Origin: Eledone cirrhosa | Taxonomy: Eukaryota | DNA length: 64,000 nucleotides | Assembly (NCBI GenBank): GCA_964016885.1 | Contig: OZ024740.1 | Coordinates: 383,966,001 to 384,030,000 of the forward strand | Reading direction: 5' to 3' | Part shown: piece after piece, positions 1 to 64,000 of the stretch | Numbering within the stretch: position 1 is the stretch's first letter | Layout of the letters: every line of letters begins with the position of its first letter | Made by a program: the position numbers and the translations under genes | Notes under the pieces: model-generated | Seen by the model: the letters and a program-made list of their open reading frames with translations, nothing else | The model's database searches: none | Told to the model about the DNA's origin: nothing

Positions 1-1
1 T

Positions 2-1441
2 ATAGTTGGTAACATCATTACCCTTGATTCGGTCTTTCATTATCAGAACTGTGGTACCTTTTGTCAACCACTCTGGCACCTCACCCGACACCAAGCAGTC
101 ATTGAACATGGCCGTCAGCTTCGGGTGGAGGGATGTTAAATGTTTAATCCAATACCCCTGCACACCATCTGGGCCTGGTGATTTCCAGTTGGTTAGTTTT
201 TTGGCTTGCCCCTTAAGAGTTTCAACTGTGATACTCAAATCAGTCTGCTGCTGTGCCTGCTCACCGATCTCCCTCTGTACTGTCTCAATCCACCCTGCCT
301 GGGCATTGTGTCTAACATCCTGCTCCCATATTCCTCTCCAGAATGTTTTAGCTTGTTCCGCCCCAGGGATCAAGTCGGTGCCTCTTTCTTTCCCCTCAAG
401 CTGTCCAAACAGCATCTTCTGGTTGTTGTCGAACATGCGGTTCTGTTTATACTGACTGACTCTGTTCTCGTATCGCCTGATTTTGGCACTCTTTGCTACA
501 ATGCGTTGCTTCAATTCCTCTATGATAATATTTAGCTTTTTACTCCTAGTTTTGTATTTTATTTCCAGTCTATTTTTAGTGCCTATGTTTTTTAGTGTCC
601 CATTCAGTAGTGACTGAAGCTTTCCTATGTCATTTCTCATTTCCCCGATTTGCCCACTCAGTCGCTTCTTCCACCACGGCTCTGCTCTTTCTTGTCTGTT
701 GTTTCCTCTCGCTTTTATACCAAGTAGTTTCCTCACCGTATTTGCTGTTGCTTTGAGGATATTGTTGCACTGGTGAAGACTCCTCGCCTCAAGGTATGGG
801 ATGACTTTGTTTACCTTAGCTGTTGTTTCTTTTAACTTTTTCCTGTCTACAAATCTTAGGTTCATAGGTCTCCCACTATCATTGTTCAACTCATCTACCA
901 CTAAATTTAGGATGTCAACCGAATCTTGTCCTAGCCCGTCAGCATTCATCTCCTCAGTGGCCGTATCTCTGTTCCAGGTATTATTTATCTCAGTATTCAG
1001 ATCATTGTCTGCTTCGGGTGGTTCCTCCGCTCTCAGGACCTCCTCACCTTCATTTCCCGCCGGCTCGCTTGTCTGGCATACTACACCCGCCATCTCCAAA
1101 CCATTCTCTCTGCTCAGTTCCTCCAGTTCCAGCTCGCTTATCCACCCATTAGTTCTTATTACCCGAGCCTGCCCGGCCAATTTTTGTTCATCTAATTTAA
1201 ATAAACCAATCTCGTTCCAGATGTTATGCATCCGTCTCCTGTAGCCCCTCTCCTTGGGGTTACTTTTCAGGTAGCATTGCATAACAGTTCTATTCAATTC
1301 TTTCGTCCAGTTGGTTCTGGCCCCTTTCCTTCTTCTTCTTCCTCCAACATCAGCAGTATTTCGTTGACAGTCAGGTTCCTGCTGCTGAGCCAGGGGGCAC
1401 CTGTTGGGTGAGAGTCTGTCACATGACGTTCTAGTCTCCAT
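2..1441 (-). CDS. N-terminal ~480 aa of the single ORF of an R4/Dong-type (RT+RLE) non-LTR retrotransposon, family A; runs off the window edge
   Basis: ATG at 1441 (minus) reads METRTSCDRLSPNRC...WTKELNRTVMQCYLKSNPKERGYRRRMHNIW...LAGQARVIRTNGWISELELE, a typical R4/Dong N-terminus. Positions 1-840 are the reverse complement of 44781-45620, which leads into the RT. The ORF track lists no stop-terminated ORF in this frame, so it is probably open to the edge. Confidence 0.85.
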   Translation of the reverse strand, partial: METRTSCDRLSPNRCPLAQQQEPDCQRNTADVGGRRRRKGARTNWTKELNRTVMQCYLKSNPKERGYRRRMHNIWNEIGLFKLDEQKLAGQARVIRTNGWISELELEELSRENGLEMAGVVCQTSEPAGNEGEEVLRAEEPPEADNDLNTEINNTWNRDTATEEMNADGLGQDSVDILNLVVDELNNDSGRPMNLRFVDRKKLKETTAKVNKVIPYLEARSLHQCNNILKATANTVRKLLGIKARGNNRQERAEPWWKKRLSGQIGEMRNDIGKLQSLLNGTLKNIGTKNRLEIKYKTRSKKLNIIIEELKQRIVAKSAKIRRYENRVSQYKQNRMFDNNQKMLFGQLEGKERGTDLIPGAEQAKTFWRGIWEQDVRHNAQAGWIETVQREIGEQAQQQTDLSITVETLKGQAKKLTNWKSPGPDGVQGYWIKHLTSLHPKLTAMFNDCLVSGEVPEWLTKGTTVLIMKDRIKGNDVTNY

Positions 1442-1859
1442 TTCACCGTTATTCGAACTGTTTATGTTCGATATTTAAACACTCTTATCGAGGATTGGCG
1501 AATGTATGTTTACATAGCCATCTGTGGATCCGCCATCCCACTTGGCTCTTGTGTGGCATTATCACCACGCTGTATACGGACACACATAAACAAACAAACA
1601 CACGGGCAGAAAGGGCCCCAAAAATGAATAAGCATAAGTTTCATTGTAATGTAGTATTCGAATGTCTGACTTAGTTTTTGTTTTTTAAGTTTTACTTTTT
1701 CCCCCCTCTTCTCTGTCCGTCCGCCTGCTTCTCTCTTCATTCTTATTTTCTTTACGTTTTTGGGGTTTCTTTTTTTGTTTTTGTTTTTCTCTGTTTTTCT
1801 CGTTTTTTACTGTTGTTGCTGTGCTGCTTTTGTTGTTTGTTTTTTCTTTTTTCTTTTGA

Positions 1860-2825
1860 GTCTATCTATATATTTTGATGCCTTCCTCTTTGTTAGTAGT
1901 AGGAATTCTATAATGTGGAAGTGGTAGCCAGCAGAGACTAGCGGCGTTGGCGATACTGAGACAGTGGTGGCGGTGATGTCGATACCGAGTCAGTGGTGGC
2001 GGTGATGCGACCGTATTACTGTAGTGATGGTGCTGTATTGGTGGCAGCAGCAGTGAAGGAGTCAGGGGGTGGTGGCGGCGGTGATGGGATAGTGGTGGTA
2101 ATGATGGCCGTAGTGAGCGGTGGCGGTGAAGGTGAAAATGCTGTTGTGTTTAGTGTACACAGATGATGGGGTGGGTGGTGTATCTAGTTTCTGGTGTTGG
2201 TGAGTTTCGCTGTCCTATATAGTGTAGCCAGAGGAGAGGAGGGGGGGGGGTTCTTCTTCTTCCATTTATAGCCATTTTTTTTTTTTTTTTTTTTGGATAT
2301 ACAGTGTACAATACAAAGTTGAATATTTGAATATTTGAGCCGTATTACTGTAGTGATGGTGCTGTAGCGGTGGCAGCAGCAGTGAAGGAGTCAAGGGGTG
2401 GTGGCGGCGGTGATGGGATAGTGGTGGTAATGATGGCCGTAGTGAGCGGTGGCGGTGAAGGTGAAAATGCTGTTGTGTTTAGTGTACACAGATGATGGGG
2501 TGGGCGGTGTATCTAGTTTCTGGTGTTGGTGAGTTTAGCTGTCCTATATAGTGTAGCCAGAGGAGAGGAGGGGGGGGGGGGTTCTTCTTCTTCCATTTAT
2601 AGCCATTTTTTTTGGATATACAGTGTACAATACAAAGTTGAATATTTGAATATTTGAGCCTTATAACAATATATTTTGGGTCCGAATTTTTTGGGGCTCA
2701 AGCCGGGTGCTTTACGTAGCATTTGTACTAAGAGTTGTTATTTCACAAATGATTTAAATATGTTAAAAATTCAAAACTTACGGGAGCGATTTCATGACCT
2801 CCGTCACCTCGTGCGTCTTCTTCCC

Positions 2826-2826
<1 letters not shown>
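1860..2826 (-). repeat. Interspersed 'spacer X' repeat (ACC/GGT-rich) containing an internal ~330-bp tandem duplication (2011-2339 / 2340-2660)
   Basis: Reverse complement aligns by eye, clearly diverged, with 38118-38860 and 41206-41950 (e.g. CACCAACAyCAGAAACTAGATACACC, CTGTGTACACTAAA). CCGTATTACTGTAGTGATGG restarts at 2011 and 2340. Confidence 0.75.
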
Positions 2827-2880
<54 letters not shown>

Positions 2881-3336
2881 GGCGACCCACGTAGTAAATC
2901 GTATCATCGTGAGCTCCGCAAATGTATGTTATTTTCAGTTGTTTAAAATTGCCATTTATGGAAGATTTTTATTGTTAACTGTATATAACTGCACATACAT
3001 TGATTTCTGAAAAGGACACTCAAAAATATTGGGGCCTTGAGCCAAAAATTTAAACTTTTTATAATTAACAAACAAGAATTTTTCTTTGAAAAATCATGGA
3101 TGACTCAGAGTCAATTCTTCCTCACAAACTAACACCTCACACCGACACCACCATTGTAAATATTGCTACGTTTGCCAACACTGGAAATGTAAGCAGTTGC
3201 AATATTTTAAATTTGTCTCAGGCAGACGTTCATTTCCCGCCATTACCAATGACTGCAGGTGTTAAAGCCGCCAACCCACCACCACTCAGCGACAACAGAA
3301 ACAAAATAAAAAAATAAATTAACTCGTGATATCGAA

Positions 3337-5009
3337 ATGAATTTAACCAAAATGAACTCTTCCAAACCGAACACCACTGACATCACCACCACCACAACTG
3401 AAACTAAAATTAACAATAACAAAAATAACGATAACAACAACAGCACCAATGAAATTAAGAAAACTACCCTGAGTTTTGCCTGAGTAGCAAAAACGTGCGA
3501 ATCGATCCAGGTAACTCAGGAAGAATTAGAAGAAGCCAAAGGTGGGGTAAAGAAACATGGGTACAGGGTCCCCCCCACACACACACCTAATAAAATGGAG
3601 CATCGTCGCCTATGCACCGTGTCTTATCGGACAATTAATATAAAATCGCGCCGAGTGGAACGGGCATCTGAGTCCCAAATCCAAAAAGCTTTGGGACACG
3701 TGTGGGCAAAAAAAACCCACATCAGACGTGGGCAGAAATATGGAACCGTGGATGTGTTCTTTGAAACACCACAGGAGGCCAGAGAACACTCCATGGCCCC
3801 ATTAAGAAGTGACGACTTCACACTCGTCCCAAGCTATTGTGGCCAGAGACTTGTGAAGATCAGGGTGACCCACGTTCCACCGGCCATCGAAATTCCCTGG
3901 CTAATGGCTGCCGCCCTCGCCGGCATTGAGGCCAACACCAAGATAATTGAAATGGCGAAAGAAAAGCAGGTGAACTGGTCCGGATCTGGGATGGAGCTCC
4001 TGATCCAAGCGGACCATAAAAGCATTGAGGAGATCCCAGATGTAATAGACCTCACTGACGGCAGCCACCTCACCGTATTCGTCGAGGGCAGAAGGCCTAG
4101 GTGTGTCGTTTGTGATGAAGGAACCCACCTAAGGGCTTTCTGCTCGCAGGCTAAAAGGTTGAGGCACCTCTCTTACCCAGCCCAGTGACTCAACCATCAA
4201 CACCACCAGCAGCAGAAATGGCAGCAACAACTGTAGCAGCAACAACAGAAGCAACTGTAACAGCAACATTCCCAGCAACGGTAGCAAAACCAACACCACC
4301 ACCACCCAACGCGCTAGAACTAGCACCAGCGCCTACAACCAAAACCACGCCACATCCAAAAACAACGCCTGTGGAGGATTTTCCTCTCCCCGGCTTATCG
4401 CAACTGGAGACAGATTGCGACGACGAGGTGTGGGAAACGGTATCAGGAAAAAAGAAAAAATGAAACCAAAGAAGAAAAAATTCTCTTCCTTCCCCCTTCA
4501 AAAACAAAATACAGAGGGAAACAAATAAATTATCAAACAAAAAAGTTAGGACAGATATGCCACCATCCACATAAGCATCACCAACCCCATCACCAGAAAC
4601 ACAAACACCATCATTAACCCAAACACCACCATCACCAACACCACAAAAGTCACCAAAATGCGTAACAGAAACAAACCCACAACAAACGCAAACAAAACAA
4701 AACAACCAAAACGATACACACTACACAGCATTAAATTTGAACAACCAATTATTACACTACATGCAACACAACACCAGCATCACAGAAAAAGACTACACAA
4801 CAACCCAAATGTTCATACCACCTCCACACATACAAATCACTCGCATCACACAGAAAACGTACACGACACTAAAACAAAAATTCCCCAAAGACATCGGAGA
4901 CTGCCGACAAACACTCTCCAGGCGGATTTATAAGGACATCCTTCCGGAGGAGGCCACAAGCAATGAAAAGGATGGACAAACCATCCTTCCTCTACGAGAA
5001 GTAATGTAG
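3337..5009 (+). pseudogene. Tx1-type ORF1 (gag-like, zinc knuckle, Thr/Pro-rich tail), broken by stops and frameshifts
   Basis: 3595-4188 contains VFVEGRRPRCVVCDEGTHLRAFC (C-x2-C-x4-H-x4-C). Later fragments include WETVSGKKKK. Boundaries approximate. Confidence 0.75.
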
Positions 5010-5043
5010 GTGGTCTTTCCCATCTTTTCCACTCCATTTCAAC

Positions 5044-8000
5044 ATGACCTCATTCAGAATAGGCAGCATAAATGCGCGTGGCTTGGGGTCGTCATGGAAG
5101 CAGGGCCATCTGCTCAACGACCTCAGGTCACTAAACATAGATGTAGTGGCCATCAGCGAGACCAGAATCTCCGAAGCACAGGGCTTCGCATCGATCTTCG
5201 GCGGCTTCGATGTGTACGCATCTCCCAGCCATCCGGGATCGGGGGGAGGAGGTGCTGTGCTTTTTCGGAGAGGTTTGGATCTCGCCATACGGGCCATCTT
5301 CCTGGACACAGAAGGTAAGTTGGTGGTGCTAGACGTGACCAGCGGAGACGGGAAAGCTTTCAGGCTAGTGGCCGTCTATGCCACGACAGAAGCAGGGCGG
5401 CCTGATTTCTTCCGGCGTCTGGAGTCCTTTCTTGGAACGTCCCGCTCTTTAGTGTTAGTGGGCGACTAGAACGGGATCTTAGATGCACGTTGGCACTGTG
5501 TGGGATTAGCGGATAGGGGAGGAGGTTGCAAGAGCCTCACCAACCTGTTCAGGCGGTTTGAACTGTCTGACAGGTACCGATTGGATTTCCCGAATGTGCC
5601 AATGTGGAATTGGACAAATCGCATAGGGTCATCCAGATCATATCTAGATAGAGTATTTTGTAGAGAAATAGATAGGTAGCATAGGCTGTCCACAATTCAA
5701 GATAGTCAGCTACGCCGACCACAAATTCGTGATCTGTGTGCTTGACTTAGATAGGCTTCATAGACGAAGACCCGGCTACTGGAAGCTAAACGCATCCTTA
5801 CCAGCGCGCAAGGCCTACAGAGACCGGATTAGCGAACTAGTTAAGCGGGCGTTGACGGGGGACATGGTCAACAACAAGTGGCGGTTTGCTCTGAAAAGAG
5901 CAATTAGAATAGAGTCCATTAGGTTTCATAAGGCTTTAGCAATAGAGAAAAATAGAGCAGAGGGAGAATTAGTTAGAAAATTAGACGAGGCGCTTTGCAA
6001 AGGCATCGCGACCGACGTACTTGCGGCGAAATTGGCCCTTGACCAATTCTTCAATGCAAAGCACGAAGGCTGCGTTGTCAGAGCTAGGGTGCGTGCTCTC
6101 AGACACGAGGGGACGGAAGCCGTTCAATGGGTCCGAGTGGTGGAGGCGCGTCGTAGCAACAAAGCCACGATCCGGTCTTTGGTGGACCACGACGGGCGCA
6201 TGCTACTCGATCCCGGGCAAATGTGTGAAGCTTTTCAGCGACACTTCGCTCAGCAGTTCGGGGGCAGGAGCGGGCCGGATCAAGGGATGGACTTTAGTGT
6301 CTACCTCGAAGGATTACCGCGGCTCTCGGCCACTGAGACGGAGCGTTGCGATAAGCCGATAACAGCCGCTGAAGTACGGGAGGCAATGACTAGCTGCACA
6401 AGTGGTAAATCGCCTGGTTTGGATGGTCTGCCTTATGAACTTTACGTACAGTTGCCAGACTTGTTCGGAGGCCTCTTGGCGGACGTCTACTGCAACTGGC
6501 AACAGAACGGGAGATTTCCCAGCTCTGTGAGCTGAGGAGAGGTGGCGCTGCTGAGAAAGGATCCGAAAAAGGGGCATAACATAGATAATTTTAGGCCCAT
6601 AACTCTGCTAAACACAGAGTTCAAGATTTTGGCCAAGGTGCTTGCAAAGAGGTTGACGCTTGTCGTTTGTGGTCTGGTGGGAGAGGCGCAGACATGCGCC
6701 ATTCCCGACAGATCCATCCAAGACAACCTCCACCCCATGCGATACATCGTAGAGAGGGTAGCTAAGGAACCTGGCACGGGTGGGTCCTTGATCAATTTAG
6801 ATCAGTCGAAAACTTTCGATAGGGTCGACTATCGTTACCTAGCGGCAGTCCTGAGGGCGGCTGGCTTTGGGCATGTCTTCAGAGGCTGGATCGCTGCCAT
6901 GCACAGCGACGTCTGCTCTGTGGTGAGAGTGAACGATCACCTTTCGGAAACGTTGAACATCATGTGCTCCGTCCGCCAATGATGTCCCCTCTCGTCCCTC
7001 TTGTACGTATTCACACTCGAGCCATTACTGCACAAACTGGAGACGTTGAGGGAGGTCCCGCGGGAACTAGGATGCGGAAGATCCGTGTCAGCATATGCGG
7101 ACAATGTCACCGTAGTGGTGTCGAACGCCAAACATATTGAGGCGATCGGCACTACATTAAGAGAATACGAAGCGGTGACAGGAGCAATGATCAACCAGGA
7201 AAAGTCAGTGGGCTTTCAGCTCGGCATCTGGAGAGGAAGGTCCTTGCCGTCCAACAGCGTCGTCGGGCGCTGGACGAACGGCAGGTTAAATTGCTAGGGG
7301 TCTGGTTCGGTCCGGATCTCCAGACGGACAAAAACTGGGACGAGGTGACGAGCAGGGTGGCTTCTCTCACCCAGAAATGGGCTGAAAGGAAGCTATCGCT
7401 TAAAGGTCGAGTGGAGGTGGCCAACGCCTATATCGCGTCCGTCATCTACTACAGCCTGACCGTCGTACCTTGTCCTAAGCCCCGCCTGACTGTGCTGGAG
7501 CGTTTGCTCTTTCGCTTTTTGTGGAAGGGACGCGTTCCGATGGTCAGGTGGTCCATCTGCTGTCAACACCCTCTACGTGGAGGGCTGGGAATTCCGTGGC
7601 TGATGATGCGCAGACACGCGCTCATCTACGACATCTCCACCTCTTCCTCGACGGTGATCAGGTGTGAACGCCGTTTGTTAGACGCGTCTTTCCCCAGCAC
7701 GTCTCCTTGACGGAGCTGCAGTCCTGGGTCAAGCGAAGACCGAGAGGGAGCGCGTGGAGACTGGAATGTCTTCAGGCGCTCACAGCCCTCGACCAATCGA
7801 GCAATGTGATCGGTGGAAACTCCACCTTGGCGTTCTATAGAGGATTAGTGGTGGGGAAGAGCGACGACGTACTTGGAGAAACTCTAGGCGTCGACGAAAA
7901 TCAACTAGCCAATCTATTCGGAAGAAATTTCGGGCCGGGGCCTATGGACAACTTCCAGAAATCCCTGGCCTGGCAGTGCTACCGAGGAGCTTCGCCAGTT

Positions 8001-8369
8001 CGGGATAAACTCTACAGGCATGGAGGTGCCGTCACCCGGGCATGTCCGAGAAAAGAGGTATCCAGCTATCAGCTGATACCATCGTGAGGATTGCCCCGCC
8101 CTCTTCCTTTAGCCTGGAAGGGCAGGCAGTTTTTATCTGTCTGGTGGCCAAGCGAAAGTTTTAGTATGGTGGACACGTTTGAAAGGGCTGAAGGCGAGCA
8201 CTACCTCTTCGGTGATGCCCTGATTACATTTTTCAAATTTCATTTAAAAAGGAAAAATCAGGGTAGAAAGGGAAGTGCTCTCTTCCCAGCATTTTGTTGT
8301 AAGATGGGTGAGAGAGGCAAGAATGGCCCGAGTGAATGGGCCTACTCTGAGTATGCGTCTGTAAATTAA
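5044..8369 (+). pseudogene. Tx1-type ORF2 (APE endonuclease + reverse transcriptase), multiple stops and frameshifts
   Basis: GSINARG, ISET, VYA, GD*N, SYLDR (APE); YWKLN, KSPGLDG, FRPITLLN, SVRQ*CPLS, AYADN, GGLGIP (RT and C-terminus). Confidence 0.9.
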
Positions 8370-8643
8370 AGGTGGAAAACTGGGAGAGGGTACTTGCCCT
8401 GGTGGTCAGGGTCACTGTGGCTTTTTTAATGGGCTTTCTCCACAAATGTCCCTCGGAAGTCTCCCCCCTATTGGGGAATTTTTTCATTGTTCTATTATTA
8501 CATCCTCTGTTTCTTGTTTTTTACACGCAGAAATGCCCATTTGTACCGTCCTGTATTGTCCTGTACTGTCCTTAATGTCTACTTTATGTAAACCCTTGTG
8601 GTTAATAAAGAAAGCATTATTATTATTATTATTATTATTATTA

Positions 8644-9114
8644 CACTTGCATTTATCTTGCTTTATGTTCATACGAGTTATCACCAAGTCACAACCAGTG
8701 AACTCAAGAGACAACAAGGTCCGCCATGTTCAAGAAAGTACATACATACTCACACATGCATCTTTAGGTGTTTAGACATGTGATGTACTTATATTGACAG
8801 AATCTTCCTTAGTATATGGGCAGTTCCCATTAGTACTATCTTTTGTATTTCTCCTACACGCGGGTTTCCTGGGATTTGCGATAAGTAATCATTAGACCCC
8901 TTAGGTATCATTCCCAGAGCGCCTACAACCTCTGGTATTGTTTTAGTTCTCAATTTCCACATTTTTCCAATTTCTATCTCCAGGTCCTTATACTTGCTCA
9001 ATTTTTCAAATGTTTTTATAGATACATTCTTGTCTATTGGAACGGTCATATCAATTAGCAGGCATACCCTATTTTTAAAGTCCTCCAGTATTATATCAGG
9101 ACTATTTGCATCTA

Positions 9115-9118
<4 letters not shown>
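8644..9118 (-). mobile_element. 5'-truncated 3' fragment of R4/Dong family B (RLE C-terminus + 3'UTR)
   Basis: ORF 8789-9049 (...KYKDLEIEIGKMW...LRKILSI) is nearly identical to the C-terminus of 37245-37928. TAA/TAC repeats lie on both sides. Confidence 0.9.
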
Positions 9119-9195
<77 letters not shown>

Positions 9196-9260
9196 ATTAA
9201 AAGTTTATGAAAAATTCCTTATTGAGCCCCTTTAGATTTTAATCTCTGTCTTTATTATTA

Positions 9261-9310
<50 letters not shown>

Positions 9311-9372
9311 GTATTTATTTATATATGCGTGTGTGTGTGTGTGTGACTGTGTGTGTTATGTGTTTGTGTGAC

Positions 9373-10616
9373 TAGTGTCGGCTGAAACATTCATAAGTTG
9401 GCCAAAATATTCTCATGGAATGTGACCGAATGAGATATATTTATTATTCAACATACTCTCCTTTTACAGTCCACACTCTTCTCCAGTGGCGTTGGAGTGT
9501 ATGGATCCCATGCACTCTAACATCACTGTTTTCATCCTGTTTCTCAACAATATGTCGTCATAATTCCTGCGACACTGGTCTCCAGCTAAGTGTTTTTTCA
9601 TGTTTGGGAACAGCTGCGTGTCGGATGGGACTAAATCAGAATAGCGAAGGTGATCAACCAGTTCAAATCTACAATCAGGCACAGCGGGCAAAGACCTGTG
9701 TGCTTTAATATTCTCCTGATAAAACAAAACTCCTTTCGTAAGCTTTCCTGGGAATTTGACATAATAGGCTTACGTAATTGCCCCAGCAAGTTGGTATAGT
9801 ACTCTCTGCAATGAAGGTATAGCGTCTTCGAACATCTTCCATAAACAATGCCTTTTGCATCCCATAAAACACACAGCGTCATCGTCCATGTGGATACAAC
9901 GGCCTTGGTCTTTTTTGGAATAGGAGAGGAGGGGTGTTTGCATTGCACGGATTGTCCATGACTCTGGCTAAACGCATTGAATCCAATACACATTTGGTTT
10001 AGGAAACGTTAAAGGAAACCACCTGTATCTGCCTCAAACAATTTCAGATTTTCATGTGGTAAGATCCGCATGGTGCGTTCTTGATCATGTGTCAGTAGGC
10101 GTGGCACCCATTATGCAGATACATTCGTCATGCCAAGTTTATAGTGCAGCGTATTCTCAACACTTTCACCGGATATGCTAATAGCATTAGTTATTTGATT
10201 TATAGTGAATCTCCTTTCATCCTTCACCATGTGGTGAATGCGATCATTGCGTTTCTCGGTGGTGATGGTTGTAGGACATCCAAACCTTGGGTCACTTTCA
10301 AGACACGTCCATCAGTCTCCTAAATTCAGCACGACACTTTTGCACTGTTGATAAAGCTGGAGCGTTACGCAGAAACTGTTTCAACATAAATTTCCTTGGC
10401 GGCTAAAACCTTTTGCTACAGGTAATTATTAACATTACGATGTCAAATTTTGTTCATTTTCAAAAGACGTCACTATTAGTTGCTTGTAAAATTTTCTTTG
10501 AACTTTCAGTTATTGGATTACCTGGAAAGAAACAATGCAGTTATTAATTTCTCAGCCCTAGTATCCCCCGTTCATAGTCAGTCCATGCACTTTTATCCCC
10601 CCCCCCCCCAGGTGTA
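9373..10616 (-). mobile_element. Decayed mariner (Tc1/mariner, DD34D-type) DNA transposon
   Basis: Minus-strand WVPRLLT (~10091-10110), VLWDAKGIVY, YSDLVPSD (from YSPDLAPSD), LFPNMKKHLAG. Degenerate terminal inverted repeats at ~9373-9403 and ~10575-10616. Confidence 0.85.
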
Positions 10617-10763
10617 CATCATGAGCTCGTGTCTGTAATAGTTTAATAATTTATGTTGCACCAAAATACAGATCATCATTTCTTTAGGAAATTAAAATAG
10701 TTAGAAATATTGATTTTCTTAACACATCCATGCGAACAAAAATAGAATAAAGTCAAGTTTTTT
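10504..10763 (+). repeat. 260-bp direct repeat, copy 1 (mariner 5' end plus flank); copy 2 at 13412-13672
   Basis: Near-identical sequence TTTCAGTTATTGGATTACC...GTCAAGTTTTTT at both positions. Confidence 0.9.
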
Positions 10764-10869
10764 ACGAGCAAATTCAGCACATAGAAAATTTTAAGCAAGT
10801 AATTTGCGTAACTAATGAGAAATGTTTAAGAGAGCCAAAAATGTCAGAACAATGACTCAAGGCAAAAAA

Positions 10870-11152
10870 GAATAGGAATGAAACAAGGGTATCTACAATA
10901 GGAACAAAATAAGGTTATCTACAATAGGAACAAAATAAGGGGATCTAAATTAGGAACAAAACAAACGGATCTACAATAGGAACAAAACAACGGTAACTAC
11001 AATAGTAACAAAACAACGGTATATACAATAGGAACAAAACATAGGGATTTACAATAGGAACAAAACATGGGTAACTACGATAGGAACAAAGCAATATGAA
11101 CAAAACATGGGTAACTATGATAGGAACAAAGCAATATGAACAAAACATGGTC
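10870..11152 (+). repeat. Minisatellite, ~24-25-bp unit (TACAATAGGAACAAAACAAGGGTATC-like), about 11 units
   Basis: ATAGGAACAAAA recurs at roughly regular intervals without unique spacers. Confidence 0.85.
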
Positions 11153-11164
11153 ATCAACATATAG

Positions 11165-12845
11165 TGAAGCCTGTTTCAGAAGAGGGTTATTGGAGGACAA
11201 TTCTCAGTGGGATGACACAATATCAGAAGCTGGTGTTTCCCGACGTCCTGCAAGTCTCCGGGCATTTTTTTGCTGTACTAATAAAAATGTGTGAGGTTAT
11301 CAATGCAGTTAGTCTATAGGAAAAATACAAAGATAATATATAAGAGATATCTTATCCAAACCTAAATATTCAATTCACCGATGAAATTTACAAGCAAGCA
11401 TTGATTGAAATAGAAAGCAAAATCATCCACGTGTGCGGTCAAGATTTGAAGTCTTTGGGCTTACCTCAGTACCTCAAGGTAACAAGAACTGGCTATCGCA
11501 TGAAGTTCTAAGAGAAACGTCCTATGATATAAACAAATTAAAATGTTATCTTCAACAAAAATGAGCCGATGCTGTTGCCTGAACAGCGAGTTGAATATGA
11601 AATTTTGTCAGATCATATGAATAAGAAAGGAGGTACTTTTTTGCTAGACACACTAGGAGGTACAAGGAAGATATTTTTAATGTCTCTGTTGTTAGCAAAA
11701 GCTAGAGAACAAAAGAATATTGCATTGGCAGTAGCCTCCTCTAACATAGCTTCCATGCTGTTATCTGGAGGACGAAAAGCTCATTTCACATTTAAGCATG
11801 AGCGTGACATACAGAAACGTGACCATGGTATTCTCAATATTTCGAAGAATTCAAACACAGCTGGAGTAGCGCGCAGGTGGGAATTGATAGTATGGGATGA
11901 GTGTACAATGGTGCAGAAAAAAGCCTTAGACCCAGTGGACCGAATATTGAAGGATATTAGAAATATTAATATGCTAATAGGTGGAGGCACAGTGGTCCGA
12001 TCCGGTCATTCGGAAAGGCAATATGATTGGTTATATCCGAGCTTTTTTCTTTAAATCGATACTTTGGACTTCTATCAAAGTGTTGTAGCACGCTACAAAC
12101 ATGGGGGCATATATTGGTGGAGGAGAAAAATCAGAGCAGCTCGCTCACAATCTATAAATGCTTGGGGATAGAATGTTTCCTGTAGTTAACAAGGGAGCTA
12201 CTGATTTATGTCCCATAGTCACATTTGTGGAATCATTATTCCATCTCATACAAAACGTGTATCCTAATCTTGAATATCAATCCGCAAGTCACAATTGGCT
12301 CAGTGAAAGGGCTAATTGGCGTCGATAAATGCGACTGTGAAATTGGTAAATCAAGAGCTGTTAACATGAATTCCAAAGGTTTGGACGCACTATCGATCTG
12401 TTGATACTGTGGTTGAACAGCCAGAAGCTGTCAATTATCTGACAGAGTTCCCTAACTCTTTAGAACATTAAACTGTGTCTCCACATGTCCTTTATCTTAA
12501 AGGAGCACCCATCATGTTATTGGGGATTTTGGACCCACCATGGCTATGCAACGGTACACGCTTGGTTGAGAAAAATAGGTATCCACACGTGATTCAAGAC
12601 ACCATTTCAGCAGGATGCGATAGTGGAGAGAATGTGTTCGTCCCAAGAATTCCTGATGGATTTCAATTCAAAAAGACTTCGATTTCTAGTGTCTTAGTGT
12701 TGCCAAGACCATAAACAAATTAGGGCATACATATTTGGTTGATGGTTTACATTGAAGAGCCCTCCTTCAACCATGGTCAACTTTACCTTGGATGTTCAAG
12801 AGCAGGAAGTCGGAAAAATATGTACATCTATGAACCTTATGGAAA
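11165..12845 (+). pseudogene. Helitron Rep/Helicase remnant (PIF1-family helicase domain), decayed
   Basis: GLLEDNSQWDDTISEA; FLLDTLGGTRKIF (Walker A); AVASSNIASMLLSGGRKAH; LIVWDECTM; GAPIMLLGILDPPWLCNGTRL; VFVPRIP; FNHGQLYLGCSR. Confidence 0.85.
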
Positions 12846-13990
12846 AAAAACAAATGTATATATATAAATATATATATATATCAACTAGAAATTGATTGAC
12901 ATATATATATATATAAAATAAACATATATGAAACAATCACAGGGAATAATTTGTAAAAGTGTGTAAGCACATATAGGTATGTAGGTAAATAATTAAAGTT
13001 TAACTAGAACTTTAAGAATAGATACCTTATAAATGGATTTATCTTCCTTGTATATATTTCATTAAAGAAATATATTTCACCATCAATCTTTCGGTAAACC
13101 CCAGTGGCCAAAAACGGATTTTCAACAAGGAAGAAGACTTAACTATCTGTGTTTACACAACAAATCCAAATCTGCGAATGGCTAGTAGTACGTGTTGCAC
13201 TTATCAAAAATAGACACATTGTACCAGCTTCACCTCAGTTCTAGAAATAGCAGTCAAGTCCTTTCAACTGAGTTAGCTCAACAATTAAGGGGCCGTATAT
13301 ATATATTCAAAATTAAATTTAATTTAATTTAATTAAATTTAAATTTAAATATATTTATTTATCAGCCGTACTGAGAGGGAGAAATTAAATTTCATTTTTT
13401 CCATTTATCGTTTTCAGTTATTGGATTACCTGGAAAGAAACAATGCAGTTATTAATTTCTCAGCCCTAGTATCCCCCGTTCATAGTCAGTCCATGCACTT
13501 TTATCCCCCCCCCCCCCCACGTGTACATCATGAGCTAGTGTCTGTAATAGTTTAATAATTTATGTTGCACCAAAATACAGATCATAATTTCTTTAGGAAA
13601 TTAAAATAGTTAGAAATATTGATTTTCTTAACACATCCATACGAACAAAAATAGAATAAAGTCAAGTTTTTTGACCACAAGAATTTTTGCAACACCAAAG
13701 TAGCGCTGGAGCCACTTTTTTAACATAAAAACAGGTCGAATTTCCAAAACTAATCAGATCAGAGCAAACAACACGGACACTCTATCTCAAAATTATTTTT
13801 GAAAAGCATTTAGAAATGCGCAACCGGTAAAAACTTTAAAGACTTAAAACCACAACTGAATACTAACCCATACAATCACTAATACTCTTTTATTCCTAAT
13901 TAAACCATTTTTCAACTGTGAACAATTTGTCAGCATTTTCTATTCCGTTTACCAATATATAATAACTTGTGTGTTACACCTCTATTCTTT

Positions 13991-14034
<44 letters not shown>

Positions 14035-14039
14035 GAGTT

Positions 14040-17000
14040 GATATCTATAATGGTTAAGAAAAAGCAATAGAAAATGCTAATGGGATTTTGTCATAGAATA
14101 GTAGCAACGCATGTATTTACAAAAAGGGAATTTATCGTACCGGTTTGAGCCACGTGGGCTTCTCCATGCTATGATAAAATTTATAATGCGGCTAAGTTGT
14201 ATATTAATAAGAATATGATATAAAATAACATGGTTTACATACATAGATATAGAAGAGTTCAGGTTTTTGTTTATCGCTTTCTCTCTTTCTCTCCTTCTTG
14301 GCGGTGTTGGCTATAACTGCACCAGTGGTAGTGAAATTAGGTGAGGAAAACTAGCTCGTTCTATGTTCCTGGTGTTGACCTCGACTGTAGTGATAGTAGT
14401 TGTAGTAGTAGAGGATGGAGGGGGAGGAAAACCAGAAGAAATAGAAGAATTGTGATTCTTTGTTAATGCGTTGAATGTAGGAAGCGTTGTCTTTAAATTT
14501 GTAGAGTGGCAAAATTCTGAAAATGTGTTGTTCATTAGGGGCGCAGGAGGAAATGTGTTCACTCAGTGCTATTTTTCTGTATTCCTGTAGACGAAGACTG
14601 TTTTTAGTCTGTCCTATGTAGTGCTCCCGACAACCTGAGCAAGTTAACACGTATATCAGGTTTTCTGATGCGGATGTGAAATTGAATTTCACCGTAAATT
14701 GTTGCCCTTGTTTGGAGCAGAACTCTGATCATTTCTATTACGTTGACGCATACACCACAGTTGGGTCTTCCGCATTTTTTACTGTTGGTTTCATCGTTAT
14801 GATCGACTGGACTTTTGTCTGTGTTAGGATATTTTTCATCGACTTGGGATGTCTTTTGCACTTTATGATGTTATGCGTTTGAAGGATTTGGTTCATTCTT
14901 TGATCCCTTTTTACTAAAAGGATGTTCTATAGGATGGTGTCGAAGGCCTCATTTTTAAGAGGGTTGTGTGTGGAGATGTATGGAGGGGCTTTCAGTTACG
15001 ATTCATTCTTTTGTTTGGGGTGCCTAAGATCCTGGATACTGAATTTTAGGGCACGTTGGAATCCACTGTTAATTAGGGATGGTGGGTAATTCTTGCTGAT
15101 GAGTGTGTCCTTTAGTTCTTGTAGTCGTATGTAACAGGTGTTTCTATCAGAAACTATTGTACAAATCGTTTTGACTAGGTTGTAAAGGATATTCATTTTA
15201 GAGTGTCTCGTGTTGATTGGAGTCTGTGGGTTTATAGTATATATCTGTTTCTATTTTGTTGTTAGTTTTCTTAATACGGATGTCGAGGAATGGGAGTTGC
15301 TGATGGCTCTATTCCATCCTTAAATGAATGTTTCTGTTAATTCCATTTAGAAATGCTTTACATTCAATAAGTCTTTCGATACTTTCATGCCAGAGGATGA
15401 AACAATCATCTCTTCCAGTTATTTTCTGGTGTAGGTAGAAGGAGTTTCTAAATGTATCTAGTACTTTTCGGTAGAGGGTGATTTCCAGGTACCCCATAAC
15501 CAGGTTAGCATAAGAGGGGTCCCTTGTCATGCACATGGTAGTCCCAAATTTCTGACTGTATAATTTGTCAATGAATACGAAATAGTTATTCTCCGAAATA
15601 AAGTTGAGCACTTCTATTATGATTTTATTATGAAGTGGTGTGGTAGTTCGTTGGGCTAATTTTCTAGCCAAAATTGGATTGTATCTGTTCCTAGATTGTG
15701 GGAGATATTGGAATATAGGTTGACTAGATCAAAATACACTAGTATGGTTTGTTTATTATTAAGTGTTTTGGGGAGGTGGTTTGGCATATCAAAGCCGTCC
15801 CTTATGTAGCTTCTAATATGTTTCAGGAATAGTTTTAATAGGATATGTAGGAAGTGTCTGAGGCGTGGTTTTCGTAAGCGGGACCTGCTATTATAAGTTT
15901 TAATTTGAGCTAATTAGGTAAGGAGACATTGATGAATATATCTGTGCCTCCCTTGCATGCCTTACTTATTTTTTCGCTTTTATCGATGTTAGGGATACCG
16001 TAAAAAGGCTGGATTTACTTTTGAAGTAATCCTTGACGGTATGTCCTTCTCTGTAAAGTTTTATCAGAGGTTTTAGGGTACTCATTATCTTCTGTTGACT
16101 GTAGTGTTGAACCTTTTCGTAGTATTCTTCGTCTTCTAAAGTGGAGAACACTACGGTTGTATAATATTCCGTCTCCATTAGGACTACCGCACTCCCTTTA
16201 ATGGCCTCTTTGATTATTATAGTTTTATCATTCTTTAATCCGTTCAGTTCATCCCATTCTTTCTTACTGAAGATTGGCATAAGTTTTTGTATGTGTAGGT
16301 GTTGATATGGGTAATTTGTAATGTTTTCGCAGAATTGGTCGAGAATGTTATTCTTACCTTATGATGGGTGTAGTTGCTTTATTTTCTAGTTAATGATTCC
16401 TCCTCATTGTACTGGTCGTGTAGTTCCTCGCTAAATCTTAATTTTCTACAGAATTCTGCAATGTCTTCCTTCATTTCGTAGTAGTTTGGACGTTTAGGGG
16501 TCGGTGTAAATTTCAGCCCTTTGGGGAGTATGCTAATTTGGTCTGATGTTAGTTGTTTAGTGACTAAATTTATGGCTTTTATAACCTTTGGTGTCTCCTG
16601 TATATCTTGTATCATCTCGTTTCCCGGTGTCTGTGTACTGGGTCTAAAAAATGGTTATGGTAGTTGTGTCCATTGCTGATGCTGGGTTGTTTCCTGTGGT
16701 CATGTTGATGCCTCTTTTTTTAAAGGTTTGGGTTCGTGGCTGTGTGCCTTATATATCATGTGTGGTTGTGGTGTTTAAAGGACCCTTGTTTGTTGAATAT
16801 ATCGTGTGGTATGGGTATATTGTGAATGGTAGTTGAAAGTGTTTAAGAATGAACATTTCCCTGGTATCCCCTTATGGGAGGGAAGTTGTAATGTCCATCT
16901 TGGGCCTGATTTCTTAATTCTTTGTAAGTTACTGGTGTATCCGCGTAGCTTCTGCGTGGTTTAGTTAACAGGTAAGGGCTAGGAATTTCCTTCTTTTTTC

Positions 17001-17470
17001 GGTGGGGGAGAAGGTTGCACATTCTTTTGTTGGTTGTAGAGCTGTGTCTGAGTGGTGTTTAGATTTTCTTACATTTATGAACGGGTTGTTGGAAGCGTAT
17101 TTTGTTTGAAAGATTTTCCGTAGTTTAAAAAGACAAGTTCCACTTTTTCCCCAGCGTTGAAGCAGTTCAGTTCATTTTTCTTGCAATGCACTTTCCAAAG
17201 TTTTGAGAACTTCTCGAGGCTGGAGCTTTGAATCATTTTGTTAATTTCTTGGTTGAACTCTTCACCGATGGATTTTATTTTTTCCTCATTTGTCTGAGCC
17301 CTCAATTTTAGAAATTTTATTTCCGTCTTCATTTTTCCCAGTGTCATTCTTTCTCTAAGTCATCTTTGTGTCTCGGGTTCATCTATAATGGGTTTTATCT
17401 GTAGTTTGCGGTTAAGAATTAGTGGAGTCGAATTGAGCCATTTTTCGTATATCTCCTCTTTGCACCTAGA
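14040..17470 (-). mobile_element. Decayed Penelope-like element (RT + Cys-rich linker + GIY-YIG; Neptune-like linker)
   Basis: KGLKFTPTP; IIIKEAIKGSAVV (DKG motif); GTTMC...PSYANLVMGYLE; RDDCFILW; LPFLDIRI; KKCGRPNCGVC; NLIYVLTCSGCREHYIGQT. Confidence 0.9.
14129..14180 (-). ncRNA. Degenerate minimal hammerhead ribozyme in the PLE 3' pseudo-LTR
   Basis: Minus strand: UUUAUC..AUGGAGA-AGCC-CACGU-GGCU-CAAA-CCGG-UA-CGAUAAA. Stem II and palindromic stem III are recognisable; both core boxes are mutated. Confidence 0.45.
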
Positions 17471-18424
17471 AAGTTCCTGTCAAAGGCACAATGTGAGAGG
17501 AATATATTAACATTTCATATTTGCTTCAATTCAGACAACTTATGATAAATGCAACAACAACTAGGATTTTCATAAGTGACTAGGTAATTTTTTTTATTTT
17601 TACCTTTGTAAATTAGGCCAATGTGAAGCCTACATTTTTGATATTCTAGTTCTTATTTAAGGATATGTATGTCCATTCTAAATGATTATATGGCTACTAT
17701 TTCTACTGTGCCGAGAAGGCACGTAATGGCTTAGCGTATTTACATGATACGCTTTTATCTATAGACGTGTATGTACATCAATCGGTACTCTCTCTATGTG
17801 TTAGTAATATTATCTTTATTAATGAAGTGTAGCTGTTCTGTTGAATTAGATATAACACACTAAGATCCAAGCCTAATAAATCGTTTGTGTTAGGATGTAA
17901 TCATTAACCATAAGCCAAATTAATAACTTTATAATACACACAATCCTCAATGTTACGTACTTGCTGATATAGAGCAATAAAATACGACCATTAATTACAA
18001 ATACTTATTTTATCAATACTGCAATAAAAGACAAAGCAGTCTAGAGAACGACAATCTTAATACTGAGGTGCATTTAGAATGTAATATAATTTAACACCTT
18101 TTTAAAGCCAGAAATATTGGTGTGTGAAGAGTTAATTGAATAAAACCCAATATCGTAGCAATTACATCCGTTTATTGTCATTTAAAACTGAAAGGGTAAA
18201 TAGCAAAGGTAATCATTGTGGAATGATGATACTAAATATCTAAATGTTCTTCTTTTTACGATTCACAGAAATTGACACTAGTTTCAATTATAACCATGAA
18301 ATAATGCTTCCAGGCAGGAATACAATTTATGATGAAATTAGAGTATAATAAATGTAATCCATCTCATATTAAATTGTAGTATAATACTGAAGCTAGAAAT
18401 GTTGGATTAGCAGAATATTTAAAA

Positions 18425-18595
18425 TGCCGTACAAAAGATTTAGTAATATTTTGTTACAGATCTTCATGTTGAGACTTCAAATACCGGTGAAGTATACATT
18501 TCATTTTCCTAGGTCGAGAAAATAAATTACCAATCAAGTATATAGATCAATTTAACTAACTCACCTACCTCTAATATTACTACTGACCTTGTGCT
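18425..18595 (+). mobile_element. Highly degenerate Nin/Deu-core SINE
   Basis: TTTCATTTTCCTAGGTCGAGAAAATAAATTACCA and GACCTTGTGC resemble the copies at 35940 and 52970. Confidence 0.45.
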
Positions 18596-19288
18596 GGTTT
18601 GATCTTAGAGAACTGGAGAGGAAAGAAATCATACGCATTTAGACATTTAAAATAGTACTGTCACTCCACACCAAACAATTTAATGAAAAGCATCTACAAC
18701 TTTCGATGGCATTTGAAATTTCATTAAGAATTCCCTTAGATTCTAGAACTTGAAAAACGTCACGGGGTAGGCAGTCGTTATGAAAAGTAGCAATAGATGG
18801 GCAGTCGGCAAGTTAAAAGGTGGGCAGGAAATAGCTCATGCTGCAGCCTACTTTTATTCAAAGACAGGGGAGCATACATACATTATCAGTTACTATATAA
18901 ACAGAGACATATATATTATATACTAAAATTAAATGAGAAAAGATTCTAACTCTGGGAGTATGAATAAGATAAATGATTTCTTTTTTCTATCTAACTTCGC
19001 TTATATATAGATCTATATATATATATAAAAAAGAAAATTTCGCTCTACATGGCTGAATACGATAAATGTAATCTGAGTTTTTCGAATGTTAATAATAACC
19101 TTCGATTCGTTTGCAATTATACAAACAAGCCTCAATGTTATAGCCATGTCAGTGGAATCAACACTTCATTCTTGCTCTTGTGTTGGCATGCGAACAGAAC
19201 TGCAGACACTAATGTTTCATCAGTACAGATCACTGTTCACCTGCCAAACTCGAATGTTATTATTAAGATTCGAAAAACTCATATTACA

Positions 19289-19323
<35 letters not shown>

Positions 19324-19493
19324 GAATTTAAATAGAAAACATAATTTCCTCTATCTTGTTTTAACTCCCATAATCCGAGCTTCTTCTAATTTCATTTTAA
19401 TATATAATATATAGTATATATATATATGGTCCACCTCGTTACTTACCACACTTTCTTCGTTATAGATATATAGATAGATATTTTATACACGCC

Positions 19494-19609
<116 letters not shown>

Positions 19610-19612
19610 GAG

Positions 19613-20128
19613 AGTAGATGGAAATAGCACGTAAATATATTTAGGGTCTGTTTTTTTTTTTTCCTTTCTTTGATTCGTCAAATTGACATTATTGAAAAGA
19701 TGAAATTATTGAGAAAATGAGAGGGACAATTCTTTTTAAAACGAGTTTTATAATGTATTTAAAGTTGTATTATTAAAATTCATCTCATGAAATGTTGTGC
19801 ATTAAAAATAATTAATAAGAATTAAAAACTAAAAATTATAGATTTAAAATTAAGTGTTGGAGTAAGATTTTTTTCATCTTCCTTGCTCAGAAAGGGACTC
19901 CTTTATATATATATATACATTTTGAGTTAGTGTGAAAGACCAGTGGTCATTATTGACAGTCTCTAGATTGTTCGACAAAAATGTGGTTGCACTGTTTTGT
20001 TTCCAGTTATGTATTTTTTGAAAATGTTATTTATTCATTATAAAATTTAAATGATACCATTCTATCATTTAAGTGAGCCCCGTTAATCTCCTGGAAGCCA
20101 ATATTTTCAGACCCAGTCCGCCATTGTA
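19613..20128 (-). repeat. Interspersed repeat starting CAGTGGCGGACT-like (possible hAT-type non-autonomous end); left arm of an inverted pair
   Basis: Reverse complement of 21258-21816. A third, more diverged partial copy lies at 22370-22592. Confidence 0.75.
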
Positions 20129-20129
20129 T

Positions 20130-20229
<100 letters not shown>

Positions 20230-20691
20230 AGCAAGAGTTGCCTCGGCACTCTTCCTGTGAGAAAATCCCACCGAATTTCACGTTGTAACGCAGTCTAGAG
20301 ACCACCTGCATACATTCTCTGGAGGACTCACTTTCTTTCCTGCTGTCATGTGATTGCACACCTGTGAAGTTTATTTTTGAACATTTGAATTTTTTTTTCT
20401 TTAATAACTGTGTTCGATCACGTTTCCTTGCTCTTTTGGCCCTTCTTTTGATTACATTGTATCTTTGTGTGATGGATAGATAGATGTCCAGTCGTTCTCT
20501 GGCCAAGAGCGGTTGGCTACCTTGATATCTCTCATTAATTAATGCATGCTTATATTTTGCTGTTTTGCTTTTCTTGCCAACATTATTTTTTTCGTTATTT
20601 TCATGCCTGGACTTTGGTGTCACATGCTCGCCATCTTACTTCATACATGGTTCATTCGATTTTTATGTTTTAAAAATCTGGCGGGGGATAA

Positions 20692-21004
20692 TGTAGCAAG
20701 AGTTGCCTCCCTTGTTGTGACGATCACATCAACAGTAGAGTAAAGCTCTATAGACAGGAAGTGGTTGGAGTTACTTCCCGTTGTGGTTGCCCTTCCGTCC
20801 AGGGACCCCTATAAAGGAGATAACTTTCAGGTCTCTCACTCTGATTTGCCCTTTCGGCTGCTGGCCTTCGGACAGGCGCGTTCGCCGAGTCTCTACTCTC
20901 TGGCAACCCTAACATAGTCTCTTGCGAGCTCACTTCAAAACGGTAACAAATAACTTTACTTCATTCTTTATCTACTCTTGACGAGTCATCAATCCTGCAC
21001 TACA
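20692..21004 (+). mobile_element. LTR-like segment (TGTAG...CTACA) preceded by a purine-rich tract; remnant of an LTR retrotransposon probably starting at 20227
   Basis: TG..CA ends with a 5-bp inverted repeat, CCTATAAAGG TATA box, GGCGGGGGATAA immediately 5'. The first 18 bp recur at 20227-20244. No target-site duplication found. Confidence 0.5.
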
Positions 21005-21079
21005 TAACTTCAACTTGTCAATTAAACTTTATACACACAACCTAGTCTCTTGTTATATTCATACAATCCAGCATCACTG

Positions 21080-21128
<49 letters not shown>

Positions 21129-21148
21129 CGTGTGTATGTGTGTGTATG

Positions 21149-21247
<99 letters not shown>

Positions 21248-21257
21248 GCGTGTGTAT

Positions 21258-21466
21258 ACAGTGACGGACTTGGTTTGAAAATATTGGTTTCCAGGAGATT
21301 AACGGGGCTCACCTACATATAGAATGGTATCATTTTAATTTTATAATGACTAAATAACATTTTCAAAAAATACATAACTGGAAACAAAACAGTGCAACCA
21401 AATTTTTGTTGAACAATCTAGAGACTTTCAATAATGACCACTGGTCTTTCCCACTCACTCAATATG

Positions 21467-21525
<59 letters not shown>

Positions 21526-21816
21526 GAGTCCCCTTTTGAGCAAGGTAGATGGAAAAAACTTACTCCAACACCTAATTTTAAATCTATAATTTTTAGTTTT
21601 TAATTCTTATTAATTCATTTTAATGCTAATACACATTTGATGAGATGAATTTTAAGAATACAACTTTATATACTTATAAAACTCTTTGTAAAAAGAATTG
21701 TCCCTCTCAGTTTCTCAGTAATTTCATATTTTCAATAATGTGAATTTGACGAATCAAAGAAAGGAAAAAAAAGAAAAACAGACCCTATATATATTTCCGT
21801 GCTATTTCCATCTTCT
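21258..21816 (+). repeat. Right arm of the inverted pair (same family as 19613-20128)
   Basis: Colinear inverted match with scattered mismatches. Confidence 0.75.
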
Positions 21817-21823
21817 ACACACA

Positions 21824-21898
<75 letters not shown>

Positions 21899-22299
21899 TT
21901 TCTCTCTCTCTCTTTCTCTCTCTATCTCTATATCTCTCCATACACACACACACATAAATATATATCTAATGAAAATTAATACTCATAAACGTACTTTCAA
22001 TATTTTCAATGCAAACGGATGTGGTGTCGTTCATGCCTTTCTTAATGTTATTACTCCGACATCAGGTCAATTTCTAAATCATTTGGGTGATCATAAACTA
22101 CATATTCGTTTTGTTTCTCATCCATCTAGACTATATTTTAACCTGTAATCAATGTTTCATTTATGTTCCAAATCATTCCCCTTATCTCTTTCTCTCTCTC
22201 TCTTTCTTTCTGTCTGTGATTTCTGCTTATCTTATTCATATATATATATGTATTTGCATGTCAGTTAGATTCAAACTTACAATGGTTGGCATTATATAT

Positions 22300-22372
<73 letters not shown>

Positions 22373-22745
22373 ATGGGCACTAGGTCTTAAATTATTGTTT
22401 GCCAGGAGATGAAGGGGCGCACCTAAATATAGAATGCTATCATTTACTTTTCATAATGAATAAATAACATTTTCAAAAATTAAATAATTTTGAAACAAAA
22501 TAGTAAATCAAATATTTGCTGGAAAGTATATGTAATTTGCGAAACCATAGACTTTCAGCAAAGATCGTTGGCCTTTCACACTCACTCAATATAACAGTTG
22601 ATCTCTGCCCTTAGAGGTAAACATTTTTACCCAACGCCGCTCTGGCGGCATTCTGCCGTTCTAACAATTTCCATACGCCGAGTTTTTCCCATTTCCCTGA
22701 GAATCCTTATAACCTCGCCTCTGAGAAGTATATTTTCGACTGAAC

Positions 22746-24034
<1,289 letters not shown>

Positions 24035-24066
24035 AATATATATGTATATATATATGTATGTATATA

Positions 24067-24097
<31 letters not shown>

Positions 24098-24278
24098 GTA
24101 GATAAATCTACCAAGAGTTTACGGTAGTGTCCAATCCGTATGAAGAACTCAATGTATTCCGGATATCATGGAAAGAAGAGATGTAATGAAAATCCAATTT
24201 CGGTGAAAGATAAATGGTATACAGAGTCAAGATAAAATATTAAACAAATAATGAACAAACAATTCCTTATATTAAACA

Positions 24279-24422
<144 letters not shown>

Positions 24423-24446
24423 TATATATATATGTATGTATATATA

Positions 24447-24514
<68 letters not shown>

Positions 24515-24706
24515 TAAATCTACCAAAAGTTTACGGTAGTGTCCAATCCGTATGAAGAACTCAATGTAATCAGCATATCATGGAAAGAAGAGATGCATTC
24601 AAAAATCACTTTCGGTGAAAGATAAACGGAATACAGAGTCAAGATAAAATATTAAAAAAATAATGAATAAAACAATGAAACAGTTCCTTATATTAAACAA
24701 AAAAAG

Positions 24707-24849
24707 TTCATTATTTAACGATCGTTTCTAGGACATATATGTGTTAGAATTGGCATGCATATTCAAAAGATCTATGTACAAAATTATACAAACTATCAAA
24801 TAGAATATACATACCATCACATATATATGCTGTCTTCAGAAATAATGAA
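24707..24849 (-). ncRNA. Type I hammerhead ribozyme with long stem II (inverted pseudo-LTR copy)
   Basis: Reverse complement of 30789-30931. Confidence 0.75.
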
Positions 24850-25131
24850 GTATATGTATTGATAATAACAACAATTCAAAATTACAGGTCTGTTTGTGAA
24901 CAGATTTTAAATAGACCAATGAAATACATAAAAATTCATCAAGAAAATACAGTTAGGTGTGTGTATATATGTAAGTAACTGCGTTCACAGATAAGCATAA
25001 AAATGTATGTTCACATGCATACGCATGTCAAAAAAAGTGTATGTAAATATAAAAATATAAAAATTCAGGGCTAATGTCTCTGTATGTCTATAATCCACAG
25101 ACAAAATATACATACATATACATATATATAT

Positions 25132-25738
25132 GGTGGCTGCCAACTCGTTTTCGAGTACGGCCACTACTTTATATCCATGTAGGATAACCCCTACCGAAGC
25201 GCTGAACGAGTGTGACTTTTTAGTCCAGCCAGCGACTTGAAACCTCTGGTACAAACACTACACTTGTGACAATTATTGACACATAGTGCTGGGCCCATGG
25301 TACCATGTGAGGACAAGTGCAGAGAGATTTCCAGATATAAAGCAATGCCTGTGCCGTGAAGCTTTTATTGTGAGCAAAGGCACTGCACAAAGCCAGTCCC
25401 ACTCTCTTAACCAAGATGATATTTACCAAACAGAAGAACAAGTCAACATCATTGGATACCATCAGGGTTGCAGGTGTTATATCAGAGTTTTTCTTCTCTT
25501 AGAATTCTGCCTTGACAAAGGCTAAAGGGTCATCTCTCCCGGTGATTTTGGATGGCCATTGACTCTTAAGAGCTCCTTTGCCCTTTGACAGGTTTTGTTT
25601 TTAGTCCTGCAGGATGTCCAAAGTCACCCTCCTCACCAAGAAACCTTGGTGGGGTTGCCAGTTTAGTCGCCAACGACCCGACCATGAGACAGGTTGTACT
25701 GGGATACATGTTACCAGTAGCACCAACTGGTGACCTGG
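25132..25738 (-). mobile_element. Non-autonomous RTE-derived element (5'UTR-like part + 3' zinc-finger tail) inserted in the left arm only
   Basis: Absent from the right arm (~30515). CATATATATAT is duplicated at 25121-25131 and 25739-25749. The 3' part encodes CHKCSVCTRGFKSLAGLKSHTRS. A diverged relative lies at 31245-31513 (+). Confidence 0.7.
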
Positions 25739-25876
25739 CATATATATATACACACATATATACATACATATACATCCATATACATATATATATACACACA
25801 TATATACACACATATATATACATTCATACACACACACGCATATATACATAAACAGACACATATCTACGAACACACA

Positions 25877-25908
<32 letters not shown>

Positions 25909-26183
25909 TACGTATATATTATTATTATAACTATATGGATATTGAGGCGCACACATAAACAGGGCCACACACACACTTACATCTAGATGCAGAATTAAAA
26001 GGAGGTAAGGGAGTAAGTAATTAAGGAGAGTGTCAGACTCAGCATATTTATAAAAATGTATCTATAAATTTAATAAAAGAAATATAATAAAAACATAAAA
26101 AAACATAAAAGAGAGACATAAAATATACATGCTTATATACATACACACATTTACACATCCATACGTTCGATACACGCCTACAT

Positions 26184-26236
<53 letters not shown>

Positions 26237-26423
26237 TATATACACACATATATATACATACATATATATACACACACACACATACATATACGTATATATA
26301 CATACACACACATACCCATGTATATATACACACAACCACACACTCACACACACTCATACATATATAAATATAGAGACATACATACACATATATATATATA
26401 TATACACATATATATATATATAT

Positions 26424-26460
<37 letters not shown>

Positions 26461-26558
26461 AAATAAATAAATACACACAGTCAGACAGTTATGCATATAT
26501 ATACACATACATACACACATCTCTACAAATACATATACATACACATACATACATACAC

Positions 26559-26624
<66 letters not shown>

Positions 26625-27159
26625 TCATACATACTTATTTACATGCGCACATATGTATTTTTATACTCACATACAAACACACAAACATACATACATACTT
26701 ACATACACATACATACATCCACGCTTATAAATACGAATAATTATGGGGGGGGAGGAAAGGGGATTAAAATTATTAGTGTGAAATAGTAAATATAGGTTTC
26801 AAGGAACATATAATATTAATCTGCATTTAAATCATAATATGTGTTTACATAGTAGTGTCAGTATTAGGAAATGGTATCTGTAAGAAAGAAGGCTAAATTA
26901 TGCATTTTAATATAAGTAGACTATTAATTATAGGTTAATTAAAGTAAAAAAAGGTAATATATTAATTTCTAAGGTGTATACTACTTAGGTTTATAATATT
27001 TAAAGCGGAAGTTTGAAGTTAAACAGTAATAGAGTAATTATAGCGTAACTAAATTAAAAATATTAACATGATGGTATCAATTTTAGGAAATGAATTTTGT
27101 AATAGGGAAAGCCAAATCAAGTATTTCATCGGTAGTAGAATATTAATTATAGGTTAACT

Positions 27160-28484
27160 TTCCTTAAAGACTATTATAGTCTTCATATTACTTTTGAAAA
27201 ACAGTAAAGTATTTAATTTCCTAGATATAACTTTAGACTTAGCTACGGGTATCTACCAATCTTACCATAAACCCAACCAAAACTTACACTACATACACTC
27301 ACAATCTAATCACCCTAAATCTATCCTTAAAAACCTTGCATATAATATATCACTTAGAATTTCTAACCTTTCGTCTAACCAAGATGTATTTGATAAAAAT
27401 GCGACCTTCTATAACAAAGCTCTAGATAGAAGTGGCCACAAAAATAGATTGGAATATATACCTTGTACTAATAACACTATAAACATACAACCTAATATTA
27501 CCAACAAACACCAAATGAAAAGTACACACCTAAATGACACTCACACTATACCCCAAAATACCAACATAAAACCAAATTTCTCTAACTCCTCTAATATAAA
27601 GTATAGTAACTCTCAAAAAACTACTCATCATACAACTCTAATAAATGTTAATAATAAAACTTCTAATAAACAAGCTAAAACACCTAACTAAAAATGTGCG
27701 TGGTGAGGTCATTAACATTAATCCTCCTAGTAAACATCACGATGCATCCTATAAAAACAATAAACAACATAGAAACCGTAATAGACGAGTTACTTGGTAT
27801 AATGCTCCATTTAATTTACAAATTAAGGATAATATTGCTAAAAAAATGTTTAATATCCTAGAGAAAAACTTCCCGCCAAACCACAAATACCATCAAATCT
27901 TAAATAGATCAACAGTTAAATTCTCATACTCAACAACCAAAAACATAAAACAAAATATAAGTGCCTATAATGCATATAAATGTAAAAAAAACATAAGTAT
28001 ACCACCAATACATCAAACTAACCATAATATCTCCTCAAATACAGAATTAACGAAAGGTTGTAACTGTAGAAACAAAGCAAACTGCCCATTAAAAGGAAAT
28101 TGTCTTGTTAACAACATAGTTTATAAATGTAAAGTTAAAACTAAAGATTCTATTTGCTCATATACAGGAGCTACTTCTAACAATTTTAAGGTAAGGTTTA
28201 ATACCCACAAACATAGTTTTAAAAATGCTGCACTGGCTAATACAACATCTCTAGCAGAAAAAATTAATAGTTATAGAAATAAGAATATAGAATATGATAT
28301 GACCTGGAGTGTGCTCAAAAGAGCCACCCCTTATCAAAATAATAGAAATGAATGTAGATTGTGTTCCCAAGAACTATTTGAAATAATGAAATCTAAGGAT
28401 ATCCTATTAAATAAGCGACAGGAATTAATGATATCGTGTAATCATAAACTGAGAAACATATTTAAATATTATAAACCTAATTAA
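27160..28484 (+). pseudogene. Penelope-like RT thumb + GIY-YIG endonuclease (5'-truncated, frameshifted)
   Basis: FNFLDITLDL, YIHSQSNHP, VTWYNAPF, CNCRNKANCPLKGNCLVNNIVY, YTGATSNNFKVRFNTH, CRLC..E, LLNKRQELMISCNH. Confidence 0.92.
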
Positions 28485-29077
28485 TAATATATATTTTAGA
28501 AATTAATATATAAATTAATTTAAATGTAGTTAACCTATAATTTTAATTTAATTAAAATTCTACTACAGATGAAATTAAAAAATATCGTGTGATCATAAAC
28601 TGTGAAAAACTTTTAAATATTATTAACATAAGTAATATATACTTTGGAGATTAATATATAGATTAATTTTAGTTTATTTAACCTTTTATTAAAATTTCTT
28701 TACAGATGAAATATAACAAAATATCGTGTAATCAATAACAGAGAAATACTTTTTAATATTATAAACCTAATTAATATACAATTTAGAAATTAATTTATAA
28801 ATTAATTTTAATTTAGTTAACTTATATTTTTAATTTAGTTAGCTTAAAATTAAAATTCTAATACAGATGGATTGCAGAATATCATGTAATCATAAACTGA
28901 GAAAAACTTTAAAATATATACCTAATTAATATATTCTTTACAAATAAATATATAGATTAATTTTAATTTAGTTAACCTATAATTATATTCTACTATAGAT
29001 AAAATACAAAATTGTGCTTTAATTATTATAAACCTAATTAACATATACTATAGAAATTAATATATAATTTTTAATTT
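28431..29077 (+). repeat. About 4-5 tandem ~140-160-bp repeats derived from the ORF end and proximal 3'UTR
   Basis: ATATCGTGTAATCATAAACTGAGAAA-like motif at 28431, 28582, 28721 and 28879. Confidence 0.75.
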
Positions 29078-29610
29078 AGTTAACCTATAATTAATATTCT
29101 ACTACCGATGAAATACTTGATTTGGCTTTCCCTATTACAAAATTCATTTCATAAAATTGATACCATCATGTTAATATTTTTAATTTAGTTATGCTATAAT
29201 TAATACTCTACTACTGTTTAACTTCAAAATTCCGCCTTAAATATTATAAACCTAAGTAGTATACACCTTAGAAATTAATATATTACCTTTTTTTACTTTA
29301 ATTAACCTATAATTAATAGTCTACTTATATTAAAATGCATAATTTAGCCTTCTTTCTTACAGATACCATTTCCTAATACTGACACTACTATGTAAACACA
29401 TATTATGATTTAAATGCAGATTAATATTAAATGTTCCTTGAAACCTATATTTACTATTTCACACTAATAATTTTAATCCCCTCCCCCCCCATAATTATTC
29501 GTATTTATAAGCGTGGATGTATGTATGTGTATGTAAGTATGTATGTATGTTTGTGTGTTTGTATGTGAGTATAAAAATACATATGTGCGCATGTAAATAA
29601 GTGTGTATGA

Positions 29611-29660
<50 letters not shown>

Positions 29661-29748
29661 GTGTATGTATGTATGTGTATGTATATGTATTTGTAGAGAT
29701 GTGTGTATGTATGTGTATATATATGGATAACTGTCTGACTGTGTGTAT

Positions 29749-29879
<131 letters not shown>

Positions 29880-30351
29880 TACATATATATGTGTGTATGT
29901 ATGTCTCTATATTTATATATGTCTGAGTGTGTGTGAGTGTGTGGTTGTGTGTATATATACATGGGTATGTGTGTGTATGTATATATACGTATATGTATGT
30001 GTGTGTATATATATGTATGTATATATATGTGTGTGTATATATATATGTATATATATATATATATATATGTATGTGTATGTAGGTGTGTATCGAACGTATG
30101 GATGTGTAAATGTGTGTATGTATATAAGCATGTATATTTTATGTCTCTCTTTTATGTTTTTTTATGTTTTTATTATATTTCTTTTATTAAATTTATAGAT
30201 ACATTTTTATAAATATGCTGAGTCTGACACCCTCCTTAATTACTTACTCCCTTACCTCCTTTTAATTCTGCATCTAGATGTAAGTGTGTGTGTGGCCGTG
30301 TTTATGTGTGCGCCTCAATATCCATATAGTTATAATAATAATATATACGTA

Positions 30352-30383
<32 letters not shown>

Positions 30384-30788
30384 CGTGTGTGTTCGTAGAT
30401 ATGTGTGTGTTTATGTATATATGCGTGTGTGTGTATGAATGTATGTATATGTGTGTATATATGTGTGTATATATATATGTATATGTATGTATATGTATGT
30501 ATATATGTGTGTATATATATATGTATGTATATTTTGTCTGTGGATTATAGACATACAGAGACATTAGCCCTGAATTTTTATATTTTTATATTTACATACA
30601 CTTTTTTTGACATGCGTATGCATGTGAACATACATTTTTATGCTTATCTGTGAACGAAGTTACTTACATATATACACACACCTAACTGCATTTTCTTGAT
30701 GAATTTTTATGTATTTCATTGGTCTATTTAAAATCTGTTCCCAAACAGACCTGTAATTTTGAATTGTTGTTATTATGAATAAATATTC

Positions 30789-30931
30789 TTCATTATTTCT
30801 GAAGACAGCATATATATGTGATGGTATGTATATTCTATTTGATAGTTTGTATAATTTTGTACATAGATCTTTTGAATATGCATGCCAATTCTAACACATA
30901 TATGTCCTAGAAACGATCGTTAAATAATGAA
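30789..30931 (+). ncRNA. Type I hammerhead ribozyme with long stem II
   Basis: UUCAUUAUUU-CUGAAGA-[~104 nt with CAUAUAUAUGUG/CACAUAUAUG and UGGUAUGUAUAUUC/GAAUAUGCAUGCCA pairings]-GAAA-CGAUCG-UU-AAAUAAUGAA. Perfect 10-bp stem I and palindromic stem III. Confidence 0.78.
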
Positions 30932-30985
30932 CTTTTTTTGTTTAATATAAGGAACTGTTTCATTGTTTTATTCATTATTTTTTTA

Positions 30986-31016
<31 letters not shown>

Positions 31017-31104
31017 GCGTTTATAGGTATATATATATATAGAGTTATATACGTATATACATATATATACTTATATATATGTGTGTGTGTGTGTTTGTGT
31101 GTGC

Positions 31105-31188
<84 letters not shown>

Positions 31189-32230
31189 ATATATAAATGT
31201 ATATATGTATATACGTATATATGTATATATATATACCTATATGTTAGGGCATTCTTCTTGGAGAAGGCAACTCAAGAACCTGGGATAAATCCGATATAAA
31301 ACCTGCGGCTCAGTAGTTACCGATGATGTTAATGTTTTCTTCTTTTCGGGTTATAGCTACTGTTGCTCAGAGCGTGAGATTGGCTCAGTGCACAATCTTT
31401 CCTCACTTTAAAAAATATCTTCACGCACAGGCATTGCAGGATAGAATTAATTAATAATTATTAATATTGTTATATCGTGCAATGGACATACTCGATGACG
31501 AGGGGGCAGCCATCATATATATATATATCTATACATATATATATATAAACAAGATGTACTTATATATATATATCTGTTTGTATGTGTGTGTGTGTTTGTG
31601 TCTTTGTTTATATATATATATATATAGCCTAAAAAAATATATATATGCCTATGTATATAATTACATGTATACATTTATTTTTTTAATTAATTGAGTTCTT
31701 TACACGAGGAATTGATATTAGTTTTGAAATAACTAATTAACCCGCGTGTGTTTTATATTTTACTCTTAATTCGGGCGGAGATTTACATTCCCATTTGCCC
31801 TTTAAAGCATAACTTTCCGTATTTACTACGGTTACGAGATGCGGTTTCTTATTCAGGTACAACCTCTGATTTAGCCTAAGAAAATATCTATATGCGTGTG
31901 TAATTTATACACGTATATATTTATTTTTTTAATTTCAATTGAGTTCTTAACACGTTAAATTGATAATGTTTTCGAAAAAACTGTTTAACCCGCGTGTATA
32001 TTATTTTTTTTCTCCCTTTCGTGGATCGTGGTTGTCTCCCCTTCCCGCTTAGTGACGCTATAATACTTCCTCAGTCAAAAACTGCTGGAATTTCAAATTT
32101 GCCGGTCACTCGATGCGGGAAGGAGCAACTTAACAGACACGATTTTTAACTACGGGAAGAAAATTTTTTTTCTTATATCAAAGTTCCATTGATGATTTAT
32201 AGGCGCCCACCTAAATATATTCTTACATGA

Positions 32231-32530
32231 ATGTATATTAGGCTTCTACATCAACTGGAAATATTCTCCGAATTTGTAGAGAACTTATAATGAAACAATT
32301 GTTTGGAAAGAGAGACATATTTTAACTTTAATTATATCTCATAAAATAATACAACTGGCTTTTCCACATAATACATATATTATGTATATTAGGCTTCTAC
32401 ATCAACTGGAAATATTCTCCGAATTTGTAGAGAACTTATAATGAAACAATTGTTTGGAAAGAGAGACATATTTTAACTTTAATTATATCTCATAAAATAA
32501 TACAACTGGCTTTTCAACATAATACATATT
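32231..32530 (+). repeat. Tandem duplication of ~151 bp
   Basis: ATGTATATTAGGCTTCTACATC restarts at 32231 and 32382; copies are near-identical. Confidence 0.9.
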
Positions 32531-32640
32531 GTTAGCACCCCAAACACTTAAATTGGGTTTATATTAAAATATAACCTAATGTTTGTTGAGTGAGATGGTT
32601 ACCAGTCAGAGATTAGCTTTAAACTATCTCTGTTATTGTA

Positions 32641-32705
<65 letters not shown>

Positions 32706-32798
32706 GTGTGTACGGATATGTGTGTACGTTCACCACTAATTGATTTGACAAATATTTCTAACATTATTTGGTCAGTAGTTCGTGTGTACGTGTAAGTA

Positions 32799-32913
<115 letters not shown>

Positions 32914-32970
32914 CGAAGGAATTAGCCGTCGAAACGGCTTGAGCTCAGCCGTCGGGGTCTTACTTGTTCC

Positions 32971-32997
<27 letters not shown>

Positions 32998-33001
<4 letters not shown>

Positions 33002-33808
33002 ATGGAGCTGCGGCGTTGCAAATGGGTTACATATGAAAAAGTTTGTCCTTCATCAGTGGCCTTCCTACCGTCGTAGGCATTTCGTCGCTTTAAAGGCCAT
33101 ATACCTCAGGTTGGTGCGAGCAACGGCTAAAAAAAGTCGTTGGGACACGTAAATAAAGGGGACGCTAGGGTAAACAAACAAAATGGTTTAAGCAACAGAA
33201 AGTGATGAAGAAGAAAGAAACAAGTCCCAGATTTCTATGAATATAAATTCTGTGGAATCGCGAACGAGAGAATAAAGACCATCAAACCTGGTTGAAATGT
33301 GAGCAAGGAAGGAATTTCGCACAGGTCTAACGGGAGGAAGAAGGAATCTGGTCTGCGAATTCGGTAAATATAAGTTCTGTGAAGTCGCAGACGAGAGAGA
33401 GAGAGAAAAAAAATTCATACCGGCTTGGCAAAGTGCGCGCGAGAAAAGGATTACGGACAGGTCAAACGGGAAGAAAGGGGAGGAGGAGAGGTAGTGACAG
33501 AGAGTGAGTGAGAGAAAGGTGAGGAAGAGGCTAACAGAGAGAGAGAGAGAGACTGCTAGAAAGGGTAAAGATACAAAGAACGAAACAGGCGGGTAGCAGC
33601 GGAGGAAAAAATATATGTGTAAATATGATAATAATGGAGCTGCGGCGTTGCAAATGGGTTACATATGAAAAAGTTTGTCCTTCATCAGTGGCCTTCCAAC
33701 CGTCGTAGGCATTTCGTCGCTTTAAAGGCCATATATCTCAGGTTGCTGCGAGCAACGGCTAAAAAAAGTCGTTGGGACACGTAAATAAAGGGGACGCTAG
33801 GGTAAACA

Positions 33809-33813
<5 letters not shown>
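32998..33813. mobile_element. Non-coding element with ~184-bp terminal direct repeats (32998-33181, 33630-33813), flanked by (TA)n
   Basis: Near-identical repeats 632 bp apart with a GA-rich internal part. No TG..CA ends. Confidence 0.7.
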
Positions 33814-33883
<70 letters not shown>

Positions 33884-34069
33884 CGTGTGTGTGTGAGTAT
33901 ATATATATGTTTGCAGGTATGAATGTATACACTAAGCTTTAAATTTAGTAGAACGTACAACCACTGATTATAGCTATTCGCACTATCATGTATTTTGGTT
34001 TCAAAAATACTCTTTTTCTTAGACTTCAGGTATTTTTTCAAAGCAAAGCTTTGGCCCCTAAAACACTAC

Positions 34070-34135
34070 AGGGGTCCCCGCAATTCTGCTGCGTCCCTCT
34101 GCATCGGGCAACATGGCAACATGGCCAGTCCGCCC

Positions 34136-34139
<4 letters not shown>
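34070..34139 (-). mobile_element. Possible hAT-type MITE terminus (CAGGGGCGGACTGGCC)
   Basis: Terminal motif resembles CAGTGGCGGACT at 20126 and 21260. Partner terminus not found. Confidence 0.35.
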
Positions 34140-34208
<69 letters not shown>

Positions 34209-34258
34209 AATTATTCAGAAATTAATAAATGAAGACATTCACATAATCAAAATATATG

Positions 34259-34320
34259 TTTTATTATATATATTTCGAAGGTACTGTGCTGTTTTTTCAG
34301 TACGTCCTCGTCACATAAAA
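34259..34320 (-). ncRNA. Type I hammerhead with C3G core change
   Basis: UUUUAU-GUGACGA-GGAcGUACUG(11 nt)CAGUACcUUC-GAAA-UAUAUA-UA-AUAAAA. Confidence 0.65.
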
Positions 34321-34534
34321 TACATGAATTGATTTATGACATACATCAACGGTCTTGATAGTTCAATTCCAGTATTGGCAGTGACAACAAATCTCAACAT
34401 TTATATACCACAAATAATAACATGATAAACTTAAATTTAATGAAGAAGAGGATGTGGAGCGAGAAATATGTATAAGGAGTGGGTGAGTATGAGGAAATGC
34501 AAGAAGGAAATAAATAAATACATACATACATATA

Positions 34535-34925
34535 CGTTTGTATATGTATAATAAAGCCAAAACAATTCAGGTATGGACATACAATAAAGAATGCAAATGC
34601 AAAAGATATTGTTGACAATTAGTCTTTTAACTTAGATTTATTTAAATGGCCTTAATTTTCGAGATAATATCTCTTCTTCGGAGGGAAGTAAAGCGGTTAA
34701 ACCAGTGTTCTAAATAGCTTGCCAAGTCATGACTTGGCAAGCTATTTAGAACACTGGTTTAACCGCTTTACTTCCCTCCGAAGAAGAGATATTATCTCGA
34801 AAATTAAGGACATTTAAATAAATCTAAGGTAAAAGACTATTTTTCAACAATATCTTTTGCATTTGCATTCTTTATTCTATGTCCATAACTACATTGCTTT
34901 GGCTTTATTATACATATACAAACGG
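34535..34925. repeat. Spacer-less palindrome, ~195-bp arms, centre 34729/34730; probable PLE 3'-end fold-back
   Basis: ...GCTTGCCAAGTCA|TGACTTGGCAAGC... Arms match with a few mismatches and a small indel. A hammerhead lies downstream on the minus strand. Confidence 0.85.
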
Positions 34926-35905
34926 TTATACCTCATTACACTATGCTTCAAATGAACTATAACTTCCTCCATACATTCATTAATATTTAAATGTGTAAAT
35001 ATACTTATTGGGGAAGAAAAGGGGAGAGAGAGAGATAGAAGAGAGAAGAAGAAAGAAAAAAAGAATAAAGAATGAAATAACAGAAAAAAAGAAAGAAAGC
35101 GAAATGATGTGTGACCGTTGCATTCAAATATTAAGTCGAATAGAAGCGACCAATTAGATACCATGAACTTTTTTAATATATTTTGTATTTGGTTATGTTT
35201 AAGGTAATTATACTAATATATTATATCAAAATTAAACAATATAAAAATATTTTCTATATGAAGCAGAACCATAGTTTAATTAAGTAATATATTTACTAAA
35301 TATTTTATTACAATATTCAAAAACATTTTTATCCTTAAAGCAAGTTTAAATACCTATTAAATATGTATAAGTATATTTACTAAAACCCATGCTTATATCA
35401 CCATCAATATATATATTTTATATTATGTTAAGAATTATTATCTGAATAATTCTATTTTCCTTATAAAATCATTTAAATTCATTAGTTGTCATTTCATTAC
35501 AGGATTAATTAGTAGTTATATTTGCTCCTAAAGGTATTATTATTTCGATTTTACTTCCGTCATTACATCTTATTATATATAGTTTCCCTTTAAGGATTTT
35601 TCGTATATTATTAAACTGTATAAATCATGTTAAATATACATTAGCAGGCCATTTACACAGAACAACATGATTTACGAAGAATGTAAACAAAGGAAGATAA
35701 CTCATTCATCATATATGAACATTTAAAATATTTAAGTATTTTGAAAGCCAAAATATATTTCAAACCGTAAATTGAGAAATTTCTAGTTACACAATGACCA
35801 TTCTAAATCCAAACTTAGGATACCGAGTCTCAACATGAGATTAATTTACTATATAAAAACAATATACAATTTTTACGGTAAGGCAAAACGTTATGTATAT
35901 AATAA

Positions 35906-35938
<33 letters not shown>

Positions 35939-35939
<1 letters not shown>

Positions 35940-36126
35940 TGCTTCTACTTTAGGCACAAGGCCAGCAATTACCCAGTGCATTACTGGTACTTTATTTTAT
36001 CGACCCCGTAAGGATGAAAGGCAAAGTCAACCTCGGTGGGATTTGAATTCAGATCGTAAAGGGATGTAACTATGCTGGAAAGCATGGCATCCGACCCTCT
36101 ACCGATACTGCCAATCCACCACCTTA
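35939..36126 (-). mobile_element. tRNA-derived Nin/Deu-core SINE (octopus-type)
   Basis: GGTGGATTGGCAGTATCGG head; GACTTTGCCTTTCATCCTTACGGGGTCGATAAAATAAAGTACCAG core; GGCCTTGTGCC tail followed by (ATT)n. Confidence 0.8.
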
Positions 36127-36154
36127 AATACTACTACTACTAATAATAATAATA

Positions 36155-38073
36155 AATATCTCCCGTTGTCAGGAGCTTTTTGTCATTCAGTATGAAGACA
36201 TGGAAAACGACACACCTTTTGAATAGTGAAACAAAATCACTGGAAGCTGGAGAAGTTAATATTAATTGTGGAATTTTTCAGGGTGACTCTTTATCACCGC
36301 TTTTATCCTGCATCGCACTTATACCATTAAGTTAAATGCTCAATGAAACAAAACATGGATATAGAGTCTATGACAAAACCATTAATCACTTGTGCTACAT
36401 GGATGACCTGAAACTATTTGCAAAAAATGATTAACAATTGCAAGAGCAGTTCAGTGATGACATTAAAATGGAGTTTTGACTAGATAAATGCGCCAAAGCA
36501 ACGTTCACCAGACGAAAGATGCTGAACAGTTCAGATATTAATCTTGATCGAGGGAATGTGATAAGAGAACTTGATCAAGAGGAAACTTACAAATATCTAG
36601 GTGTTTGTGAGGGAGAGGGAATCAAGTACTCGACAATGAGGGAAAAGATAAGGAAGGAATGTCACCGCAGAGTAAGAGCAATATTAAGAACGGAATTGAA
36701 TGCAAGGAATAGGATCGATGCCATAAACCCGCTTGCCATACCAGTAGTAACCTACAGTTACAATGTCATCAACTGGTCAAGCACAGAGATCCGTAGGCTC
36801 GGTACAAAAATTCGAAATTTCTTAACCATGTACAGAATGCATCACCCTAAGGCAGATATAGATAGAATATATTTCCCTAGGAAAGAAGCAGGACGTGGGT
36901 TAATCCAGTTAGACATTGCGTTGAAAACTGCAACAAATGGATTATCTACATATCTAAGGGAATCACATGATTGGATGATCAAACTCGTTTTGAAACACGA
37001 AAGCATCAAAAGATCATACACCATTACAAAAGATGCACAAAGATACAGTAATGGACTACAAATTTCAGAAGTCACATTTACTGCTGAAATGGAAAACACA
37101 GAAAAAGCAAAGCAGGTAAAAGAAACTGCAAAGAAAGAACTGCTACAGAAACTGGCTAAGAAATGGCAAGAAAAGCCTCTGTATGGAAAATACCCAGAAC
37201 GAGCTAACAATCCTGATGTTGACAAAACTTTAACCCATCAGTAGTTGGCATCCTCTGGACTGAAATCGGAGACTGAAGAACTGATTATATCAGCACAAGA
37301 TCAGTGTCTACCAACAAAAAATTACCAAGCCAACATAATAAAAAATGGATGCAGCCCATTATGCCGTGTGTGCAAAAAACAACCGGAGACCATTGACCAT
37401 ATAATTTCAATGTGCAGTCCTATAGCTCCAACCGAATACCTAAAAAGGCATGACAGAGCTGCACAATACATACATTGGATAATGTGTAAGCATTTTGACC
37501 TGCCCCATCAAAAGAATTGCCGGGCGCATCAACCACCTCCCATACTTGAAAAAGATCACATCTCAATCTTGTGGAACTTTAGCATCCAAACAGACCGAAA
37601 AATAGATGCAAATAGACCTGATATAATATTGAAGGACTTTAAAAAGAGGGTATGCCTGCTAATTGATATGTCTGTTCCAATAGACAAGAATGTATCTATA
37701 AAAACATTTGAAAAATTGAGCAAGTATAAGGACCTGGAGATAGAAATTGGAAAAATGTGGAAATTGAGAACTAAAACAATACCAGTGGTTGTAGGTGCTC
37801 TGGGAATGATACCTAAGGGGTCTAATGATTACTTATCGCAAATCCCAGGAAACCCGCGTATAGGAGAAATACAAAAGATAGTACTAATGGGAACTGCCCA
37901 TATACTAAGGAAGATTCTGTCAATATAAGTACATCACAAGTCTAAACACTAAAGATGCATGTCTGAGTATGTATGTTCTTTCTTGAACATGGCGGACCTT
38001 GTTGTCTCTTGAGGTCACTGGTTGTGACTTGGTGATAACTCGTATGAACATAAAGCAAGATAAATGCAACTGT
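36155..38073 (+). mobile_element. 5'-truncated R4/Dong family B copy (RT C-half, CCHC, RLE) with (TAA)n tail
   Basis: GIFQGDSLSPL, YMDDLKLF, YKYLG, RKEAGRGL, CRVC..PETIDHIISMC, RHD, NRPDII, IDMSVP, KLSKY. Confidence 0.92.
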
Positions 38074-38074
38074 A

Positions 38075-38108
<34 letters not shown>

Positions 38109-39091
38109 TAATAATAAGGGAAGAAGACGAACATGTTGGATAGAACGTCGTGAAATCGCCCCCGTAAGTTTTTGATTTTGAACATATTTAACTCAATTGT
38201 GAAATAACAATTCTTAGTACAAATGATACATAAAGCATCCGACTTAAGTCTCAGAAGAATTCGAATCCATAATATATGGTTATATCGCACAAATATTCAA
38301 TTTTGTATTATACATGTTATATTCAAAAAAGAATATGGTTATAAATGGAAGAAAACCCCCCTCTGTCTACACTATATATAACAGCCAAATAACATCAATT
38401 TCACCAACATCAGAAACTAGATACACCACCTACCCTATTAGCCCTCTGTGTACACTAAATACAACAGCCAGATAACGGCAATTTCACCACCACCACCACC
38501 AATCTCAGCATCATAATAATAATTACTATTATTATTGACTCAAGTTTTAAAAAAATGTTTAAATCCAATATTAAAGTAATATGTCAACACATATATTAAA
38601 CATACGCGACAAACGCATCGATACACAGATCAAACAAAACTAGTCTATTCAACAATACTCAGTAACGACAACGCCATCACTATAGTCACCGCCGCCACCA
38701 CCTCATCCATCATTGCCACCACTATCCCATCAGCGCCGCCACCACTCCTTCATTGCTACCACCACTATTCCCCCATTACCTTCTGTTAACTTAAGAAAGG
38801 GGAAGATGGCGGTATCACTAGACAAGGGAGAGGCTAGCAAAATATATAAATAGATTGACTTAGTGTCCCGGCCACCGGCTAAACGTCAACAACTATGGCA
38901 CTGCTGGCTCCCCCTTCCCCACCAACAATAGAAAAAGCCCCAGCACCACGACCGACAATGCCAACAACAATAACAGGCAACTTCAGCAAAACGTATAATA
39001 TATTATTAATAATTTCATTCTTAAGCCACGCAATGCTCACATTAAGGAACCACTCATGATAATAACAATTTAAAAAACAACAAAAAAGAAA

Positions 39092-40137
39092 AGCCCGTGA
39101 CCAAGAAATACCGGGATGGCAGCCGGCGAGGAATAGCCGTGTCTCTAGAGGAGAACGACCCCTCTAGTCTTGGTTGACAGGCGTCCTTGAAGTGGTAACA
39201 CGAAATGATTACCCCTTGGCGGATAAGGATAACACGCGACAAAATAAAGTAAATGTCTAATGATAAAATCTCATACCGGATCGGCCGTCACCCGGGTAAA
39301 AAAGGGCAACGTCCCTCAAAGAAGAACCAGACTGGGGTCGAAAAATCAGCTAATGGTTCAAACCTTCCCATCACTTCGGAGCTGGAGACCTCCCATAACC
39401 GGAATACTCCTACTGTTGGCCCTCCATGCTCACCACCAAGAAATTCAGCCCATTATGCCGTGTATGTAAAAAACAACCAGAGATGATTGACCATATAATT
39501 TCAATGTTCAGTCCTATAGCTCCAACCGAATACCTAAACAGGCAAGACAGAGCTGCACAATATATATATTGGATAATGTGTAAGCATTTTGACCTGCCCC
39601 ATCAAAAGAATTGGTAAAGATCACATCGCAATCTTGTGGAACTTTAGCATCCAAACAGACCGAAAAATAGATGCAAATAGACCTGATATAATATTGAAGG
39701 ACTTTAAAAAGAGGGTATGCCTGCTAATTGATATGTCCGTTCCAATAGACAAGAATGTATCTACAAAAACATTTGAAAAATTGAGCAAGTATAAGGACCT
39801 GGAGATAGAAATTGGAAAAATGTGGAAATTGAGCACTTAAACAATACCAGTGGTTGTAGGCGCTCTAGGAATGATACCTAAGGGGTCAAATGATTACTTA
39901 TCGCAAATCCCAGGAAACCCGCGTATAGGAGAAATACAAAATATAGTACTAATGGGAACTGCCCATATACTAAGGAAGATTCTGTCAATATAAGTACATC
40001 ACAAGACTAAACACCTAAAGATACATGTGTGAGTATATATGTTCTTTCTTGAATATGGCGGACCTGGTTGTCTCTTGAGGTAACTGGTTGTGACTTGGTG
40101 ATAACTCGTATGAACATAAAGCAAGATAAATGCAGCT

Positions 40138-40138
<1 letters not shown>
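39092..40138 (+). mobile_element. Internally deleted R4/Dong element (putative 5' end fused to family B 3' end at ~39445); second copy 42180-43226
   Basis: A structured GC-rich leader and ORF start sharing GAACCwGACTG..CGAAA..GCTrATG with the family A ORF start, then an abrupt switch into SPLCRV.. and RLE. (TAA)n tail. Confidence 0.7.
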
Positions 40139-40206
<68 letters not shown>

Positions 40207-40209
<3 letters not shown>

Positions 40210-41161
40210 GTAACTGCAAAGAAAGAACTGCTACAGAAACTGGCTAAGAAATGGCAAGAAATGCCTCTGTATGGAAAATACCCAGAGCGAGTTAACAATC
40301 CTGATGTTGACAAAACTTTAACCCATCAGTGGTTGGCATCCTCTGGACTGAAATCGGAGACTGAAGGACTGATTATATCGGCACAAGATCAGTGTCTGCC
40401 AACAAAAAATTACCAAGCCAACATAATAAAAAATGGGTGCAGCCCATTATGCCGTGTATGCAAAAAACAACCAGAGACCATTGACCATATAATTTCAATG
40501 TGCAGTCCTATAGCTCCAACCGAATACCTAAACAGGCATGACAGAGCTGCACAATACATACATTGGATAATGTGTAAGCATTTTGACCTGCCCCATCAAA
40601 AGAATTGGTGGGAGCATCAACCACCTCCCATACTTGAAAAAGATCACATCTCAATCTTGTGGAACTTTAGCATCCAAACAGACCGAAAAATAGATGCAAA
40701 TAGACCTGATATAATATTGAAGGACTTTAAAAAGAGGGTATGCCTGCTAATTGATATGTCTGTTCCAATAGACAAGAATGTATCTATAAAAACATTTGAA
40801 AAATTGAGCAAGTATAAGGACCTGGAGATAGAAATTGGAAAAATGTGGAAATTGAGAACTAAAACAATACCAGTGGTTGTAGGTGCTCTGGGAATGATAC
40901 CTAAGGGGTCTAATGATTACTTATCGCAAATCCCAGGAAACCCGCGTATAGGAGAAATACAAAAGATAGTACTAATGGGAACTGCCCATATACTAAGGAA
41001 GATTCTGTCAATATAAGTACATCACAAGTCTAAACACTAAAGATGCATGTCTGAGTATGTATGTTCTTTCTTGAACATGGCGGACCTTGTTGTCTCTTGA
41101 GGTCACTGGTTGTGACTTGGTGATAACTCGTATGAACATAAAGCAAGATAAATGCAACTGT
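40207..41161 (+). mobile_element. 5'-truncated family B copy (recombinant) with open CCHC/RLE frame 40261-41016
   Basis: Begins directly after (TAA)n and ends in (TAA)n. Confidence 0.9.
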
Positions 41162-41162
41162 A

Positions 41163-41196
<34 letters not shown>

Positions 41197-43225
41197 TAAT
41201 AATAAGGGAAGAAGACGAACATGTTGGATAGAACGTCGTGAAATCGCCCCCGTAAGTTTTTGATTTTGAACATATTTAACTCAATTGTGAAATAACAATT
41301 CTTAGTACAAATGATACATAAAGCATCCGACTTAAGTCTCAGAAGAATTCGAATCCATAATATATGGTTATATCGCACAAATATTCAATTTTGTATTATA
41401 CATGTTATATTCAAAAAAGAATATGGTTATAAATGGAAGAAAACCCCCCTCTGTCTACACTATATATAACAGCCAAATAACATCAATTTCACCAACATCA
41501 GAAACTAGATACACCACCTACCCTATTAGCCCTCTGTGTACACTAAATACAACAGCCAGATAACGGCAATTTCACCACCACCACCACCAATCTCAGCATC
41601 ATAATAATAATTACTATTATTATTGACTCAAGTTTTAAAAAAATGTTTAAATCCAATATTAAAGTAATATGTCAACACATATATTAAACATACGCGACAA
41701 ACGCATCGATACACAGATCAAACAAAACTAGTCTATTCAACAATACTCAGTAACGACAACGCCATCACTATAGTCACCGCCGCCACCACCTCATCCATCA
41801 TTGCCACCACTATCCCATCAGCGCCGCCACCACTCCTTCATTGCTACCACCACTATTCCCCCATTACCTTCTGTTAACTTAAGAAAGGGGAAGATGGCGG
41901 TATCACTAGACAAGGGAGAGGCTAGCAAAATATATAAATAGATTGACTTAGTGTCCCGGCCACCGGCTAAACGTCAACAACTATGGCACTGCTGGCTCCC
42001 CCTTCCCCACCAACAATAGAAAAAGCCCCAGCACCACGACCGACAATGCCAACAACAATAACAGGCAACTTCAGCAAAACGTATAATATATTATTAATAA
42101 TTTCATTCTTAAGCCACGCAATGCTCACATTAAGGAACCACTCATGATAATAACAATTTAAAAAACAACAAAAAAGAAAAGCCCGTGACCAAGAAATACC
42201 GGGATGGCAGCCGGCGAGGAATAGCCGTGTCTCTAGAGGAGAACGACCCCTCTAGTCTTGGTTGACAGGCGTCCTTGAAGTGGTAACACGAAATGATTAC
42301 CCCTTGGCGGATAAGGATAACACGCGACAAAATAAAGTAAATGTCTAATGATAAAATCTCATACCGGATCGGCCGTCACCCGGGTAAAAAAGGGCAACGT
42401 CCCTCAAAGAAGAACCAGACTGGGGTCGAAAAATCAGCTAATGGTTCAAACCTTCCCATCACTTCGGAGCTGGAGACCTCCCATAACCGGAATACTCCTA
42501 CTGTTGGCCCTCCATGCTCACCACCAAGAAATTCAGCCCATTATGCCGTGTATGTAAAAAACAACCAGAGATGATTGACCATATAATTTCAATGTTCAGT
42601 CCTATAGCTCCAACCGAATACCTAAACAGGCAAGACAGAGCTGCACAATATATATATTGGATAATGTGTAAGCATTTTGACCTGCCCCATCAAAAGAATT
42701 GGTAAAGATCACATCGCAATCTTGTGGAACTTTAGCATCCAAACAGACCGAAAAATAGATGCAAATAGACCTGATATAATATTGAAGGACTTTAAAAAGA
42801 GGGTATGCCTGCTAATTGATATGTCCGTTCCAATAGACAAGAATGTATCTACAAAAACATTTGAAAAATTGAGCAAGTATAAGGACCTGGAGATAGAAAT
42901 TGGAAAAATGTGGAAATTGAGCACTTAAACAATACCAGTGGTTGTAGGCGCTCTAGGAATGATACCTAAGGGGTCAAATGATTACTTATCGCAAATCCCA
43001 GGAAACCCGCGTATAGGAGAAATACAAAATATAGTACTAATGGGAACTGCCCATATACTAAGGAAGATTCTGTCAATATAAGTACATCACAAGACTAAAC
43101 ACCTAAAGATACATGTGTGAGTATATATGTTCTTTCTTGAATATGGCGGACCTGGTTGTCTCTTGAGGTAACTGGTTGTGACTTGGTGATAACTCGTATG
43201 AACATAAAGCAAGATAAATGCAGCT

Positions 43226-43300
<75 letters not shown>

Positions 43301-43303
<3 letters not shown>

Positions 43304-44250
43304 GTAACTGCAAAGAAAGAACTGCTACAGAAACTGGCTAAGAAATGGCAAGAAATGCCTCTGTATGGAAAATACCCAGAGCGAGTTAACAATCCTGATG
43401 TTGACAAAACTTTAACCCATCAGTGGTTGGCATCCTCTGGACTGAAATCGGAGACTGAAGGACTGATTATATCGGCACAAGATCAGTGTCTGCCAACAAA
43501 AAATTACCAAGCCAACATAATAAAAAATGGGTGCAGCCCATTATGCCGTGTATGCAAAAAACAACCAGAGACCATTGACCATATAATTTCAATGTGCAGT
43601 CCTATAGCTCCAACCGAATACCTAAACAGGCATGACAGAGCTGCACAATACATACATTGGATAATGTGTAAGCATTTTGACCTGCCCCATCAAAAGAATT
43701 GGTGGGAGCATCAACCACCTCCCATACTTGAAAAAGGTCACATCTCAATCTTGTGGAACTTTAGCATCCAAACAGACCGAAAAATAGATGCAAATAGACC
43801 TGATATAATATTGAAGGACTTTCAAAGGAGGGTATGCCTGCTAATTGATATGTCTGTTCCAATAGACAAGAATGTATCTATAAAAACATTTGAAAAATTG
43901 AGCAAGTATAAGGACCTGGAGATAGAAATTGGAAAAATGTGGAAATGGAGAACTAAAAAAATACCAGTGGTTGTAGGCGCTCTGGGAATGATACCTAAGG
44001 GGTCTAACGACTACTTATCGCAAATCCCAGGAAACCCGCGTATAGGAGAAATACAAAAGATAGTACTAATGGGAACTGCCCATATACTAAGGAAGATCCT
44101 GTCAATATAAGTACATCACAAGTCTAAACAGTAAGGATGCATGTGTGAATATGTATGTTCTTTCTTGAACATGGCGGACCTTGTTGTCTCTTGAGGTCAC
44201 TGGTTGCGACTTGGTGATAACTCGTATGAACATAAAGCAAGATAAATGCA
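43301..44250 (+). mobile_element. 5'-truncated family B copy with open CCHC/RLE frame 43355-44110
   Basis: Same truncation point as 40207; TAA on both sides. Confidence 0.9.
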
Positions 44251-44286
44251 AATAATAAAAATAATAATAATAATAATAATAATAAT

Positions 44287-44765
44287 GTTTTCTTTATTAA
44301 CCACAAGGGTTTACATAAAGTAGACATTAAGGACAGTACAGGACAATACAGGACGGTACAAATGGGCATTTATGCGTTTAAAAAAACAGAGGATGAACTA
44401 AAATAATAAAGAAAAATTCCCCAATAGGGGGGAGACTTCCGAGGGACATTTGTGGAGAAAGCCCATTAAAAGACGACAGTGGCCCTGACCACCAGGGCAA
44501 GTGCCCTCTCCCAGTTTTCCACCTTTAATTTACAGACACATACTCAGAGAAGGCCCATTCATTCGGGCTATACTTGCTTCTCTCACCCATCTTTCAACAA
44601 AATGCTGGGAAGAGAGCACTTCCCTCTCTACCCTGATTTTCCTTTTCAGATGAAATTTGAAAATGTTAATCAGGGCATCACCGAAGAGGTAAGTGCTCGT
44701 CTTCAGCCCTTTCAAACGTGTCCACCATACTATCTCTTTCGCCATGGCCACCAGACAGACAAAAA
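44287..44765 (-). mobile_element. 3' fragment of the Tx1-type element, flanked by TAA repeats
   Basis: Reverse complement of ~8130-8615. Confidence 0.9.
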
Positions 44766-44780
44766 ATAATAATAATAATA

Positions 44781-47643
44781 AAAGTTAAAAGAAACAACAG
44801 CTAAGGTAAACAAAGTCATCCCATACCTTGAGGCGAGGAGCCTTCACCAGTGCAACAATATCCTCAAAGCAACAGCAAATACGGTGAGGAAACAACTTGG
44901 TATAAAAGCGAGAGGAAACAACAGACAAGAAAGAGCAGAGCCTTGGTGGAAGAAACGACTGAGTGGTCAAATCAGGGAAATGAGAAATGACATTGGAAAG
45001 CTTGAGTCACTACTGAATGGGACACTAAAAAACATAGACACTAAAAATAGACTGGAAATAAAGTACAACACTAGGAGGAAAAAGCTAAATATTATCATAG
45101 AGGAACTGAAGCAACGCATTGTAGCAAAGAGTGCAAAAATCAGGCGATACGAGAACAGAGTCAGTCAGTATAAACAGAACCGCATGTTCGACAACAACCA
45201 GAAGATGCTGTTTGGACAGCTTGAGGGGAAAGTAAGGGAACGACTTGATCCCTGAGGCGGAACAAACTAAAACATTCTAGAGAGGAATATGGGAGCAGGA
45301 TGTTAGACATAATGACCAGGCAGTGTGGATTGAGACAGTACAGAAGGAGATCGGTGAACAGGCACACCAACAAACTGATTTGAGTATCACAGTTGAAACT
45401 CTTAAGGGGCAGGCCAAAAAACTAACCAACTGGAAATCACCAAGCCCAGATGGTGTGCAGGGGTATTGGATTAAAAATATAACATCCCTCCACCCGAAAC
45501 TGACAACCATGTTCAATGACTGCTTGATGTCAGGTGAGGTACCAGAGTGGTTGACAAAAGGTACCACAGTTCTGATAATGAAAGACCGAATCAAGGGTAA
45601 TGATGTTACCAACTATAGACCTATCACATGTCTGTCCGTAATGTGGAAACTGTTGACGAGCATTGTGTCTGAGGAAATCTACCTTCACCTCCACACAAAC
45701 AAGTTGTTACCGGACGAACAGAAAGGATGCCGAAAGAAGTCACGTGGTACAAAGGACCAGTTACTTATTGATAAGATGGTAATGGGGAATTTGTAGGAGG
45801 AGACACACTGATCTTGCCATGGGATCGATAGACTACAGAAAGGCATTTGACATGGTGCCTCATTCTTGGATCACCAAAAGCCTAGAGATCTTCAAGGTGG
45901 CAGATAACATCAGACAGTTGTTGGGCAAACGTATGAAGTCCTGGAAAACAGAGTTAACATCAGCTGGAGAATCCTTGGGAGGCGTGAAGATTACGAGAGG
46001 TATCTTCCAGGGAGATAGTCTGTGCCCTCTGTTGTTTGTCCTTGCCCTGATGCCCCTGACCAATGTACTGCGAAAAGTGAGCGCAGGATACAGGTTGGGA
46101 AAGGGAGGGCTTACCATCAATCACCTCCTCTTCATGGACGATCTTAAGCTCTTCGGGAAGAGTGAGAAGGAGTTGGATGTGCTTGTTGACACTGTCCGTA
46201 TTTTCAGCAGTGATATATGCATGCAGTTTGGTATTAGTAAGTGTGGAGTCATTGTGATGAGGAGAGGTAGGTTGAGCAGAAGTAACGGAATCCAGATACC
46301 AACAGGTGAGATGATAAAGGAAATTGACTCTGAGGAGGGATACAAGTATTTGGGCGTTCTGGAGGCTGATGGCATAAAGAACAAAAAAATGAAAGAATTG
46401 TTAAGTACTGAATACATTCGGAGAGTAAGGAGCGTATTGAAGTCACATCTGAACAGCAGAAATGCCATTAGCGCAGTAAATTCCCGAGCTGTGTCTATTA
46501 TTAGTTACAGTGCGGGAATTCTTAGATGGAATGTTGCTGAACAAAAAGAAATGGATAGGAAGACTAGGAAGCTATTGACTATCTACAACATGTTCCACAA
46601 GAGGAGTGATGTCGATAGACTCTACTTAAGAAGATCTGAAGGTGGAAGAGGTCTTATCAGCATAGAAGACTTTGTTCAGATGGAGAAAAACAACCTACAC
46701 AAATACGTGACTGATAGTAAGGAGCCAATGCTCAGAATTGTACTGAAGGAGGGGACAGTAGGCCAGGGGATGTCCAGGGAGGTAATAACATCAAGGAGAA
46801 AGAGCAGCCTTCAGGAAAAATCCCTTCATAGTACCTTCTTTGAGAAAACTGAATTCAGAGATCCACAGACATGGAACTGGTTGAGAAGAGGAGACCTTAA
46901 AAAGGCTACAGAAGGAATGTTAAAGGCTGCGCAGGAGCAGGCCCTCACAACGAAGTGGTTGAAACACCATATTTACAAGGAGGAGGCTAGCCCACTGTGC
47001 AGGATATGTGGAGAGAGAGAAGAGACTGTGGCTCACATTGTATCCGAGTGTAAACACCTAGCCCAGACCCACTATAAGGGCTGGAGACATGATGTGATGG
47101 GCAGGGTGATCCACTGGCACCTGTGCAAAGTAAACAATTTACCACATTCTGAAAAATGGTATGAGCATAAGCCAGAGTCCGTGATAGAGAACGATCAGGT
47201 GAAGGTGCTGTGGTTTTTTAGGATACAGACGGACAAGAAACTGGAACACAATAGACCAGACCTGGTGGTTGTGGACAAAGAAAAAAGGTCGTGTCTGATT
47301 GTGGATGTGGCCTGCCCATTCGACACGAGAGTGCAAGAGAAGGAGAGGGAGAAAATTAACCGATACCAGGACTTAAAGTGGGAGGTAAAAAGGATTTGGA
47401 ACTGCCATGAAGTCAAAGTGATCCCGAATGTCATAGGCGCACTGGGGACTATCTCCAAAAGTTTCCAGGGATGGTTAAAGAAAATCGGCCCCTTTACGCT
47501 TTTTGGAACGCTTCAAAAGGCATGCTTGCTGGGAACAGCAAGAACCCTCCGATACGTCCTGAATATCTGAGGCTGCAGGTAGTGGCTTGATATTCATTCC
47601 AACGGACTTTCCAGTTAACTAACATCAATGACTGAGACACAAG

Positions 47644-47644
<1 letters not shown>
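44781..47644 (+). mobile_element. 5'-truncated R4/Dong family A copy (RT, CCHC, RLE), few lesions, (TAA)n tail
   Basis: WKSPSPDGV, YRPITCL, EQKGCR, IDYRKAFDMVPH, GIFQGDSL, FMDDLKLF, CRICGEREETVAHIVSEC, RHD, NRPDLV, VDVACP, EKINRY. Confidence 0.95.
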
Positions 47645-47692
<48 letters not shown>

Positions 47693-47694
<2 letters not shown>

Positions 47695-49486
47695 ACTGGT
47701 CTTGCCATGGGATGGATAGACTACAAAAAGGCATTTGACATGGTGCCTCATTCTTGGATCACCAAAAGCCTAGAGATCTTCAAGGTGGCAGATAACATCA
47801 GACAGTTGTTGGGCAAAAGTATGAAGACCTGGAAAACAGAGTTAACATCAGCTGGAGAATCCTTGGGGGGCGTGAAGATTACGAGAGGTATCTTCCAGGG
47901 AGATAGTCTGTCCCCTCTGTTGTTTGTCCTTGCCCTGATGCGCCTGACCATTATACTGCGAAAAGTGAGAGCAGGATACAAGTTGGGAAAGGGAGAGCTT
48001 ACCATCAATAACCTCATCTTCATGGACGATCTTAAGCTCTTCAGGAAGAGTGACAACGAGTTGGATGTGCTTGTTGACACTGTCCCTATGTTCAGCAATG
48101 ATGTATGTGATGAAGAGGGGTAAACTGAGCAGTATCAACGGAATCCAGGTACGAACAGGTGAGATGATAAAGGAAATTGACACTGAAGAAAGATACAAGT
48201 ATTTGGGTGTTCTGACATCAAGAACAAAAAAATAAAGGAATTGATATGATCTGAATACATTCGGAGAGTAAGGAGCGTATTAAAGTCACATTTGAACAGT
48301 AGGAATGCCATAAGTGCAGTAAATTCCCGAGCTGTATCCATTATTAGGTACAGTGCGGGAATTCTGAGATGGAATGTTGCTGAACAAAAAGAAATGGATA
48401 GGAAGACCCGGAAGCTATTGACTATCTACAACATGTTCCACAAGAGGAGTGATGTCGATAGACTCTACTTAAGGAGATCTGAATGTGGAAGAGGTCTTAT
48501 CAGCATAGAGGACTTTGTTCAGATGGAGAAAAACAACCTACACAAATGCGTGACTGATAGTAAGGAGCCAACGCTCAGAATTGTACTGAAGGAGAGGACA
48601 ATAGACCAGGGGATATCCAAGGAGGAAATAACAACAAGGAGAAAGAGCAGCCTTCATGAAAAATACCTTCATAGTACCTTCTTTGAGAAAACTGAATTCA
48701 GAGATCCACAGACATGGAACTGGTTGAAAAGAGGAGACCTTAAAAAGGCTACCGAAGGAATGCTAATGGCTCGCATGAGCAGGCCCTCAAAACGAAGTGG
48801 TTGAAACACCATATTTATAAGGAGGACACTAGGACACTGTGCAGGATCTGTGGAGAGAGAGAGGAGACTGTGGATCACATTGTATCCGAGTGTAAACACC
48901 TAGCCCAGACTCACCTTAAAGGCTGGAGACATGATGTGATGGGCAGGGTGATCCACTGGCACCTATGCAAAGTAAACAATTTACCACATTCTGAGAAGTG
49001 GTATGAGCATAAGCCAGAGTCGGTGATAGAAAACGGTCAGTTGAACGTGCTGTGGAATGTTAGGATACAGACGGACAAGAAACTGGAACACAATAAACCT
49101 GACCTGGTGGTTTTTGACAAGGAAAAAAGATCGTGCCTGATTGTGGATGTGGCCTGCCCATTCGACACGAGAGTGCAAGAGAAGGAGAGGGAGAAAATTA
49201 ACCGATACCAGGACTTAAAGTGGGAGGTAAAAATTATTTGGAACTGCCATGAAGTCAAAGTGGTCCCGATTGTCATAGGCGCACGAGGTACTATCTCAAA
49301 AAGATTCAAGGGATGGTTAAAGAAAATTGGCCCCGCCCCGCTTTTTGGAACGCTTCAAAAAGCATGCTTACTGGGAACAGCAAGATCCTTCCGATACGTC
49401 CTGAATATCCGAGGCTGTAGGTAGTGGTTTGATATTCATTTCAACAAACTTTCCAGTTAACTAACATCAATGACTGAGACTCAAAG
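47693..49486 (+). mobile_element. Second, shorter and more decayed family A copy in tandem, (TAA)n tail
   Basis: Starts after (TAA)n at GWIDYKKAFD; frameshifted; same 3'UTR as the preceding copy. Confidence 0.92.
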
Positions 49487-49940
49487 AACAATAATAATAA
49501 TAATAATAATAATATTTCAAGAGTTATTAATAGTCAATATTTTTTTCTTCATGGTCAATATTTTTTTCAAAATTTGTATAATGCTTGAAAGGTTTATTAT
49601 TATACAGAGTATAGTGCTTTTAATCTATAGAGTAGTGTGATTTTAATCTATTGTAAAACTATATAGATTGAGTAATCACTGAACCATATTAATCTTTGGT
49701 TATATATAAATCTGTATATATATATATATATGTGTGTGTATATATATATGTATGTATATATATATGTATATATAGTATTAATTATACTATTTATGGTTAT
49801 GTAAATACAAAAACCTTTTGCAGTTATATATATTTGTTTATACAAACCCTAAATAGTGGTAGGCAGTAATATATTACTACCTTATTACCAGTAAGTTAAG
49901 TAGCTCAATGTAAAGACATCAGATGATTTACAGAGCAGTT

Positions 49941-49982
<42 letters not shown>

Positions 49983-49985
<3 letters not shown>

Positions 49986-50078
49986 CGAAGGAAATGTGGT
50001 AAGGAACCAGGTGGACCATAACGCACCAGAATTAGCCGTCGAAACGGCTTGAGCTCAGCTGTCGGGGTCTTACTGGTT

Positions 50079-50081
<3 letters not shown>
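49983..50081 (+). repeat. Short structured repeat in (TA)n with hammerhead-like half; deleted copy at 32911-32971, fragment at 19428-19462 (opposite strand)
   Basis: AGGAACCAG/CTGGTTCCT closing stem; GAAA-CGGCU-ugagcuc-AGCyG-UC. Confidence 0.6.
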
Positions 50082-50117
<36 letters not shown>

Positions 50118-50249
50118 GATGGAAATAATGACTTCACTTGTAGTTCTAATCAATATTTTCCTTTTTTCAAATATACCTCACTGTACCAAGGATTTCACAC
50201 ATTTTCCAAAATATATAAGGGTAAATCTACACTTTGGTCACGATTGACA

Positions 50250-50520
50250 ATGTGATTTGCACCTACAACGTTACCTCCCGAGGCACACGTATAGTCAAGG
50301 TTGTTTGTGGAAAACCACCAGTCACCCATGCATACCGGTCTCCCCTTTACATGCCAACAATGTTGTCGAGGGGAAAGACCTAGAGAACAAGGCACCAGCG
50401 GCGTTGCAACTCATTTCTATAGCTGATTAAACAAGGGCAGAATGCATCACCCGAACCAGGAATCGAACACACAGCCTCACAATTGCAGGACAAACGCTCT
50501 AGCCACAAATCCATGCCCTT
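50250..50520 (-). mobile_element. tRNA-derived SINE (different family)
   Basis: Minus-strand A-box TGGATTTGTGG and B-box GTTCGATTCC, followed by a non-tRNA body. Confidence 0.65.
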
Positions 50521-50534
50521 ATATATATATATAT

Positions 50535-50745
50535 ATAAGTTATTCCGGGTTGAATCGGGGGTAACCACAGTAAGTCAGCTACTCATTACATAGCAGTGTA
50601 TAAATGTTTTAATATAGAAAATATTCTACAGGACTAAAACTGTTTCACGATTTCACACGAATGAAACTGTTCTAATCCTGTAGAAGCTTTTCTATTTTAA
50701 AATATATATATACATACATATATTTGTGTGTGTGTGTGTGAGTGT

Positions 50746-50776
<31 letters not shown>

Positions 50777-51300
50777 CGTGCGCGCGCGCTTGTGTGTGTG
50801 TGTGTGTACCTGTTCTTGTGTGACTGTAGAATGAGGAATATGTTTCTAAATATTAGCTTTCTCATAATACATTCACACATTACCTGAATAAATATTCATG
50901 TTTGCAGAATGTACTTTTTGTATTCTAGCGGAAATGATTTCAGTTTCAACAAATGTATATATATATGTATGTATGTATACATATAAGTTTATCCCGGGTT
51001 CAATCTGAGGTAACCACAGTAGGTAAGGTACACAATACATACCAGAATATAAATATTTAATATATAAATGGCTTCTACTGGACTAGAAATATTTCATTCG
51101 GGAGAAATCATCAATACGCCCTTTATACTCTGCTATGTATTGAGTACCTTACTGAGGTCACCCCCGATTGAATCCGGGATCAACTTATCTTTTAGCTCTT
51201 ACTGTGCTCCACTTAACCAGGGCTTCCTGATGATTTCTCCCGAATGAAACAGTTCTAGTTGTGTAGAAGCCATTTCTATATTAAATATTTATACTCTGCC
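50535..51300. repeat. Two fold-back clusters (50535-50700, 50982-51300) of a ~170-nt hammerhead-containing repeat (putative retrozyme)
   Basis: Four partial copies in both orientations. TTTATACTCTGC recurs 166 nt apart (51122, 51288). Confidence 0.7.
51221..51271 (+). ncRNA. Type I hammerhead ribozyme
   Basis: GGCUUC-CUGAUGA-uUUCucccGAAu-GAAA-CA(guucuaguug)UG-UA-GAAGCC. Predicted cleavage after GUA at 51265. A sister copy gives stem III CAG/CUG. Confidence 0.8.
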
Positions 51301-51320
51301 ATATTTATATATATATATCT

Positions 51321-51420
51321 ATTATAATGAAAACGAAAAATCAGTAATGCATCTGGACTTAATTTATTGCGCGTTAAATTAAGTCCAGATGCATCACTGA
51401 TTTTTCGTTTTCTTTATAAT
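51321..51420. repeat. Hairpin palindrome, ~46-bp arms, 8-nt spacer
   Basis: GAAAACGAAAAATCAGTAATGCATCTGGACTTAATTTA and its reverse complement. Confidence 0.9.
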
Positions 51421-51786
51421 ATCTACACTCTACTCTGATGAATATCGAGTGCTAATTCTGGCATACCGCCTATGGAAGCACCTTAGCTACTATTATACAC
51501 AACTATATATATATATATATATGTGTGTGTGTATGTGTATGTGTATGTGTGTGTAGATATACATATGAATAGAATAAGAACTTTATTTCTTTGAGGAACA
51601 ATCAACATGTTCTGGTTCATTACCATTCATCACGACTGTATACCTATCTGTCAACGTTTTGAAAGGTTGAAAATATATACACATATGTCCGTCACTTGTT
51701 AGTTCAATATATATAAACATATATATATATATCCACACATACACACATTATATATGATATATATATATATGTAAGTGTATATATAT

Positions 51787-51865
<79 letters not shown>

Positions 51866-52969
51866 GAGAGAGCAATATAAATGCTTACATGTACGAATAT
51901 ATGTATATATATATTTGTATGTGTGTGTTTACGTACAAATTAATCTATTCGATATCAACGAAAACAATATATATGCAAATATATATGCAATTGTGCTATC
52001 AGCGGATTATACATATATATATTAAATTCAAGATTTGTAGAATTGTACATATTTATATAGGAAGTAAGACAAATGCAGATTTCAGACTCAGTAGAAGACA
52101 TGCCACTATTTTATCAAGTCCAGTGGAATGAAATTCTACATTAGGCGTTATTGTTATTTGCTATACAATTCGTCTTAGAAATAGGAAAGTCATTTCCGTA
52201 TTTACCACCTTGTAGCATGAAATTAATGTGCATATGAGAACTTCCATAACTTCCACAATTTCCATAAATACTTTCTAATTACGTGGACTTAAATTCAATA
52301 TTTGCCCTATTACTACATGGTTCTAATAGTAGTAGGGAGATAATTAGCATTGTCATTTGTTTTGTTAAAGCTGAACTACTGTTCGATCAAACAGGAGATT
52401 AACCCCATTTCGGCGTTACATGTGCATCTCGTTTCCATGATTGTCATCTTGCTAGCACTGACCTATTTTTTTTATATTTACCCTTTTAAATGCAAGCCTC
52501 TCATTTGAATATAACCCCATTTATTTGCATATTTATCATTTCGTATGTCCGATGTTCTAACTTGCCTTCCATCTACTCCGTTTAAAATAATATACAATTA
52601 TTAATTAACATGTCATGCTTTGATACTGTACGGACTGGTATCCTCGTTGACAGATAAAAATCCATTTGTGGGATTCGTCTCTAACTACATTTGGTCGAAT
52701 TCGTAGATAATTGTATTCGAGTAGCGCCTAATTATATTTCATTCGAAGCATCTGATATTAATCCATGGCATAATTATTTTAACGTGTGGCTGACTCGGTA
52801 CGCTGACTGTCAGGTACATGAGCTGATGAATTCATTTGTCAAAGGTGGAATTAGAGAAAGATAGAGCCCGTGATTCTGCTTCTGCAAGAGGCTACTTTAG
52901 TTTCAATCATCCAAAGTGAAGCACGTTGAAATTAACATAAGTGGATTTCATTATTCATGTCGACATTAT

Positions 52970-53192
52970 TAGGGCGGTGGATTGGCAGTATCGGTAAAGG
53001 GTCGGGCACATATGCTTTGCAGCATAGAGTTACGGCCGTTTACGTTCTGAGTTCAAATCTCGACGAGGCTATCTTTGCCTTTCATCCTTACGGAGTCGAT
53101 AAATATAGCACCGGTGATGCACTGGGATCGATTTAATCGACTTCCCCTCTCCTTCAAATTGTTGGCCTTGTGCCTTATGTAGAAACAATTAT
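52970..53192 (+). mobile_element. Nin/Deu-core SINE
   Basis: Same head, core and tail as 35939-36126. More degenerate minus-strand pieces at ~53865-54110. Confidence 0.8.
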
Positions 53193-55869
53193 TCATGTTG
53201 ACTAATTTTTAATTGTATTTGGGTTTTTGGATAATTTGTTTTAAATGTTGAGGAAATCATATATTTATTTAATTTAAATATTATTTGTTTCGGTGATTGT
53301 GTTTATTATAGATGTATCTCTATTGAGATTTGACTGTCATATTTGCTTTCTTTACTTGTGTATATATACATGTATATCATATCTAGCGTCTACTAATTGG
53401 CACAGATATTACCGTATATGTCTTTGTTTATCCCGTTTAAATTCTCTCATTACTGTCACTGTTCTCTTTACAAATTACTTCTGATGAATACTTTGTATTT
53501 TGTAAGTCTTATTCATTGGGGAATATCAGCTCAAGTGATATTTGTGTGAAGGGAGAAATATGCCATGGCTCATGTGTATCCTGAAAACTAAGACCCGTTT
53601 CGAATGATTAGAGTGAGGTAGACAGCACTGAGTCTTCCCAAGAGCACGTACATATATTAAAGCAAACATATGATTAAATATGCTAGCAGGTATATATCTC
53701 TTGGAAGATTTTCAAATGCCCAATGCAGGAATATGCTAGTACTTAACTCAACCCTCCTTGGTTGCTTGGAACCATGATTCACTGGTAATCCCATGCGACC
53801 TTTAAACTGCTGCGTAGATGATGATTAAATAAGGGATAGTGTAAAGCAATATTGGACATCAGTAATTTGTTAACCCTTTATCGATAAAAGCGAAGTTGAC
53901 TTCGGTGGAATATGAAATCAGAAGACAAAGTTCCTTAATGCACTTGAAGGTAGCTGTAAGTATTCTGCCAAATATATTGGACAGGTACATTTTATCGACC
54001 TTGGAGGAATGAAAGGCTATATTTCAGTTGGTAGGAATTGAAGTTAAATTGCATCCAGCCGGAGCGAATAGTGCAAAGCATTCTTTGCAACTGTCTAATA
54101 TTCTTTATATATCTATATATTCATACTTATACATATTCCATATTATTAAGATGTTCTACTCATTATATGTAAACTTAACGTTCTAAAACTATTACATTTC
54201 GCTATCAAGCAATGCTAAGCGTAGCTTCAAGAAATATGCTATCACTATTCTAATATACCATAGTAATGCTCTGTGAAACTGAGACGTTAGACTTGAATCT
54301 GATCGACGGAAATGTGTGGTGGTGTCTATGGCTTAGTCAGAGCGGGAAGGTTAGTATTTATGACTGTTCTGCTGGTTAAATTGAAAGCATATGTTGATAT
54401 CCCCAACGCGGAGCCTTGGTTCAAATGCTTTCAAAATGGAATCTGCTAAGGGTGCGGTGCTAAACCCATAAACAGACATTTACACAAATTTAGATTATAT
54501 TTAGCATCCAAGGCTCACATACCCAACCAAAGCCTTCAAAGTAACTATTATGTCACCTAGGATATTTTCGATGTTGTTTAATCTAGCTAATATAATAAAA
54601 CACGTAATGTCACAAATAGAATTCATTTGATTATATATTTGTTTAATCAGTGCTGATCTGATGTTAAACATCAACAGCAATCTCAGCAACCTCAACAACG
54701 AAAACAACTAAAAAATAACTATTTCATATTGCTCCAAAATGTTAAATATATTATTGATTGTCGACTCAACGATGGACCCGTACATGTTCGAAGACTCACG
54801 TAAATAATAGCAGCCAAATTTACAACCGAAACCCTATAAAAATGACACTTAAGGTACTATATTCTAACAATTTAAGTGTTCTTAAGTATCTAGAAATATG
54901 TTTTTGAAGAACACAACCGACATGACTAGGACAACATTTCACCCAGTGCTGCTCAACAGTGATGTGGGACTAAAGAATTACAAAAGCAACAGAACAGCTC
55001 TGAATAATTATTACCTTTTGAATATATCAACATTCAAGTGATTTAGATAAACACATCATTAACATCAAATTTAAAACTTGGGTCAGTCTCTCTTTGTTAA
55101 TTGTAAAACTGTCAATAGATGATGCAATTCAAAATATATTGACAGTCATTGCAACTCAATCTAACTGTTTCTTAATTAGTTGTATTTTCTTTCACATATC
55201 AGTCTTCCACTATTTCACAAAATAATACAAATTTTTTTCTTCTCTTCTTTTTTTTCTTTTTTTTTATTGGTTTGACTAAATTTTACTTTTTCTGAGATGC
55301 TTGTTTCTATTAGAACTTTTGTTTTGTTTTGTTTTGTTTTAAAACACAAGGTATACATATTTATTGTATCGTTTATTTTATTTTTCAGAAAGAATGTCGA
55401 AATATTCTTGAACATTTTTTAATATGTTTTTCATAAAATATTGAGTTTCGTTTATTTCAATTTGCTGTCCAAAACTAATGAGACACTCACTTATCAACTA
55501 AAACAAAAACAAGAAAAACTACGCTATCGCTGTTTCTGATGATGAACTCCATGATGTTGATGGTAATAATAATGATATCTTACATTGGCACGAAGCCACA
55601 AGTTTGTTTTTTTTCGATTGAAAAGAAACACATAGTAGATGACTGGAACTTAATTTATCGACATTAGAAAGATTTGAATTCTGGGCACAAAGACAACTAA
55701 CTGAATAACGGAAATCATTTTGTGTTTTTTTTTGTCTTTTAATAAAACTGTGACTAGTATACAAAACAGTAATAATAACGTCTATGTTGTCACACGTCAT
55801 GCTAGATATAGCAGCCAATTTGCTTCATACCACAGCTTTACGTTATAAAATGGGGAGGGCACATTGCAT

Positions 55870-56945
55870 GAATAAATGACGAATTATTCGCTTGCTAAGA
55901 TCGGTGGGAAGAATTGTTATCCTGTTCTTGCGGTGACACGCCCTGGGGTGGATGTATAGGCAAATCCTGAATCCGCAGGCTCTGGTACAGTTGGGGCAAA
56001 TGTGTACTTAGTCAGTTGGTGGTTGGGTGGAGGACAACTTTCTTCTTTAATGTTTGTCTTTAAGTGCCACCTTCCTGCTCTCCTCATAGCTGGCTGCAGC
56101 TGTTTTGATGGTCGTTCTCCATTTCTCTCTGTTTTTTGCCAGGTGTTCCCATTCCCTGTGATAAATAGTGCCTTGGACCAGCTGGTGCTTGAGTTGGTCC
56201 TCGGGGTGTTTTCGGGGTGCCTCTTTGTTTGTCTTGCCTTGAAATAGTTCACCGTAGATAACTGCTTTTGTCATCCTAGAGTCGTTCATGCTAGAGAAAT
56301 AGCCTGTATAGTGAAGCTGTCTCAGCGTCAGCATGCTCTCAGTGCTTGTTATATTGGCCCTCTTGAAAACCCCCTCGTTTGTTATATATTCCTGCCTACC
56401 GGATGCCCATGAAGGATAGAAGACATCGTTGATTGAATCTTTGAAGTAGCTTGATCTGCTTTCGGTACAGCACCCCTCATTCAGCTCCATAGGGAAGAGT
56501 AGTGATTACAACAGCTCTGTAGACTCTAATCTACGATGAACCATAGATAGTGATTCTATCACATGCGTTTTGCAAACGTCCGAATGAGCTGCTGCCTTTG
56601 GAAATGCAGTTGTGAATGTCCTTTGCTGAGGTAGCGTCGTTGGTTATGTAAAGTTCTCCACTGCACTGAAGGGGTGCCCAATGATGTTAATCTGCTCAGG
56701 GTAGTACTCTTCTTTTACTGGCTTCTGTGACATGAATTCAGTTTTCTTGTGGATGATTGTCAGGCGAAAGGTCTTGGCTGCTCGAGCAAAGATGCTGATG
56801 GCTTGCTGAAGATCTTCCTCCGTGTGCACCAGAAGGGCACAGTCGTCTGTAAACAGCAGGTCTAAGATCAACACGTCCAGTGTGTTGGTGCAAGCGAGCA
56901 GTCGTCGCAAGTTGAACAAACTCCCATCAGTACAGAACCGGATAG
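55870..56945 (-). mobile_element. 5'-truncated, decayed RTE-clade LINE
   Basis: DGSLFNLRRL, LLFTDDCALL, KKTEFM, RMTKAVIYGEL, WEHLAKNREKWR, C-terminal zinc-finger-like tail. Confidence 0.85.
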
Positions 56946-58396
56946 GCTTTTGAACCAGAGACTACGACACGTAGTAATATTAAGCAGTCACATAAATGTG
57001 TCGCTATTGCTTACGAAAGGTATTAAAGTTAAACAAATCTTGTACAGTAAAACATTTAATCAAAATAACGTTTTTCATATTTAATAGAGTTCCACAAACG
57101 TATAATAAACTTATTTATACTCTGCTAATGAAATTCATCATCCTTAAAACCGATAAACTCTTTTAATTCTTCTTGTGCAGCTGCTGTGTAGTAGAGCTGT
57201 TTATTTTTTGTATAGCTGCCGTGGTGTTCGAAAAAATGATAGTTTGTATGATAGATGTCAGACAAATATGCATGCAGATTAAGGCAAAATATTGATTTCT
57301 TAAATATTCAATTCAGTTTGTGTCACCATTATCGAGCGAGAATAATAATGAAGAGGATTGAGTTGAGCTGTTTTTATGTAACTTCTTGCGTATTGCATCT
57401 AACTACTTACAATATTTTAGGGCTGTAAATATTTCCCTTAGTATCAAGAAATTGTATAGGTTCATTCGATTGACTGTTGACCATACTACAACCATGCATA
57501 TTTCATGATGGAGCTCAAGCTTTGAGAAATGCTATGGCATCTCGTTCGTGTCAAATAATGGGACCAAGCTTCGCGTTTTGTCATATAGAATTGATGTTTG
57601 GTTCCAGGTTATGATGCGTTTGAAATATGGATCATGTCATCTTTTAACAAGCGATTTGATCAGAGATTATGTTAACGGACTCTATGTCCATTATTGTAGA
57701 ACCAAATTTTGTACTGAAGTGTCTGAATGTTTACTGACTAATATGTTGTGGCTTTTCGCCCTAGGGATTCCACAAGAATGGTTCCAAAACAAAGATAAGT
57801 CTCGCAATTACTATTTTCAGATGTGATCATATCACAGGTGCATCGGCAGCCGTATGGAAAAGCTAAACATTAGGGGCTCAGGATTTTTATCCCTCTTCAG
57901 TGATGTCTACTCTCTTGGTACTGAGGCAAAATAAGTCATAGCTTATATAGATCTCGCTGATGGTACATCGGGATTGATGGACTGATATTACTCATCAGAA
58001 GTCTAAAATAACATAGCAAAAATTATGTACGTTTATTAAACATAACCATATTTTATAGTATTTCATATGGGCTCTGTTATAAATCACGCTATGTTAGTGC
58101 TACTGCTAGTTAATCCTATAAAGATAATATTACACTATATGTAAATGGACATCTCCTTAGATGTACCTTGTTTAAAAATATATAGAAGCTATAGCTTTGT
58201 ATGTCACCGTACAAAGACAGTAAAAGTCACGAAATACGGTTAGTAAAAAAACTAGTGTTAGGTGTGTTTACACAACTTGCTGAGCTAGCGATGATACGTT
58301 CGTATTTCATGTTTGTTAAGCCTAATAGTATTGCATATGATTTCATATTCGCATCTATATATGCAGGGATGGTGTCTGTCAGTGGAGGCAAATAGA

Positions 58397-58483
<87 letters not shown>

Positions 58484-58572
58484 GTATTTATAAATATATT
58501 TTTTTATTAGTGTGTATGTATACCTGCGTGCGCATGAATGCACCTACACACACACTCACACACACACACACA

Positions 58573-58605
<33 letters not shown>

Positions 58606-58683
58606 GGAGCCCCCCCCCCCCCACACACACACACACGCGCGGAGCCCCCCCCCCACACACACATATATATATATATATACATA

Positions 58684-58717
58684 TTGTAAAATTCTATATC
58701 TTCCGCTCTCTGAATGT

Positions 58718-58763
<46 letters not shown>

Positions 58764-58797
58764 ACATTCAGAGAGCGGAAGATATAGAATTTTACAA
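58684..58797. repeat. Perfect 114-bp palindrome: 37-bp arms around (TA)20
   Basis: TTGTAAAATTCTATATCTTCCGCTCTCTGAATGTCAA-(TA)20-exact reverse complement. Confidence 0.95.
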
Positions 58798-59702
58798 ATA
58801 TAAGCGAAAGAAAATACACACAAACAAATATTTGTGAGATACTAAGATTAAGATGTACACACGCAAGTCTACAGAGAGATAGAATCAGAGAGTCAGACAT
58901 ACATACAGAAAGAGTTATATGTATATAGAGATATCGTAACAAAGAGACGAGGAAATTTTTAACAAAATTAAGCTATAAGAGCCAAATGCCAAGTTTTACT
59001 CACACATGATATATTTGAATCAGTTATCGACAAATTTGCTTGTATTTACCCTTCCCACTCCACAATTTTGCATTGCTTCACCGATTCTTCATTAAATAGA
59101 GGAAAAAATGCTGACGTTAGACTCTCTCTCTCTTTCTCCATTTTCTCCTAGTTTTGGACATTCAAACATGTTAACAACCTGCCAAAACTGATATATGTGT
59201 ATACAACGAAACACCAATGAAATATTCTATCGTTTTAGTGATATTTTATGATAAATTGTTTTTTCTTCTTTTTCCATTTTTTCATTTTCGAATTGTGACT
59301 GGTCGCAGTATAAAGTTACTGTGGCAATAACATAGTGACTATATGACATAATGTCAAATTTATAGTTTGAAATGTGTGTTTCGAGCCTTCTTCGTTTTAT
59401 TAGATATGAGTAACAAGTACTTTAGGCAGAAGTGATCATTTACTGTCAGCTAATGCTTGTTGCATGTAGGAACATGATCTAACCATCGTATAACTACACA
59501 CGTTGATGTTTCGGCTTCCTATATGATACATTTAAGACCTTATGATTTGAAAGGAACGCATGAATAGGTACACATACACACACAAACTGCACTGATATAA
59601 TATATATTGAGTTTGACTTAAATTTGCGTTTCTTGTGGTTTTATTATACATAAACAAATTCAAATTTGATAGAAATATAGCTGTACATATATATACATAT
59701 AG

Positions 59703-59773
<71 letters not shown>

Positions 59774-59827
59774 CGTGTGTGTGTATGTGTACACACACAC
59801 ACACACACACACAAACACATACACACA

Positions 59828-59865
<38 letters not shown>

Positions 59866-60397
59866 CGAAAGCAGAAAATTGCTTATTGTAATCCAGTTCG
59901 TAGTTAAGATAGCCAGTTTCTTGGACAGTTTCCAACGTACTGTTAGGTGTAACTCCGCAAGTTTGCAAGAATCTGGTCAGTAAATCCCGTTCAATCTCGG
60001 AGTATAAACAATAAAAGAGAAAACTCAGGTAAGCATTAAAAAAAGGATTTTATCCAGGTATTTACGACCGTTTGATTGGTAAGCGCAACCTTATATCGCT
60101 ATACTGCAAATAGCAGCCACTCCATAATAGCTGTTATTCACCTCCAAAATTTCAAAATAATGAATAAGTTACTTGTAAAACGTTCTTAATATATAACAAA
60201 GCCTTTTTGGGGAATCGTATTTACTAGTATAGGGAGAGAGGAAGGGGTGAAGAGTTAAGAAGTAGAGGGACAAACGGTGATGGAGGGAGGGGTAAAGATG
60301 GAAGGATTCCTCGAACAGTTTTGATTCGTAGACTTGATGTCGTCATTTTACATTGTAGGGAGGTAAAGAGAATTAAATTGTTTATAGTGGGAGAGAA

Positions 60398-60453
<56 letters not shown>

Positions 60454-60972
60454 GGAGCGAGAGAGATAGAGACAGGGGGGAGAGATAAAGAGATAAATAT
60501 ATATATATCAAAAGGGGGAAGAGAAAAAAGAAGAAAAGAAAAGAGAAAAAAAAAAGGGAGAGCAGAAAAGAAGAAAACGAAAAAAGAAAAAAAGGAATGA
60601 AGGAGGAGAGAGGGACATAAGTATTCGTTACTGTGGGTAATTAAAGGGGTTAGATTCAATAAGAGGGTAGAAGGTCTAAGTATATGCAGTTTGTCAGGTG
60701 GTAGTAGAAGGTTAAGTGTTCGATTTTCACAAGTCTATGGTTGCAATAAATTGATCTTTCGATTTTATTGTCGAATCTAACCCCTTTAATTACCCACAGA
60801 AACGAATACGTATGTCCCTCTCTCCCCCTTCATTCCTTTTTTTCTTTTTTCCTTTTCTTCTTTTCTTCTCTCCCTTTTTTTGTTCTCTTTTCTTTTCTTC
60901 TTTTTTCTCTTCCCCCTTTTGATATATATATATTTATCTCTTTATCTCTCACCCCTGTCTCTATCTCTCTCG

Positions 60973-61040
<68 letters not shown>

Positions 61041-61274
61041 TTCTCTCCCACTATAAACAATTTAATTCTCTTTACCTCCCTACAATGTAAAATGACGACA
61101 TCAAGTCTACGAATCAAAACTGATCGAGGAATCCTTCCATCTTACCCCTCCATCCATCTCCGTTTGTCCCTCTACTTCCTAACTCTTCTCCCCCTTACTC
61201 TCTCTCTCTATACTAGTAAATACGATTTCAAAAGAATGTTTTTTTTTATATATTAAGAACCTTTTACAAGTAAC

Positions 61275-61392
61275 TTATTCATTATTTTGAAAATTTGGAG
61301 GTGAATAACAGTTATTATGGAGTGTCTGCTATTTGCAGTATAGCGATATAAGGTTGCGCTTACCAATGAAACAGTCGTAAATACCTGGATAA
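61275..61392 (+). ncRNA. Candidate hammerhead with U3-A8 variant core
   Basis: UUAUUCA-u-UAUU-UUGAAAA-uUUGG...CCAAu-GAAA-CAGUCG-UA-AAUA-cc-UGGAUAA, located in a PLE pseudo-LTR. Confidence 0.5.
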
Positions 61393-61628
61393 AATCCTTT
61401 TTTTAATGCATACATGAGTTTTCTCTTTTATTGTTTATAATCCAAGATTGAACGGGATTTAATAACCAGATTCTAGCAAACTTGTGGAGTTACCCCTAAC
61501 CGTACGTTGGAAACCGTCCAAGAAACTGGCTATCTTAACCACGAACCGGATTACAATACGCAATTTTCTGCTTTCCTAACTACAGACTCCTAATCGGTCG
61601 AGCAACCACCTAAACATACGGCACTACT

Positions 61629-63991
61629 ATGGAAAAGCATCACATAGATATGTCCCTAATCAACATTCCTATACTTTCGAGAAAGGATTATACCATCGAG
61701 GTGATACAATGAACAAACGACTTTATACGTCGGGTTAGATGAAAAACTTTCCATTTCGACAAAGGATGTACCAGTCGGACCGTGAATGCGACAAGGAAAC
61801 ATACGGCTTTAAATTATTTAAGAACCCACCTACCAACCCTCAACTGGATGCCTTAGAACAGGACTTACTGAAGATGATTATGGATATCAAATTCAAAAAG
61901 CAGAGGAATAATAAACTCCAGAATGACATGAATACATTCATAAAAAAGCTGTGAACTACCAATGGAATTATTGACAAAGCGGACAATACCTCAAATGTGT
62001 ATACGATGGATATTAACACGTACAATAGCTTCATACGGAAGGAATTACATAGGAAATACAGAAAAAACTAACGAGACGGCACTGATAAACATCAACAACG
62101 AGGCACACAACATAGTCAAACACCTAGGAATAGAGGATAGAACGGGGCCACTTCGGCCATGTACCCCCACATTTAATCTCAAGCACCATAAGATAAATGT
62201 TGATTATAACGCCACAATTAGACTTATATGCCCGTCCAAATCAGACATTGTGAAAATTAGTAAATATATAATAGACAAAGTAATATCACAAATGAAAAAT
62301 AAACTAGTGATTAAACTATGGAGTAACACAACCGAAACAATTAAATGGTTTAACAGTATAGCTAACAAAAAACTATCTAAGTTTATACAATTTGACATTA
62401 ACGACTATTACTCCTCTATATCACCCAATACCTTGGATAAACCCTTAACATTCGCCAGAGCCAATTCTGACGTGACAGACGATGTGATAAAAATTATATT
62501 AGCTGCTAGGAAAACAATAATTAAATTTGAAAACGCCTATTGGGAACGTAAGGAAAGATTAGATACATTTGACATCACGATGGGGGCTAATGAGTCGGCT
62601 GAGGTCACGGTTTTAGTAGGTATTTACATAGCCCATAGTTTACATAAGGGATTTAGCGACCTTCACGGTGTAATCTACAGAGACGACGCCCTTCTTCTAG
62701 TTAAGAACCTAAATAACCAGAGCATAGAAAGACTGCGGAAGAATATTAGAAAGGCTCTCGGTAAACTAGGCCTTAGCATATTGTATGAATATAGCACTAA
62801 AATGGTTAACTTTCTAGACGCGACGCTTAACCTAAATACAGGACTTATAAGACCTTTTCACAAGAATAATGAAAACTTAGCATACATCAGCTGTAATTCG
62901 AACCACCCACTATCCATAGTTAAGTCCGTTCCACGCAGCATATCCCTTAGGATCTCCTGCCTCTCGTCTAACCGACAAATCTTCGAGGAATACGCGTAGT
63001 ACTACAATACCGCAGTAGTTAAGGCAGTCCACCTAGATAGACTAGAATATATACATGAAAGCCTCCGCAAAGCACACACGAATAGGCATAACATAAACTC
63101 CAGAAACACACGCACACACGCATTTACACATAGAACTACCAATTATACTGAAAATAGAAATACAACATCAAAATCAAACAAGTCACGCAGTAAAAAATAT
63201 ATTTGGTATAACCCCATATTTAACACCTCTATTGGTACCAACCTATTTTCTACCTTCTTTAGAATAATAAATGAGCACTTTCCAGATTCACATAGATAGG
63301 GCAAAATCCTTAACACTAAATCTATCAGACTATCTTATTCCACTGCACCAAACATAGAGGCACACATTAAGATGTTTAACGCTAAAAAGAAACGTAACAA
63401 CACCGGAACACAAATGTATAACAATAACAATACAATTACCACCGAACACAACAGACTATCTAATACACAACCACCCACTAGAAGGCAAACAAAACATAAC
63501 GCACTTGTTCAGGCATCGCAGCCCACAAATAATGCCAAAGGTGTCCATGAAAAGAATTGTAATTGCCACCTACCTGAAACCTCTCTATTGCATAATGAAT
63601 GTATGCAGTCTAACCTGGTTTACCAATGCACGGTCGAATCAGACAAACAGAAATGGTATTAAATCGGAGCGACTGGGAATACATTTAAAGCTCGTTGGTA
63701 TACACATCGTTACGCAACGAAACTTTCCCAGAATCCTTATGTAACTATCCTTGCGAACAACACCTGGCAACTGAGGGAAATTAACCATCAATACACCCTG
63801 AAGTGAAAGAAATTATCGAACGCGCCTGCATATCGGAGTGGTATGAGATGCTGTCGGTTATGTGACCTTGAACTGTTCCACAATTTGAGTTCGAATAATA
63901 AGTTACACAACAATAAATTCGAAAGATCAATTTATTGCAACCATAGACTTAAAGGAAAATGTTCGCACTACAAATGCAAATCGAATACTTA
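61629..63991 (+). pseudogene. Penelope-like RT + GIY-YIG ORF with stops and frameshifts
   Basis: SLINIPI, ETYGFK, RLICPSKSDI, FIQFDINDYYSSI, FDITMG, IYRDDAL, VNFLDATLNL, WYNP, CNC..C..SNLVY, IGATGNTFKARW, CRLC..E, CNH. Confidence 0.9.
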
Positions 63992-64000
63992 ACCTCCTAC

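What the first reader, a model, noticed from the sequence alone, without database searches (positions are those of the whole stretch)
50535..51300. Putative octopus retrozyme: ~170-nt hammerhead monomer in permuted and fold-back copies
Seen: an intact type I hammerhead (51221-51271) inside a unit that restarts after 166 nt, plus three partial copies in both orientations. All are non-coding and (TA)n-flanked, and two inversion breakpoints fall in or beside the ribozyme core. Known: metazoan non-LTR retrozymes are short tandem monomers with type I hammerheads that yield circular RNAs and are thought to be mobilised by PLE enzymes. Inference: such a family exists here, next to its likely PLE helpers and sharing their insertion signature.
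Basis: partly seen in the sequence, partly recalled or inferred. Interest (0 to 1): 0.75.

Follow-up and report, generated by a model that had tools for sequence, protein, structure and literature searches.

The report
Penelope-like retroelement stumps carrying hammerheads
These repeats are two short mirror-image insertions made of the ribozyme-bearing front end of a protein-coding Penelope-like jumping gene, not a separate circular-RNA element, and the ends of its many copies likely record the enzyme copying up to the RNA's cap and sometimes jumping back.

Summary
The hammerhead motif, the partial copies and the 166-nt restart are real, but the retrozyme reading fails. Every piece maps onto the pLTR, tail and 5'UTR of a Hydra-clade Penelope-like element (PLE). 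Elsewhere in the genome this sequence runs into a PLE ORF, intact (713 aa) in a young sister subfamily. The family is abundant: 719 exact hammerheads. Of 100 copies sampled by their 3' end, 69 have an inverted partner and none has the permuted layout. The permuted 'monomer' is rare, its junction varies, and I found no array of it beyond about 2.3 units. The window's own hammerhead has a private stem III mismatch, and the PLE next door is a different family. One point is of interest: copies stop at stem I's first base, 30 nt below a TATA box, and 91 of 130 carry an extra G there (control site 0 of 19). That likely records copying of capped, uncleaved sense RNA. Jumps from that end into the 5'UTR would build retrozyme-like dimers without circles. 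No RNA data were available. The scan reported similar PLE stumps before on other DNA.

The parts
50535..50647 (-). Insertion 1, arm A: PLE terminal repeat from the outer 3' end (tail end, +137 counted from stem I's first base) back to +24 inside the hammerhead
   Evidence: 84% to natural PLE copy L212 and 89% to intact sister copy L281
50649..50713 (+). Insertion 1, arm B: from +11 in the hammerhead to the inner 3' end (about +67), then (TA)n
   Evidence: 84% to L212; inverted repeat I5
50983..51121 (-). Insertion 2, arm A: from +137 back through a degraded hammerhead to stem I's first base, with an extra G read by eye at the end
   Evidence: 88% to L212 over +137 to +7; last 8 bases read and alignment A2
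51122..51219 (+). Insertion 2, arm B, upstream part: tail (+67 to +137) reading through into the PLE 5'UTR to +168, 13 nt short of the ORF start
   Evidence: Aligns with ORF-bearing copies L212, L267, L274, L275 and L281 up to TTAACCA, then diverges
51220..51220 (+). Extra G at the junction, supplied by neither the 5'UTR (T) nor the promoter side (C); likely copy of the RNA cap
   Evidence: family statistics
51221..51271 (+). Type I hammerhead motif: 6-bp stem I, 3-bp stem II with a U.U base and tetraloop, 4-bp stem III with one private G.G mismatch; predicted cut 51265|51266
51272..51302 (+). Rest of arm B to about +81, then AT-rich flank; its last ~15 nt make the '166-nt restart'
   Evidence: 94% to L212 over 51221-51302
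61944..63990 (+). Neighbouring decayed PLE ORF of another family; not the source of the unit
   Evidence: RVT_1 E 9.5e-6; stops; no DNA match to the unit in 30 family loci; 42% protein identity to the cognate ORF

Best explanation
The repeats are two stump-sized, two-armed insertions consisting of the terminal repeat, tail and 5'UTR of a protein-coding Hydra-clade Penelope-like element, likely made by that element's own reverse transcriptase. Shown: the identity of the pieces, a cognate element with layout pLTR-ORF-microsatellite 3'UTR-pLTR, two fixed 3' ends about 70 nt apart, a head-to-head inverted partner in most copies, a pile-up of 5' ends at stem I's first base 30 nt below a TATA box, and an extra G at that base. 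Inferred: the PLE mRNA starts, capped, at GGCTTC. The endonuclease nicks a (TA)n target and reverse transcription starts at internal sites (+67 and +137) of the 5' copy of the repeat. It runs through the uncleaved hammerhead and reaches the cap after at most ~140 nt, adding a C opposite it. The two arms are then joined head to head. Occasionally the enzyme jumps from the cap end to the 5'UTR near +165 to +185 and copies on, which gives the permuted '166-nt unit' seen here. The hammerhead is predicted to cut poorly or late; the window copy is a decayed insertion and likely inert.
For: Of 34 exact read-through matches, 12 run on into the PLE ORF start, 16 join the hammerhead's 5' end, 3 join at the cleavage site and 3 are other. 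Of 20 regions fetched around ORF-start hits, 4 (L278, L280, L281, L282) hold a 758-codon open frame and L278-L281 show hammerhead repeats on both sides. These sister ORFs are 98.8-99.4% identical. The protein has DKT, RWR, CxCX5C, and CxxC and CxH around E and N, the Hydra marks given in PMC8557442 (passages). All window pieces map to this repeat at 84-94%. Among 100 copies anchored at the tail end, 69 have an inverted partner, 65 of 72 inverted segments end at +50 to +79, and 0 have the permuted layout. 32 of 94 5' ends fall at +0 to +7 (binomial p 4e-15 against uniform). TATA-to-stem I distance is 30-31 nt in three subfamilies. An extra G is present in 91 of 130 copies that abut AT-rich flank at +0, 0 of 19 at control position +6, and 4 of 233 with the promoter attached. 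Permuted junctions vary, with G before GGCTTC in 26 of 33. The five read-through dimers have five different periods, 157-176 nt. Two internal start sites, extension of both strands and use of uncleaved RNA were shown in vitro for an anole PLE (PMC11167929, parts 1-2 of 4 read).
Against: No intact ORF of the window's exact subfamily was found among the 20 regions fetched: its ORF-bearing copies (for example L212, L263, L274, L275) are broken or cut short, and the intact ones belong to a sister 79-89% identical in the repeat. The window's exact junction recurs at 7 loci (9 pattern matches, 2 unrelated), which could mean a small clonal lineage rather than a hotspot. 16 of 34 read-through matches return to the hammerhead within a narrow UTR window, which a short RNA species could also explain. 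About 29 of 30 loci found with the far-upstream part begin at one fixed (TA)n edge, so a ~500-nt non-autonomous derivative may exist, although the intact element has a long microsatellite at that place. The breakpoint p-value ignores microhomology and duplicated loci. Pfam gives the cognate ORF only a weak GIY-YIG hit (E 0.13) and no RVT_1 hit; its assignment rests on motifs and on 42% identity to an RVT_1-positive PLE ORF. Transcript start, cap and cleavage are unmeasured.
Confidence: 0.88

Rival explanations
1. A true non-LTR retrozyme: a ~166-nt monomer derived from the PLE repeat, released by two hammerheads, circularised and reinserted in trans by PLE enzymes.
For: Permuted units exist at 33 distinct loci in my sample and 7 share the window's junction. 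Five read-through dimers occur in this subfamily and 3 in a sibling, 2 of the latter with both cores intact. One locus has ~2.3 units (L017). Retrozymes related to pLTRs are described (bioRxiv 10.64898/2026.07.22.740005, parts 1-3 of 5 read).
Against: 0 of 100 sampled copies are permuted. No array of this unit was found among 40 scored of 2604 candidates or among 24 genome-wide exact pair matches. 0 of 5 dimers of this subfamily keep two intact cores, and both junctions of L017 lack the CUGAUGA core. Junctions differ and carry a cap-like G. There is no excess of ends at the cleavage site (85 against 101 at the next base).
Confidence: 0.07
2. The permuted copies come from a short, linear, capped transcript (cap to about +165/+185), or from a ~500-nt non-autonomous mini-PLE, that is mobilised in trans as a SINE-like passenger; the enzyme jumps from its 5' end to its 3' end.
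For: Jumps land in a narrow UTR window in two subfamilies. Stumps far outnumber ORF-bearing copies (3495 against 337 first-look candidates). A fixed upstream edge is seen.
Against: Landing points vary and extend at least 68 nt further, into the ORF (L229). The fixed edge coincides with the element's internal microsatellite. Internal priming near the cap of full-length mRNA explains the excess of stumps without a second RNA.
Confidence: 0.12
3. The fold-back and permuted layouts arose after insertion, by DNA repair, slippage or assembly error in (TA)n tracts.
For: Some local duplications exist (L224/L225, L426, L437, L441) and several junctions show microhomology.
Against: The two arms end at two fixed, different sites in most of 100 independent loci, with varied centres. 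The extra G is position-specific. An independent contig bridges the window's junction (X1 record 3, 51129-51241, no differences).
Confidence: 0.02

Closest known systems
Hydra-clade Penelope-like elements (Craig et al. 2021, PMC8557442; passages and supplement look-ups seen), including Hydra-1_Obim
   Same: C-terminal GIY-YIG, DKT, CxCX5C linker, CxxC and CxH motifs, canonical hammerhead in the pLTR, (TA)n targets, partial tandems with an inverted 5'-truncated copy and an optional tail
   Different: A different family from Hydra-1_Obim: its listed hammerhead and ORF start differ, and the supplement holds no match to this hammerhead or ORF start. RWR stands in place of RWK. The tail is ~70 nt rather than 30-40. 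Intact sister copies are ~4.8 kb owing to a ~2-kb microsatellite 3'UTR, against <3 kb as described.
PAc, Poseidon PLE of Anolis carolinensis (Frangieh et al. 2024, PMC11167929; parts 1-2 of 4 read)
   Same: Two internal start sites defining the tail, AT-rich targets, both strands extended, uncleaved RNA as template, no ends piled at the hammerhead cut
   Different: Different clade. Here the start sites and hammerhead lie in the 5'UTR, upstream of the ATG. The parts I read mention no cap-derived G or cap-to-UTR jump.
Dispersed hammerheads of truncated PLEs (Cervera and de la Pena 2014, PMC4209133; parts 1-2 of 4 read)
   Same: Thousands of single motifs, pairs 100-700 bp apart on opposite strands, only a few inside full PLEs
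   Different: Stem III here is 4 bp with an 8-nt loop and stem II is short, unlike the minimal motif with long helix II and no helix III.
Metazoan non-LTR retrozymes (Cervera and de la Pena 2020, PMC7229834, passages; Li, Clavereau and Pollet 2026, bioRxiv 10.64898/2026.07.22.740005, parts 1-3 of 5)
   Same: Type I hammerhead, ~170-nt permuted unit at the low end of the described range, kinship to pLTRs
   Different: No multimer arrays of this unit found, junctions differ between copies, the sequence is part of a coding element, and circular RNA is not shown.

Membership tests
Non-LTR retrozyme | Type I hammerhead motif | tested here: met
   Core and three stems present; stem I changes on both sides between subfamilies (2 pairs, 7 cells; 93% of cells paired against at most 47% when slid; 8 hand-picked sequences)
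Non-LTR retrozyme | Head-to-tail tandem monomers with a complete hammerhead in at least two consecutive units | tested here: not met
   The window has one per strand segment. 0 of 5 read-through dimers of this subfamily keep two intact cores; 2 of 3 sibling dimers do; no array of the ~170-nt unit (exact patterns miss diverged copies)
Non-LTR retrozyme | One constant monomer shared by the family | tested here: not met
   Junctions vary over 33 loci; the window's junction occurs at 7 loci against 719 exact hammerheads
Non-LTR retrozyme | Non-coding and separate from an autonomous element | tested here: not met
   The same sequence continues into a PLE ORF
Non-LTR retrozyme | Expressed as monomeric linear and circular RNA; self-cleaves | not testable with these tools
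   Needs RNA reads and an in vitro assay
EN+ Penelope-like element terminus | pLTR flanking an RT and GIY-YIG ORF in partial tandem | tested here: met
   L278-L281: repeat, 713-aa ORF, 3'UTR, repeat; L212, L267, L274, L275: repeat joined to the ORF start
EN+ Penelope-like element terminus | Inverted 5'-truncated partner and optional tail (two fixed 3' ends) | tested here: met
   69 of 100 with inverted partner; ends near +67 and +137; both ends also seen on full-length copies
Hydra clade | DKT, RWK, CxCX5C linker, CxxC and CxH around E and N, no CCHH | tested here: met
   Read by eye from P0001 against the text; RWR instead of RWK
Hydra clade | Placement within Hydra in an RT tree | not tested
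   No tree was built
Hydra clade | (TA)n insertion preference | tested here: met
   1336 exact tail ends run into TATA against 34 read-through matches (the patterns differ in length)

The most novel reading that the evidence does not exclude
The genome preserves a readable record of PLE reverse transcription. Both arms of each fold-back are copied from capped, uncleaved sense RNA, from two internal start sites up to the cap, which leaves an extra G. Jumps from the cap end back into the 5'UTR repeatedly create ~170-nt hammerhead dimers in at least two subfamilies. This would argue against antisense self-priming as the source of PLE inverted repeats (proposed in PMC3846280, passages seen) and would give a direct, circle-free route by which retrozyme monomers are born from PLE ends. 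My searches found no paper describing a cap-derived G in PLE insertions; most subscription journals are not searched.
Probability: 0.55. Interest if true: 0.6.

Novelty: new member of a known kind. Interest (0 to 1): 0.36.

Why it matters
As an object it is ordinary: terminal stumps of a Hydra-clade PLE, a layout already described in many animals. It does show that a hammerhead plus a short terminal redundancy is not enough to call a retrozyme. The by-product is more useful. Position-specific extra G bases and cap-to-UTR junctions make two open questions testable: which RNA PLEs copy when they build inverted ends, and how retrozyme monomers arise from pLTRs. A young, intact sister ORF (L278-L282) is available for an in vitro test.

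Tried and rejected
Rfam scan of the window: no hammerhead family at E<=1, only low-complexity miRNA-type noise. Single-strand folding did not favour the hammerhead fold for any of 5 sequences (z -0.9 to +0.45; one, L018, was cut off-register). Sequencing runs: no RNA holder listed; contigs of X1 and X4 show presence and the private stem III change only. The neighbouring PLE as helper: no DNA match in 30 of 30 loci. The young 784-aa PLE family (10 of 15 fetched regions) has other ends, and hammerhead stumps near it are separate insertions in (TA)n. Walking upstream from the promoter stopped at a (TA)n edge; the ORF was found by following read-through downstream instead. DNA footprint of hammerhead cleavage: 2 loci with junctions exactly at the cut looked suggestive (L205/L206, L218), but genome-wide 85 matches at the cut against 101 one base on show no excess, and none of 100 sampled copies ends exactly there; rejected. 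Search for longer arrays with a dimer query returned only its source at full length (40 of 2604 candidates scored). In one search I dropped L164 (false match) and L167 (promoter context) and counted the L224/L225 duplicate once, taking 36 rows to 33; that sample is enriched for the window's junction by my queries. My first label 'Neptune' was replaced by 'Hydra'. Look-up of earlier findings by sequence gave nothing. Supplements of the 2026 bioRxiv preprint could not be read; its main text lists no mollusc among the 35 species. Supplements of PMC7229834 and PMC4209133 were not read and might list cephalopod motifs.

Full report
Observation. The window holds a type I hammerhead motif at 51221-51271 with stem I GGCTTC/GAAGCC, core CTGATGA, a 3-bp stem II on a U.U base, and a 4-bp stem III; the predicted cut is 51265|51266. 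Partial copies lie at 50535-50647 (-), 50649-50710 (+), 50983-51121 (-) and 51122-51219 (+), beside (TA)n-rich tracts. The 166-nt restart is a redundancy of about 15 nt (51122 and 51288). The window copy is not fully intact: TG at 51260-51261 replaces the CC seen in about 95% of laid contig depth and breaks one stem III pair. Rfam finds no hammerhead at E<=1 and the minimum-energy fold is not the hammerhead. The motif rests on its core and on stem I changes on both sides between subfamilies (8 hand-picked sequences).

Family. The 45-nt family hammerhead has 719 exact matches, control 0. In 30 loci taken from that list the usual copy is the hammerhead plus a short downstream piece that ends at one of two places and runs into (TA)n, often with a head-to-head inverted partner. 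Many copies have CCAAT- and TATA-like motifs upstream instead of the window's sequence. The outer end followed by TATA has 1336 exact matches; the read-through form has 34.

What the unit is. Of those 34 read-through matches, 12 run on into an ATG and the N-terminus of a PLE ORF, 16 join the 5' end of the hammerhead as in the window, 3 (two loci) join at the cleavage site and 3 are other. A search with the ORF start gave 337 candidates. Of 20 regions fetched, 4 hold a 758-codon open frame, 713 aa from the ATG, and L278-L281 have hammerhead repeats on both sides of the ORF and a ~2-kb microsatellite 3'UTR. These ORFs are 98.8-99.4% identical to each other. They are a sister subfamily with a compensated stem I; ORF-bearing copies with the window's own stem I (L212, L274, L275) are broken or cut short. 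All window pieces map on this repeat at 84-94% to L212 and 79-89% to L281. The window's plus-strand arm follows the 5'UTR to +168, 13 nt before the ATG, and then switches to the hammerhead. The protein shows DKT, RWR, CxCX5C, CxxC and CxH, the marks of the Hydra clade in PMC8557442 (passages). It is not Hydra-1_Obim. Pfam support is weak (GIY-YIG E 0.13, no RVT_1) and no tree was built.

The neighbouring PLE. The element at 61944-63990 is 42% identical in protein to the cognate ORF, and none of 30 loci of its family matches the unit. It is a neighbour, not the evident helper.

Test of the retrozyme reading. I took the first 100 listed of the 1336 tail ends, all on contig C1. 69 have an inverted partner, 65 of 72 inverted segments end at +50 to +79, and none has the permuted layout. 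The window's junction occurs at 7 loci (9 matches, 2 unrelated). Across 33 permuted loci the junctions vary from TTAACCA to 68 nt further on. A genome-wide pattern for two cores 153-183 nt apart gave 24 matches. Five are read-through dimers of this subfamily, with five different periods and none with two intact cores. Three belong to a sibling subfamily, two of them with both cores intact. The rest are separate stumps or short local arrays of 76-91-nt stump-plus-TA units, 3-4 copies each. The longest permuted run seen is ~2.3 units, with the core deleted at both junctions (L017). Exact patterns miss diverged copies, so these are lower bounds.

Mechanism. 5' ends pile up at stem I's first base: 32 of 94 at +0 to +7, and only 6 of 100 reach further upstream. 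That base lies 30-31 nt below a TATA box in three subfamilies. Copies abutting AT-rich flank there carry an extra G in 91 of 130 cases, against 0 of 19 at +6 and 4 of 233 with the promoter attached. Permuted junctions have it in 26 of 33, as does the window at 51220. That reverse transcriptases add a base opposite a cap is recalled knowledge, not from a call. I infer a capped transcript starting at GGCTTC, internal starts near +67 and +137, copying through the uncleaved hammerhead to the cap, and joining of two arms head to head. The permuted unit would arise when the enzyme jumps from the cap end to the 5'UTR. Ends show no excess at the cleavage site (85 against 101 one base on). This matches the in vitro behaviour of the anole PLE: two internal starts, both strands extended, uncleaved RNA used (PMC11167929). 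It differs from antisense self-priming, proposed in PMC3846280 (passages). A circle made by two hammerhead cuts would need a two-hammerhead template and would keep one fixed junction; such templates are rare here.

Comparison. The layout is that of PLE insertions with inverted pLTR and tail (PMC8557442, PMC3846280) and of the dispersed, opposite-strand hammerhead pairs noted in PMC4209133. Kinship of retrozymes to pLTRs is argued in bioRxiv 10.64898/2026.07.22.740005. Searches found no description of this family, and searches found no report of a cap-derived G in PLE insertions. Earlier notes of this scan reached a similar reading for other repeats in this and other genomes; they are unchecked and are not counted as support.

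Verdict. A real feature and a new family of a known kind. It works like PLE terminal stumps and fails three membership tests for a retrozyme. Transcription start, cap, cleavage and circles remain unmeasured. Interest 0.36, carried mostly by the cap-G and jump footprint.

Noticed in passing
L192:6131-6242: The young 784-aa PLE family (copies 97-99% identical) appears to carry a hammerhead with a very long helix II: CTGAGGA and GAAAC lie about 85 nt apart, with stem I TGCT/AGCA. Read by eye; my scan missed it because of its length limit.
   Followed up: no
L425, L440, L423 (G000 C2, C21): A sibling subfamily forms the same permuted dimers (periods 170, 172, 183) with the jump landing at the homologous 5'UTR place; two keep both hammerhead cores intact and are the best candidates for nascent retrozymes.
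   Followed up: partly
L441/L442, L426, L437: Short local arrays of 3-4 hammerhead-stump-plus-TA units with periods of about 76-91 nt, some with intact cores; they would pass an automated retrozyme filter.
   Followed up: partly
L281:4300-6050: Intact elements carry a ~2-kb (TA/TG) microsatellite inside their 3'UTR, resembling their own target; many truncated copies begin exactly at its edge.
   Followed up: partly
window 59860-64000: A decayed PLE of another family with an ~870-bp inverted repeat at its 5' side (59860-61582, 90% identity) and stops in the ORF; close relatives elsewhere have open frames up to 918 codons.
   Followed up: partly
window 51320-51421: A separate fold-back with 47-nt arms, 96% complementary, directly after the hammerhead insertion and sharing the AT-rich flank.
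   Followed up: no
window 23056 (minus strand): A second hammerhead-like core of an unrelated family (CTGAAGA...GAAA), also seen in L119 and L185.
   Followed up: no
window 36480-49514: Tandem and nested LINE fragments (RVT_1, zf-RVT) ending in (TAA)n, including a 99% identical duplication with a period of about 3.1 kb (37117-41193 and 40205-44285).
   Followed up: no
window 49985-50080: A ~96-nt element between two (TA)n tracts that recurs beside family copies in L015, L126, L132 and L135; likely another TA-targeting stump.
   Followed up: no
window 11542-12051; 34535-34924; 58684-58797; 25739-30523: A PIF1-like helicase fragment (E 5.5e-29), two palindromes and a 1.4-kb inverted repeat pair.
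   Followed up: no
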